Assembly (NCBI GenBank): GCA_977020255.1
Contig: CDROCS010003425.1
Span: 1-64,000, forward strand
Direction of reading: 5' to 3'
DNA: 64,000 bases
Origin: Obrimoposthia wandeli
Lineage: Eukaryota
Part shown: piece after piece, positions 1 to 64,000 of the stretch
Layout: each line of letters opens with the position of its first letter
How positions within the stretch are numbered: the stretch's first letter is position 1
Notes under the pieces: model-generated
Told to the model about the DNA's origin: nothing
The model's database searches: none
The model's input: the letters and a program-made list of their open reading frames with translations, nothing else
Translations under genes and position numbers: made by a program

Positions 1-2485
1 ATTCAGGACTGAGACGCCAGCAACATTTCAGCGTTATAATTCTGCACTCGCATCGTGTTAAACACGATGGTTTATATCGATGATACTTAATAATATTTTC
101 TAAAACAGTTCAGAAGAACATCTAAAAATCAAGTTATTTAAAGATTGGAAAATGCTAAGTAAACCTACAAAATGCGAATGGGCTAAGAGCGAAGTAACAT
201 TTTTTAAGGACATATAGTATCGAAAAGTGCATCGACCTGATCCAGCAAAGATCGAAAGTAAAAAGCGCATTTAGCACCAAAGACTGTTAAGGAAATACAA
301 ATTTTGGGTCTTGCGAACTATTATGGTGATTTGTTAAACATTTTTCAAGATATAGCAACCCATTGAAAAAGTTGACGAGGAAAGATGAGGAGGTTATATG
401 GGAAAGAAAGCACAACAAGCGTTCGAGCATTTAAAGAAAAGGCTTGATAAAAGCACCAACATTGGTTTCCCAAAATATGGCCGACAATTCCTTACTGATG
501 ACGGATGCAAGTAACTATGCTGTAGGAGCAGTATTGGGACAAGAGGATGACGAAGGAAGAGAACACGCCATCGCGTATGCGAGTAGAGGGTTAAACAGAG
601 CCGAAAGAGGATAATCTGTTTTTGTAAAGGAATGTCTAGCCATAGTATATTCATGTAGACAGTACAGACACTACTTGCTAGGACAAACAGTATTCTTGTA
701 TACAAATCACAAACCACTACAGTTCTTGTATAAACATAGAGACGAGATGAGTAGATTAAACAGATGGTTTCTGAAATTGGCCGAATTTGATCTAGAAGTC
801 CGTTATACAACCGGAAAGTCGAATGGCAACGCAGATTGTTTGTCGAGATTGATAAATGTAGACGAGAAAGGAAACATAATTCCAGAAGAAGGTCAAGATA
901 AAGGAGAAGCAAATCTACTAACGATTTTGCTGAAGACGGGTAAAATAGACAAAGAGATCATCAAGGAACAGAAGGAAGATGAAGAACTGAGTCTAATCAA
1001 AGAACTGTTAGTGAAAGGAGATCTAAACGATGAAATGACGAAAAAATACTCGATAAAAGAAGGAATCTTGTATATTGTCAACAATGTCGGAAAGATAGTA
1101 GAAGTAATTCCGAAGACATTGAAAACAGCAGTGATGATCCAGTACCACGATGGAACACTAGGAGGACATCTGTCAGGATGAAAGACAATAGCCAGAATCA
1201 AAGAGAAGTACCATTGGGATGGTATGGAAGATGACATAAAACAATGGTGTAAACAATGTAAAGTATGTTTAACCAGAAAAGACACCGGAACTCGTACTAA
1301 AGTTCCACTGAAACCGATGCCAGTTCCTTTGGCACCAATAGAATTCACAGCGATGGATATATTGGGACCATTGAGAGAATCAAGTAAAGGAAACAAGTAC
1401 GTCATAGTATTTACGGAGTATATGACGAGCATACCCATGCAAAACCAGAAGGCTGAGACAATAGCGCAGATCTTAGTCGAAGAGATAATATTTCGATACG
1501 GAGTGAGTAGGTGGATGTGTCCGGTCTAATCCACACCGCCTCCCCCCTTGTCCTTTAAAACCGTGCATGTGTGTGGAGTGAAATTTCGTGTAGGTGTGTG
1601 GAGTGAAATTTCACTCCACACACATACATTTTAAGACTGAAGGAAGGAGTCTGGAGCCGGACGGAGATGCCTAGAAAGTTATTAACGGATCAAGGCAAGA
1701 ACTTCACTGGAGAAGTAATAAAAGCAGTATCGAAGATATTCGGAATCATGAAGTTACAAACTTCACCATATCACCCACAAAACGATGGTCTAGTAGAGAG
1801 GTTTAATAAAACCTTATGTATGATGGTACAATCTTATTGCTCCGATAAGCAAGAGGATTGGAATAAGTATTTACCTTCATGTTTATATGCTTACAGGAAT
1901 TCAGTTCGAGAGGCGACGGGTCACACACTATTTTATCTGATGTATCTCAGACAAAACAATATGCCAATGGATCTGGAGTGGACCGAACCAACATCTCAGT
2001 ACCTAGAAACTGAACAATACATTGTCGTTATGAAGGAAAGACTACAAAATGCTTGGACTAAAGCAGGATTGAAATTGAAATTCAATCAAGAAGATTACAA
2101 GGAACAATATGACAAAAAGGCAAAACCACATGAATTTAGAGTTTGAGATCGACTGATGATATTTTACCCAGTCATCGAACCAGGTCTATCGTTTAAACTT
2201 CACAGACCATACAAAGGACCATACAAGGTGATACAGACAACCTCAACGAATTTGAAAGTAATCAACGAGGAGAACCGGAACAAGGAACCAATGATTGTAC
2301 ATGCGAATCGATGTAAACTGGTACCGAATAAAGATAATGCGTCACGATATGAGCTAAGATCACAGAAATTGAAGCTGAATACCAATACCATTAAACTTAC
2401 ACGAATGGTAAGTGATCGAAACTACATAAATACGATGACAAGTAGTAACGATGAAGACCAGCGAGAATTGGCATGCTCAGAATAA
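1..2485 (+). pseudogene. pol: Gypsy pol (RT end, RNase H, integrase), disrupted by stops, frameshifts and a 157 bp insertion
   Basis: RNase H reads FLLMTDASNYAVGAVLGQ...AIAYASR...KECLAIV...NHKPL. Integrase HHCC reads YHDGTLGGH...WCKQCKVC. DDE core reads AMDILGPL / TDQGKNF / GLVERFNKTL, followed by the GPY/F motif PYKGPYKVI. Confidence 0.95.
1506..1662. mobile_element. Mini (TIR-only) Polinton inserted in the Gypsy integrase
   Basis: Begins AGTAGGTGGATGTGTCCGGTCTAATCCACACC, the same as the Polinton end at 28529. The second half resembles a degraded opposite TIR. Flanks are GGAGTG (1500-1505) and GGAGATG (1663-1669). Removing it restores RYGVPRKLLTDQG. Confidence 0.85.
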
Positions 2486-4839
2486 AGCACCAAGAGGAAA
2501 AAGAAGTAATCCGACACTTCGCACCACAAGAGATATTAGAAGAAGACAAAGAGATCATAGTCGTTTTCGAAAGAACACAACCAACAGATGTGGCGAAAGA
2601 GGTCATTTTGAAAGATGCATTGACAAACGAATTTCTGTGCGAACTTAGAGTGTCATATTTCGATGGAAATACACTAGTCGCAGAACTACATCAAAACTCC
2701 AATGTGTTTACGACCGAGAAAGTGATAATATAAATCACATTGACACCAAACATAGTTGCATGGCAGAACTATGACAGTACGGAAGCAGGACTAGCCATTC
2801 AGGAAGAAAAAGAACCGGTCGGTGGTCATATACTTCATGGTACACCAAAAAGACTCAAACAGGAATACCATGATGTACTGGTATTACGCAATTCACAAGG
2901 GAAAAAAGATATAATGAGAGTTCATTTAATCAACGCCGAGACAAATAAGGTATTATGTCAGATGGTCACAAAATACTTTGATGGAAAGACCATTGTATGT
3001 AATATACCGGTATCTCACCAATTAAAAACAGATAAAACAGAAGTATCTGTAAGGTTGAGCGTAATAGAAGGATTCCATTCGCCAACCCAACCCGAAGTAA
3101 CAAACAATAAAATCGTTAAAGCAACGGCAGAGTTACGCATTAACAGCGGATACCGAAAGTGGGAAGCTAGAAATAAACCACAAAGAATCAATATGATCAG
3201 AAAACAAGCGAAAAACTCAATCCAGCCAAAATATCATGCTGAAATAGTATCATCCGCGCCAAGTGTGATTACATCAATAAACGACGAAATTATAATATTA
3301 CTAAAAAATCGATGGCCATCATCAACCGAGATACGAGTCAATTTAGTGAATTATGCGAAAACACCGATATCTAAGCTGAATGTCACCTATTTCGATGGAT
3401 TGTCCATCATGGGTAAATTGGAAACAATCGTCATGTGCTATCGAGCACAATTCCAAGTTGAGATACTTAAGGATAATGTAATACCGTATCTGATTCACAG
3501 AGACTCAGGACCAGTCAATCCAATTATTCTAACCCCTTCATTAATTTCAGTTCAAACATACATACCAGAACACCCTTTGAGCGAGTCTAGTCAAGACAGT
3601 GAACCTGAAAGCAGCGATCCAGAGTCAACAGAATCCGAAGATAACATAATAGAGCGATTCGGAAAAACCATGGAGGTTGAATTCGCTAAAGAGAGCAGAA
3701 AAAGACGAAACATAGACTTCGTGAAACATAATATACAAGAAAGACGAATTAAATCCGCAGAAGAGACCGAGTCGGAAGAGAAACTAACAAAGGAACAGAC
3801 ATCAGAGACAAAGATGAATATCTCTCCAGCAATACGAATGCTGAGAGGAAAGAAACTGGCGAAATTATTCATCATATATGAACAAATAGAGAAGCGATTA
3901 GAAAGATTAAAACTTGAGGAGTCAGAATTGATGCCACCAATGAGTGAGATAATTCCAGATATGTTATACCTCGGAAATGTGGAAGACGCATTAGACGAAA
4001 AGAAACTGTTGGAAAAAGGGATAACATATGTGATCAATGTTACAATGAATCACGAATCGCAATATCAGACAATCAGAGCTATGACATTAAGAGTGAAAGA
4101 CTCAATGGAGGCTAATCTTCTCGAATGGTTCGGAGAAACAAACGAGATAATTTACAAAGAACTCCAAAACCAAGGAAAAGTGTTGGTACATTGTCAGAAA
4201 GGAATCTCTAGATCAGCAACCTTGGTATTAGCATATCTAATAAAGAGTAGACGAATGCAGGTACTAGAAGCGCTGAAATATCTACAAGAAAGACGAAGTA
4301 TCGCGAACCCAAACCTTAATTTTTTGGGACAATTGTCAAATTACCAACTCCTGTTGCAAGAACGGAGACGGATGGATGACATCCCCGAGGATCCAAAGGA
4401 AAATAATTTCCTCCAATCACTATCGTTGACCGGATTATTCTTAGCAGGAGTCGACAAAATCACCCAGATAATGCCAAAAGTATTTCTATGTAACCCAGGA
4501 GATATAGATACTGCTGGTTTAAAGTTCCACAGTATAAACCGAGTAATTAACATTGTTGAAGTCGAAAACGAGATAATCAGTATATGTCAAAATACTGAAG
4601 ATGACACTACACGATACATACATGCTTCAAATCGGGAGATAAACGACGCACAACAACACCTGATGAAGTTGACTCAAACTATCCAAGCCGAAGTCACAGA
4701 AGGAAACGGCGTTCTGATATATCAGAAAAAAGGTACAATGTTAGCACCTACCATAGTCATACACCAGAAGAAGCGATGGTCTACATCAAACAGAATAGAC
4801 CAGATACGGAATTCAAACCGTTACTCGTTCGAGAAATAG
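2473..4839 (+). CDS. Cargo ORF: three YFDG-motif repeats, a dual-specificity protein phosphatase domain and a second degenerate phosphatase domain; one in-frame TAA at 2731
   Basis: ORFs 2473..2733 and 2740..4839 share a frame. The DSP domain reads SEIIPDMLYLGN...GITYVINVT...LRVKD...KVLVHCQKGISRSATLVLAYL...RSIANPNLNFLGQL. The second copy reads ITQIMPKVFLCN...INRVINIV...GVLIYQKKG and has no catalytic Cys. Confidence 0.9.
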
Positions 4840-5597
4840 AGAAATACTCCGAAAGAAGGAAGCAACAACGAGAAATGAATGAGGTTACAACAACAGTGCC
4901 CAGCTATCAGTACCAAAGATTGCTAGCACTGGGCTTGTTAAGTTGTCTAATGCCAACAACGGGAGCACAAGAGATAGGCTCCAACCACGGAAATAGTTCC
5001 TGGTTTAAAGAAATCAACAACTACATCATGCAGTACAATACACCAACACTGATGATGCTATAAGTGTTGATAGGACTGATCGATGTTTGGATAATCAGAA
5101 AATGTTTCCGATCTATAAGAACCGATAGAGAAAGATTCCAGTTTGTAAAAATGAAGAGACCAAACGGACCAACAACACAGGTACTTGTTTATCTAGACGA
5201 AAGGATCGAGGAGAACATAGTTAATGAAGTGATATATTATCCACAAAACAGACTACTGAATCAATTCCGAATGGACTACGAAGCTGACCGACAGTGCACA
5301 CTTGATAAAATATCAGCAACGTTCGCAGGATGCAGGCAAAGAAAACGAATTGTAAAGGAAATACAAAAATATGCGGATACAAAAGGTACGACGTATGTAT
5401 TCGACGGCGATATCATCAAAACACGTGAGTATGGAAGTAAGAGAGTGATAATCGAAACGATGGAAGGACATAAAACATGCTTGTCCGCCAAAAATGGATT
5501 CGGAAAGTTGGTGATACAAGGCAAAGTTGATTATCGGAAAAACCGGAATCGAAGAAATGTCAAAGTAACGACAGACAACCAAGACAAAACGACATAA
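4776..5597 (+). pseudogene. Probable continuation of the phosphatase ORF with hydrophobic segments (frameshift near 4765, TAA at 5061)
   Basis: This frame reads PEEAMVYIKQNRP, a DSP C-terminal motif. ORFs 4776..5063 and 5064..5597 share a frame. Hydrophobic stretches are LLALGLLSCLMPTTGA and LMML*VLIGLIDVWII. Confidence 0.55.
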
Positions 5598-5607
5598 TCA
5601 GAATCAG

Positions 5608-5988
5608 ATGTATCTCAAACGAATAATAATCAAAACTGTTTGCAAAAGGACAATCAAGGTCCTTTGCACTGTTGCACAAGGATTGATCTACGGAGTAGTA
5701 ATTGGATTGGTACTACAAGCCATTCCAACCGGTAAAGCTGAATTGATGACGCTAGCTGAATATAATCTACATTTGAGAAATCTAGACAACACTCTAGAAA
5801 TAATCAAGACGTCTCCCAGTAAAGCCGTGATGATCATATGTGTGAAAGGATGTCCAGAACGAGTATGTATAATACCAGAGACAGAAATGAAAACACTAAA
5901 TGGATATTATGAAGTTAGTGTTGTCACATGTGAAGGATACACATTTGGACAAACTAAAATAGTACTTCTCAGTGACATGTCCAACTAA
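5608..5988 (+). CDS. Hypothetical membrane/secreted protein (retroelement cargo)
   Basis: 126 aa ORF with a hydrophobic segment (GLIYGVVIGLVLQAI) and a Cys-containing tail. No family recognised. Confidence 0.5.
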   Translation: MYLKRIIIKTVCKRTIKVLCTVAQGLIYGVVIGLVLQAIPTGKAELMTLAEYNLHLRNLDNTLEIIKTSPSKAVMIICVKGCPERVCIIPETEMKTLNGYYEVSVVTCEGYTFGQTKIVLLSDMSN

Positions 5989-6060
5989 AGTACACATAAA
6001 TTTAAAATATTAACCATCAAAAGTAAAGGGATACAAGCAATACGTTACGGTATTCTAGAA

Positions 6061-7389
6061 TTGGTTAATCCAATACTGGCATTGATTATCGGAATCATAA
6101 TATTAATATTGCTCATCTTATTTTGTTGTACAAAGATCGAGTTGAAATCAAAAAAGAAACGTCACGATCTCGCAAGACGAACCGGTCAAATGAATTTACA
6201 AAAATTCGACACAACTATACCAAGACCAGCATTCCTAAATGAACCATCACCGGAGTATCAGCCAACGATATATAAACATATCGAGGAAAGACCGTACTAC
6301 ATGAGTAACTTGAGTTATCTCAGAGAAGTTCCTGAGATCCGGAACCGGACGATAATAGGAATCATGCTGATCATACAAATCACCACAACTGAGGCTGGTT
6401 ACAAGATCATGATCAGTAAATGGAGACAAGATACGATACGTGCGTTATATATAAAAATACCTCTACTAAAAACGAATCACATAGTAGAAATTCAACTACA
6501 AACATCCGCAACCGAAAATGTCGATCAGAAATTGTATGTCATCCGCCAGATTGAAATAAAGATTGACAAACATACACTTTACTACCGACTGATACTATTC
6601 TATTATGAAAAGGTATTATACCTACGAATAACAATATCAAAAAAGAAACGGATTATCCAAATTATCCGAACAAAGTCAGTAATATTGCCTAACGACGAGC
6701 GCATCTGGAAAGTTATTGACAGGTTTATGGTCACAGGTAAACGACGTAAAACTGTATGGAATTCTGTTAATTTATTCTTCAGATTGTTAGAAACTGGCCA
6801 GGTAACAGTGGCGTGTCCCAATCCCGATGACGGAATCAAATTCGCAATACAACCCCAAATGTTAGTACCGCATTATGATGCAGAATGTCTATGTAGCCGA
6901 ATTTCCAGTAATGCTAAAGAGACCTCTACCGTAATCATAGTAATAACAGGTGAAATATTCTATATAACTCTAAGATACCAGACACGTCGATTTTGTGGAC
7001 TAGGTATGAGCATCAAAACCAAGAAATTCAATTCTGGGAAACCAAACACAGTCATAAAGAAGGCAAAGGTGAAAGGAAAAGAGCTTGATTCCAGAAACCA
7101 AAGCACAATTATTGAGAGAACAAGAGTGAAGGGAACGATTCCACTGGATCTCAAATCTCGAATAATAATACCCGTTAGACAAAAAACAAAATATCCGAAT
7201 CCACGATTTATAAGAAAATCAGACATAATACACGGAAACCGAACAGCAGCAATTGAGACGTCACTCAAACCGACAAACAACAAAATAAAGTACGATTACC
7301 AATCCTCAGACAGCGGGATAACTGCAGTCAATGCTTTAATTGTAATGGCCGTAGTGTCAACTGCAGTAGTTCTATTGACAGTCGTGTAA
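6061..7389 (+). CDS. Hypothetical membrane protein in the env-like position
   Basis: 442 aa open frame with N-terminal (ILALIIGIIILILLILFCC), internal (TIIGIMLIIQI) and C-terminal (ALIVMAVVSTAVVLLTVV) hydrophobic helices. No fusion-protein motif recognised. Confidence 0.6.
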   Translation: MVNPILALIIGIIILILLILFCCTKIELKSKKKRHDLARRTGQMNLQKFDTTIPRPAFLNEPSPEYQPTIYKHIEERPYYMSNLSYLREVPEIRNRTIIGIMLIIQITTTEAGYKIMISKWRQDTIRALYIKIPLLKTNHIVEIQLQTSATENVDQKLYVIRQIEIKIDKHTLYYRLILFYYEKVLYLRITISKKKRIIQIIRTKSVILPNDERIWKVIDRFMVTGKRRKTVWNSVNLFFRLLETGQVTVACPNPDDGIKFAIQPQMLVPHYDAECLCSRISSNAKETSTVIIVITGEIFYITLRYQTRRFCGLGMSIKTKKFNSGKPNTVIKKAKVKGKELDSRNQSTIIERTRVKGTIPLDLKSRIIIPVRQKTKYPNPRFIRKSDIIHGNRTAAIETSLKPTNNKIKYDYQSSDSGITAVNALIVMAVVSTAVVLLTVV

Positions 7390-7639
7390 GTGAAAGGCAG
7401 TCAGATATGCCCAAGAATACGACGGAAATGCAAAGAGCTGCGATGCTGTAACACACCCACGATAGAGGAAGTGGAATTGCGACCCTTACCTTCGCCTCCC
7501 ATCAAGACATGACAAGTCAGAGGAGGTTGTAGATAAATTAGTGTGTAAAAATATGTAGAGATATGTAGAAGAGTATGTACAAACAAGTGTAGAAATATGT
7601 AAAACTCATGTAGAAATTAATTGTCATCATGTAGTTAGA

Positions 7640-7938
7640 ATGTCCGAAGAATGTCCAATATGTTTGGAAGATATAACCGAACGAAGAACAAGACCCAATA
7701 CCTGCAACCATTTACACCACGAGGAATGTTTATCAAAATGTATCCGACTTATGGAGAATTCCTACATCCAACATACCCTCGTTGCCCTGTATGCAGAAGA
7801 CAATTTACAAAATTCATCATAATAGAACCCAACCAAGAGGATGTAGATGTACAAGTGGTATTCTGTTGGAAGAATTTGAGAGAGTGTTGGTGTTTTTTCT
7901 GTACATCAGAACGACAAGATCCGACCACTTTTGTGTAA
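7640..7938 (+). pseudogene. RING-H2 finger unit 1 (one frameshift)
   Basis: CPICLEDI...CNHLHHEECL in the 7640 frame, then CPVCRRQF...FCWKNLRECWCFFC in the 7651 frame. Confidence 0.8.
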
Positions 7939-7998
7939 ACATCACACAACAACCAACCCTCAATCGAGCCCAAATTCAACATCACCCATCTCACAGCA

Positions 7999-8304
7999 AT
8001 GTCTGGAGAATGTTCCATCTGCTACGGGAACATCGTGGACCTCTACACCAAACCCAACAACTACGAACACCAATTTCATGTCCAATGCCTCGAGACATGG
8101 ATCCCAGTTGTCAACAGCAACAAGCCCCTCGACTACCCAACCTGCCCGATGTGCAGGGCATCCTTCTCGGTACACTTCGTATACGACCGAGACAGTCTCC
8201 AAGCAGTGGTACCCATCGTACACTGCTGGAAGGACACCTGCGACTGCTGGTGTATGTTCTGCGTGGAGGAGCGACGCACAGACCAGCCCGACAGCCAGCA
8301 GTAA
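7999..8304 (+). CDS. RING-H2 finger unit 2
   Basis: CSICYG...YEHQFHVQCLETW...CPMCR followed by HCWKDTCDCWCMFC. One ligand Cys is replaced by Tyr. Confidence 0.8.
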   Translation: MSGECSICYGNIVDLYTKPNNYEHQFHVQCLETWIPVVNSNKPLDYPTCPMCRASFSVHFVYDRDSLQAVVPIVHCWKDTCDCWCMFCVEERRTDQPDSQQ

Positions 8305-8615
8305 TCAAAGGTAACTTTTTGACATAAACATGACATCATGAACTAACCCTGGGTATTGCATACCGCGGTAAAATAGCTACCATAATTGTATTCATAATTG
8401 TATAATCTTGTGAAACTGTAAAATGACCTTTACCATTTTTATGTATGATGTTTATTTGAAATTGTAATTATTATACTGAAATTCCAAAAGACAATTTTTA
8501 TACTTAGAATGCGAAAAAACATGCCCAAAGAAAAGACAAAATTCGGTAGGTTAAAATATTAAGGGTTAAAATCATATAAACTTCAAATAAAAAAGTAATT
8601 AACCAACACACCATT

Positions 8616-8996
8616 GTGCAGATGATATGCTCGGTGTACCTCGACAGAGTTCGGGACTCCTCAGCAATCCCTGCCGGATGCCGTCACCGGTTCTACGAGG
8701 CGTTTCTCTATATGTGGGCTAAAGCTCGACCCGCCGGCTACATCACATGCCCGATGTGCCGAGCACCCTTCACCGAGTGGACGATCCAATGCCGTGGACG
8801 TTCAAAGGGCACCCGCTCACCTACCAGCTGTATTGGTGGCGAGTGGTGCCGATGCCCCATCTGCCCTGTGCGCCGTCGCGACGCGCAACGCAATATACGA
8901 GAGGTGTGGCAGTCTAGCCGTGACCACCACTCGTGGCAGTACGCTCGGCGAGTGTGGCTCCGCAACCATGAGCAGCACAGTTCCGGCGCCCCCTAA
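8616..8996 (+). CDS. Degenerate RING-H2 finger unit 3
   Basis: CSVYLD...CRHRFYEAFLYMW...CPMCR followed by SCIGGEWCRCPIC. Several ligands are substituted. Confidence 0.65.
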   Translation: MQMICSVYLDRVRDSSAIPAGCRHRFYEAFLYMWAKARPAGYITCPMCRAPFTEWTIQCRGRSKGTRSPTSCIGGEWCRCPICPVRRRDAQRNIREVWQSSRDHHSWQYARRVWLRNHEQHSSGAP

Positions 8997-10311
8997 TCCG
9001 CCAAAACCCGAATTTGAACATTTTCCAGCAGCTGGGGCTCTACCAGGGCGACACTTCAGTTTTCCCAACGTTGCCCTGTGAACGGGTTATGTTGTTCCTC
9101 GAGGAGCGGAACAGGCCAGTGCCCACTATCGACTTAACAATGGATGACTGATGGAACATTGACACCTTATCTTTCCTTCTCCTTTCCTTTTCTAAATTTC
9201 TCATCCACACATTTTTGTATAAATACACGTTGAATAACATTCGTGACATTGTCCGAACATTATTCAAAATACACGAGTTTTGTCAAACTAGTGGGTATGT
9301 TTGAAGCGTCATCGAATGTTTGAAATCAAGTGAGGATTTTTTCTAAAATCTGGGACTAGTGAATTAAAATCGATACGTTCCGAGGACGTAACTTTTTTGA
9401 AACCCCCGAGATATGTTAGGATTAGGTTTTGACTAAATTAAAATAATTAATCATTTTTATACTAAAATAAAAATCCTTGAAAGCAAGGTTATAATTAAGA
9501 TAAAATTAATTATAAAATTAAAATTATAAAAATAAAATCAGTGGGAAAATATTAGGACCAAAAAGGTCATGTGTAAGCGTGTGCTGTATATAAGGGATTT
9601 TAAACTTAACCAAAAGGCCCAAAAAAGAAGAAAGTGCAATTAACCAAAAAAGAAATTAGGAAGAAATATAAAGAAAAGAAATCCAAATCCATTAGGAAAG
9701 CCAGTCGCGGCACTTAACAATCTTTCTGCTACAACGGACTCGCTGGGAACCAAGCCAGCCGCCAGATCTCCTCAACTCCGCAACTTGTTTGGAGGTAAGA
9801 ATCACTTAGCTAAGTGATCTTAATTACTATTTCATTCCAGTCTAGACCCGTCGCATAAGGCCTCACGGAATCGCAGTCCAATAGAGAAGAGGACAATTCC
9901 CAGAAATCAATTAGCGTCGGGAACGAAATAGAAGGTAAACAGAAATCAATTAGCGTCGGGAACGAAATAGAAGGTAAAATCTTAATATAAAAGGAAAGTT
10001 AATTTTGATTTTCACAGAAGAAAAATTCCAGAAAACTTATAGAAATTGAGTGATTGAGAAGCAGATCACATCAGAAAAGTGAAGAAAGGTAATCAAATTT
10101 TAATTAGAGAAACTATTGTTCGACTCCCAGAAGTTAAACCGTATCGGAAGGACCAAGACTTACGGAGCTAACTGTATCAGAAGGACCAACAGACGTACGG
10201 AAACCAACCGTACCTGGAAGGAACGAACTACGCGAAGCATCGGACGAGGAGTTCATATCAGCAAACCCCAGTTGGATCAAGGTAAGCCGAGTCTGAATAA
10301 AAGTGAAATTG

Positions 10312-10975
10312 ATTGAATCGAGCTGAGTGAAGTTATCATTGTTAAATTGAATTGAGTTTTTTGAAGTTATCAATATTTAAATTGAATTGAGTAAAGTTAT
10401 CAATATCTAAATTGAACTGAGTGAAGTTATCATTATTTGAATCGAGCTGAGTGAAGTTATCATTGTTAAATTGAATTGAGTTTTTTAAAGTTATCAATAT
10501 TTAAATTGAATTGAGTAAAGTTATCATTATTTGAATCGAGCTGAGTGAAGTTATCATTATTTGAATCGAGCTGAGTGAAGTTATCATTATTAAATTGAAT
10601 TGAGTTTTTTGAAGTTATCAATATCTAAATTGAATTGAGTGAAGTTATCATTATTTGAATCGAGCTGAGTGAAGTTATCATTATTTGAATCGAGCTGAGT
10701 GAAGTTATCATTATTAAATTGAATTGAGTTTTTTGAAGTTATCAATATTTAAATTGAATTGAGTAAAGTTATCAATATCTAAATTGAACTGAGTGAAGTT
10801 ATCATTATTTGAATCGAGCTGAGTGAAGTTATCATTGTTAAATTGAATTGAGTTTTTTGAAGTTATCATTATTAAATTGAATTGAGTTTTTTGAAGTTAT
10901 CAATATCTAAATTGAATCGAGTAAAGTTATCAATATCTAAATTGAACTGAGTGAAGTTATCATTATTTAAATTGA
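10312..10975. repeat. Minisatellite inside the LTR (TTGAATCGAGCTGAGTGAAGTTATCA variants); second copy about 19131-19637
   Basis: Many 25-35 bp variant units. The array is about 160 bp shorter in copy 2. Confidence 0.9.
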
Positions 10976-11079
10976 ATAGTTGGAAGTTGGAGTTTAAAAG
11001 TCGTAACTGTAGAATTTGAATTAAAAAGGCTACGTTAAATTAAAAGGCTAAGTAAAATTACCTTGCTCTATTTTTTCAG

Positions 11080-11310
11080 TGCCCATATTTTTAGAGTGAG
11101 TACTTTATAAAATTAACAAACTTACATTGCCCATATTTTTAGAGTGAGTACTCTACATAAAATTAACAAACTTACATTCCCCATATTTTTAGAGTAAACA
11201 ACTCTACTAAAATCAACTAAAATTACATCGCCCATATTATTTAGAGTAAAGACTCTAGTAAAACCTACCATTTTAACCTTGTCACATTTTAGAGTAAAGA
11301 CTCTAGTAAC
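11080..11310. repeat. ~47 bp tandem repeat (GCCCATATTTTTAGAGTGAGTACTCTA...); second copy about 19740-19922
   Basis: 4-5 imperfect units, with one unit fewer in copy 2. Confidence 0.85.
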
Positions 11311-12099
11311 CAAACAACCCTAAAATAAAATCGATACGTGGATCATCCTCACTTGTGTAGAGACTTTGCAAAAGTCTTAGGAATTGTATTGTAATTTTAG
11401 AACGTAATTAGACGTGTTAATTTAGTGTGCTTAGTAATAAACGATTTCCTACAACTAGACAGCGTTGTTATAGACCCTTCAAATTTAAAAATAACAAACC
11501 TTCAGATAAGAATTGAGGCAGGCAAGCATAACATTAAGTAGGCCACAAACATCTACAAGTCCTGCTTCTATAGAACTCACGTTGGGGCCCTCTATTCAGA
11601 GGTTCTATATTAGAAAAACAGTTTCATATAGAAACTCCAACACAATTTATCATTTAAATATTTTAGTCTTGTTTCTTCTTCAGCAATAGTTTCATAATAT
11701 ATTTTAAATACTTTAACTGTATGCTTTTGTATTTCCAAAAACAATCTTCTTTTTGTGTCATAGGCAATTGCATAATTCATTTCATGATAGCATGTTTCTT
11801 GAGTGGCTTCAAAGACAAAGAAAACATAATGGTTATAAATTTAAAAAATATTATTTTTCATTTAACATTTATGTTGATTAAAAGAGTCTTCATATGTTTC
11901 ATTCATGTTACATTCATGAATATATTGTGCTGAATATTCTTTTCAACAATCTTCACATTTTTTAAATTGGAGCCTTGATTGAAAAGTTCCATCTTGATAT
12001 GAATGTTGAATTTGAAATGATTGTAAACACTTATGACCATATTTTCTTCATTTTAAAAATATAAGAATTTTTGAAATGGCATTAAAAGTAGTTATTTTT

Positions 12100-12460
12100 A
12101 TTAGGGTGGCCCTTAGTATAATGTGAAAAAATTAAAATCAACAACTTCACTCTGCCACCCTCCAAATATATGACAATAATAGAGACAACCCTCTGTGCAA
12201 AAAATATTACATTCAATATTCATTCATACAAGAAGATTGATTATCAAATTTGATTATTGAAATACTAATTATGCAATATGCAATACATTTGTGATTTAGT
12301 ATTAATTGGGACATAGCTAATGTTATGAATAAATTCCAAATTAGCAATGAACTGCATAATGTACATAATCTTTTGCACAGTATGTTTTTTCATAGATAGT
12401 ATAGATTGATGGGATGGCAGAAATTGAATTCAAACTTTCATTTTTAAGGGCCATCTTAAT
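12100..12460. mobile_element. MITE-like element (copy at 20711-21071)
   Basis: Imperfect terminal inverted repeats ATTAGGGTGGCCCTTA ... TAAGGGCCATCTTAAT, plus internal CTGCCA/TGGCAG complementarity. Confidence 0.5.
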
Positions 12461-13569
12461 TTTCATAGTAAAGAAATGTTTGTTTGATGTAATAGAATCA
12501 TTGTTATTTTGGGAATAAATTATGATTCTTACTTGTTTTCAAAAAAGTTTCAAAAAGTTTTCAAATATTTTTACATCATCCATATTATTGCCTTCTGGTT
12601 TGCTTTCTACATTGGCCTTATTGTGTAAGTGACAAGCCCATTCTTGTTGAATTGAATATCTTCTAATATATCTTATTCTATTATCATTATATTTTTATGA
12701 ATGATTATTTTCTTATTATTTTTATCAAAGTTAAAATAATTTGTATTAGAATTGTTGTCATAAGTTATTGATGTTATTATGGCTCTAGCCATACAAATTG
12801 AATATAGATTAAATATCATTTTGACAGAATTAGAAGCAATTTTTTTAAATTCTAAATTTGTAGATTGTGAACTTCCATTAGCTCTATTTTCTACTACAAT
12901 GAATAAGATTAATTCAAAATTCAAAAGTAATATTTTCAAGAGTTTATTAGTCAGCAGATTGCATTAATCTTTCTAAAGTAATTGATCTATAACATTTGCT
13001 TTAGAAGTCTTTGGAAATGAAGCATGTGTGAATTATATGATGAAGGGGAGTTAATTTTACTCTATAATTATCATTACCATTTGTTATATAGTCAGGAATA
13101 AAGTTTAAACACATACGAGTATTATTTTCAGTACTATGGTAAGGTTTTATTTTATATTGAAAAACGGTGCCTTGGTGGTTTCTATAATAGTGTGAGTTTA
13201 AATAGGTTATTTCATTTATTTCATCAATTTGAGTGGTTGGATCATAATTAGTATTAAATAAATTTTCGTCAAAAATATGTTCTTGGAATGGTAAAATAGA
13301 ATCTATTGCTTGCCATTCAAAATAATTTATATTTTGCTCCCTGACAATTTGTTGAGGGAAGTGAGCATTATTTGTATGATTCGTATTATTTAATTTTTAA
13401 AAAGTAAAATAATTTTTTTAGAGTAATATAATGAATTTACCATTTTTTCGGAAAATTGAAAATTTGGTATTTTTGAGAATATTTGACATTTTAGTCCACA
13501 CAATAAGTACCGTGTTTATCACCACTTTTTCAAAATATTTTCCTAACCTAAAAAAACGCTCCCTCCAGT

Positions 13570-15099
13570 TTACAACAACGTTGACCTAGACGAATAGATG
13601 GATGTGCAGCTGATTGGAGATCTCTCTCCAGTACTTTGGCGGAGTCAACAAGGAGACGGACGAGGAAGAGTAGTAATATCGAGACGTGCATCAAACGCAC
13701 GTGGAGGTTGATCTCGTTGTGTCAGCCGGAGACAATTGTCGCTCCAGACTCTGATGAGGACCTCTTTTGTGCATTAGTGCAGTTTAAGAAAATCAACGAG
13801 GAACTTAAAACTTTGGTATTTTCACATAAAGCGACTGTTTTCTACGATAATTTTATAAGTTAGATTGAAAGAAATTTAGATGAAAAAATTGCTAAATGTA
13901 GTGAGTTAAGTAGTGGATGAACTCTAGTCAGAATTCATGATGTTAGCTTTGTTTTCGGGAGACCATATATTCCTTCACCTAAATATATTCAACTCTCACG
14001 TTATATTGTTAGCATACAAAACAGTGATAACCTTTGCTTTCTGTATAGTGTGTTGGCCATACTCAAAAGGGATGTAATTACTGAGTACAAAGAGCGTGTC
14101 AGTAAATATATCCCTTTTTTAAATGAATTGCAGTATCATGGAATATATTTTCTTTTAAATTAACTGCAATATCAAAATTTGAACACATGAATAACTTAAG
14201 TATTAATGTATTCAAATATAATACTGATATCCCAGTTAATATAATAGAGGAAGAAATGTTTAAAAATCCTTTCGTAGATTTAATTTATAGGAGCAAAAAG
14301 GAGAGGACTTCAGTTAACTTAATTTTGCTTGAACGTACTAATAAATTCCACTATGTTGATATTCCCAATTTAGATCGTCTTCTAAATTTAGATAATAAAG
14401 CCTTACTAGTTAGGATAAGGTGCAAGTTTTGTCATAAATGCTAACATGAATTCCTATCCGAGATCTCTTATAGCAAACATTTGACATTATGTACATTGAA
14501 TCCTGGTGATAAGGATATAAAATTCAGGGATTTGGCAAAATGCATATCCGTCGAATTCAGGGTGTATGATGAGTGTAGCAATGATCATGACTGGCATAGA
14601 TGGGGTTAATTTTAATTCTAGTGGATCTTGTTATTTGTGTGGTACCCAGTCTAAGTTAGAAATGATTCAGCATTTTTAGATGAATATGGAAATGAAGTAA
14701 ATGTTGATGCGTTTTCGAAAGAGAAACTTTGAATTGTAACAATTCAACTTTATGGTTACAAGAAGGATGAAATTGGAACAAAAATTAAAATTAATTTTTG
14801 TCTTATATTTTTTTTCTCTTAAAAATATATAATTTTGACCTACGTATTTTTGTCCTCCTAACATGCATAAAAATGTAGTCATTTATTAATACAAAATTCG
14901 CATCTAAAATCTCATCTACGATAAATCGATTCTGAGGGGGTCAATATGGATTCATGTGGTCTTTTATAAACACTTCTAATAACTTAAATTCATCCTTGGA
15001 TGTCGGATGTGAAATTAATACACACATGTAGGAAATTTCACTCCATACACACATGTACGGTTTTAAAGAGGGTCTATTAAAACGAACGATCCACCTAGT
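13570..15099 (+). mobile_element. Internally deleted relic of the Polinton family
   Basis: Colinear pieces match 29570-30030 (PETIVAPDSDEDLF), 34630-35480 (SHKATVFYDNF, NNLSINVFKYNTDIP), about 35700-35780, 42500-42620 and the right subterminal region/TIR (GAAATTTCACTCCA...ATCCACCTAGT). Confidence 0.9.
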
Positions 15100-16089
15100 C
15101 ATGTACTAGCACTTTTCTTTAATTTAAATATGATTCTGATGACTTTGTTTAAATTTTTTGGCTTTCGATTTAATTGATAAAATAGAATTTAAAATGAGCT
15201 CAAAAGTTAAATCGTAAATGCTTTATAAACTTGTAAAACATATTCAATTTAAAATAAACCTAAAGAAAGAAAAAAGAAAGCTCAACACCATGTTTGAAGA
15301 TCCTTAAATAATTTTCTTAAAAGGAACATGAATTATTTTGAAAATAAAAAGAATCAGCTGTTACATTTAATTTCTAACATCAGAAAACAACAGATCTGGT
15401 AAATCTGCTGATTTTGTCAAACCTCATTATTTTCACCTTCTTCTGTCATTCTCTGAATTCGAGTTTATTTGTTTCTGAAGAAAATTGGCTTTTTGAATTA
15501 TATTTGCATAGATTTATTTATATCAATAAACAGTGGCTTTAAATATAGATTCCGAGTTTTAAAATTCAATTACTTTTTCTATTATCTAAAAATATCAAAT
15601 GAAATAAAAAATAACAAAGTTATCTTTATGAATGCCTCTTTATCCCAAACTGCATCTGAACGTAGATGAACATTTTCCGTTAATTTTGTTACTCTTATGC
15701 GGGAAAATCTTTCTAATAAGCTGCTTGAAATTCCGTTTTTTAATCTTCATAAACATCTTATTTAGGGGAACCCCCGGAAAATCCCTTGGATTCCAATATG
15801 GATATATTATGGGCATGGTGGCTTTCTTCCTGTGAGATTTTCGATCTACATATTGTACCACTAAGGCCACACCACACTCGAACTTTTTCCGAATAAAGGG
15901 ATTTTTTAAACAACAATTTAACTGGTGTCTGTAATCAAGAGAAAAATATCTATCATCTACCAAGTTAAGTTCTTTTAATACTCTTTCTGAAAACATACAT
16001 TTACTTTGATGATCATAATTAATCGAATATGTGCACCTTTAGTTTCTTTTCTGTATATTAAGTACAAACTGTATGTGTGGCTTAATGAC

Positions 16090-16770
16090 AATAATAAGTA
16101 TGATTTATTACTGAAGAGTGCTTTCTTTTTTCCAGGGTAGATATTATTATTGTTACAGTTTCTCATATTCATTGGTAGATAATTGAAAAGATTGTTGCAT
16201 ACATTTCCAATATTCCATCACTCTGTTTGTTATTTGTGAATTCAATTCTGGCATTTAACGGTAGCCAAAAGAGCTTCATTAAATGCTCATTTGTCCTAGC
16301 AATTTTCTTTAATTTGAATATAATTCTGACGGCTTTGTTTAATATTTTTTCCCAAGAGATTTAATTTATAAGTTGAAATATTAAACAGAATATAATTTAT
16401 AAAATAAATATTGTTGATATGTCTGTTGCATGTTTTTATCGTTTTATTAATTTGATAATTCATTGAAATTATTTTTATCGAAGATGCAACCATTGTTCTT
16501 CATTTTCTTTTTTAATTAATAACATTTTTCCTGACACGTATGAAACTTCTTAGGGCTTATATTATTCTTAAATCCAAATATTATATACTCAGTTTTATTC
16601 TTATCCATCTTCAAATGTCTTGATTTCGTCCATATAGCTAGTTGACTCCTACGAAATGTAATTTCATATTCATTAGAATTCAAACCAAAATAAAGTTGTG
16701 TGTCATTAGCATAAAGATGGAAACGAATATTATTTTTCTTAATATTTGCTACGATTGACAAGTATAAAAT
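16090..16770 (-). pseudogene. CR1/L2-type LINE reverse transcriptase 3' fragment (copy about 24700-25380)
   Basis: IRFHLYANDTQLYF (YADD motif), LKMDKNKTEYIIFG and the C-terminal NLFNYLPMNMRNC...KKKALF. Confidence 0.75.
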
Positions 16771-17230
16771 AATTACACTCAGTTACATTTAAATATTTAA
16801 AAATCAAATAATTTCAATAATTTAGTCGTGTAATTTCTGAGACGAAACAGAATGTTCAAGGTTGAATAGTAAAAGTTAAGCTCGATGATTGAAAACCCTG
16901 CTATACCTCAAGCAAATAATGATCAAAAACAAGAACAATTTTAAGACATAACAAGACATAGCAAACTGCAATAAACCAAACGACCTTGTCACCACTGGCC
17001 CATTTGTGCAGCAATGGGTAAAGATTTCTATCCTCTCCTGTTTGTACTATGTTGTTGACGAATAGATCTTCATGGAATATATTCTTTGAACTTTAATTAC
17101 ATCAAACTACTTCTTTACAATATGTCAAATAAAATTCAAATTGTGTATTTCAAAATATAAAAAGACTTTTAAAATTAAGCTCACTAGAAATATTTTTCAA
17201 AATTTAAAACAACGAAGATTTAATGCAGTG

Positions 17231-17400
17231 TTTCAACACGACGGAGCATCAACTCATTTTGAAAAATCGATAGAAACTTCAAGAACATAGAATTTATCTT
17301 AAGATGGTTGGGCAGCGAGGTCTTCAGACGTCACTATTGGATTTCTTTGTTTGGGAACTTCTTAAAAACAATTATTTTAAAGAAACTCTAAAACTATTCA
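17231..17400 (+). pseudogene. Tc1/mariner transposase fragment (copy about 25838-26007)
   Basis: FQHDGASTHF ... RWLG ... LDFFVWELLKN, matching FQQDGAPPH...LDFFLWGYLK. Confidence 0.7.
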
Positions 17401-18231
17401 AAAGTTGGCAGTATCAGCGAATATTCAATCCTAGCTATAAATGGCTGGGTAACTTACTGAAACAATGCCGTATCAGGAATTGTGGATTGCAATTTTTCCA
17501 CATGAACGAGGAATCCCTAGTAAGTGCGAGCCATTAGAATGTACACACCACCCGTCGCTTCTACCGCTACAACCGTCGTTTTCATCATAAGCACGTCTAA
17601 TTATAAATGACAGTTAATCGTCGGTTTAGACCCATGACGCCGGTTTTTACACCATTGATCAACATCATAACTAGAGTGTCCCAGGATTTTGGGGTGTCAA
17701 CAGCTAATTCTCGCAATAAATAGCAGAATTAGAAAAAAAATTAAAATGGAACTTTGTGTTGCACTTATTAAAAGCTACGCTGACTTTACTTACATACTGT
17801 ATATATATGCAAAACTCGTGACGTATAGTTCTTCAAGAAGATGACTAAGGTGGGGCTCTACCAGGGCGACACTTCAGTTTTCCCAACGTTGCCCTGTGAA
17901 CGGGTTATGTTGTTCCTCGAGGAGCGGAACAGGCCAGTGCCCACTATCGACTTAACAATGGATGACTGATGGAACATTGACACCTTATCTTTCCTTCTCT
18001 TTTCTTTTTCTAAATTTCTCATCCACACATTTTTGTATAAATACACGTTGAATAACATTCGTGACATTGTCCGAACATTATTCAAAATACACGAGTTTTG
18101 TCAAACTAGTGGGTATGTTTGAAGCGTCATCGAATGTTTGAAATCAAGTGGGGATTTTTTCTAAAATCTGGGACTAGTGAATTAAAATCGATACGTTCCG
18201 AGGACGTAACTTTTTTGAAACCCCCGAGATA

Positions 18232-20065
18232 TGTTAGGATTAGGTTTTGACTAAATTAAAATAATTAATCATTTTTTTACTAAAATAAAAATCCTTGAAA
18301 GCAAGGTTATAATTAAGATAAAATTAATTATAAAATTAAAATTATAAAAATAAAACCAGTGGGAAAATATTAGGACCAAAAAGGTCATGTGTAAGCGTGT
18401 GCTGTATATAAGGGATTTTAAACTTAACCAAAAGGCCCAAAAAAGAAGAAAGTGCAATTAACCAAAAAAGAAATTAGGAAGAAATATAAAGAAAAGAAAT
18501 CCAAATCCATTAGGAAAGCCAGTCGCTGCACTTAACAATCTTTCTGCTACAACGGACTCGCTGGGAACCAAGCCAGCCGCCAGATCTCCTCAACTCCGCA
18601 ACTTGTTTGGAGGTAAGAATCACTTAGCTAAGTGATCTTAATTACTATTTCATTCCAGTCTAGACCCGTCGCATAAGGCCTCACGGAATCGCAGTCCAAT
18701 AGAGAAGAGGACAATTCCCAGAAATCAATTAGCGTCGGGAACGAAATAGAAGGTAAACAGAAATCAATTAGCGTCGGGAACGAAATAGAAGGTAAAATCT
18801 TAATATAAAAGGAAAGTTAATTTTGATTTTCACAGAAGAAAAATTCCAGAAAACTTATAGAAATTGAGTGATTGAGAAGCAGATCACATCAGAAAAGTGA
18901 AGAAAGGTAATCAAATTTTAATTAGAGAAACTATTGTTCGACTCCCAGAAGTTAAACCGTATCGGAAGGACCAAGACTTACGGAGCTAACTGTATCAGAA
19001 GGACCAACAGACGTACGGAAACCAACCGTACCTGGAAGGAACGAACTACGCGAAGCATCGGACGAGGAGTTCATATCAGCAAACCCCAGTTGGATCAAGG
19101 TAAGCCGAGTCTGAATAAAAGTGAAATTGATTGAATCGAGCTGAGTGAAGTTATCATTGTTAAATTGAATTGAGTTTTTTGAAGTTATCAATATTTAAAT
19201 TGAATTGAGTAAAGTTATCAATATCTAAATTGAACTGAGTGAAGTTATCATTATTTGAATCGAGCTGAGTGAAGTTATCATTGTTAAATTGAATTGAGTT
19301 TTTTAAAGTTATCAATATCTAAATTGAATTGAGTGAAGTTATCATTATTTGAATCGAGCTGAGTGAAGTTATCATTATTTGAATCGAGCTGAGTGAAGTT
19401 ATCATTATTAAATTGAATTGAGTTTTTTGAAGTTATCAATATTTAAATTGAATTGAGTAAAGTTATCAATATCTAAATTGAACTGAGTGAAGTTATCATT
19501 ATTTGAATCGAGCTGAGTGAAGTTATCATTGTTAAATTGAATTGAGTTTTTTGAAGTTATCAATATCTAAATTGAATCGAGTAAAGTTATCAATATCTAA
19601 ATTGAACTGAGTGAAGTTATCATTATTTAAATTGAATAGTTGGAAGTTGGAGTTTAAAAGTCGTAACTGTAGAATTTGAATTAAAAAGGCTACGTTAAAT
19701 TAAAAGGCTAAGTAAAATTACCTTGCCCTATTTTTTCAGTGCCCATATTTTTAGAGTGAGTACTCTATAAAATTAACAAACTTACATTGCCCATATTTTT
19801 AGAGTGAGTACTCTACATAAAATTAACAAACTTACATTCCCCATATTTTTAGAGTAAACAACTCTACTAAAATCAACTAAAATTACATCGCCCATATTAT
19901 TTAGAGTAAAGACTCTAGTAACCAAACAACCCTAAAATAAAATCGATACGTGTATCATCCTCACTTGTGTAGAGACTTTGCAAAAGTCTTAGGAATTGTA
20001 TTGTAATTTTAGAACGTAATTAGACGTGTTAATTTAGTGTGCTTAGTAATAAACGATTTCCTACA
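18232..20065 (+). repeat. Duplicated copy of the probable LTR (1834 bp)
   Basis: Same termini and same downstream flank as 9414-11453, with shorter internal arrays. Confidence 0.65.
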
Positions 20066-22180
20066 ACTAGACAGCGTTGTTATAGACCCTTCAAATTTAA
20101 AAATAACAAACCTTCAGATAAGAATTGAGGCAGGCAAGCATAACATTAAGTAGGCCACAAACATCTACAAGTCCTGCTTCTATAGAACTCACGTTGGGGC
20201 CCTCTATTCAGAGGTTCTATATTAGAAAAACAGTTTCATATAGAAACTCCAACACAATTTATCATTTAAATATTTTAGTCTTGTTTCTTCTTCAGCAATA
20301 GTTTCATAATATATTTTAAATACTTTAACTGTATGCTTTTGTATTTCCAAAAACAATCTTCTTTTTGTGTCATAGGCAATTGCATAATTCATTTCATGAT
20401 AGCATGTTTCTTGAGTGGCTTCAAAGACAAAGAAAACATAATGGTTATAAATTTAAAAAATATTATTTTTCATTTAACATTTATGTTGATTAAAAGAGTC
20501 TTCATATGTTTCATTCATGTTACATTCATGAATATATTGTGCTGAATATTCTTTTCAACAATCTTCACATTTTTTAAATTGGAGCCTTGATTGAAAAGTT
20601 CCATCTTGATATGAATGTTGAATTTGAAATGATTGTAAACACTTATGACCATATTTTCTTCATTTTAAAAATATAAGAATTTTTGAAATGGCATTAAAGT
20701 AGTTATTTTTATTAGGGTGGCCCTTAGTATAATGTGAAAAAATTAAAATCAACAACTTCACTCTGCCACCCTCCAAATATATGACAATAATAGAGACAAC
20801 CCTCTGTGCAAAAAATATTACATTCAATATTCATTCATACAAGAAGATTGATTATCAAATTTGATTATTGAAATACTAATTATGCAATATGCAATACATT
20901 TGTGATTTAGTATTAATTGGGACATAGCTAATGTTATGAATAAATTCCAAATTAGCAATGAACTGCATAATGTACATAATCTTTTGCACAGTATGTTTTT
21001 TCATAGATAGTATAGATTGATGGGATGGCAGAAATTGAATTCAAACTTTCATTTTTAAGGGCCATCTTAATTTTCATAGTAAAGAAATGTTTGTTTGATG
21101 TAATAGAATCATTGTTATTTTGGGAATAAATTATGATTCTTACTTGTTTTCAAAAAAGTTTCAAAAAGTTTTCAAATATTTTTACATCATCCATATTATT
21201 GCCTTCTGGTTTGCTTTCTACATTGGCCTTATTGTGTAAGTGACAAGCCCATTCTTGTTGAATTGAATATCTTCTAATATATCTTATTCTATTATCATTA
21301 TATTTTTATGAATGATTATTTTCTTATTATTTTTATCAAAGTTAAAATAATTTGTATTAGAATTGTTGTCATAAGTTATTGATGTTATTATGGCTCTAGC
21401 CATACAAATTGAATATAGATTAAATATCATTTTGACAGAATTAGAAGCAATTTTTTTAAATTCTAAATTTGTAGATTGTGAACTTCCATTAGCTCTATTT
21501 TCTACTACAATGAATAAGATTAATTCAAAATTCAAAAGTAATATTTTCAAGAGTTTATTAGTCAGCAGATTGCATTAATCTTTCTAAAGTAATTGATCTA
21601 TAACATTTGCTTTAGAAGTCTTTGGAAATGAAGCATGTGTGAATTATATGATGAAGGGGAGTTAATTTTACTCTATAATTATCATTACCATTTGTTATAT
21701 AGTCAGGAATAAAGTTTAAACACATACGAGTATTATTTTCAGTACTATGGTAAGGTTTTATTTTATATTGAAAAACGGTGCCTTGGTGGTTTCTATAATA
21801 GTGTGAGTTTAAATAGGTTATTTCATTTATTTCATCAATTTGAGTGGTTGGATCATAATTAGTATTAAATAAATTTTCGTCAAAAATATGTTCTTGGAAT
21901 GGTAAAATAGAATCTATTGCTTGCCATTCAAAATAATTTATATTTTGCTCCCTGACAATTTGTTGAGGGAAGTGAGCATTATTTGTATGATTCGTATTAT
22001 TTAATTTTTAAAAAGTAAAATAATTTTTTTAGAGTAATATAATGAATTTACCATTTTTTCGGAAAATTGAAAATTTGGTATTTTTGAGAATATTTGACAT
22101 TTTAGTCCACACAATAAGTACCGTGTTTATCACCACTTTTTCAAAATATTTTCCTAACCTAAAAAAACGCTCCCTCCAGT

Positions 22181-23710
22181 TTACAACAACGTTGACCTAG
22201 ACGAATAGATGGATGTGCAGCTGATTGGAGATCTCTCTCCAGTACTTTGGCGGAGTCAACAAGGAGACGGACGAGGAAGAGTAGTAATATCGAGACGTGC
22301 ATCAAACGCACGTGGAGGTTGATCTCGTTGTGTCAGCCGGAGACAATTGTCGCTCCAGACTCTGATGAGGACCTCTTTTGTGCATTAGTGCAGTTTAAGA
22401 AAATCAACGAGGAACTTAAAACTTTGGTATTTTCACATAAAGCGACTGTTTTCTACGATAATTTTATAAGTTAGATTGAAAGAAATTTAGATGAAAAAAT
22501 TGCTAAATGTAGTGAGTTAAGTAGTGGATGAACTCTAGTCAGAATTCATGATGTTAGCTTTGTTTTCGGGAGACCATATATTCCTTCACCTAAATATATT
22601 CAACTCTCACGTTATATTGTTAGCATACAAAACAGTGATAACCTTTGCTTTCTGTATAGTGTGTTGGCCATACTCAAAAGGGATGTAATTACTGAGTACA
22701 AAGAGCGTGTCAGTAAATATATCCCTTTTTTAAATGAATTGCAGTATCATGGAATATATTTTCTTTTAAATTAACTGCAATATCAAAATTTGAACACATG
22801 AATAACTTAAGTATTAATGTATTCAAATATAATACTGATATCCCAGTTAATATAATAGAGGAAGAAATGTTTAAAAATCCTTTCGTAGATTTAATTTATA
22901 GGAGCAAAAAGGAGAGGACTTCAGTTAACTTAATTTTGCTTGAACGTACTAATAAATTCCACTATGTTGATATTCCCAATTTAGATCGTCTTCTAAATTT
23001 AGATAATAAAACCTTACTAGTTAGGATAAGGTGCAAGTTTTGTCATAAATGCTAACATGAATTCCTATCCGAGATCTCTTATAGCAAACATTTGACATTA
23101 TGTACATTGAATCCTGGTGATAAGGATATAAAATTCAGGGATTTGGCAAAATGCATATCCGTCGAATTCAGGGTGTATGATGAGTGTAGCAATGATCATG
23201 ACTGGCATAGATGGGGTTAATTTTAATTCTAGTGGATCTTGTTATTTGTGTGGTACCCAGTCTAAGTTAGAAATGATTCAGCATTTTTAGATGAATATGG
23301 AAATGAAGTAAATGTTGATGCGTTTTCGAAAGAGAAACTTTGAATTGTAACAATTCAACTTTATGGTTACAAGAAGGATGAAATTGGAACAAAAATTAAA
23401 ATTAATTTTTGTCTTATATTTTTTTTCTCTTAAAAATATATAATTTTGACCTACGTATTTTTGTCCTCCTAACATGCATAAAAATGTAGTCATTTATTAA
23501 TACAAAATTCGCATCTAAAATCTCATCTACGATAAATCGATTCTGAGGGGGTCAATATGGATTCATGTGGTCTTTTATAAACACTTCTAATAACTTAAAT
23601 TCATCCTTGGATGTCGGATGTGAAATTAATACACACATGTAGGAAATTTCACTCCATACACACATGTACGGTTTTAAAGAGGGTCTATTAAAACGAACGA
23701 TCCACCTAGT
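22181..23710 (+). mobile_element. Duplicate of the deleted Polinton relic
   Basis: Part of tandem unit 2 and near-identical to 13570-15099. Confidence 0.9.
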
Positions 23711-26700
23711 CATATACTAGCACTTTTCTTTAATTTAAATATGATTCTGATGACTTTGTTTAAATTTTTTGGCTTTCGATTTAATTGATAAAATAGAATT
23801 TAAAATGAGCTCAAAAGTTAAATCGTAAATGCTTTATAAACTTGTAAAACATATTCAATTTAAAATAAACCTAAAGAAAGAAAAAAGAAAGCTCAACACC
23901 ATGTTTGAAGATCCTTAAATAATTTTCTTAAAAGGAACATGAATTATTTTGAAAATAAAAAGAATCAGCTGTTACATTTAATTTCTAACATCAGAAAACA
24001 ACAGATCTGGTAAATCTGCTGATTTTGTCAAACCTCATTATTTTCACCTTCTTCTGTCATTCTCTGAATTCGAGTTTATTTGTTTCTGAAGAAAATTGGC
24101 TTTTTGAATTATATTTGCATAGATTTATTTATATTAATAAACAGTGGCTTTAAATATAGATTCCGAGTTTTAAAATTCAATTACTTTTTCTATTATCTAA
24201 AAATATCAAATGAAATAAAAAATAACAAAGTTATCTTTATGAATGCCTCTTTATCCCAAACTGCATCTGAACGTAGATGAACATTTTCCGTTAATTTTGT
24301 TACTCTTATGCGGGAAAATCTTTCTAATAAGCTGCTTGAAATTCCGTTTTTTAATCTTCATAAACATCTTATTTAGGGGAACCCCCGGAAAATCCCTTGG
24401 ATTCCAATATGGATATATTATGGGCATGGTGGCTTTCTTCCTGTGAGATTTTCGATCTACATATTGTACCACTAAGGCCACACCACACTCGAACTTTTTC
24501 CGAATAAAGGGATTTTTTAAACAACAATTTAACTGGTGTCTGTAATCAAGAGAAAAATATCTATCATCTACCAAGTTAAGTTCTTTTAATACTCTTTCTG
24601 AAAACATACATTTACTTTGATGATCATAATTAATCGAATATGTGCACCTTTAGTTTCTTTTCTGTATATTAAGTACAAACTGTATGTGTGGCTTAATGAC
24701 AATAATAAGTATGATTTATTACTGAAGAGTGCTTTCTTTCCAGGGTAGATATTATTATTGTTACAGTTTCTCATATTCATTGGTAGATAATTGAAAAGAT
24801 TGTTGCATACATTTCCAATATTCCATCACTCTGTTTGTTATTTGTGAATTCAATTCTGGCATTTAACGGTAGCCAAAAGAGCTTCATTAAATGCTCATTT
24901 GTCCTAGCAATTTTCTTTAATTTGAATATAATTCTGACGGCTTTGTTTAATATTTTTTCCCAAGAGATTTAATTTATAAGTTGAAATATTAAACAGAATA
25001 TAATTTATAAAATAAATATTGTTGATATGTCTGTTGCATGTTTTTATCGTTTTATTAATTTGATAATTCATTGAAATTATTTTATCGAAGATGCAACCAT
25101 TGTTCTTCATTTTCTTTTTTAATTAATAACATTTTTCCTGACACGTATGAAACTTCTTAGGGCTTATATTATTCTTAAATCCAAATATTATATACTCAGT
25201 TTTATTCTTATCCATCTTCAAATGTCTTGATTTCGTCCATATAGCTAGTTGACTCCTACGAAATGTAATTTCATATTCATTAGAATTCAAACCAAAATAA
25301 AGTTGTGTGTCATTAGCATAAAGATGGAAACGAATATTATTTTTCTTAATATTTGCTACGATTGACAAGTATAAAATAATTACACTCAGTTACATTTAAA
25401 TATTTAAAAATCAAATAATTTCAATAATTTAGTCGTGTAATTTCTGAGACGAAACAGAATGTTCAAGGTTGAATAGTAAAAGTTAAGCTCGATGATTGAA
25501 AACCCTGCTATACCTCAAGCAAATAATGATCAAAAACAAGAACAATTTTAAGACATAACAAGACATAGCAAACTGCAATAAACCAAACGACCTTGTCACC
25601 ACTGGCCCATTTGTGCAGCAATGGGTAAAGATTTCTATCCTCTCCTGTTTGTACTATGTTGTTGACGAATAGATCTTCATGGAATATATTCTTTGAACTT
25701 TAATTACATCAAACTACTTCTTTACAATATGTCAAATAAAATTCAAATTGTTTATTTCAAAATATAAAAAGACTTTTAAAATTAAGCTCACTAGAAATAT
25801 TTTTCAAAATTTAAAACAACGAAGATTTAATGCAGTGTTTCAACACGACGGAGCATCAACTCATTTTGAAAAATCGATAGAAACTTCAAGAACATAGAAT
25901 TTATCTTAAGATGGTTGGGCAGCGAGGTCTTCAGACGTCACTATTGGATTTCTTTGTTTGGGAACTTCTTAAAAACAATTATTTTAAAGAAACTCTAAAA
26001 CTATTCAAAAGTTGGCAGTATCAGCGAATATTCAATCCTAGCTATAAATGGCTGGGTAACTTACTGAAACAATGCCGTATCAGGAATTGTGGATTGCAAT
26101 TTTTCCACATGAACGAGGAATCCCTAGTAAGTGCGAGCCATTAGAATGTACACACCACCCGTCGCTTCTACCGCTACAACCGTCGTTTTCATCATAAGCA
26201 CGTCTAATTATAAATGACAGTTAATCGTCGGTTTAGACCCATGACGCCGGTTTTTACACCATTGATCAACATCATAACTAGAGTGTCCCAGGATTTTGGG
26301 GTGTCAACAGCTAATTCTCGCAATAAATAGCAGAATTAGAAAAAAAATTAAAATGGAACTTTGTGTTGCACTTATTAAAAGCTACGCTGACTTTACTTAC
26401 ATACTGTATATATATGCAAAACTCGTGACGTATAGTTCTTCAAGAAGATGACTAAGGTGTGATAAAAAGATCAGGTGATGAAGTTGATACTACTCGTTTA
26501 TTGAAAAAAACTCTTGCCGAAAATATAAATGTTAATTTTCAAGCAAAAGCTCAAATTAAAACAGGCTATCTACACCCAAGGTTAAAACCTTTCTTACTCC
26601 CAACTACTCCAACCTTGCGAGTACGGTTAATTACAATTATAAGTGGGTTTTTCGGTAATTTACTTTTCTGCTCAAACTCACTATCATAATTCACAACTAC

Positions 26701-27599
26701 TTTACCACGATTAATTTATTTTATTTTCTAAAAGAAAAACCCATATTTATGTACTGGAACAATCCAAAAAAAATTGACTACGAGGTGATCCTTTCGCTAT
26801 TTACAAACTCAAAATAAACAATGACATTGCTGCAAAAAATCCTCAATACGGACTTTAATACTTTTTTATTTCAAATGTGTCTTTTCCGAAAAGGCCATGT
26901 GGATGTTTATTGGGACCAATCTGAGATTGTCCACTAAGATTCCATAACGATGTAAAGCAAGAATGATAGAAGTGAAATAGCATGGCTGATTACTGATGAA
27001 TTTTAAAACTAGATGTTTCCCAACTAAACTTCAACAGACAATCAAAAAAGAAATTTTCTACTTATTAAAATGTTTTCATATTTTTAATTTTATTGTATTG
27101 TATAAATAGTTTGTGTGTATTTTACAAGAAAAGTAGATGTGATACAGATTTTAAAGTTGTTTTAATCGAATCAACATAAAAAGGTTTGGATACTCTTTTT
27201 TTTTAATATTTTGTTGTCCAGGTTATTTTATAATGCAAATAAAAGTTGTTTTGTTTTAATAATATTTAACTAATGTTATATTTAAGATTGTTAAAGAGGG
27301 CAATATACCATGTCCAAAATCTTTAGTACCACCTTAAATGTTTAATATTCTGTTTTTTCTATTAATTATATCAGCTAGTTTATTAAACATTATAACAAAA
27401 GAAAACAAAATGTAAAAATATGAAATTTTTAACTGTTTCAAAACTTTAGTACAACCCCTTAAAATTCAGTTTTATTTTTAAATAAAAAGTCGAATAACAT
27501 CAAAAAATGTTTATTACTTATACAGCTTTCCATAGTTTCTAAAAATCGTATGAATGATTATTAAAACTGGCTTTGAGTGATCTTATACAAGCATCACTA

Positions 27600-27850
27600 A
27601 CTTTCTTCCATTCTGCTTTCTGCAGGCAATCTAAGTTCTCATAAACTTTCCCATTTTTAAAGATTTTAGTGGCCATAATTCTCTACACATTTGCAATGAT
27701 ATTTTTGTCTGGGAAATTAGCTGACCAGACTCGAACTGATATATTATTACTTCTAAACCATTCTTTAATTTTTCGTGCCTCGTGTTCTGGTGCATTGTCA
27801 TGTTGAAAAACAATTGAATCATGACTATATATAGGTCATTAAACCTCCTC
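27600..27850 (-). pseudogene. Tc1-like transposase fragment
   Basis: FQHDNAPEHEARKIKEWFRSNNISVRVWSANFPDKNIIANV, matching FQQDNAPKH...WPxQSPDLNPIEN. Confidence 0.75.
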
Positions 27851-28981
27851 CAACATATTAGTATAATTTTGACTATTAATGTTCTTTTTCACTAAAACAA
27901 GTATCCTGTATTCTGATGAAAAACAGCTACCACATCATAATACCAGAAGTGTATTTAGAGATCGGGTATGTTTCTTTTTACACTCGTTTGTCATACCAAT
28001 GATATCAGAGACAATCAGTATAACTTTATGTTAAACCCTTTTCGAGCATAAATTAAAAAAACTTACAAAATTACTGCTGCAATCTTGGTACATTGAATTA
28101 TTTTTTCATCTTACCGTATTGGTGTGTTCTTTATTTTACTAATAATTGATCTACTTAGACGTACATTATCATTGCTGGTATCTTCACGAAGTAAGTTTTT
28201 TCTCTGACCATATAAACAAAGATTGTTTAACAAACTATTATAATTTTCTCTTGGGTATAAATTTTTGTTCTTTTATCGCTGTTTTTTCTAATTTAATTCC
28301 ATATTCAAATGGTTCTTGTAAATAAATGAAAACGTGGTGTGATGTAATGCAGGGTAGATAATTTATCAGCTCAGTTAGCTCTTATGTCGTAAGGGTCTGG
28401 CAACACCAAGACCGAATATCGATGAAACAGATCCGGGACCAATCGACGTAGACAAAACCCCTCTGAATGTGTCAACACGTGGAATATTGTCTCGTGGGTT
28501 GTTCCTCGACTAATCTATATGTTAGGGGAGTAGGTGGATGTGTCCGGTCTAATCCACACCCCCTCCCCCCTACTGTCCTTTAAAAGCGTACATGTGTGTG
28601 TGGAGTGAAATTTCGTGTAGGTGTGTAGAAAAATTTTCTACCCCCCCCATCTCAAACACTCAAAAAAATAAAATAAAAAAATAACTCCATTTAACACCCT
28701 GTAAATTTTAAAATCTCATAATGCTCCCAAAATTTTGATTAAGGTCCTGAGAGGCCAAAAAAATGGCCAAAGCGTGCCCTACGGGCCCGCGGTGGATCAA
28801 CGAGTAATAAATACAGGCTCGCGAAAAAATTTTCCTTATAAAAATTTATATCCATACATATATACAAGGTCATAAAAATATTTCTTTATAAGAATTTATA
28901 AGAAAGATACATATATAGGGTCACAAATTTTTTTTAAATAATCAACTACATAAATTCGAAATAATTTGCATTTTTGTTTGA

Positions 28982-29116
28982 TGAGTCATCAAATTAGTCA
29001 TCATGACCTTAAGTGATCTTGACCTCATGATGACCTAGACAACTTTGTACCCTTGACCTCATGATGACCTTAAATGACCTTGACCTCACGATGATGACCT
29101 CATAAGGTAATGACCT
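28982..29116. promoter_or_regulatory. Array of nine TGACCT (AGGTCA half-site) motifs plus TGAGTCA in the left subterminal region
   Basis: TGACCT at 29004, 29020, 29031, 29054, 29065, 29075, 29081, 29095 and 29111. Function is inferred only. Confidence 0.5.
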
Positions 29117-29561
29117 TAACTTGAACTGAAATGAGTTCATGAATTTTTTATACCATCCAAACATGTACAGTCAAAAAAATATTACTATTTTAAATCCAAA
29201 TCTTAACAAAATTTAAGAAAATATTACTATTTTAAATCCAAATATTAACAAAATTTAAGAAAATAACATAAATTCTTTGAATAATACGTTTTCATTGGAC
29301 GTTAAACTTATACAAGAAAATCTTAAGAAAATCTTAAGAAAATAGTTATATTTTCGAATAAAATATGTTTTATCCAATGACATTCCAGCATTCAAACATA
29401 GTTAAAAAAATGAGAAAAGCCTACTGATTTTCAAATAAATTATTTGATTAACCCGCTCTCATTGGACGACAAAAGAGGGGTTAGTCTATTATTTTTGTAT
29501 ATAAGGAAACCTCTTTTCATTATTTTTTCATAAATCAAATATCATTAATCAAGAAGCAAGA

Positions 29562-31635
29562 ATGTCAAATTTCAATAACGTCGATTTGGATGAAGAGACG
29601 GAGGTTCAGCTGTATGGAGATCTCTCTCAAGTACAGCAGCAAACGCCACCACCGGCGCAGTACATTGACTTACTTAGTCAAGACTCGTCGGTGGTGAGTG
29701 AAGGAGACGAAGGAGAAGCAGCAGCAAGAGCCCAACTGTTGCTAGAAGAAGAACCGCCATTGGCCAGCTCAACTCCAAGAGAACAACCAATGAGCGTGCG
29801 AGGTGGGGTACAGAGATCCCAATATATCTATCTGACTAGTCAGGATTCGATAGATAATTGGGAAGACTGTACTCCCAGGCTGAACACAGAAGCCAATCGT
29901 CCGGCAACTTCAGCAGTAGCAGCAAGGAGATCCAATCTCTTTGACAATTTCAAGGCGGCAATCAAATGCCCCTGGAAATTGATCCCGCTGTCTCAACCGG
30001 AGATAATACTGGCACCAGACTCAGACGAGGAGCTGTTTACTGATGACGTTCCGTCGGATGGGGAGGAGGAGTGGATACAGCCAAGTATCGGACCCCCGGG
30101 AGCCAACGAGTCCATGGTTGCAGAAATGGATGAAGATGAGTGGGATCTGTTCACTGACGAATGGATGGTCTCACTCCCTCTACAACTCCGACTCCGATAC
30201 CCAACAATACGGTGCCTGATCCATTCAGAAGGCCACAATCTCCGATACGTCCTGTTAGGAGAATAAAGGCGACGAATGAGGTTAGAAATCATTTATTTAA
30301 ATTGTTTTTTAATTTCATTTTTCAGAAACTTCAACTGGATTTGGCACCGTCAGTGACCACGATTGAGAGGCTAATTGAACCGCAATACTTGGCGAGTCAA
30401 TGTAGCCAGGATGATCCCAGGAGTGATCAGAGATACCTACCGACTCCGGCTAAAATTGAGGTATATTATTATAAATTAGTAAATTTATTTAATTATTCAC
30501 TTAGGAAGCTGAATTGGTGGAGGAAATTTGGGAGGAGGCATCTCGGAAACTACCTGTCGATAGGAAGCAAGCGGCAGTTAAGAAAGCTCGACGTCATCGA
30601 ATCAAAACCAATACAGTCCATCGGAAGAAGACCAAGTTGGTGAAACAGGCTAATCTGCCAGTCATCGAGGTAAATTATTTATATGTTTAAATTTTATTAA
30701 TGTTTTTTTGTTGCAGGAACCAATAATATTAACTGAGGAGACGTGGACCAAAAGTTCTCCTTTCCCGCATAAGCGAACGAGGCAGCTTACTGTACGGAAG
30801 ACACGGCATCTTAGAAAGGCGAAATCATGTCTGCTCAATTCGAGTGAAGTAACGATTGAGCGGCAGGAAAATCTTCCGTCTAAGATGATTGAGGTAATTT
30901 TTTTTAATTTTTTTTTTTTTTATTTAAATAAAATTTTATTTGAAATTTTATTTTTGTTTTCATTTGCAGGAACCTGTCCGGATAACTGAGGAGACTTGGG
31001 GAGAAGTTACTCCTTTCCCTAAGAAAAGGACAAAGCGGGCAGAGGTGAAGAAGACGAGGCGCGCGAGAAAAATTCGAACCTCAATTGGCCATTATTCTGA
31101 GGCGGTGATTGGCCAGCAGGAGATTCTCCCTCCTCCAATGGACGACGGGCCTATCTTATATGAGAGGATCCCAGTCTCGCCGATCGAGATAAGTCCGCAC
31201 TCGAGTCAACAACTCCTGCAGGATACTGCTTCTCCTCGTCCAACAACCAGCCAAAACTTGAAGAGGGCCTGGGATGACGCTGGTTTGGACGAATTCCTAG
31301 CGGAACTGGATACACCCGCAATGCTTCCAGATTCGCGTGGGCAACAGGATGCCGTCTCACGCCAGCTTCAGCGTGAGAAGGAGGAGAAACAGAAGAAAGC
31401 TCCGCGGAAGAGGAAGGCTACTGCTTCTATGTCCGGGCCATCAACATCGGCTGCACCTCCTCCCAAAAAGTTGCGGCAACTATTGCCAAAACCTGAGGGA
31501 AGGACAATTGCTGTACAGCAACCGGTGAAGCCGAAAAAGAAACCGGGCCGGCCAAAGAAGAAGGAACCAGTACCGCTTTCTCCTATAATACTTAGTCGGA
31601 GGGAATACGACCCCGATGATCCCAATGAAGACTTC
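29562..31635 (+). CDS. Polinton left-end multi-exon gene: acidic N-terminus, repeated basic exons, NLS-like tail; frameshift near 30160
   Basis: GT-AG introns at 30281-30325, 30461-30504, 30670-30716 and 30894-30969, all phase 0. Exons of 135, 165 and 177 nt keep the frame. A further donor is likely at 31636. TATATAAG lies upstream near 29499. Confidence 0.8.
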
Positions 31636-31700
31636 GTAAGGATTTTCAAAATTATAATTTATAAACATTAGTTTCTTGTGTTGTCTTTTTATTATTATTT

Positions 31701-31880
31701 ATTTTAGAATTTAGTAATATTAAAATATACTACTTAAGTTTATTAAAATAACAAGGTTAAAAATAAATTTTAGAATTTAATATTAAAATATCCTCCTTAA
31801 GTTTATTAAAATAACAAGGTTAAAAATAAATTTTAGAATTTAGTAATATTAAAATATCCTCCGTAAGTTTATTAAAATAA
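31701..31880. repeat. ~62 bp AT-rich tandem repeat, about 3 copies
   Basis: ATTTTAGAATTTAGTAATATTAAAATAT...TAAGTTTATTAAAATAA is repeated. Confidence 0.75.
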
Positions 31881-32074
31881 AGTTACCTTATTCGAATGTG
31901 ATTGGATTGTTAAGGAATAATTAATTTTTAGGATTAAATATAAATGCAATGATTAGTTATATATTTATTAAACTTCCATTTGATAAATATATTTTAATTG
32001 CTTGTGATTGGATTAAAAATATCTTTAATTTATATATATAAGTTCAAATTTATTAACATCTTCATAATTAAAAA

Positions 32075-32395
32075 ATGGAATTTATTAAAATGCAAAGTTT
32101 GATGACGAAGATCGAGGCAAATATAAGAATAAATGAGAAGAAAGGAGATTTACGAAAGAGGATCCTCAACCAGAATTTATATACTGCTGTCGCGACCGAG
32201 TGGAATCGTCGGGTGGAGATTCAGGACAGGCGGCTAGCAGAACGACGTCGGGTTGTGGAGTGGAACAAGAAAATCGAAATGGAAAAAAGGAAGGTGGAGG
32301 AAAAAAGAAGAGAAGAGACGGAGGATGTTCGGAGAGCAGCAAGGAAGCGAATCCTCCAGATTAAACCGGAAGAGGGTCCTTCCACAAAAAAATAA
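32075..32395 (+). CDS. Hypothetical charged coiled-coil protein (Polinton)
   Basis: 106 aa ORF directly after TATATATAAG and rich in E/K/R. Confidence 0.7.
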   Translation: MEFIKMQSLMTKIEANIRINEKKGDLRKRILNQNLYTAVATEWNRRVEIQDRRLAERRRVVEWNKKIEMEKRKVEEKRREETEDVRRAARKRILQIKPEEGPSTKK

Positions 32396-32528
32396 ATTTT
32401 ATAGATTATTATTTTATCTTTATTGATTATGTTATAAATTGTCTAAATACTACCTCGTCATTTTAATCAATTTTTGATTAATAGTTTTTCGTTATAAACA
32501 ACGGGATTTGCTACAGATTTGGGTAATT

Positions 32529-33017
32529 ATGCAGGAATATATCATAGATTTTGAGGCTTTCATTAACAAAAATGGGGATTATATTATAAAAGAATTATGT
32601 ATTATGGATGTATGCGACGTTTTTCATCCTTTGCATTTCATATTTCATATAGATATCCCATTTAAAAGTTTAGATTATAAGAAAAAATTTACTAATTTAT
32701 ATCTAACTAAATATTTCCATTTATTAAAATGGAAAGAAGGACATAAGGCTTTTTGTGAAATATGTATTTTCGATACTATTAAATCTAATTTTGAAATTGA
32801 AAATGGAATTTTTTATGTTTTAGATGACATGGATGGCAAAAAATATAAGACTTTAAAAAAATATTTTCCTAAATTGAGGTTGAATACTTTAAATATTTCA
32901 CGTGATCATCTATTAAATATTCCACAAAATATTTGCTGTCCATATCGTAATCATGGTGACCATTGCGCATATAAAAAATGTTTAAGTCTTTCTTATTATT
33001 ACTTGACATGTAGATAA
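32529..33017 (+). CDS. Probable DEDD-like (DnaQ/Maelstrom-type) exonuclease-fold protein
   Basis: N-terminal IIDFEAF...YIIKEL (DxE motif) and C-terminal CPYRNHGDHCA. Assignment from remembered motif pattern only. Confidence 0.5.
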   Translation: MQEYIIDFEAFINKNGDYIIKELCIMDVCDVFHPLHFIFHIDIPFKSLDYKKKFTNLYLTKYFHLLKWKEGHKAFCEICIFDTIKSNFEIENGIFYVLDDMDGKKYKTLKKYFPKLRLNTLNISRDHLLNIPQNICCPYRNHGDHCAYKKCLSLSYYYLTCR

Positions 33018-33029
33018 ACAATTCTTCTA

Positions 33030-33270
33030 ATTGGAGGAATTCATTATTAAAATTTACATTTATTTACAAATAAGCCTTTTGATTGGAGGAATAAAATTTT
33101 TTTCAACCTTTAATATATGAATAATCCTTTTCTTTAATTGGAGGAATAAAATTATTTTTTCAACCTATAATAGATTAACAATCCTTCTCTTTAATTGGAG
33201 GAATAAATTCAATTTTTTAATCCAATAGGAAAAGAGCATGTGTGCATAAATTTTAGTATATAAGCAAACA
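33030..33270 (+). promoter_or_regulatory. Promoter-like region: four ATTGGAGGAAT (CCAAT-box) repeats then TATATAAG
   Basis: Motif at 33030, 33082, 33137 and 33194 (about 55 bp period), with the TATA box roughly 45 bp before the ATG at 33305. Confidence 0.6.
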
Positions 33271-33304
33271 CTTTCTTCATTTAAATCCCCGACAATTTGA
33301 AATA

Positions 33305-34321
33305 ATGCCTATGGTAAGAATTTATTTGTATTATTTCCTTATTAATATTTATTATTTCAGATTACGTGTAACCTATTCCCTGCGTATTGCGGTGCTTCGG
33401 CTCCGCATGGAGGAGAGTTCTGCATGGAGACAATGTCTGCATACTACCGGACCAAGTCTCAAGGTGTTCTGTTCTTCGTCTGCCCCTTCTGCAGAACAAT
33501 GGAGGAGAAGGAGTTTCGAGAATTCTTCTGTGAACATCGAGCTCACCTATCGTGTTTCACGGCCAACAACAAGAAGAGGGATATCGTCCAATTGGTGCGC
33601 GATTCGCAGGCCGCTCGAGCTCCACCTCCATTTACAGTGGCAGTCAGTCTACCAGTTTATGGTCCTGCCATTGGTCCTTCTCTCCCGGCTCCTGATTCTG
33701 CTGCTGCCCCATCCACTCAAATGTCTAACAATGAGTGAATGAACGACATTTCCGAAGAAGATTTTGAGGAATTGGCACCAGCAACCCAATTCTCAAACAA
33801 TGACTGGATGCGAAATATCACCCAGTCAGATTTCGAGATGGAGCAGCCTCAATGGAGCGACAACACCTGGTTGGAGACAATCGAGGAATCAGATTTCGTC
33901 GAGATGTTGGACGACAGCTGGATGGATTTCATCAATGAAGAGGACTTCATTCCAGCTCAACTTGGATTGCCTTCATTAGGTATTTTTTATTATTATTTTT
34001 AAATTATATATTTTATTTTTTATTATATATATTTTATTTTTATTTTTTATTCAGGAAATACAGTTCTACAATCGTCATCTGCTACAACAGATATGCCTCC
34101 ACCATCGCGAGTGCCTACATCGATGTTAGCACGTCTTAGAGGTAATAATTTTTAAAAATATATTTATTTCAGCAGCACTAACTTCTACAACAGCCGCTTC
34201 TTCATCGGAAAGGTCAGCGGTCCCTTCAACATCATCTACAGTTGCCTCAACATCGGCAGCATCAACAATAGCAGCAGCTTCCACATCAGCTGCAATTGTC
34301 TCAACATCGGCAGCATGTCCA
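33305..34321 (+). pseudogene. Spliced 5' exons in frame with pPolB: RING-like Cys/His domain, acidic W/F repeats, Ser/Thr/Ala linker
   Basis: Introns at 33314-33360, 33980-34054 and 34142-34172 join MPM / ITCNLF...CGA..H..FC...VCPFCR / SNNE*MNDISEEDF repeats / GNTV / AALTST in frame with the ATG at 34322. One TGA at 33736. Confidence 0.7.
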
Positions 34322-37300
34322 ATGGCAGCACCTTCAACCTCAGCTGCGATTGTCTCAACTATTAATATAAATAGTTGTCTTCCCGTTCAATTAGGGGGAG
34401 GTTTGTCAGCGACAAACGGAAGAAAGAGGCGAGGCCAATTTCTTAATAAGGTCCCACCCAAAAAACGTAGAGAAAACGGTGCTACTATAGAGTATCACCT
34501 AAATAATAAATATGTTATAGTTAAGGTGCCATTAGGAAATGAAATTTTATTAAACGTAGGTGTAGATTCAAATATTGAAACTCTTTTAAAATCAGAAGTG
34601 ACTAAATTAGGACAGGCTAAGGTTCAATTTAGCGCAACAGTGCAGTTTAAAAATGTCAATGAGGAAACTAAAACTTGGGTAATTTCACATAAAGCAACTG
34701 TTTTTTATGATAATTTTGTAACTGAAATTGGAAGAAACCTGGATGAAAAAATTGCTAATTATAGCGAGTTAAGTAGTGGATGAACTCTAGTTAGAATTCA
34801 CGATGTTAGCTTTGTTCTAACAAAGTTCACTGACATGATATATCTTTCGGGGAGTTCATACATTCCTTCACCTAGATCTCTTCAACTTTCACGTTCCATT
34901 GTTAACGTACAAAACAGTGATAACCTTTGCTTTCTGTATAGCGTGTTGGCCATCCTCAAAAGGGATGTAATTACTGAGCATAGAGAGCGTGTCAGTAAAT
35001 ATACCCCTTTTTAAATGAATTGCAGTATCATGGAATAGATTTTCCTGTTAAATTAACTGCGATATCAAGATTTGAACATCTTAATAACTTGAGTATTAAT
35101 GTATTCAAATATAATACTGATATCCCAGTTAATGTAACAGATGAAGAAATATTTAAAAATCCTTTTGTAGATGTAATTTATAGGAGCAAAAATGAGGGGA
35201 CTCAGGTCAACTTAATTTTGCTCGAACAGAATAATAAATTTCATTATGCTGCAATTCCCAGTTTAGATCGTCTTCTAAATTTAGATAATGGAGCCTTACC
35301 GGTTAGGATAAGGTGTAAGTAGTGTCATAGATGTTTGCATGGATGTTTGCATGGATTCCGATCCGAGCTCTCTTACAGCAAACATCTGACATTATATTCA
35401 CTAAATCTTGATGACAATACGCTATATAGCATGCCTAAAGATAAGGATTTAAAATTCAGGGAGTGGGCAAAATACATACTCATTGAAATCAAGGTGAATG
35501 CTGATTTAAATCAATTTTAGCATTGCACGACCAGTATGAGAGTATTCACCTACCGGCTTCGGCAGGACTACTATTCTTAGGCCCCAATATTACACAGTAT
35601 CATAAATTTTCCGGTCCAAATTGTATTTTAGATTTTATGTTAAAATAGAAGAATTAGGAACAACAATTGTCAAACCGTGGTATGATCTTAATGCTCATCA
35701 AGCAATGATCATGACAGGCATAGACTGGGTTAATTTTAATTCTTGTAGATTATGTTATTTGTGTGAAACCCAGTCTAAGTTTGTCAGAGATCACGATTAT
35801 GTTACGGGGCGATACTTGGGAGTGGCGTGTATCCTCTGTAACCTTGGCCGTCGACTCCCTAAAAACCACGCATTCCCATCGTGTTTCATAACCTCAAAGG
35901 ATATGATTTGCATCATATACTTAAATATGCGTTGGGTACATTAAGCTCTTGGGAAATTTCACGTATACCTCAAACTTCAGAAAAATATTTATCTTTAACT
36001 GCATATACTGAATTCTGTAGTTTAAGATTCATAGATTCTCTGCAGTTTTTGAGCGGGTCTTTAAATAATTTAACGGCATCTTTAAATGCATGGCCAATTA
36101 CACAGTCAGTGTTCCCAGCTTCAGTTAACGATAAGGGGATTTTTCCGTATAAATTTGCGAAAACTTTCGCAGATTTAGAAAATACAACTGAAATCCCACC
36201 CATAACTGAATTTGAAAGTGTATGTCTTCAAGACTATAATGAGGCCCGTACATTTTGGGTGAATAATTGTCGAAATCTTTTAGAATATATGCTTTATTAT
36301 ATGAAGTTAGACATTTATCTTTTAGCTGATGTTTTTGAGTCCTTTCGTGTAAAATCTTTAGCAGAAGATGGGCTAGATCCCATGCATTTCTTTAGTTTAC
36401 CTGGTCTTTCATGGGCAACAGCAATAAAAACACTTAAAATTAATATCGAGTTACTGCAAGATCCCGCGATGCATCAAATGTATGATTATGGTGTTACGCA
36501 GTGGACTGACTTTTGTCAACAAACATCATGTTGTCAATAATCAATCCACGGAGATTCTGTATATCGACATTAATAATTTGTATGGGTGAGCGCTTACTCA
36601 ACCTCTACCTCATGCCAACTTTAAGTGGGTTTATGATGAGGAACAGTTGAATAAGTTGATGACAGATTTGGCTACTGTTGATACAGTTTCATCCGACGTC
36701 GGCTATTTGGTTGAGGTGGACATAAAAATCCCTCCCAATGTGCATGATAAATTAGATGATCTTCCAGTAGCGCCTGTTCATCAATGCCCACCTAATTCAA
36801 AGGTTAAGAAATTATTGTTAACCCATGAAGACAAGTTGAATTATGTTGTGCATTGGCGGCTTCTTCAATTCTACTTAAAGTTGGGAGCGAAAGTTACTCG
36901 AATTCATCGTGCTATAAGCTTCAGTCAAAACTTTGTGTTTAAAGACTATATTGAGAAGAATTCAAGAAAACGTAATTTGGCCACTAGCAAATTCGATCGA
37001 GATTTTTACAAGTTAAAAAGTAATAGTCTCTTTGGAAAAACTGTAGAGGACTTGCGGAAACGTATTTGTCTACGGTTTTGCAATGATGAGCGTAAACTAA
37101 TAACATATACTAGCAAGTACAACTTCAAGCGTAGTTTTACAATTGCAGATGACTTGGTAGCAGTGTTATTAGGAAAACAGAGTATTTGTCTCGATCGACC
37201 GAGTTATATAGGTCAAACGGTTTTAGACATTTCTAAACTTAGAATGTATGAGCTTCAATACATAGAATTGGAGAAATACCGACAAGAATTTAATTGTGAG

Positions 37301-37786
37301 ATTAAAATCGCAGCTGGGGACACTGACTCTTTCTTTTTAGAATGTAGGAATGTTAGTTTAAATAATCAATTATTACCAGCAATGTTTAGGGACAACTTAC
37401 TAGATACCCATAAATATCCCGCTAACCATCCTCTACACTCTATGAGTTTAAAGGACATTATCGGGAAATTTAAGGATGAAAGCGAGGGACAGGTTTCGTA
37501 TGATGATTGTATTTTCCTACGCCCTAAATGCTACAGTTTACATGCATCTAATAATACATGTTCAATGAGAGCAAAGGGTGTGGGAAGAAACAATCTTACA
37601 CATGAGGCCTACCGGAAAGTTTATGATACTGGGTGTATTGAAAGCGTTGAGCAAACTAGATTTATTTCAAGAGCCCATCAACTGTATTCCCATAAATCAA
37701 CCAAAATCGCTTTGAGTAGTAATGAGGACAAGCGCTTTTGGGTAGAAAAGAACGCTAGCCTGGCTTATGGACACTTCAGAATTTAA
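34322..37786 (+). pseudogene. pPolB: Protein-primed DNA polymerase B, disrupted
   Basis: GSSYIP...IVNVQNSDNLCFLYSVLA, RDHDYVTGRYLGVACILCNL, FHNLKGYD, RFIDSLQFL, KGIFPY, YMKLDIYLLADVFESFR, YIDINNLYG*, KLKSNSLFGK, GDTDSFF, GKFKDE, LRPKCYS and RAKGV. Several stops and frameshifts. Confidence 0.97.
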
Positions 37787-37956
37787 ACGGTTTTCATTTT
37801 TTGATTTTTTTAGTTTAGTTTTTTAAAATTTTAGATCCTTATGGCACTTAGACTCTAACTTATTTGTTATTTCAATACTTTTTTAGGATGGACCTTATTT
37901 ATTATGCCTTATCTTTGCTGACATATCTCATTGTGATGTTGTGATTAATAAATGTA

Positions 37957-38828
37957 TTAAATTTTTTTTTTAGATATCCATATTGTTCTCAAAAGTGGAA
38001 CTCGCTGTCCTCCTACAAGCGTTGGTTCTATTAAATTAGTATAAATATATAAATGATTAACAGCATTTAAAAGTTTTGCCTTATTTTTAGCTTTTTTGGT
38101 TTTTATTGTATGGGTTTCAAAGGTATTTCTGTTTAAACCAAGGTTTTTAGCGAGTTTATCATCAAATGAAACTCGTTTTATATTGCTCTTTACTGTAAAC
38201 ATTAATTTACCATTTAATGTTTCACATTTATCCAAATATTCACTACATTCCTTCTGTATTAATTTACAGAAATTCACTTCACTATCTATTTTATAATCTT
38301 TTGAAAACGTTTTCAGTTCCACTACAGTCTTTGGTCTCGTTTCAAGTAACAACACTTTTGCTACTCTACCAGGAACATTTCTAACCGAATTAGATGAGAT
38401 AATATCCCGTTTATTACGAGCTACTGTTTGTTCACTATCAAAACTGAATTGAAGAGCTTCTTTTTTAGATTCAAAATTAATTTTAATAACTTGAAGAAAT
38501 TTTAATCGATTTTTAAATCTGACTTTGTTATTTTCAAATATTACTTTCACTTCTTTATCTATACAATTGTAATAGAATTGTCCTTTACTTTCAAACCCGA
38601 TCACAACTTCAGTTGTTTTTTCATGATCAACTTCTTTTGTAAACGAAATATGTGAGTTTTTTTGATAGTAATTGGAGAATAATAAAAAGAAAATTCTGCT
38701 AAAGCCACTTCCCATTCTCCTTGGAGATTTATAGAATTTTCCCAATCGATAATAAAGCTACTAGCGTCATTATCTGGTTGAGTCTTCGGACATCCGTTAC
38801 TTGGTAAAACCATATACATAGACTTCAT
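37957..38828 (-). pseudogene. Polinton minor capsid (penton-like) protein, frameshifted and C-terminally truncated
   Basis: N-terminus YMVLPSN...DNDASSF...INLQGEWEVALAEF. Near the end, LYIYTNLIEPTLVGGQRVPLLRTI runs into an A-tract and stop. Confidence 0.75.
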
Positions 38829-39853
38829 ATTATATTAGATGTTGATATCCAAGTTGGGTCTGAATAACCATGCCATTTAACAAAGTATTGTTTATGTTTA
38901 CCTGTACCCTTAGATTTTAATATTTTTTGAATACGGAAAACGCTAGGTTTATTTGATATTACTTGTAGTTCTTGCTCGTAAAATTTACCGTGAACGATAT
39001 TATTGTCAGCATCTTTAATAGTATACATTATTGGATTACTCTTTTGATCAATTTTACTTATACAAAATATTTCATCGCTCCAATTCTGATCAAAGTTTTT
39101 AATAAATGGAGTAGAGCTAATTTTTGAAATTCGAACATATTCGTTTTTCTTATATTTAGCTTTTTTAATTTTATCTTTTTTATTCCTGTTCATCCAAATG
39201 TCCATAGAATTTTTATTAGTAACATCAACAGGTCTCATTCCCTTGAGACCTCTATGTTCAGAGTGATTACATGCATGTATTATTTTAGGTAAAACTTGGA
39301 TCCATTTTTTATTTCCTTCTTTTGTGAAATACTTTTTTATTCGATCTCTTAGAGTACGATTAAATCTTTCTACTACTGCTGCTTTGTATTGTGAAAACAC
39401 AGAGTAATGATTTATATTATTTTGTTTAAATAATGATTGAACTTGCTTATTATAAAATTATTTTCCTAAATCAGTTTGCACATTTTGTGGAATGTCCTCT
39501 TTTAATATTTCTTTAATGGCTTCAAGCATAGCTATTGAAGACTTTGCTTTAACTGGAATTGCACGAGCAAACCTGCTAAATACATCAATACATGTTAAAA
39601 TATATCGATATCCCTTATTAATGGAAGAATATGGGATCATCTCCATCAAATCCATTTGCCATAAATTATTAGGACCGCTGGTTTTGTAAGCTCTAGTTGG
39701 AAACCTTCTTCTCATCGGCTTGTTCAGACTGTAGGCTAACTGATCGCTCAGCCATTTCTGCGTTTTCTTGTAATTTTGTTTTGTTCTTTTTGCTAATTTT
39801 GAAACTCCTGTGTAGCCAATTGGATCTTTTGGATTGAACCATATCTTCTCCAT
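38825..39853 (-). pseudogene. int: Retroviral-like integrase with C-terminal chromodomain; one nonsense codon
   Basis: WQMDL, LTCIDVFSRFA, QTDLGK*FYN, VVERFNRTL and the chromodomain IQKILKSK...YFVKWHGY. ORFs 39458..39907 and 38825..39400 join through a single TAA. Confidence 0.95.
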
Positions 39854-39939
39854 TACAACAATTTGAATAGAAAGAAAATTTAAGTTTAGGTAAAGAAGGG
39901 CTAGCACCCATATCTTTAGCTGATTTTAGAAATAATTGT

Positions 39940-40269
39940 TTATGAACGTGTCGCAGCTATAATACTACTGATAATTGAAGCAACAACTGGAATAACAGCC
40001 CCTATGAAACCACCATTCTGTTTAAGAATAATATTTCGTTTCCTATTTTTACTTTTTACATTAGCAATATCTAGAAGAGTTTTTCTATATTTCTTTAATA
40101 TATTTTTCCGATTTCCAACTTTTACTCGACCCAAAACTATATTATATAAAACTTCCAATAAATCATCTACAACAAAGGATGGGAATGTTTTAAGAATAAT
40201 CATTCTCTTATTAGAAGAGGCTTTGACTAAAGCTTTAAAATAGGGTATGCTTCTTTGTATTTTCTTCAT
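39940..40269 (-). CDS. Small basic Polinton core-like protein with a QxGG/F processing-type motif
   Basis: K/R-rich body ending KQNGGFIGAVIPVVASIISSII, which resembles adenovirus pX-type C-termini. Confidence 0.55.
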   Translation of the reverse strand: MKKIQRSIPYFKALVKASSNKRMIILKTFPSFVVDDLLEVLYNIVLGRVKVGNRKNILKKYRKTLLDIANVKSKNRKRNIILKQNGGFIGAVIPVVASIISSIIAATRS

Positions 40270-40454
40270 TTTAATAAAAAAGGTTCAATTTAAATATTGT
40301 TTATATTCGAAGCCATTTAAGTTTTTTTTTATTTTTAACTACAGATTTGATTAAGTGTTCACTTCTTTTTTCTTAATGATTCTTTTTTTTGATTTCTTAG
40401 ATTTTACTTTACGTTTTACTATCAACTTTGTAAAAGGCATTGCGAATTTATTTT

Positions 40455-41095
40455 TTATAATTGTTCTCAATTTGTTTATAAACAGTTACTCCCTTAGAAT
40501 TAAATATGTCTGTTAAAACACGTAAATCATCTGGGCAAGCTTGTGTAAAGTCAATAAATATATACCCATGTGCTTGATTAGCAGCATCGTGGAATTAATC
40601 AACTAGAAAGTTCTTATTTTGAGGAAATGCCTGTCTGGCCACAAAATCAACAACTGTTTGATCTCTAGGATTTTTAAATAAAACTAAGTAATGTACATTA
40701 AGATTTCTTGTTCTATGGTGACCTCCTTGGTGAAACAGATTTTGAGTGATAAATATAACTGTAACTTCACGATGTCTTGCAATCTTTGTAAATAAATTAT
40801 TAAAGTCCGATTCCTTGTTAGCCTCCTCATACAAATCATCAATTATTATTACATCTTCTTTTTTCAATCTTTCACACCAATTTGCATCAAATCCTTCAAT
40901 AAATTTTATACCCTTTAACTTGTAAACTTCGGTTTTGGTTAACCCGCTTTCCCCTCCTCCACCATGATGCCAATAAATATTTTTGAAACTAGATTTGAAA
41001 ATAGATTCATTTTGCAACAATTTACAGACGAAATGTGTCTTTCCACTTCCACTTGAGCCAACTATTTGAAATACAGCATTATTATTTAGCTCCAT
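40455..41095 (-). pseudogene. A32/FtsK-type packaging ATPase; one nonsense codon
   Basis: Walker A GSSGSGKT, Walker B IIIDDL, ARHREVTVIFITQN and LFKNPRD. Continues after the TAA at 40595 as FHDAANQAHGYIFIDF...DLRVLTDIF. Confidence 0.93.
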
Positions 41096-41132
41096 TGCAT
41101 ATACTCTTTCATTTTTAATATTGTTTATATTA

Positions 41133-41414
41133 TCATAGAAGTTTCCTTATTGAAATGTACAATGTTAGAGCTATTGTAGATGAAATACAAAAATTAATTA
41201 ATGAATATTTGGCTATAATTTTATTTATTTGTGTACGATTTCTAAATTCTCGAATAACGTGTGATCTAACCAATATTTCAATGTTATCTCTTGTTATATC
41301 ATTATTTTTTAATTCTGATAAAATTTCTTTACCCCTAATTTTTCCAGAAAATATTTCATCGGCAAGCCGATCCACTTCATTGTCTCTATTTATAGTATTA
41401 TTCATTTGAAACAA
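41133..41414 (-). CDS. Hypothetical protein with a C-terminal hydrophobic helix
   Basis: 93 aa ORF co-oriented and overlapping between the TBP-like gene and the ATPase. Confidence 0.5.
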   Translation of the reverse strand: MFQMNNTINRDNEVDRLADEIFSGKIRGKEILSELKNNDITRDNIEILVRSHVIREFRNRTQINKIIAKYSLINFCISSTIALTLYISIRKLL

Positions 41415-41938
41415 TAAGTTTAAACGGGGTTTGTTTATAGAAAAAAGATAACAAGATGTAATAAGATATATTTTCTAAAATCAAATCAACTATGTCTGGA
41501 TAATCAAAATTTTTCAATCCCAATATCATAACTTTACCACTGGAAAATATATTTATACATAGCGGTTTAAACTTCAAATAACTGAGAGCAGGAAAAATTT
41601 CTGGTTCAAACATGCATTCTTCTTTCATTTTCTCTGCAGTTTTAAAAAGATTTATCTGTTTCCCGAGATTAGCCGAAATCGTGATTGATTGTATTGCAGT
41701 GATTTGAATTTCAAATGGTAAATTGAACCCAAGCATTGGTATTTTGCATCCCATAACACGACAATTTCCTAAAAGAATTCAATATGAAAATAAAATAAAA
41801 AAACTAACCTGTATGAAAAATAACAACTGCGAAATTGTCAAATCTTTCCACATATTGTCTCGGCTTCCATTCATTGAATGGTAAGTATGAAACATCATCT
41901 TCTGTTCTACCTTTATAATTTATATTTACGAGTTTCAT
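41398..41938 (-). CDS. TATA-binding-protein-like (two-repeat TBP fold), 166 aa, one 40 nt intron
   Basis: Exon 41938-41809, intron 41808-41769 (GT..AG, phase 1), exon 41768-41398. Repeat 1 reads KLVNINYKG...AVVIFHTGNCRVMG. Repeat 2 reads IQSITISANLG..INL...MFEPEIFPALSY...INIFSSGKVMILG. Confidence 0.8.
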
Positions 41939-42187
41939 TAGACTGAAATTGTATTCTATAAAATCTTCTTTATATATGTCTGAACCTGCTTTTTTATTAC
42001 ACGTTTCTTGTAATTATCTTGCAAACCTATTATAATTGGATGATATATTTCTTCCAATCAATTTTGATTTTTAATATAGATTTAGTCCAATCAAATTCAA
42101 TGCTTTAGTTATATTAACCAATGAGATTCATGTCTTTGTTAGAAATTAGTATAAAAGAATGCGCCATTGGAGGACAAATCACAGTAA

Positions 42188-42664
42188 ATGCATTCATATC
42201 AAAGACAATTATCAACAATGGATGATAGCCAACGGGTATTAAGCGATGACGAAGAAATGTTTGAAGAATCGGATAAGGATATGTATGAAGAAGTGAAACA
42301 ATATTTCAAATACAAAGTCAGATTCTTGAAGAAGGCTCAACTGATTGCTTTAGTAAATCCTGTGACAATTGAAAGAAGAAAGTTCAGCTACTATCTATCA
42401 GGTATTCAAAAACCTGATTTTCAATATCTTAAACAGAAAATAGAAAAGGCAGTTCCGAATTTTACTTTCAATAAGAACGAATTTTATATCCGAGGAGCCG
42501 ATGAAGCATTTCTAGAGGACTATGGAAGATATGTTGATATTGATGCGTTTCCGAAAAAGAAGCAATGGACTGTAACAATTCGACTTTATGGTTACAAGAA
42601 AGATGAAATGGGAACAAAGTTGCCTATGTGGAAAATTGAACGTGCTCATATTTCTATGTTTTAA
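42188..42664 (+). CDS. Hypothetical protein, possibly OB-fold ssDNA-binding; paralog 1
   Basis: TATAAAAG upstream. C-terminal WTVTIRLYGYKKDEMGTKLPMWKIERA is shared with the next ORF. Confidence 0.55.
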   Translation: MHSYQRQLSTMDDSQRVLSDDEEMFEESDKDMYEEVKQYFKYKVRFLKKAQLIALVNPVTIERRKFSYYLSGIQKPDFQYLKQKIEKAVPNFTFNKNEFYIRGADEAFLEDYGRYVDIDAFPKKKQWTVTIRLYGYKKDEMGTKLPMWKIERAHISMF

Positions 42665-42797
42665 CTTTTGTGTGTAATAAATTGTAATCGGTTTTACTAT
42701 GTTTCTTTCATTTAATAATCAGTTTTATTTGTATCTTATTTGTATCTTATGTGTATTTTTTATAAACATTGTTTTTAATCAGTTTCCTTATTTTAGA

Positions 42798-43202
42798 ATG
42801 GATAAAAGATGTGTAGCAAATTTTTATTATCCAGAAAGAATTTCAAAAGGAAAACTATGTAATATATTAAAGAGGCATCAAATTATACGAGTTATGAATC
42901 CTGTGTAAATATCAAAAGTGGAGAAAAAATATCTCATCGAAATTTTAACAACAACTGATTTTGATCAACTGAAAAATATTTTGGGATTTTACATTCCTGA
43001 TTATGTATATGAAGGAAATTGTTTCGAGCTTGAAACTGATCCTAGTCTGGATTTTAAAGATGATCTAGGATATTTGATTGCTCCAATTCTAGATGAAGAA
43101 CTATGGAATATCTCAATACGTCTGAATGGATATTTTGCTGATGACGGGAAAATGCAGCCTCTCTGGACTTTGAGTGAAGCCAATATGTTGTTTTATGTTT
43201 AA
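42798..43202 (+). pseudogene. Paralog 2 of the preceding protein; one TAA
   Basis: MDKRCVA...RVMNPV*ISKVEKKY...WNISIRLNGYFADDGKMQPLWTLSEA aligns with LVNPVTIERR...WTVTIRLYGY...PMWKIERA. Confidence 0.6.
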
Positions 43203-44399
43203 TAAATATTTTGAAAAATAATTTTGTCTCGTATTTGTTTTTTGCTCCTCTAAATTATATAGATCTGACCGATTTTTCTCCTCTAAATTCTAAAACTGAC
43301 ATAGATATTTAACATGTAGTAATTTATTAATCTAAAATATTTCTTAAAAATAGTAGTAATATTTGAAATCTCGTCTGCGAAAAGCCGTCGGGGTCAATAT
43401 GGATTCTCGTGGTCTTCTCTAACCACTTTTGAGATTCATGGTAAAAGTTTAACAAATATAGTGGGGGGGTACCCCTTCCTTCCCCCCCTTTGGGTGGAAT
43501 GGAGACACACCTACACGAAATTTCACTCCACACACATGCACGGTTTTAAAGGACAGTAGGGGGGAGGGGGTGTGGATTAGACCGGACACATCCACCTACT
43601 TAGGGGGTACACGAATTTCACAAAGAATTTTACTCGTAATGAATCTTCTATCGATTTCGCTAAAATAACTATATTTAACTTAGCACACTTAAACTTCCTA
43701 AAATTACTACAGAATACACAATATGGTTGACAATTTTCTATGCGTATACTTTTATACGCCTACTGCTATAATCACCCTTCAAATTATTTCTCGTGTCTTT
43801 CTATCCGTCTATCTAACTCTTTAATTTAATATTTTATTGCCAACTAATTCAATAACGTCGTTTTACTCGAAATGTACTTAATAATCAAACGTTTTTTTTA
43901 AATGTACTTAAAAATTCAATTCGTCTTTACTCAAAAATGTACTTAAATATTCAGTTCGTCTTTATTCAAAAAATTACTTTAATAAAATTTTGTTTTTTGC
44001 TCACCAGTTTAAATTAAATATCTGTAGTTCAGAATTGGCTAATTTGAATATCTGTAGTTCTGAATAACCAAGAATTAATTTCTCTTTTTATATCAAATTT
44101 ACTCACCTCTCACTTCTCGCTTCTCGCGGCCTCTAAAAATGGAAGATGGCGTCTGCATCTCGAAGTATTCCTGTCTGGGTGCTTCACGAACTAATGAAGT
44201 CTGAGTGCAAAATACCATTAAAAGATATGTTACAAATAAGAATAAAGATTGGATAAAATAACTGCATGTCAACTGTTTGCTGATTTGGATATTGACTAAG
44301 AAGCAAAATTATTAAAAAAAACAGGTATGCAGCACGAAAAATCAAACTATCCTTGAAGCAAATGTCTAAATGTCTAGCTGGACTGAAAAGAAACTCCAA

Positions 44400-44780
44400 T
44401 GGACAAAAATACATTTTCTGATGATAAACGTTTCACTTTGGATGGTCCAGACAATTGGCATTTGTTATTTTAAGTATACAAGCATGAAAGAAGGGGACAG
44501 TTATACAAAGGAATGATGTCAATGTGGACGTGGTGGTTTATTGATGAGGGGTATTTGTACAAAAATAACCCAACCATTTAAATCAATCCGTTACTTAAAA
44601 TTATTAAAGAATGAGGAAATTATACGAAATTAAATAGCAAAGTTTATCTATATTCAAGATGATCACAGAGTACAAATTAAATAATTTTTGTTACCCCAAG
44701 GTACCCAATTAGTCCAATGGCCTTCTTAGTCCCTGGACCTTAATATGATTGAGACTGACTGGAAGTTAATTACTGAAATT
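44400..44780 (+). pseudogene. Tc1/Tc3-like transposase relic
   Basis: FSDDKRFTLDGPD and QWPS*SLDLNMIETDW. Confidence 0.7.
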
Positions 44781-45979
44781 ATAATCACATATTCAGACAA
44801 AGCAAGCAAAAGGAACCCAAAGAAAAAAAATTAACTTTTCTGACAAATAATAGGCCTAGTTACGAGAAATTTTATTTCTGTAAAGGTCTAATTGTAACCT
44901 GAAATATGCTCAATAATTTGAGTCATCATCTGAGGACTTCCAAAAAAAGAAACGAAGAATTAAATCTATGTTTTTTTGTCATTTTATCTGAAAAGAACTT
45001 CATCATTCTTTCAAATTATTTAACACAATTTTCCAGGCCTCCGTGAAAGTTTAGTAGTCGAACTAGACGCTCCATATCGAATGTCGGGGAAATCCGAGAC
45101 AAATCAAAATTCAAACCAGTGAACTTAAAGCTCAAAGCTAAAAGAAATATCTTACAGATTTATGCAGAATGTTTAAAGATAAATTAAAAGAGAATCTGAA
45201 CACTTTTAATCTTTGCAGAAAATTCAACCTATGCTGTCGTCAAATATTGCTTTATTCATAAAGTTAATTAATCTCTACATGGTAAATCAAAATACGACAC
45301 AAACAAATGAATGCGCATTTATTTTTTCACTATGTTGACATTTTTGATTTCATGTCATCTAATATTAGACTTGATGCAGAATTAAAATGAAAAAATAACC
45401 AAATAACTTACGCAATGTTAAATTTTCTAAACTTAATTTGTCATATTTTTTTCTCTTTAAGTACTTAATTTAAACAAAACTAAACATACAGACCTTCCCA
45501 TGCATAAGTATATATAAATGTTTTGTTTTTTAAATTTGAAAGAAAGTTTGTCAAGAACTGAAATAAGCCAACTTATTTGAGATGTGTCAAAAAGTCTTGG
45601 TGATATCCTAAATGAAGACAGTGTTAGAGGCTATCTATAAACTGTTATTTGATGCTTATTAATATAAGTAATATTATAATTAATATTTTTAAAGCTGTTT
45701 TAAGTTTTGGCTGATAACATTAGGTATATACGTTACATAATTTATATTGCTGTAATTTTTGTTGTTGTTGGTAACCTAGTACACAGAAATTTGGCTAATT
45801 GGATATAAAGACAAAAATGTAACTCTAAATAATGTATCGAATCAACAGTAGAAGAGTCCAGATTCGTTCTTTATCCGAGATGTCCCAGTTAATCTTTTGA
45901 AAATATCTAATAGTTCCAGAAAAATCCAGGGCAACCTTCAAAAGAGCATAATGTAAGTTTCGTTAGATAATTTGTTCCC

Positions 45980-46046
45980 AGAACAGGGAATTTAAGCCCG
46001 GGTCTCTACTTGCAAGTCGTGCATTCTACCGCTGAACTATTGTAGC
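45980..46046 (-). other. tRNA-derived (SINE head or pseudo-tRNA) sequence
   Basis: Minus strand TAGTTCAGCGGTAGAATGC (A box) ... CCCGGGCTTAAATTCCC (degenerate B box). The stems do not pair well. Confidence 0.45.
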
Positions 46047-49000
46047 TCGTGATCTCTCCCCATAACGAACTAAGAATTTATGAATGCAGATTATGCACTT
46101 ATAATTGTCAGTAACTGATTTGTATCAAATATTTAACTTAATAATCAAAAAATTAATTAGAAAATATCTTTGTTAATGAAATCGCTGCAATGATTGTAGA
46201 TCATTTAGTCAGTAGTTTAGTGACATCATGACATCGACTGGCGTTTTTTTCCGATGTAGTTTTAATTACTTTGGGTTGCGAATCAAATTAGGTTCCTGAT
46301 TTTGCTGATGCGTGCTGCACTGCACAAATATTGAACATCCCCGTCTATTTCCACATCAAATCAAAAAATAGCTATAATATATCACTAGTATGCATTTCTC
46401 AACAGGACTATAAAATAAGAAGGTTCCAAAAGAATAGTCGAATATTATTCCAGAAATACACCAATCACAGTATCTGGCTGGATATGGAAAATCAAATGTG
46501 AATTTATTATAAAAAATGCAAAATATGCAGAATCTGTATGTGACCTTTATATATAGACATTTTCTGAAAATATATATTAACTTTTCTGGTTTTTATTTCC
46601 TCCTTCTATTTGATCACTTATCATTTTTTCTTTGTGGTTACAATTCAAATTATCAAAAGTATCATCTATCATTTTCCAAATATCATAAATCAGTTTCATT
46701 TGATGCATATAATAATATTATAAATCTTGTTTTATTATAATTAATTATTTTGAAGGACTTCGCCAAGAAATCTAGACAGAAAAGCGTTTCCTAGTAAACT
46801 TCACTGCAATTTCTGTGCACTACCAAATCCAGTGAGCAGAGAATCAAGACTAAATATCAGCCAAATTCATTAATTATGGAATCCTGTCAACTCTGTCTTT
46901 CAGTTTTGTAAGATTTTAATAATTTAATCAGGAAATTCTCGGGTACAATAATTACATAACGCATTTTACAAGTTAAAATTTGTTTTGCAATGCATAACTC
47001 GGTAGATATGACATATCGCATTTACATTGAGTTAACCGAATATCGAGTAACAACACAAGTTCAAACATCATCTACTCCGGGCGACATTTTTGATAAAAAT
47101 CGCATATTATCATACCTATCAGAATTTTAGTTAGAGTGATGAATTTGTTACGAAATAAATTTCGATAGAGAATGTACAATAGGTTCCGTTTCTACAGAAA
47201 TATTATCCTAATTCACATTATCTTTATTCGACTACTTCAACGGCAATTCAAATGCTCTAAGAAAATTGAATCAATTGAAAACTTACGAGACATACTAAAA
47301 CATAGAGCATAGAGCACATTATGAGCATAGGAAGAATTCCCATCTTCAATTTTAACATTTTTAAGAGTAACAGCAGCATCATTAAATAAAGCAGTAATTA
47401 ACATGTGTTAAATATACATTTTCTGCTAAATTAGTACCATCTCGATTTGTTACTTTTAATTAAACATAAAGCAAAGCATCATTAAAATCTAAATAATTAA
47501 TACTTGAACCATTATTATTAAATTCTCAATCGTTTGAGATTGTTCCTAAAACTGAATTAACTATAAATATATCTTAAAATGAAGCATTTTCTACAACAAT
47601 TTCGTTTGACGGTATCAATAGATATTTTATTCTATTTTTCAATCAATATTTGTTTTAGGTTCATCATGATTATGAGGTGAATGGTCTCTTTCAGATAATG
47701 CTCTTTCAATTTCGTATAAAAAATTATCAATTTGGGACAAATTAGGGCTCATTGAAGGTCATTAGAGAACTATAATATCATTATCAGTAAGAACTTCATG
47801 ACAGTTTTTACTAAATGTGGTAGTGCGTTATCCTGTTGAAATATGAGACCCTACTCTTGTATCTTCGGTAAAACTTGTATTGTTTATGCTTTAAGTTCTA
47901 TTGGATGACATATTCACTTTTTCCATTGTACCATATCATTATTTCTTATTTACCATAGCGATTATGCCCTGTTATACAACCTTTTGTTTTACATACAACG
48001 CACTCCAATACAACCATCATGAAAATCTAACTCAAATTGAATTTAATCTCATCAATGAACGTTTTTCCGTTCATCTTTCAAAATGTTAATATTCTTAAGA
48101 CTAATTTTTTTTTCATTCTATTTTATATGAAAGAGGATTTTTAACTGTAACACAGGGATTTGAACCAAAATTGATTTCCTCTTTTCTGTGTCATCCTGTT
48201 AGTACTGTGTTTCCAATATATTCATAATCTTGTAACTGGAACAAATTTGTTGTGTTGTATCATAATCTTTAAAATTTGATCTTCAGCTTATGATGAAACC
48301 TTAAGCTTTTCACTTAAAACTTTATGAAAACTTTAAAAAACTTCTTCACAATATCGTTTTCATTTTTTTTGTACTGTTGGTTTTGAGACATTAAATCTCT
48401 TCTGGAGGTATCTTAATGAAAGCCCTATCTCCAGTTGAGAGATACATCTTTCTTTTTTCAAATACCGATTAATTTAATGGTTAAATATATAATTAACTGT
48501 TGTTAATCAAATAACAATGTATTAGCGTTTCAACTAGGTGTATCTATTTTGATGTTTATATTGAAAAATTTCCAAAGGGCCAAAACAGAAAGTTGTTGCT
48601 GCCTTTGCAGACGGTCCATACACATTTCAAAGTAAAGATATTTAATTGATTGAGCTTTAAAACATCAAATAATATCAAAAAGAAAATATTCTTTCAGACA
48701 GAAAATATTCTTTTCAATATTCAAATGGATACAAACCTATCAGTTTTTAGCGTCTTTATTTTGCCCCTTTCTAATCTGGAACTCTTTATAATACTTGTAA
48801 TGAATAATAATAAAAAATATGATAAAAGAAGCGTCAGAAAATCCAAACCGGTCATTTAAAACGTATTTTCTTTTGCAAAGTCGTCTAGTTTAGGTGGTGC
48901 CTGAATCCAGAAACTAGAAACAAATATATCCCCATTGCAAAACCAGACAGTAACTGTCATTTTGTCTAAATTTAATTAGAATATCTTGTTTTATTACCCT

Positions 49001-49399
49001 TTTTGTTCAGATTAGCATTAAAAACTCTACTTTCCCAGTAAAAATTTGTAAGAAAACTGTCTTTACTAATTAGAAGAAATGAATAGATATTGTAAAAATT
49101 ACCAAATTTGCAATAAAACAAAAACCATATCCTGTGAACAAATATTGTCATCCAATAATCCAATTGATAAATAATTAATGAAGTAATGCAGTAACCTAAG
49201 ACGACAAATACTTGAGTTATAATATTATAGAATTATCACACTAGCTGCTTATAAGGTAACCGACACATTTATAATTTGCATATTTTTAATATAGTCAAAT
49301 GAACAGTATCCAGACAAGAGAAACATAAACCATATTCTCATTTATACAGCAAGTGTCAAAATCTATGAATGTATATGTGTAAAGTGACAACCAGCATCG

Positions 49400-50130
49400 C
49401 CTTCGCACGTCAATAAGCGGTAACTAAAATGATCAAATACGCGCTGTCAATATTTCATCTGTTCTGTGGTACAAATTATCCCTCAATTTGATGCATAAAT
49501 AAAAATCCTATGATGTCAAATTATGTGATCTCCGGATATTGACTTCAGGCATTCTAATGTGTAATTTGCCGCGCATGGGGAGTTGTTCCGTCTTAAAACC
49601 ACCATGAGCTGTTTGTATCGACTTCTAAATCTTGTAACTCTGAAGGAAATTGTCTTGAAATAAAGCTCTTCAAAACTTCGTGTTCTAATGATTGCCTCAA
49701 ACTAATATGTTCCAAAGATGTTTGTTCTGCTCAGCGTCCCAGAAACCGTTACTTTGGCGATGTGTAAAGGTTTTGTGACGTAAGTAAAAGGATTTGCTTT
49801 TGCTCCAAATCGGTTATTTTGATGCTTAACATAACTGTCGAGATGAAAATGAGCTTCATCAATGATAAAACAGTTGTCATCCCTGAGAAAAATCGGCAGC
49901 TATTTTCCTAACAGTTGAGTAAGGTATGTTGACTTCTTGGCTAACTCGTTGAACGGAATTATCGAGCTGAGTTTGCACTGTATCATCAATAAGTTGAGCG
50001 TCATTTTGACTGCTGCCAGGTCTTCTAGATCTGGACAGATCCTCAACTGAATCAGTTTCCTAAAATCACAACGAGAAAGATTCGACAGTATTGTTTGTTG
50101 GTAAAATTTAATTTACCCCAAAAGTAGCAC
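49400..50130 (-). pseudogene. Mariner-like transposase relic
   Basis: IDEAHFHLDSYVKHQNNRF and WF*DGTTPHAR, with an HTH-region remnant upstream. Confidence 0.75.
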
Positions 50131-51799
50131 AAAAAGTAAATTTGACAAAAATAGAATTAAGAATCAAGTTAAATGGTTTCTTCCAAAAAAACAAATCTAT
50201 CTGCTGAATTTCTTTCTTAATATTGTCGAAATTAAATCATTTCGTTTTAACATTATAGATAATATATGAGTGACCTTCTGTGTAACTTAGTAAATCGAAT
50301 AAAGAAACTTAGTAAGTAATGAATTTTGAAAATAGTTTATAGTCGATTTTAAGACCTGGTGAAACAGATTTAAAATTAAGTAGTATGTAAAACATTGATT
50401 TGGTAAATTATAAACAAAAATTCTCACTTTAATAGACTATCGGCAGACTGTTAAAATCACTGAATTGCTCCAACATTTATATTTAAATTTTCTTGTAATC
50501 AATTTTTATTTTGTAACACCAGAATAAAATTTAATTACCTAGTCACCCAAAATCTGTCAATTTAAATTGTTTCTTTTTATATTAAAAATCAATTTATTTA
50601 AATATTTTAAAATTCATATATTAAATTTATAAAATATTGTTTCCTTATCCTGTTTTTAACGGGGTTTGAATTCAAGATGTTGTGTGAGTGTGCGTACAAT
50701 TTCAACCTAGTAATTGTTTTCATGCTACTAACTGAGCTCAGGTTACAAGTTGAACCATTTGTCGGGTAATGTATTGTACTGTAAGTTGAACTTCAAGTAC
50801 AATTAACCTAAAATGTATCTAGTAACTTTCTAGATTCAATTTAGTAAATACTAACGAGTGTACCAGAACAAAATCCACTTTTGCTAGTACCATAACTCAA
50901 CGGTGATAATCGTCAAAGTTGGAAAGCATATTTATGAAATTAATAGTAAAAATTGTGAATCTGATTGATCTTGCTATAGGTTAAGACCCACAAACTTTCT
51001 AATTAATGATGAAACCTCAAAGTATCGATGATAATAATATTTACGTATACAGACATACTCGAAAAGGTTTTATATTTGATATAGCCTATATGTTTTTTTT
51101 ATAGAAAATGTAACTCATTTTTAATTTATTTCTTTATATTCGTTGGAATATTTTTTATAAACCTTTTAATTGTTTGTTTTATTATATTACTGTAAATGAT
51201 AACTGCGATATCTAAATAGGAAAACAATACGAATGTTAGTAAGATTTCAAAGACTGTCAATGTATTATACTCGGTTTATTAAATTTGTGAAACATGGGAT
51301 TCTGTTAGACCCAATGCAATTCAAAATTGTGTTTTAAAGGCAGCTTTAATTGAAAGATACCAAATGGTTTTAATGTAAATGGCCTGGAATGTAGAGATAA
51401 TATCAATGAAGAACTTGAACAAATTGATTTTAGTAATGTAAGTTCTGAAGAATATTTACAATAGGATAAAAATTGTGAAGTTTATGGAAATTTAAATGCC
51501 GAAGAAATATTTGGTTCGGCCTCAATTTTGAAGAAAATGTTACTGAGGTTTTCGGTTTTCGATTTATTGCGGTTTATAATAAGTAATTTAAATTTTTTTT
51601 AAAGTAATTGAATATTTACATATTTGAAAAGTTTTAAAATTAGAATTGTTATGTTTAAATTTATTAGTTTTCTATAAATTCCATTTTTAAAAATGAATTC
51701 AAATAGAAATTCTGCAGATGCAGTTGAAAACAATAAAAACAACGTAAGGTTATTGGTTTAGAAGTAAAATTATCATAATTAATAAACGTGATGCTGGTG

Positions 51800-54687
<2,888 letters not shown>

Positions 54688-54758
54688 TGTCACACAAATT
54701 ACTTATTTTAAAAAGTGAAAATAAAACTAGAAAAATTAGAAACACAAATGTTTATTAA

Positions 54759-56810
54759 TTATAAAATTACGCTGTGGACCAGTTCAATTATACATCCACA
54801 AAACGGGCATTCTATAACTACAGAGAGGCACTTTAAACACATCACATGACCACATGTAACGAGAGCATATTCGATTGGTTCGCTCATACAAATTTCACAG
54901 GCTACAAATACACCTCCAGAAGTAGAAATTCGAGACTAAATAGAAGATAAAAGATTTGAAAGTCAACTGGAATCTTACATTTGTTTCTGCATTGTACAAA
55001 ACGTTCCAGCACTCGGAATTCTCTTCTGTTAAATGAATAGGTTTTTTGCGTCCCTGATTGAAGTAATACAAATAAGTAAACATCACAATTCTTACCAAAT
55101 TCAGAATATTAACATCTGCTTTCTTCTCCACCAAATATTTTATGATTTCTAATTTTCCATTCTTTGCTGCTAAATGCAGTGCAGAAACTTTGTTCTATAC
55201 TCAAATAAATTCAATATAACCAAATCAAAAACCTTACCGAATCTAGTTCATTTACATTAGCTCCCTTTTCCACTAGATATTTAACAATTTCAGTATGCCC
55301 GTTAGAAACAGCCCTATGTAATGGAGTTCGTCCTACTGAATCTGTTTTTTCTACATTAGCTCTCTTTTCTAACAGATAGTTAGCAATCTCTGGTGTTGGG
55401 AGCTCTAACGCCATATGTAGAGGTGAAAGCTTTTTCTATAAAACATTAATTTGAATATTGAATTTAAACATTACGGCATCAACTGCGTCTACATTCGCTC
55501 CATTCTCAACTAGAAATTTTACTATGTCAATCGATCTCCCTAGAACAGCCTTATGTAATGATGTATGGTTATTCTATAAAGGATAACAATAGACAGAATG
55601 TAGTACGAAATCTTACATTTTCTAAGGCCTCAATGTTTGCATTCTTTGCCAACAAATATACAATAATATCTAGTTTCTTCTCGAAGACTGCTGAATGAAG
55701 GGGTGTCCATTTGCTCTAAATAAAGTTCTCAGTAACGACTTCACAGAACATTACCCAGCTAACTCCATCTATGTAAGCTCCATGATCCACTAAACATTTC
55801 ATAGTTTCAATTCGTCCATGAGCAACAGAACAGTGTAATGGGGTTAATGTACCCTAAAAATAAACATAATAGAAACAAAGAATATAATTAAAAACAATAT
55901 CTGCTGCATTCACATCCGCCCCATTATCCAACAAATATTTAACGATATCAGTATTGCCATCTCTGACTGCGAAATCCAAGGGTGTAGTTTGGTCCTGCCC
56001 AAAGTTAATTGGATATAGTTAAAACTACCTTATCTTTTGTATTTACATCTGCTCCATTCTCCACTAAACATCTAACACTTTCAAAACATCCATATGTTGC
56101 TGCCAAAAACAATGGGGTACGGTCCATCTACAGGGGATAAATATTGTGAGAATGGAGAGAACTATCTTACATAAACAGCTTGATCGACAATGGCCTTCTT
56201 CGACACCAAATATAAAACTATGTCTGTCAGCCCACATTTAGCTGCCATTTGAAGGGATGTCATATTCCGCTAGATAAATGTTAGGCTAAAGTTACAATCA
56301 AACAATACCGAATTAACTGCATTAACATTCGCTCCATTCTCTACTAAAATTTCCACACTTTTAATACACCCATTAATAACAGCCCTGTGTAAAGGAGTAA
56401 AATTCGACTAATAGCTAAATATTATGAATAACGACGAATAAAATGTAACCGTATCCTTTGCATTAACATCTGCTTTCTTCTCCACTAAATATTTTGCAAC
56501 GTTTAATTTCATATGCTCAATTGCAATATGTAGAGGAGAACTTGGAAACTGATAAAATTCATTTTTGTCATTTTAAAATCAAATAATACTTTATATGAGG
56601 TAACATTTGCTCCTTTCTCATAAAGAAACTTCACAATATCGATACCTGCATACTTTACAGCATAATTAAATAGGTTTGATATTATCTGAATGAAAATGTA
56701 ATATAAATTTTCTTCGAAAAATGTAAACCTCATTTTTGTAGTGACTATTCTCTCCTGTTGCAATCAAATCCTGATTATATAATCTCTGTACGTCCTTTAT
56801 ATTGTCTGAC
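54759..56810 (-). CDS. Host ankyrin-repeat (about 12 repeats) plus C-terminal RING-HC protein, probable E3 ligase; 5' end unresolved
   Basis: Mostly 99 nt exons, each one ankyrin repeat (TPLH..A..G...V..L...GA.VN), separated by phase-0 GT-AG introns of 34-43 nt. Last exon 54759-54935 encodes CEICMSEPIEYALVTCGHVMCLKC...CPFC then a stop. Confidence 0.92.
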
Positions 56811-59779
56811 CTGATTGCCTCAAGAAGTTCTACAAGCCTTAATAAACAACAACCATTTATATTATTCGAAATAGAAATTACTTTTGATAATTTAATAACT
56901 TTTTATAAATACCAGAACAGTTTAAGAATCACCTTAATTTTTATCCCTATTTATATTAGTAAACCTAAAAAACACCCTAAAAACTATCTAGAACATTAAA
57001 CCTGAAAAAACGTAACACTAACAAATAAAAAAATGTAGTTATAAAAAAGGTGAAAACTCAGTCGCAAAAAAAATTGAGATAAATATATTACCCTTCGTAT
57101 TGAAATGCAATTTTTCGTTCCATTTTTCAACTATAAAATTTTAAGTTAAAAGATAAACAACTTTACAAAGATTTTTCATAAACATAAAAGCACCGAATTC
57201 TAAATTCATAGAGAATATTAGATTCAAGAAAAACCATACGGATGACTGTGGAAAATGAATTTACTCGTCATTGATAAATCTCTTTTAAATAGTTTTCACT
57301 TTATAAAACAGCAACTCTAAATGTTCTAAAAATAAAGAAAAAAGAGAGAATTAAATATAAATATTCTAATTGCACAATCAGTCTAAGACTTCGTTTTCAA
57401 AAGATGTTTACAGTTCAATAATCCAGATTATCAGTTAAATCACTTGCAAAAATATTAAACAAATTCATATTCAAATTTAGGAAAAATGCTAGTACAAGTG
57501 AACATTTTATGAAGCTACTTTGTTTACCATAATTCAAGAACCTACATAATATCAAAAATTGTATTCTCATTCATTATTAAAAAGCAGCCTTTCGATTTCT
57601 TTTTTATTTCATTTTTTAGTTTTTTTTAGCTCCTGTTCAATATGTAGTTGAAAGTGGTTCCAAGAATTTGTTTATCTAAACTGCTTTTGAGTAAATCTGA
57701 TGTAAAACGAGAGTCAATTAAAACTTTGCACTTATAAAAATAATTCCAACGTTTTAAATAATGAATTTTGAACACTGTTGCAAATATAAATTGCATTTTA
57801 AATAAGATAGAGCAAAAACTGTAGAAGTACATTTAAATGTATTACTGTACTTCTGCAGTTTCGGTTTCATAATAAACAAATACCATTATGGTATAAATAA
57901 TGCAATTTCAAATTCACAATAACAAAATTTCAATGCAATTGATTGTTTATTTTAAGTTTCGGTTTTGGAACTATTTTGTAAAAACACATAGTATTACTTG
58001 CAATCTTAAAACATATCAAAACGAATGTGAACAAGAAAGAGGACTTTCCACATAACATTTGCGGAGTTTCCTTTGAATGGAACTGCAAGACTCTTTTACT
58101 GCTGAAAGATCTATTCGCCATTTCAATTGATTTACATCCACTGCTACCCAATAATTTTCAAACCTTGTCGGCCCAAAAACGATTATATTCATGTTGATAA
58201 CTGGCATGAAGAAATTGCAACAGAAGTTTCTTATATTCTTTTTGGGAGATCTAAATCTTTTGGCCACGTTTCTTAGACTTCGCTAATTTTAAGACATCAT
58301 GGTTTTCTTTGACCATTTAACTTTTTCAGATGTCATTATGAGAGCCTTTCAATTGCGGTTCTTTTATTGATTGTTCCTTAAATTTGTTAAACTGTCATTT
58401 TGAGACACCTTCTCGTAAAAAATAATGTGCCTAGTTTACCTTCACTTTTATATACCAAATAATGCTATACAACTCATATTTACTTTTATAAAACTTCTAC
58501 TGCTTATTTGCTATGTACAAAAATGAAAAAATAACTTTTTAATAATTTTGTACAAAAAATATTATTTATGAAAGGGATTGTTTACTACTGTGAATCAGAG
58601 AAGATAAATTAAAAGTGAGATCTGTAAGTGGTATTTTGCTAATTTTCAGTGAAACTTGAGTGAACGAAATAAGTCCTGGCACCGCATGTCGTTTGTTGCA
58701 ATTGTTATGAAATCCGTCAGAAATGGTTTAATGGTGAAAATCCAAAAATGTCCTTTGGGATACCAATAATCTGGAGATGACCAAGCAACCGTACAGGTGA
58801 CTATTGATTTTTATTCATAAATACTGACGTTGTATCATTGTCTAATCTAACTTACCCTCAACCCTTCGACTGATAACACACTCAAATGACTTACTCGTCC
58901 CATAACCTACATCCAACAGCATTGGAACTGCTCCTTCTCTGTCTTCAGATGACAGTCAAAAAACTCCAAGGTTATGCCTTGCACTTTGAAGACACAAGGT
59001 CAGAGATAATCAACAAAGTAATTGTTAATGATCTAAACACAGATCTAAACTTATCAAAAGATTCAATTTCTAGACAACAAATAACTTTTCCAGGCTTTCA
59101 AATATTCAGCTGCAGAAAGAAAGAAGATTAAAACACGAATCGCAAGTAAGGTCATAGAACATACCTGTGCACAGTGAAATTTCTTTAGACTACGTTGAGT
59201 TTCAGAAACTGTGCATACAATACCTAATTGAGTAGATACTCTGCAGAGGATTAAAAGCGTATGTATGTATTATAAAATAAATTATCCAATTACATTTTCT
59301 GACCAATACTTTTTGGAAGAAGTTAAATTACCAGAAAATATAATATTTACCTTTTCAACAATCTGGAAATGCTCAGAAAATGCAGTCACAGCCTGGGAAA
59401 CCACAAAGCAGTGTCGCATAAATAATCTCACCTGGAGATTCATCGGTTCTACATGAAGTAGAAGACACCTTACGGTGTATTGCTATAGGGAATTTAATTC
59501 CCTGTATGTGTTTACTATGAATATAGTTTTCTTATCTTATTGTTTGCTACTAAAGAACCCATATACTTCCGTTTTTTAGAATCGTCATCGAGAATCTGAG
59601 TTGGTTAACGTAGCAAATGATAAACCAATGGACAGATGGAAATATATTACTCTTCGGATGATTGAAGTTTTTTTATTTGCTTTTCAAATATAAGTTTTAA
59701 ATCAATTTTCCTACATATTTTGATCGATCATTCAGTTCATTAAAAATAATTTGCCAATATAAGTTTTTTTAAGTGAAGG

Positions 59780-59900
59780 TTCTGGGGAGAATTAATGTAT
59801 AGGATTACAAGAAGGATCTGCAACATATCCGTGTTTCCTTTGTTTATGAGACAGTCAACCATTGGCACTTCTAAAACCAGATCAAATACTGATCCCACCT
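59780..59900 (+). pseudogene. DNA transposase fragment (family not assigned)
   Basis: GLQEGSATYPCFLCL*DS resembles the GLQxGxTKYPCFLCxWDS motif of animal DNA transposases. Confidence 0.4.
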
Positions 59901-61141
59901 TTGCATATCGAGTTAGGTTTGATAATAAACTCTTTATAAGCATTAAATGCAGATGAAGTCTCCTTTGCGTTTAAAACTGAAATTTCTCCCAAAAATCTCT
60001 AAAACTAAAATTATGAAAAATTATCTTTAATATTAATAACAATGCGTTGTCATATGAGTCTGAAGGTATAGTAAAGCAAATGATATCCTAGAATTTGAAA
60101 AACGATATCAAGGTAAACCATAAAAGAAAATATTTGTATCATTATAATTAAAAATAAATAAGAATCTCACATGAATCAGTGTATTAAATTGGCCATACTA
60201 CTGTTAAAATCAGACATGGAACTGTAACATGGGTTGAGATTTTCAATTCAATTTTTATTTAAAATGTATTTGGATTTTGAGGGTATTTTCTCAGACCTTT
60301 ATTTTTTTGCTTTTGAAACAGTTCATATTTCTAAATCTCCATGAAATGCTAGATGTCATTAAAATAATTGTCCCGCTTTCTGGTGACCACAAGATTTGTT
60401 TAACGATATTCTTAGGTTTCGTGACCCATAGTTTAAGAAACCTTTCTCTATGCTATGAAGATAATATCAATTATATTAAAGAGCAATTCTTTAGAAAACT
60501 ACAGATTGTTTTGTTATAAACTACAATATTTGTTATAAATAAACCCCAAATCTCCTTGCTGATTTAAACAAAGACAAAATAATAAATTTAGTAACAATAA
60601 AGAATTCATTTCTAATTTCTATTCATATAACAACTCTTCATTCATGATTGAAAGTAGTAATCTAGATTGTATAGATTACTTGATAAAAAATGTTAAAACC
60701 GTTTAAATAACCTAATCGAGAATGAAGAAAGTTATTTTTTATATTATCCAAACTCTTTTTAATGATGTAAATAATGTATAGCTGAGCAAATTTGTCAAAA
60801 TAACCGCCAAGCCCATTCATCTTTAGTAAAAGTTCTAAAATTTACTAAAAATACTTTTCACAATTTTATGAATATTTTTTAAAAAACACTAAATTTCATA
60901 AAAAAAACAAGTCAGAAGAATCAAATAACGAGATAGCTTATGCTTCAAAGCCAAATTGAGAACGTAAAAGTAACGAGGGTAACAACATCGTGTAACAAAC
61001 ATGTTTCTAGTCTAAATGTGTTAGCTTATTACGAAAATGTTATGGTAAAACCTCCATCGCGTCTTCTGTTATTATGAGAATAAATTTATCACTTAATGTT
61101 TGGTAGAGTTTAGAGTTTAAGAACAATTTAAGCAATCCAAT

Positions 61142-61389
61142 GGAGTTTTTTGTTATGAAACCCTTCGTAGTTGTTTGGTTGGAGAGTTCATTAAAGTTTT
61201 TCGGAAATCCGGTGCACTCTCTTCTTTCAATTACGGTAACTTCGTTTGGCATCATAGACAGTCCCGGAGTTTTTTGTTGTGAAACCCTTCGTAGTTGTTT
61301 GGTTGGAGAGTTCATTAAAGTTTTTCGGAAATCCGGTGCACTCTCTTCTTTCAATTACAGTAACTTCGTTTGGCATCATAGACAGTCCC
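61142..61389. repeat. 124 bp direct tandem duplication
   Basis: Units 61142-61265 and 61266-61389 differ at about 2 positions. Confidence 0.9.
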
Positions 61390-63519
61390 GGTATCACTAA
61401 TTTTATAGATTAAACGCTTTATTTTTGAATTTTTTTTTGGCCTTTGATCTACAATTTAGTTCCTCTAACGCATTTCAAGCTACTACATATGAAAGATTTT
61501 GGAGGTAATGCTCAATTAAACAAACACGTTCTTGTAAGAATTACATCATAACAAACAGCAACTCAACAAAGAACGGAACTTAATGTAACTATTATTGATT
61601 TGTATTGAATGGGTCCAATTATTCGGTATTTTAACCTGTGTGATTTGTATGCAACTAGGGAATATGAATATCATAGTGACAGAAAGACATTAACAGTTAC
61701 AAAATGATGTATCATCTAATAGCAAAGATAATGCACAGAGGTTATAACATTTTATTGATCCTTTTTCACAATTCATTCAAAATATCGATGGCTATATCGT
61801 GCCATTGTTATTTTAAATGACCTGCAAACAATTCAATAAAGCAGGCAAACATACGACTAAAATAATAATTTGAAGACTTTCATGTGAGTCGAAATTGATT
61901 GATTCCTGAAAATTCAGCCTTGGGCCTCAGAGTGAATCCCTACAACCCCGCAATTCCCATTCGCCCAATGAAAATAGGTATTGTCCAATAAAGGAATATT
62001 CTGTTTAATATTTATTTAATGGACTGTATAATTCATCTTCTACAAAACCGCGAGTCACCATCTTGTCAAATCCCAAAAAGCCATCATGAACAAGTAAATT
62101 TCTTTGATATTTTTATAAATTTTAACAGTTAGATTTATTGAATTCATCACAATTATTTCAAGATAATGTAAAACTAGATTATTGTTTATTAGTATGAACA
62201 ATTAACAAATATTTAATATTTTAAAATTACTGTTCTTGTAAAATAAAACCATAAATATTATGAAACGTTTGATTTTTAATTCTTTAACTTAAAATCTTCT
62301 TAACGCTTTCTAAAAAAATAGTCAAACTATCTATTCAATAAAAATAATATACATATAAATTTCTTTCTTTAATATACATTAGCTAAAATCAAATTATATG
62401 GAAATTTAACTAGACTAAGAAATTAATTTTTAAAAAATCTATTTATTTTTGTTTTTATTTATCGATAATAACAAGCGAGCAAAATTATCAAAATTTAAAT
62501 TGCTGGTATAGAAAATTGATTTCTTTCTTTTCGTTTCATATTGTTGAGATATACTGAAGAGGGCCCGAAATAATGTTATTGTTGACTCAAAACTTGGGAA
62601 CTGGCTAACCAACATAGAATACATTTGTTTAGAACCAAAACAAATTGTATATTTTTAATTGTACAAAATGTCCTCGACTTTGTAGATTAACGGAACTTTT
62701 AGGAAAACTAATTTCGTTAAAATTAATGCAGGAGTAAATTAATCTAAAATTAACTAAAATGATGATATTCCTTCAAATATATGGTGGTGACACAGTTTTC
62801 GTAGTATGTATTAAGTTATATTTTACAAAAAAAAACACAAGGTAATTTTCTGCATTTACATTAATAGTTAGAAATTTAAAAAAAGTACATAAAATAAAAC
62901 CGGAAAAATTAATTTACATAACTACACTCTAAGTTATTAAGTTGTACAAATTACACGTTAGTCATAACTTTATCAGTTTTATGTCCTCAGTTATTTTATT
63001 CAAATATTGTAACAAAATATTGACTTTTTTATACAATATCTTTTTTTTGCATTTTATCGTTGAAATAATTTTTCTTTTCTGAAAAAGTCTAATTAGTAGA
63101 AATCATGCATGTTTGACTTTAATAGAAAAGCTCTAATTGGCCTTTTCGGATTGTGATAATATCACGGAAAATGGAAAATACCTTTACATCTATATTTCCA
63201 TCTACAATTACTAAGCTATTAATATTTTTCTCTCTCTAAGTTTTGCCACATGTTTTTCTAATTTTTCAGCACTGGAATCAAATTTTCTGTATTAATTATC
63301 TGGCAGATAACACATGTATCAAATCGAATTTAAAAAAGCGTATTCTACAGATCTACACTCATTCGGGAAGAGGGGAGGTTACCGCGTTTAATTTGGCATA
63401 ATTTTAATCATTTGTACAGGATGTTCATAAAGTCACGCAGAACCTGTCATTTCTTATAACTAAGTCGAAAATAAATCTAATAAAATACATTTATTCATCA
63501 CATATTTAGGCTTATCAAA

Positions 63520-63720
63520 TTCACGATAATGTATATCCTGACAGCTTTTGTAAAGTTCATCAGCTGTTATTTTGTTCATTGCTTCAGTAATTAATCTTCT
63601 AAGATCATCAGTTTTAATTCGGCATCGATTATATACACGATTTTTAGGAGTTCCTCAAATATAGTAATCAGCTGGTGATAAATTCGGTAAAAGTGGTTTG
63701 CAGGCATTATCAAAGCGTTG
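63520..63720 (-). pseudogene. Tc1/mariner transposase C-terminal fragment
   Basis: PLLPNLSPADYYI*GTPKNRVY...DDLRRLITEAMNKI. Confidence 0.7.
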
Positions 63721-64000
63721 ACAGATGATTCAAGTGTCAAAATTTCTAAATGGTGGTCTCTATTCAATGTGTCATCAAAAATATAGAGGAAATATAACTC
63801 TGGAGTTGAAACTTACTCAAAGGTAAATGAAATCCAATACAAAAATAATAAAAAAAATTGACGAAGTTTATTAGAATACATTTAAAGAAAAGGTAAGGAA
63901 TTTTTAATTAATTTTTAGTGAATAATAATTTACTGTTGAATTACATCTTGTCTTCCAAATTTTGTCATAAATCTCAGCATATTCAGTATTATTTTCATCA

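Follow-up and report, generated by a model that had tools for sequence, protein, structure and literature searches.

A dual-specificity phosphatase behind the integrase of a decayed Ty3/Gypsy element: a novel cargo in a retroelement of known type

The giant Gypsy elements Burro and GYPSM1 of planarians are among the closest described systems to the locus reported here. According to the parts of the review that describe them (PMC6431247), gag, env and pol are joined in frame in this order, env is related to the glycoproteins of mononegaviruses, ankyrin and RING-type domains are present as host-regulatory cargo, the LTRs are long and contain tandem repeats, and the copies decay; Burro in particular carries BIR, BCL2-like, MATH, ankyrin and RING-type domains. 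The element studied here, located in a stretch of 64,000 nucleotides from Obrimoposthia wandeli (contig CDROCS010003425.1; the window), is similar in these traits, the gag-env-pol order and the type of env being those of the intact members of its clade. However, Burro elements exceed 30 kb and their ORF1 encodes 4,900-5,100 amino acids, with BIR, BCL2-like, MATH and dUTPase domains mostly before or inside pol (PMC6431247), whereas the complete proteins of the window's clade have 2,600-3,200 amino acids (among proteins of up to 3,385) and carry their cargo after the integrase; Burro enters this comparison by its description. Pfam found no BIR, BCL2-like or MATH domain in the 3' 11.4 kb of the element, the part within the window, and the word phosphatase is absent from the text of the Burro review. 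The gene order of seven clade members is also that of the GAG-ENV-POL errantiviruses of Platyhelminthes, Bryozoa and Nematoda, which have a gB-type env; their description mentions no cargo behind the integrase, and its main text does not contain the words phosphatase, ankyrin, fibronectin or immunoglobulin (PMC13524379). The likeness of our element to the errantiviruses comes from its pol and its relatives, its own env region lying upstream of base 1, and the gag-env-pol order is described as having arisen in several lineages (PMC13524379). The full-text literature, in which subscription papers and Repbase reports are poorly covered, yielded no report of a phosphatase in an LTR element. Viral phosphatases and IκB mimics are well known, i. 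e. VH1 of poxviruses, the PTP of baculoviruses, and the PTPs and vankyrins of polydnaviruses. These systems likewise have phosphatase, ankyrin and RING cargo in a virus-like genome, but the carriers are large DNA viruses. The element described here is thus of a known type, and its phosphatase is what is new among the cargo.

The phosphatase domain is complete, as the preliminary description had claimed: Pfam DSPc matches residues 411-538 of a 701-codon stop-to-stop frame with 125.2 bits (E 1.9e-36, cut-off 33.5), and the catalytic motif HCQKGISRS (4189-4215), the putative general-acid motif VKD (4093-4101), AYLI (4231-4242) and NPNLNFLGQL (4306-4335) are all in place. This frame extends from 2734 to 4839; the larger interval 2473-4839, which had been regarded as one open frame, is divided by an in-frame stop at 2731-2733 that splits off 2473-2730. 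The best PDB match and nearest solved structure is DUSP10 (E 6.5e-26), to whose catalytic domain the DSP is about 40% identical (57 identities counted from the search alignment); in this alignment the Asp of VKD is paired with the Asp of the general-acid loop. With the HCxxGxxR signature that defines DSPs (PMC6600418) and the general-acid Asp in a DSPc domain, the protein is a member of the VH1-like dual-specificity phosphatases. Of the PDB matches, 59 reach E<=1e-10; MAPK phosphatases lead them, and DUSP11 and VH1 are absent. Since VH1 is missing, the domain looks like a capture separate from that of VH1. MKPs have an N-terminal rhodanese-like MAPK-binding domain with a kinase-interaction motif; Pfam detects no rhodanese domain here at E<=1, so that the layout is that of an atypical DUSP rather than an MKP. 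In comparison with the MAPK phosphatases and atypical DUSPs (DUSP10/MKP5, DUSP1, 4 and 16, VHR), three TIG-like repeats replace the rhodanese/MAPK-binding domain, a pseudo-phosphatase follows in tandem, and the enzyme is encoded by a retroelement. Only 15 of the 8000 scored candidates of 385-1227 amino acids matched the 701-residue frame, all of them generic DSP proteins with a query coverage of 9-32%, and the single match in a phage collection was the DSP of a giant virus (Mollivirus, 32% identity). Folding of the 701 residues from the single sequence gave a pLDDT of 30.

Table 1. Positions in the window of the features assigned to the element and of the small repeat inserted into it.
Feature	Position	Strand	Basis
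Gypsy pol, broken: RT end, RNase H, and integrase with H2C2, core and C-terminal domains	1..2485	+	Pfam RT_RNaseH, Integrase_H2C2, rve, Integrase_p58_C
Small MITE-like repeat inside the integrase core	1506..1655 (right end approximate)	.	Copies elsewhere in the window; gap in integrase homology
TIG/IPT-like repeat 1, followed by in-frame stop 2731-2733	2485..2730	+	Repeat test; matches tail of relative P0137
TIG/IPT-like repeat 2	2797..3087	+	Repeat test; Atlas TIG clusters with low recognition; weak fold matches
TIG/IPT-like repeat 3	3223..3510	+	Repeat test
Acidic Ser/Glu-rich linker with basic patches, helix before the phosphatase	3580..3939	+	Sequence
Dual-specificity phosphatase domain, catalytic motifs complete	3940..4350	+	Pfam DSPc 125 bits; PDB DUSP10; motif coordinates
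Second DSP domain, degenerate, lacking the catalytic Cys and Arg	4453..4758	+	20.6 bits (shuffle maximum 6.0); Pfam DSPc under cut-off (E 0.0039)
Membrane module 1, frame 3	4761..5594	+	Hydropathy; no convincing family match
Membrane modules 2 and 3, frame 1	5569..7389	+	Hydropathy; stop 5986-5988
RING-finger gene 1, frame change near 7790	7640..7941	+	Scores of 80 and 119 for its two pieces against RING gene 2 (0/500 shuffles each)
RING-finger gene 2, RING and C-terminal Cys cluster	7999..8304	+	Pfam RING families, E 1e-4 to 4e-3
RING-finger gene 3, degenerate	8622..8996	+	Matches gene 2 (score 91, 0/500 shuffles); Pfam zf-RING_2 E 0.015
Probable 3' LTR, 2.04 kb, internal tandem arrays	9414..11453	+	TG...CA ends, imperfect inverted repeat

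Three repeats of about 90 residues precede the phosphatase, two of them in the first 290 codons of the 701-codon frame; their pairwise scores (102, 58 and 49) were not reached in any of 1000 shuffles. The TIG label is weak. Atlas TIG clusters were assigned to 2734-3600 at 0.91-0.92 with low recognition (1559 compared with a benchmark of 2300), and a model of the repeat (pLDDT 43.6) gave its best Z score of 4.6 with an unrelated efflux protein, followed by plexin A2 (4.5) and the DBB domain of BCAP (3.8), with no Z of 5 or above among 48,161 chains and no Foldseek match at E<=0.001. Profiles of the repeat returned PDB artefacts or matches at E>1, and nothing meaningful in Pfam. The 402-residue N-terminal part had no match at E<=0.001 among 1.84 billion representatives, a search that also missed the related unit of P0137 (see below) and is thus too insensitive to indicate absence. 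The linker contains three loose matches to a MAPK-docking-type pattern, which was picked after the sequence had been viewed; 28 of 2000 shuffles have as many. The second DSP copy is real: no shuffle out of 500 reaches its score against a profile of eight DSP domains from named organisms, and YQKKGTMLA (4720-4746), with neither Cys nor Arg, occupies the place of the catalytic motif, in agreement with the reported loss of the catalytic Cys. It is, however, weak and truncated: Pfam DSPc gives 17.4 bits (cut-off 33.5), positions 3-107 of the 150 in the profile are covered, no PDB entry matches at E<=10, and the pairwise comparison with copy 1 lacks significance, its score being equalled or exceeded in 53 of 1000 shuffles. 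Copy 2 is cut by a frame change near 4760, and the last 26 codons of the 701-codon frame are probably out of frame; the frame-3 piece behind this point resembles the missing DSP end by eye, at a score that is not significant (reached by 57 of 500 shuffles). The extent of its divergence suggests that copy 2 would have lost the catalytic residues before the element decayed.

The copy in the window is decayed and dead. RT, RNase H and integrase are present in the order of Ty3/Gypsy elements and are 41-55% identical to those of intact relatives; pol is interrupted by frame changes and stops at 612, 1179 and 2144, and in total we counted 10 breaks between 444 and 7389 (6.95 kb). The homology to integrase breaks off near 1505 and resumes near 1670, and the small repeat at this site recurs at 43505-43600 (97% identity to 1506-1599) and 28528-28629 (92% to 1505-1602). 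Behind the DSP tandem, membrane module 1 consists of a signal-peptide-like segment (4920-4952), a transmembrane-like segment at 5046-5096 that contains a stop (5061-5063) and about 160 polar residues. Module 2 has a signal-like segment (5680-5727), a transmembrane segment (6061-6138) and a tyrosine-rich tail, and module 3 a signal-like segment (6349-6384), a beta-rich region and a terminal transmembrane segment (7324-7383). The 466-residue membrane frame matched nothing in the Atlas or in NCBIfam, and the three modules have no homology to the tails of the relatives. We rejected these frames as candidates for env: Pfam finds no fusion-protein family in them, and in the clade env lies upstream. 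For RING gene 2, Pfam scores are near or under the cut-offs and the PDB RING-H2 matches are weak (E 0.11-0.9). An assignment of the RING genes to a Polinton was rejected as well, as they match each other far better than a RING-like frame at 33346; a codon test separated the two groups imperfectly. The probable LTR contains arrays of period 39, 30/124 and 50 as well as TATA-like and AATAAA motifs, and has no primer-binding TGG after it, no matching flanks and no purine tract before it. It has no partner in the window, the 5' end of the element being upstream of base 1; the copy at about 18232 was discarded as a 5' LTR, since it belongs to a 98.6%-identical tandem duplication that includes the downstream flank. 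Rfam had no match in 1-27000.

The RNase H-integrase region falls into a clade of 20 rows with a support of 100/98 in a 31-row tree, and this clade was recovered in a quick tree of 58 rows. Seven of its 19 other members have a Monjiviricetes-type fusion glycoprotein (PF24664) before protease and RT in a single protein, while the records of the remaining 12 begin at or after the protease; pol groups with elements whose env precedes protease and RT. Two of four short motifs drawn from Schmidtea env fragments (PMC13524379) match P0151, which belongs to the nearest subgroup of the window's element (82/88); among the 15 other proteins, four match one motif and 11 none. In all 17 clade members with a locatable integrase end the ORF continues in frame for another 144-1370 residues, and 14 of these tails contain hydrophobic segments. 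A profile of the window's three repeats, run against 232 Gypsy pol proteins and 232 reversed decoys, identified the tail of P0137, an intact Pol polyprotein of the same clade (17.9 bits, E 5.5e-5), the next real protein scoring 4.3 and the best decoy 3.4 bits. In P0137 one such repeat, rather than three, is in frame with the integrase and is followed by an acidic linker, as in the window, and then by ankyrin repeats, for which BCL-3 is the top match in PDB (E 2.5e-6); the matches to MIB1 and Notch come close to this one, and IκB-alpha is also among the 14 matches listed. P0018, another intact Pol polyprotein of the clade, has ankyrins without the TIG-like repeat. Further along the tail P0137 and P0018 resemble the window's element in their signal peptide, their beta-rich units and a transmembrane segment, but they have ankyrin repeats and extra aspartic-protease domains in place of the DSP and pseudo-DSP. 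The sister rows P0160 and P0162 carry Ig domains in this position. The succession of the shared repeat and IκB/BCL3-like ankyrins in P0137 indicates that effectors are swapped in the slot behind the integrase. Another unit of about 90 residues occurs 12 times in the tails of eight relatives and is fibronectin-III-like by eye, a name that no family match backs; its profiles gave nothing above 3 bits in the window, compared with 9 bits for a reversed decoy. No DSP was found in any of the 232 Gypsy pol proteins, the 19 clade members included, nor in the 27 scanned with Pfam, and neither this set nor the window holds a second DSP-bearing copy of the element. With a single broken copy and no DSP in the relatives, recurrence of this cargo cannot be demonstrated.

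Several observations link the phosphatase to the element rather than to the host genome. The 701-codon frame is intronless, its A content is 0.40 compared with 0.39 in pol, its A and T fractions at third positions (0.45/0.18) are close to those of pol (0.41/0.21) and unlike those of nine host ankyrin exons (0.35/0.38), and the A-rich strand bias continues from pol to about 8000, the small insertion excepted; in this the preliminary description was right. Because base and codon bias match pol, the preceding repeat recurs behind the integrase in the tail of an intact relative, and the relatives have signalling-type cargo in the corresponding position, we are confident that the DSP is borne by the element, in which it has long been resident, as had been proposed. 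It might be argued that the DSP never served the element, having arrived in or beside it as a processed host DUSP transcript or as unrelated DNA, and that the LTR at 9414 is part of another unit: no relative has a DSP, the window has neither a 5' LTR nor a purine tract before the LTR, and RING genes 2 and 3 differ from pol in being rich in C at third positions. Such an origin is nevertheless very unlikely in view of the reading frame shared with a repeat of a relative's Pol tail and of the pol-like bias, and the best full-domain identity to named DUSPs is below 40%, unlike that of a fresh retrocopy, in a database from which the host's own DUSPs may be missing. The location of the DSP in the longest unbroken stretch of the decayed element (2029 nt) could suggest that the host has domesticated the frame and expresses it as a gene. 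However, if the 10 breaks are distributed uniformly, a stretch of this length has P=0.34 and an unbroken domain of 411 nt P=0.54; the frame is thus not kept beyond the decay of its surroundings, and it is interrupted at either end, by the stop at 2731 and by the frame change near 4760. Domestication is therefore unsupported and, in our judgement, highly improbable.

The DSP had been described as a free-standing ORF after pol. Its position behind the integrase is correct, but the in-frame tails of all 17 measured relatives suggest a module of the polyprotein, and we consider a fusion to Pol probable. A separate ORF with the same function, expressed by re-initiation, a programmed frame change or a spliced RNA, could start at the ATG at 2473, which lies 10 nt before the stop of the pol frame (2483-2485), where the integrase spacer and repeat 1 are cleanly separated, and accessory domains of Burro are described either as separate ORFs or within the polyprotein (PMC6431247). 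This arrangement is improbable given the relatives' tails and the position of the P0137 repeat in frame with integrase, and since the copy has several other frame changes, an additional one at the integrase junction is to be expected. As to its role, the DSP might serve the particle instead of acting on the host: a module fused behind the integrase would be packaged with Pol and could dephosphorylate a protein of the element (Gag, integrase or another) when particles assemble or enter, or else act on a phosphate outside proteins, for instance that at the 5' end of an RNA. VH1 of vaccinia virus is a virion enzyme required for particle function. The lack of a MAPK-binding domain fits such a role, and so does the diversity of atypical DUSP substrates, which include triphosphorylated RNA for DUSP11 (PMC6600418). 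On the other hand, its absence from all 232 other Gypsy pol proteins implies that the DSP is dispensable for the core cycle, the relatives fill the slot with ankyrin or Ig modules, and MAPK phosphatases rather than DUSP11 lead the PDB matches. We regard a role in the particle as rather unlikely and lean, if only slightly, towards the phosphatase being an accessory module that would act on host signalling, within a large Ty3/Gypsy element of the env type that has the gag-env-pol layout of Burro and the planarian errantiviruses. Its use against host MAPK or immune signalling, as suggested previously, is plausible.

The most likely arrangement in the active ancestor would be a single long frame running from the integrase through three TIG-like repeats, the linker, the phosphatase and the pseudo-phosphatase to three signal-peptide/transmembrane modules. 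The element protease and host signal peptidase would cleave this polyprotein, and the cytosolic piece of TIG-like repeats, DSP and pseudo-DSP may be recruited to a host signalling complex by the repeats, with the dead domain as substrate binder. There, the phosphatase would dephosphorylate a protein of a stress or immune pathway, a MAPK-type protein being the first candidate. It is tempting to speculate, although we give this wider idea less credit than its alternatives taken together, that an infectious env-bearing Gypsy lineage, probably of flatworms, possesses a swappable slot for signal antagonists behind the integrase: a Rel- or BCAP-type TIG targeting unit with IκB-like ankyrins in one member, a triplicated TIG unit with an active phosphatase and a substrate-binding pseudo-phosphatase here, followed by membrane decoys and RING ligases, as a poxvirus- or polydnavirus-like kit that might silence signalling of the NF-κB/MAPK type.

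The copy in the window is single and dead and gives no sign of use by the host, but the DSP domain, with its 137 residues intact, can be assayed unaltered. Giant gag-env-pol Gypsy elements are already suspected of meddling with apoptosis and ubiquitination of their hosts by means of captured domains. With a phosphatase they would gain direct control of phospho-signalling as well, as some large DNA viruses are known to do. The antiviral signalling of the animals that harbor such elements has been mapped poorly, and the variable tail behind the integrase, with its ankyrin, Ig, TIG-like, phosphatase and membrane modules, may thus provide a readout of the host pathways that restrain them.

The decayed Ty3/Gypsy element of the window carries a dual-specificity phosphatase (DSP) behind its pol gene. 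The single open frame from 2473 to 4839 that the preliminary description had proposed is interrupted by an in-frame stop at 2731-2733, and 701 codons are open at 2734-4839. Residues 411-538 of this frame form a full DSPc domain (Pfam, 125.2 bits, E 1.9e-36). The motifs VKD (4093-4101), HCQKGISRS (4189-4215) and NPNLNFLGQL (4306-4335) lie where that description had placed them, and the AYLI motif of the domain is found at 4231-4242. Among the 59 PDB sequences that match the domain at E<=1e-10, DUSP10 is the best (E 6.5e-26), followed by DUSP4, DUSP1, DUSP16 and DUSP2, and vaccinia VH1 and DUSP11 are absent. Since Pfam finds no rhodanese/MAPK-binding domain with the frame, the phosphatase differs from the MKPs: under the definitions in PMC6600418, its sequence makes it a VH1-like DUSP of atypical layout.

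A second DSP copy without the catalytic Cys had also been proposed, and it is real: The stretch 4453-4758 scores 20.6 bits over positions 3-107 of a 150-position profile of eight DSP domains from named organisms (0/500 shuffles as high, maximum 6.0), and YQKKGTMLA stands at the expected place of the catalytic motif. This copy falls below the Pfam cut-off, has no match in a PDB search, and is not significantly similar to copy 1 in pairwise comparison (53/1000 shuffles). Its DSP similarity stops near 4760; a frame-3 stretch beyond looks by eye like the DSP C-terminal helices, yet is not significant (57/500 shuffles). Copy 2 is a true, strongly diverged DSP paralogue that is broken in the present element copy. 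Upstream of the phosphatase there are three repeats of about 90 residues that the preliminary description had missed. Their nearest Atlas protein clusters are TIG/IPT (0.91-0.92), with a recognition of 1559, below the benchmark of 2300. Their structural model is poor (pLDDT 43.6). It weakly resembles residues 563-643 of plexin A2 (73 aligned at rmsd 3.1, Z 4.5) and the DBB domain of BCAP (72 aligned at rmsd 3.4, Z 3.8), at Z values that unrelated structures also reach. Foldseek, PDB and Pfam searches with the repeats gave nothing further. The name TIG-like is thus a lead, short of an assignment.

With the RNase H-integrase region of the window as query (stops read as X), relatives of 41-55% identity were found (the best 120 of 169), and one of them used as query gave further relatives among proteins of 1063-3385 aa (the best 120 of 4165). 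In a tree of 31 rows, i. e. the window and 30 of the 232 fetched Gypsy pol proteins, picked by score with a few outgroups, the window nests on a long branch in a 20-row clade (support 100/98), which a quick tree of 58 rows recovers. Seven of the 19 clade relatives are single proteins of 2,627-3,181 aa with a Monjiviricetes-type fusion glycoprotein ahead of protease and RT; the other 12 records have their start at the protease or beyond it. The in-frame gag-env-pol layout is described in PMC6431247 for the planarian Burro elements, which the window element resembles in build, and in PMC13524379 for errantiviruses of the GAG-ENV-POL type from Platyhelminthes, Bryozoa and Nematoda. P0151, a pol protein of the window's nearest subgroup, has two of four short motifs from Schmidtea env fragments (PMC13524379 supplement); single matches carry little weight because a bee element also matches one. 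By its pol sequence, the window element is placed in this gag-env-pol clade. Two Gypsy pol proteins, P0017 and P0149, are labelled at source as Turicibacter and Flavobacteriaceae MAG proteins and are probably eukaryotic DNA in bacterial bins.

In all 17 clade members with a located integrase end the ORF extends beyond it, by 144-1370 residues, and signal-like or TM segments occur in 14 of these tails. Their content varies: extra aspartic-protease domains, ankyrins (P0018, P0137) or Ig domains (the sister rows P0160, P0162). A profile built from the three repeats of the window was run against the 232 proteins and as many reversed decoys; its one match is in the tail of P0137 (17.9 bits, E 5.5e-5; next protein 4.3 bits, best decoy 3.4 bits). 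There, an acidic linker and then ankyrins come after the TIG-like unit; in the PDB these ankyrins match BCL-3 best, and MIB1, Notch and IkB-alpha nearly as well. The same order occurs in NF-kB p105, in its C-terminal half, and in adaptors of the BCAP type. At the same place the window has three units, an acidic linker, the DSP and the pseudo-DSP. The comparison shows a cargo tied to the lineage of the element, with effectors exchanged in the post-integrase slot. None of the 232 proteins has a DSP motif or DSP similarity and two large database searches with the cargo gave no close relative, which counts against recurrence of the DSP cargo.

The phosphatase frame had been called as A-rich as pol, and this is borne out by third-position A/T of 0.45/0.18 for the DSP vs 0.41/0.21 for pol and 0.35/0.38 for host ankyrin exons; the A-rich bias of the strand continues from pol to about 8000. 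Since the composition is pol-like and the catalytic motifs are complete although the nearest solved DUSP is only about 40% identical, we infer that the DSP has probably been resident in the element for long, under selection. The present copy is dead: stops interrupt it at 612, 1179, 2144, 2731, 5061 and 5986, an insertion lies near 1506, and the reading frame changes near 2470, 4760 and 5590. With these 10 breaks in 6.95 kb, an open stretch of 2029 nt is expected at P=0.34 and is therefore no pointer to host domestication of the DSP frame, the least probable explanation. That the cargo is an unrelated insertion is scarcely more credible, and a separate ORF from 2473, whose ATG shares the frame of 2734-4839 with the stop intervening, seems improbable.

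That the DSP served the particle of the element itself, or acted on RNA ends, is somewhat more credible, though still unlikely. On balance we favour, with reserve, a polyprotein-borne cytosolic TIG-DSP-pseudo-DSP protein acting on host stress or immune signalling as the most likely reading, of which the anatomy is what is observed. The active element would have made a single polyprotein, cleaved by its own protease and signal peptidase, and the cytosolic protein so released would have removed phosphate from a stress or immune signalling protein of the host; the membrane modules and RING ligases may be additional accessory factors.

Downstream of the pseudo-DSP, hydropathy reveals six hydrophobic segments, a signal-like and then a TM segment in threefold repetition, in frames without family or Atlas match. 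A Tyr- and Pro-rich stretch (6240-6330) after the second TM segment contains a TxYxxI pattern, which we take to resemble an inhibitory receptor motif. RING genes 2 and 3 (7999-8996) have C-rich third positions (0.53 and 0.43), in contrast to the A-richness of gene 1, their paralogue, and of the remaining element; they may have been gained recently or be expressed under a different regime. After the LTR-like unit there is neither a primer-binding site nor are there matching flanks, so that it fits a 3' LTR; no purine tract was seen ahead of its start, and a C-run immediately precedes it (9385-9413). A second LTR copy near 18232 was ruled out as the 5' LTR because it lies inside a head-to-tail duplication (9030-17852 / 17848-26459, 98.6% identical) that includes the LTR and 6.4 kb downstream and could be a genuine segmental duplication or have arisen in assembly. 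A fragment (13765-14572) present in both duplication copies is 79% identical to region 34628-35504 of a Polinton/Maverick-like element (29500-42700), whose TBP-like gene may be cargo. Outside mobile elements the window has 25-35% G+C, and the spacing of 135-145 nt in the host ankyrin gene implies introns of about 40 nt; these traits would suit a flatworm host.

Features located in the window
Feature	Position	Strand	Remarks
TIG-like repeats, three (~90 residues)	2485-2730; 2797-3087; 3223-3510		scores 102, 58, 49; 0/1000 shuffles each
Membrane module 1	signal-like 4920-4952, TM 5046-5096		hydropathy
Membrane module 2	signal-like 5680-5727, TM 6061-6138		hydropathy
Membrane module 3	signal-like 6349-6384, TM 7324-7383		hydropathy
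RING genes, three	start 7640, 7999, 8622		genes 1 and 3 each match gene 2, 0/500 shuffles
LTR-like unit	9414-11453		2.04 kb; TG...CA ends, tandem arrays
Polinton protein-primed DNA polymerase B pieces	35863-37786		
Polinton integrase with chromodomain	38825-39925	minus	
Polinton A32-type ATPase	40595-41146	minus	
Polinton TBP-like frame	41398-41778	minus	Pfam TBP E 7e-12
Host ankyrin gene	54759-56900	minus	one ankyrin repeat per exon; C-terminal C3HC4 RING (Pfam E 2.3e-7)
Small repeat family, internal 25-nt units	1506-1655, 28528-28629, 43505-43600, 15019-15068, 23630-23679		one copy inside integrase

Host-regulatory cargo in gag-env-pol Gypsy elements is already known. A full-text search of largely open-access literature found no phosphatase among it, and the word "phosphatase" does not occur in the main text of the three papers closest to the subject, PMC6431247, PMC13524379 and PMC5408684. 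Among the relatives, P0160, P0162, P0023, P0024, P0025, P0033, P0144 and P0145 have tails shaped as type I membrane proteins, with a signal peptide, an Ig domain or repeated beta-rich units of about 90 residues, a TM segment and a cytoplasmic tail; these are possible decoy receptors. In its presumed action, the cargo of the window can be likened to the accessory phosphatases and IkB mimics found in large DNA viruses. In P0137 and P0018, both intact Pol polyproteins, the integrase is followed by additional aspartic-protease domains and by BCL3/IkB-like ankyrins, and their ankyrin tails may represent an NF-kB-inhibitor mimic in a retroelement.

Follow-up and report, generated by a model that had tools for sequence, protein, structure and literature searches.

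Short introns of spliceosomal type in the polymerase and other genes of a Polinton from Obrimoposthia wandeli

The window analysed here, a stretch of 64,000 nucleotides from Obrimoposthia wandeli, contains a Polinton/Maverick element whose genes are interrupted by short AT-rich stretches, which raises the question of whether these stretches are introns. The element family has short GT-AG introns in four genes: gene 1, the TBP-like gene, pPolB (at its 5' end) and the putative protease gene. Judging from the sequence, we think it very probable that the host's major spliceosome excises them, that host RNA polymerase II would make the transcripts concerned, and that the polymerase and protease need splicing for their start codons.

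The element and its genes

The window copy and the parts referred to below are:

28529..43600, no strand: decayed Polinton/Maverick copy, 15,072 bp, TIRs ~97 bp, AG...CT ends, 6-bp TSD
29562-30280, 30326-30460, 30505-30669, 30717-30893 and 30970-31671, + strand: gene 1, five exons, all junctions phase 0
33256..33313, + strand: TATA-like box (identical in 29/34 rows) and pPolB exon P1, 9 coding nt (33305-33313), first ATG in 32/34 rows
33361..33979, + strand: pPolB exon P2, Cys/His, likely zinc-binding domain and acidic repeats, omega 0.47
34055..34141, + strand: pPolB exon P3, 87 nt, stop-free in the spliced frame in 32/34 rows, omega 0.37
34173..37786, + strand: pPolB exon P4, Ser/Ala/Thr linker, QLGG motif at 34388, then the polymerase (PF03175), with several stops and frameshifts
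37961..37967, - strand: site of a 2.25-kb deletion, where other copies have a 128-aa gene, the putative major capsid gene and the putative protease gene with a 42-nt intron
38825..41146, - strand: integrase, protein-X-like gene and packaging ATPase (PF00665, PF04665, weak PF05829), collinear with the relative L124
41398..41938 (41938-41809, 41768-41398), - strand: TBP-like gene, two exons (PF00352)

The TSD, TAGGGG, flanks the element on both sides. Together with the TIRs and two opposed gene modules carrying pPolB, rve integrase, packaging ATPase and putative capsid and protease genes, it gives the element the organization of animal (adintovirus-like) Polintons. The integrase scores 34.2 bits against PF00665 (cut-off 32.6) and the A32/FtsK-like ATPase 30.1 bits against PF04665 (cut-off 22.8). 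The protein-primed family B polymerase matches PF03175 above the cut-off in two pieces and is collinear with L124 pPolB. The putative capsid gene is a 415-aa ORF in sibling copies (57-58% to relatives); its label is based on size, position and a weak PF21738 match of the relative L141 (E = 0.037).

Copies of this family are very common in the genome (4,442 first-look candidates, the best 40 at 97-100%). The window copy is decayed, with stops, frameshifts and the 2.25-kb deletion. A search with its diverged fragments returned matches at 80-85% only, which added more diverged copies and did not support a separate old subfamily. Scans of viral contigs gave no credible relative of the element. A possible acceptor ahead of the ATG at 42799 is readable in 2 copies only.

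Conservation of splice sites and reading frame

In the window copy, as the preliminary description had proposed, there are eight introns, all GT..AG, 84-96% AT and in phase at each junction:

30281..30325, + strand: I1, 45 nt (44 nt in 31/46 rows), GT in 45/46 rows, AG in 44/46
30461..30504, + strand: I2, 44 nt, GT 46/46, AG 42/46
30670..30716, + strand: I3, 47 nt, GT 44/46, AG 42/46
30894..30969, + strand: I4, 76 nt (family 65-86), GT 41/46, AG 44/46
33314..33360, + strand: I5, 47 nt, phase 0, GT 32/33, AG 33/33
33980..34054, + strand: I6, 75 nt, phase 1, GT 31/34, AG 34/34
34142..34172, + strand: I7, 31 nt, phase 1 (family 47-48 nt in 19/34 rows), GT 31/34, AG 32/34
41769..41808, - strand: I8, in the TBP-like gene, 40 nt, phase 1 (38 nt in 17/37 rows, 40 nt in 19/37), GT 35/37, AG 36/37

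Seven of them lie within 29562..34321, where that description had placed all eight; the eighth, I8, is outside. Two of the lengths it gave are not the usual ones in the family: the 45 nt of I1 and the 31 nt of I7, a length seen in 1 of 34 rows. A blind intron scan of the element returned 8 donors on coding strands plus one antisense match in non-coding DNA, compared with a mean of 1.0 and a maximum of 4 in 30 block-shuffled elements.

We compared splice sites with intron interiors among 33-45 family copies per region, one of the checks that had been proposed at the outset. None of the 32 splice-dinucleotide columns has a variant common to at least 3 copies, versus 74 of 309 intron-interior columns (p = 4e-4), a comparison in which the copies are related, their shared variants are not independent, and the AT-rich interiors align poorly. 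A second comparison, with exonic GT/AG columns, gave 0/28 versus 130/788 (p = 0.015). The GT-AG ends are thus under selection. Only four of the eight introns have a branch-point-like motif at a distance of 16-20 nt from the acceptor, against an AT-rich background.

The exons tell the same story about the frame. Internal-exon length modulo 3 is kept in 41/46, 43/46, 37/43, 23/33 and 30/34 rows; the lengths of I4, I6 and I7, in contrast, occupy all three phases. The spliced frame is the sole stop-free frame in E1a, E1b, E2, E3, E4 and E5 and one of two in P3; in P2, the window copy has one stop in it. By shared variants, 9 of 11 exons are under purifying selection in the spliced frame, while singletons are neutral (270 synonymous to 313 non-synonymous shared exon variants, versus 349 to 1,034 for singletons; p = 2e-19). 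Such selection is not seen in E2 and E4 (omega 0.94 and 1.03), and on E1b it is non-significant (p = 0.3). Removing the introns also gives a frame that matches uninterrupted homologs of TBP, pPolB and the protease. Four sequencing runs from one sample were genomic-DNA-like over 29400-33900; none of the joints listed (15 of 313) matches an intron, and these data have no bearing on splicing either way.

On these sequence features, we regard the introns as real and of spliceosomal type, probably of the major (U2) class. Spliceosomal-type introns imply nuclear transcription with splicing, as the preliminary description had argued, and its warning about ORF-only annotation holds too, since gene 1, TBP, pPolB and the protease would come out of it split or truncated.

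Gene 1 has an acidic N-part and basic repeats, with a frameshift near 30160 in the window copy. It has no family match and no outside homolog, and an atlas search with E5 was empty, so the evidence for its four junctions comes from family data. A single unit is repeated in E3, E4 and the beginning of E5, and the gene probably grew by duplication of a phase-0 exon together with its intron. In the window copy, the exons of gene 1, P2 and the 107-aa ORF contain neither an LxCxE nor a CR1 Rb-binding motif (as defined in PMC8502044), and an E1A/Oncoid reading of gene 1 was dropped for that reason.

Start codons of the polymerase and putative protease

The introns had been thought to be confined to accessory or regulatory genes and the 5' exons of pPolB. 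We found none in the integrase, protein-X-like or packaging ATPase genes, and the polymerase core, like the integrase and ATPase, has no intron-sized insertion relative to a distant relative; the putative protease, however, is also split. In two core genes, then, an intron separates the start codon from the rest, after 9 coding bases in pPolB and 5 in the putative protease.

Polymerase mRNA would join the 9-nt coding exon, the zinc-finger-like/acidic exon, the 87-nt exon and the main exon. In unspliced RNA, the start would lie ~150 codons past QLGG, within the presumed terminal-protein region. Between I7 and QLGG there is no in-frame Met in 21 of 34 rows; in the other 13, which include the window copy, a Met in the linker could serve as the start of a nearly full polymerase that dispenses with the upstream exons. 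Splicing would be required for the full DNA polymerase, and likely for the protease.

P2 is stop-free in only 10/33 rows. Six of 16 relatives have its domain and the pPolB N-region in a single ORF (E = 2e-13 with an independent profile). Word-based protein searches with P2 and with the L124 pPolB N-region gave no matches; an exhaustive search succeeded. An atlas search with P2 gave leads under 0.9 only. The single-sequence predicted fold of P2 has a pLDDT of 36, and an alignment-based model (pLDDT 71) has CxxC and two His set among two strands and one helix; fold searches with that model reached Z of at most 2.9, with no viral match.

The protease intron of this family is new here. In full-length own copies it is 42 nt long, and it is present in 8 of 10 own copies and in L124 and L135; L141 has the donor, and relatives L137, L139, L145 and L147 lack the intron. 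The putative protease, a candidate adenain/Ulp1-like maturation enzyme, has conserved His, Asp, Gln and Cys residues, and weak matches were obtained to PF00770 (E = 0.038, for L135) and to the pS273R protease (E = 0.038).

In distant Polintons from metagenomes, the protease and TBP sites are likewise occupied by introns, and another intron lies just ahead of pPolB–for example, L124 has a 49-nt phase-1 intron just before the pPolB QxGG motif, and L141 a 40-nt intron at the TBP site with an unrelated interior. Aligned with 7 uninterrupted homologs, the two TBP exons meet with a single Gly between them, and the junction is uninterrupted in 35 of 42 metagenome loci. Trees of ATPase and TBP are mostly unresolved and do not decide on a single gain of the TBP intron. 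Because the sites are shared with elements whose proteins are 45-75% identical and whose intron interiors are unrelated (own versus L141, p = 0.76), at least these gains are old. Conservation of the introns in the polymerase and putative protease genes extends across a capsid clade with good support, and they have persisted through transposition. Conserved splice sites, and intron sites common to distant relatives, therefore indicate that the introns were inherited and did not arise by decay.

Alternative explanations and known systems

Probably, active ancestral elements acquired the introns and retained them as ordinary constitutive ones, which stay short as the host's short-intron class and a compact genome would both allow. 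If the AT-rich stretches were instead spacers between small ORFs, or post-insertion damage resembling introns, the decay of the window copy, the 3n lengths of I1 and I6 in it and the neutrality of E2 and E4 would fit; we find this hardly credible, given that all eight are present in nearly all copies down to ~75% identity, that E2, E3 and P3 lack a Met near the start for separate proteins, and that the junctions in TBP, pPolB and the protease are spanned by relatives with no interruption there. Recent insertion of a host intron-generating transposon (introner) is very improbable too. Introners are reported in dinoflagellate polinton-like elements (PMC11957031), and 6 of 28 pairwise comparisons among the eight introns align better than shuffles, a weak test in that shuffling destroys the A-rich to T-rich polarity common to all of them; against this, the sites are shared by distant elements whose intron interiors are unrelated.

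Constitutive introns also compare favorably with a regulatory gate tuned to the host, in which splicing the 5' mini-exons only in certain tissues or stages would turn the polymerase and protease on, a role that germline splicing has in the Drosophila P element. We consider such a gate unlikely. The separated start codons would suit it, as would the symmetric internal exons of gene 1, with E4 missing in 3/46 rows (which have a fused I3/I4 intron), and the donors GTAAG, GTAAA and GTTAG, which also occur in host CCT and ankyrin introns. The splice sites, however, look strong and constitutive, and nothing in the sequence points to intron retention. The sizes speak against tuning as well. Our yardstick was the following gene:

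54936..56728, - strand: host ankyrin-repeat/RING gene, 13 introns of 34-43 nt

Contrary to what had been suggested, only the TBP intron (38/40 nt) falls in this class when family-typical lengths are taken; five others are 44-48 nt and two ~75 nt. The element introns are slightly longer than a sample of 23 hand-picked short host introns (p = 0.039). A small gene finder gave implausible lengths at 7 of 12 host CCT loci; the five plausible ones supplied nine short introns, and a sixth locus one more. Relatives from unrelated metagenomes have introns of the same sizes (37, 39, 40 and 49 nt). We are equally doubtful of a broader proposal, that in a clade of TBP-encoding Polintons the start codons of the replication enzyme and maturation protease lie behind ancient 5' introns whose regulated splicing gates replication and particle formation, as a small-scale forerunner or parallel of adenovirus E2B splicing. 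If the gate were real, the lineage would be largely misread by intron-blind virus screens.

A likeness to the adenovirus early-gene layout had been drawn, and part of it survives. The annotation of HAdV-37 pTP consists of 9 nt followed by a main exon (PMC2397415), and adenovirus pTP and polymerase have common 5' exons (PMC11304566); the 9-nt first coding exon of pPolB resembles E2B in layout, and we claim no homology of splice sites. The intron in the putative maturation protease (a morphogenesis gene), the TATA-like boxes of individual genes and the local introns of 38-76 nt differ from adenovirus, where kilobase splices from one shared leader serve two genes.

Polinton core genes are described as intronless in the literature on vertebrates (PMC8097293, citing Kapitonov and Jurka 2006) and nematodes (10.1101/2022.07.12.499685), as are core genes of protist endogenous viruses (PMC10120064, PMC8547959), and large surveys are described as running prokaryotic gene callers on that assumption (PMC10120064). 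Unlike these animal Polintons, the element has a split pPolB and putative protease, and in its pPolB an additional zinc-finger-like domain precedes the presumed terminal-protein region. It thereby departs from the definition of an 'intact' vertebrate Maverick, in which all core ORFs are intronless (PMC8097293). Nematode Mavericks are described as having intron-containing cargo (wasp/msft-1 proteases, KRMA kinases) between TIR and core genes (10.1101/2022.07.12.499685), the position of gene 1; their split genes are read there as host-derived, whereas here element-born genes with uninterrupted relatives are also split. Spliceosomal introns in integrated or nuclear DNA viruses are described for the intron-rich mirusviruses, an unrelated realm (PMC12768974), and for introner-bearing polinton-like elements (PMC11957031); dinoflagellate introners are mostly read as post-integration, whereas the introns here were inherited through active lineages under selection.

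Conserved introns in the polymerase and putative protease that are kept through transposition imply transcription in the nucleus and splicing by the host. They also mean that intact members of the clade can be scored as broken or truncated, and the N-terminal domains of their polymerases missed. The nine junctions offer RT-PCR or RNA-seq markers of when and where a Polinton is expressed, separable from read-through DNA signal amid thousands of genome matches.

Short introns in a Polinton

The element and two of its genes lie as follows.

28529-43600: Polinton element, 15,072 bp, delimited by ~97-bp terminal inverted repeats and a 6-bp target duplication
29562-31671 (+): gene 1, exons E1a, E1b and E2-E5, introns I1-I4
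41398-41938 (-): compact TBP-like gene, ~150 aa, two exons

The element is a Polinton, and what is new here is introns in its core genes. Pfam matches above cut-off identify its protein-primed family B polymerase (pPolB), rve integrase, A32-type ATPase and TBP-like protein. Copies abound in the genome: there are 4,442 first-look candidates, the best 40 of them 97-100% identical. The window copy has decayed: gene 1 has a frameshift, pPolB has stops and frameshifts, and the ATPase and integrase have one stop each. It also lacks a 2.25-kb stretch holding putative capsid and protease genes, which is complete in 7 of 10 fetched sibling copies and partial in 2.

All eight introns that the preliminary description had placed inside the element were recovered, at the lengths it proposed. 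Its placement of them within 29562-34321 holds for seven, on the plus strand; the 40-nt intron lies outside that interval at 41769-41808 (-). A blind scan of the element returned these eight introns on coding strands and one antisense match, versus 1.0 match per shuffled element (30 shuffles, maximum 4). A small gene finder called the same four gene 1 introns in all five copies tried, adding an extra call in one of them, and recovered the same three introns in the single pPolB copy tried. The introns are very probably real features, with strong evolutionary support.

The internal exons of gene 1 (135, 165 and 177 nt) are all phase 0. Repeats make up E3, E4 and the beginning of E5, and E4 is absent from three related copies, which have one fused intron. 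With an acidic part and basic repeats, the product of gene 1 may be a nuclear regulator or bind DNA.

Conservation and selection among copies

Splice-site conservation, one of the checks originally proposed, was assessed in alignments of the window with 45 copies of gene 1, 33 of the pPolB 5' region and 36 of the TBP-like gene, drawn from 40-match lists rather than the whole family, with 72-99% identity. Between 89 and 100% of rows retain the splice dinucleotides. Variants common to at least three copies occur in 0 of 32 splice-dinucleotide columns versus 74 of 309 intron-interior columns (P = 4 x 10−4), and for the seven plus-strand introns the comparison is with 130 of 788 exonic GT/AG columns that have them (P = 0.015); because the copies are related, column and substitution P-values overstate independence. 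Shared indels are triplet to non-triplet 22:15 in exons and 3:26 in introns, and most exonic non-triplet indels are compensating gaps in one repeat, where the net frame is kept in 30 of 34 rows.

For shared substitutions in the spliced frame, omega is 0.11-0.54 in 9 of 11 exons (E2 and E4 of gene 1 have 0.94 and 1.03) and at least 0.95 in the other two frames where computable, and singleton substitutions are near neutral overall. Spliced-frame selection therefore acted on the exons in the lineages that spread, and decay post-dates insertion.

The 5' end of pPolB

When the part of pPolB that follows its QLGG motif (34388) was used in an exhaustive search, 16 proteins matched, and six of these have a Cys/His domain in the same ORF. 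Across the 1,053 stop-free stretches in the window, a profile built from five of the six matched exon P2 only (E = 2e-13), so P2 is, on sequence comparison, the first domain of pPolB. In a metagenomic relative, L124, whose pPolB is 44% identical, a phase-1 intron of 49 nt stands immediately ahead of the QxGG motif. In the family, 29 of 34 rows share an identical TATA-like box ahead of pPolB. In 21 of 34 rows no in-frame Met occurs between the last pPolB acceptor and QLGG, but the other 13 do have one in this linker, which counts against a need for upstream exons. In the single long frame examined, 149 codons beyond QLGG are passed before the first Met, which by position would fall within the terminal-protein region as described in PMC11161782.

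In the proposed mechanism, host RNA polymerase II would start at the TATA-like boxes and the major spliceosome would excise the introns; spliced pPolB mRNA would consist of 9 coding bases, then the Cys/His-acidic exon, an exon of 87 nt and finally the main exon. QxGG motifs occur in pPolB, in the protein-X-like gene (39943-40284 (-)), in a 128-aa gene of the siblings and in L124 pPolB. Proteases of this type follow a Gly-Gly cleavage rule; possibly these motifs are sites of protease cleavage, which would release an N-terminal extension of pPolB. The pPolB relatives P0012, P0013 and P0020 have Tyr/Phe/Leu-rich starts, which look like intron read-through by the gene caller.

Introns in relatives and the host

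A ninth intron interrupts the putative protease gene (weak profile matches, E = 0.038 twice; catalytic residues align): in 8 of 10 siblings five coding bases precede a 42-nt GT-AG intron, and the other two lack the region. Among metagenomic relatives, L124 (37 nt) and L135 (39 nt) have an intron at this site, and in L141 the donor is visible ahead of the contig end; the gene is uninterrupted in L137, L139, L145 and L147. In an eight-row capsid tree a 100/100 branch parts intron bearers from L137, L145 and L147, and its midpoint root leaves gain versus loss unfixed. The suggestion that integrase, ATPase and polymerase core lack introns was borne out, with no intron-sized insertion relative to L124 or L135. 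Nor was any seen in the capsid, penton-like, protein-X-like and exonuclease-like genes or in pPolB from QLGG on, except that the penton-like gene has an in-frame coding insert of 13 residues and one insertion occurs in a single copy. The L135 contig also carries a ubiquitin-conjugating enzyme gene (PF00179; 225-722 (-)).

The TBP junction is spanned in alignments with seven TBP-like proteins of public assemblies, which have one Gly between the two exons. By a motif test of 42 metagenome loci, 35 are uninterrupted, 4 are not scorable, 2 are cut at a contig end and show a 3-nt gap, and one (L141) has, at the identical phase-1 site, a GT-AG intron of 40 nt whose interior sequence is unrelated. 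Many of these loci (L118-L159) lie beside Polinton-type genes. TBP-like and Oncoid genes are treated in PMC8502044 and 10.1101/697771, the former appearing in their figure legends.

Family-typical intron lengths are 38/40, 44, 44, 47, 47, 47-48, ~75 and ~75 nt. The host ankyrin gene has 13 introns of 34-43 nt, and introns in the five host CCT loci whose protein lengths are plausible measure 37-51, 69-105 and 142-854 nt. The idea that splicing is tuned to this host found no support: the Polinton introns fall within the broad short class of the host but slightly exceed the length of 23 hand-picked host introns <100 nt (P = 0.039), and relatives from unrelated samples have introns of the same sizes. 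The host is probably an animal, because its CCT-eta exon matches the top PDB entries with ~464 bits and the last one with 367, which we take to be mammalian and yeast, respectively.

The full-text literature searched describes no spliceosomal introns inherited in the polymerase or protease genes of Polintons; Repbase and the 2006-2007 founding papers, which may annotate exons, were outside that search. PMC8097293, 10.1101/2022.07.12.499685, PMC10120064 and PMC8547959 present intronless core genes and nematode cargo genes with introns. Introners are treated in PMC11957031, and PMC12768974, PMC11304566, PMC2397415, PMC12220804, PMC11296320, 10.1101/2023.08.22.554363 and PMC8363768 were also covered.

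Elsewhere in the window, 47319-47597 is an old piece (80%) of the gene for the putative major capsid protein, which the main copy has lost, and a small ORF starting MGASP (39693-39911 (-)), similar to one in L141, overlaps the integrase start in a different frame. Gypsy-like LTR retrotransposon pieces, with ORFs that are presumably RNase H and integrase-like, and further unnamed ORFs occupy 615-9081; they include a 701-aa ORF with a dual-specificity phosphatase domain (PF00782, E = 2e-36), and a lone 100-bp Polinton terminal-repeat fragment (94%) lies within Gypsy-like coding sequence at 1503-1602. An 8.6-kb tandem duplication (~9030-26400, units 95-100% identical) carries in each unit a minisatellite together with a Polinton remnant that is old and internally deleted (~82%; 13570-15068 and 22181-23679). 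In the host assembly (G000), uninterrupted and nearly full-length matches to chaperonin lie on 21 separate contigs (e.g. L165-L171); the single one translated resembles bacterial GroEL, and the assembly may include bacterial contigs.
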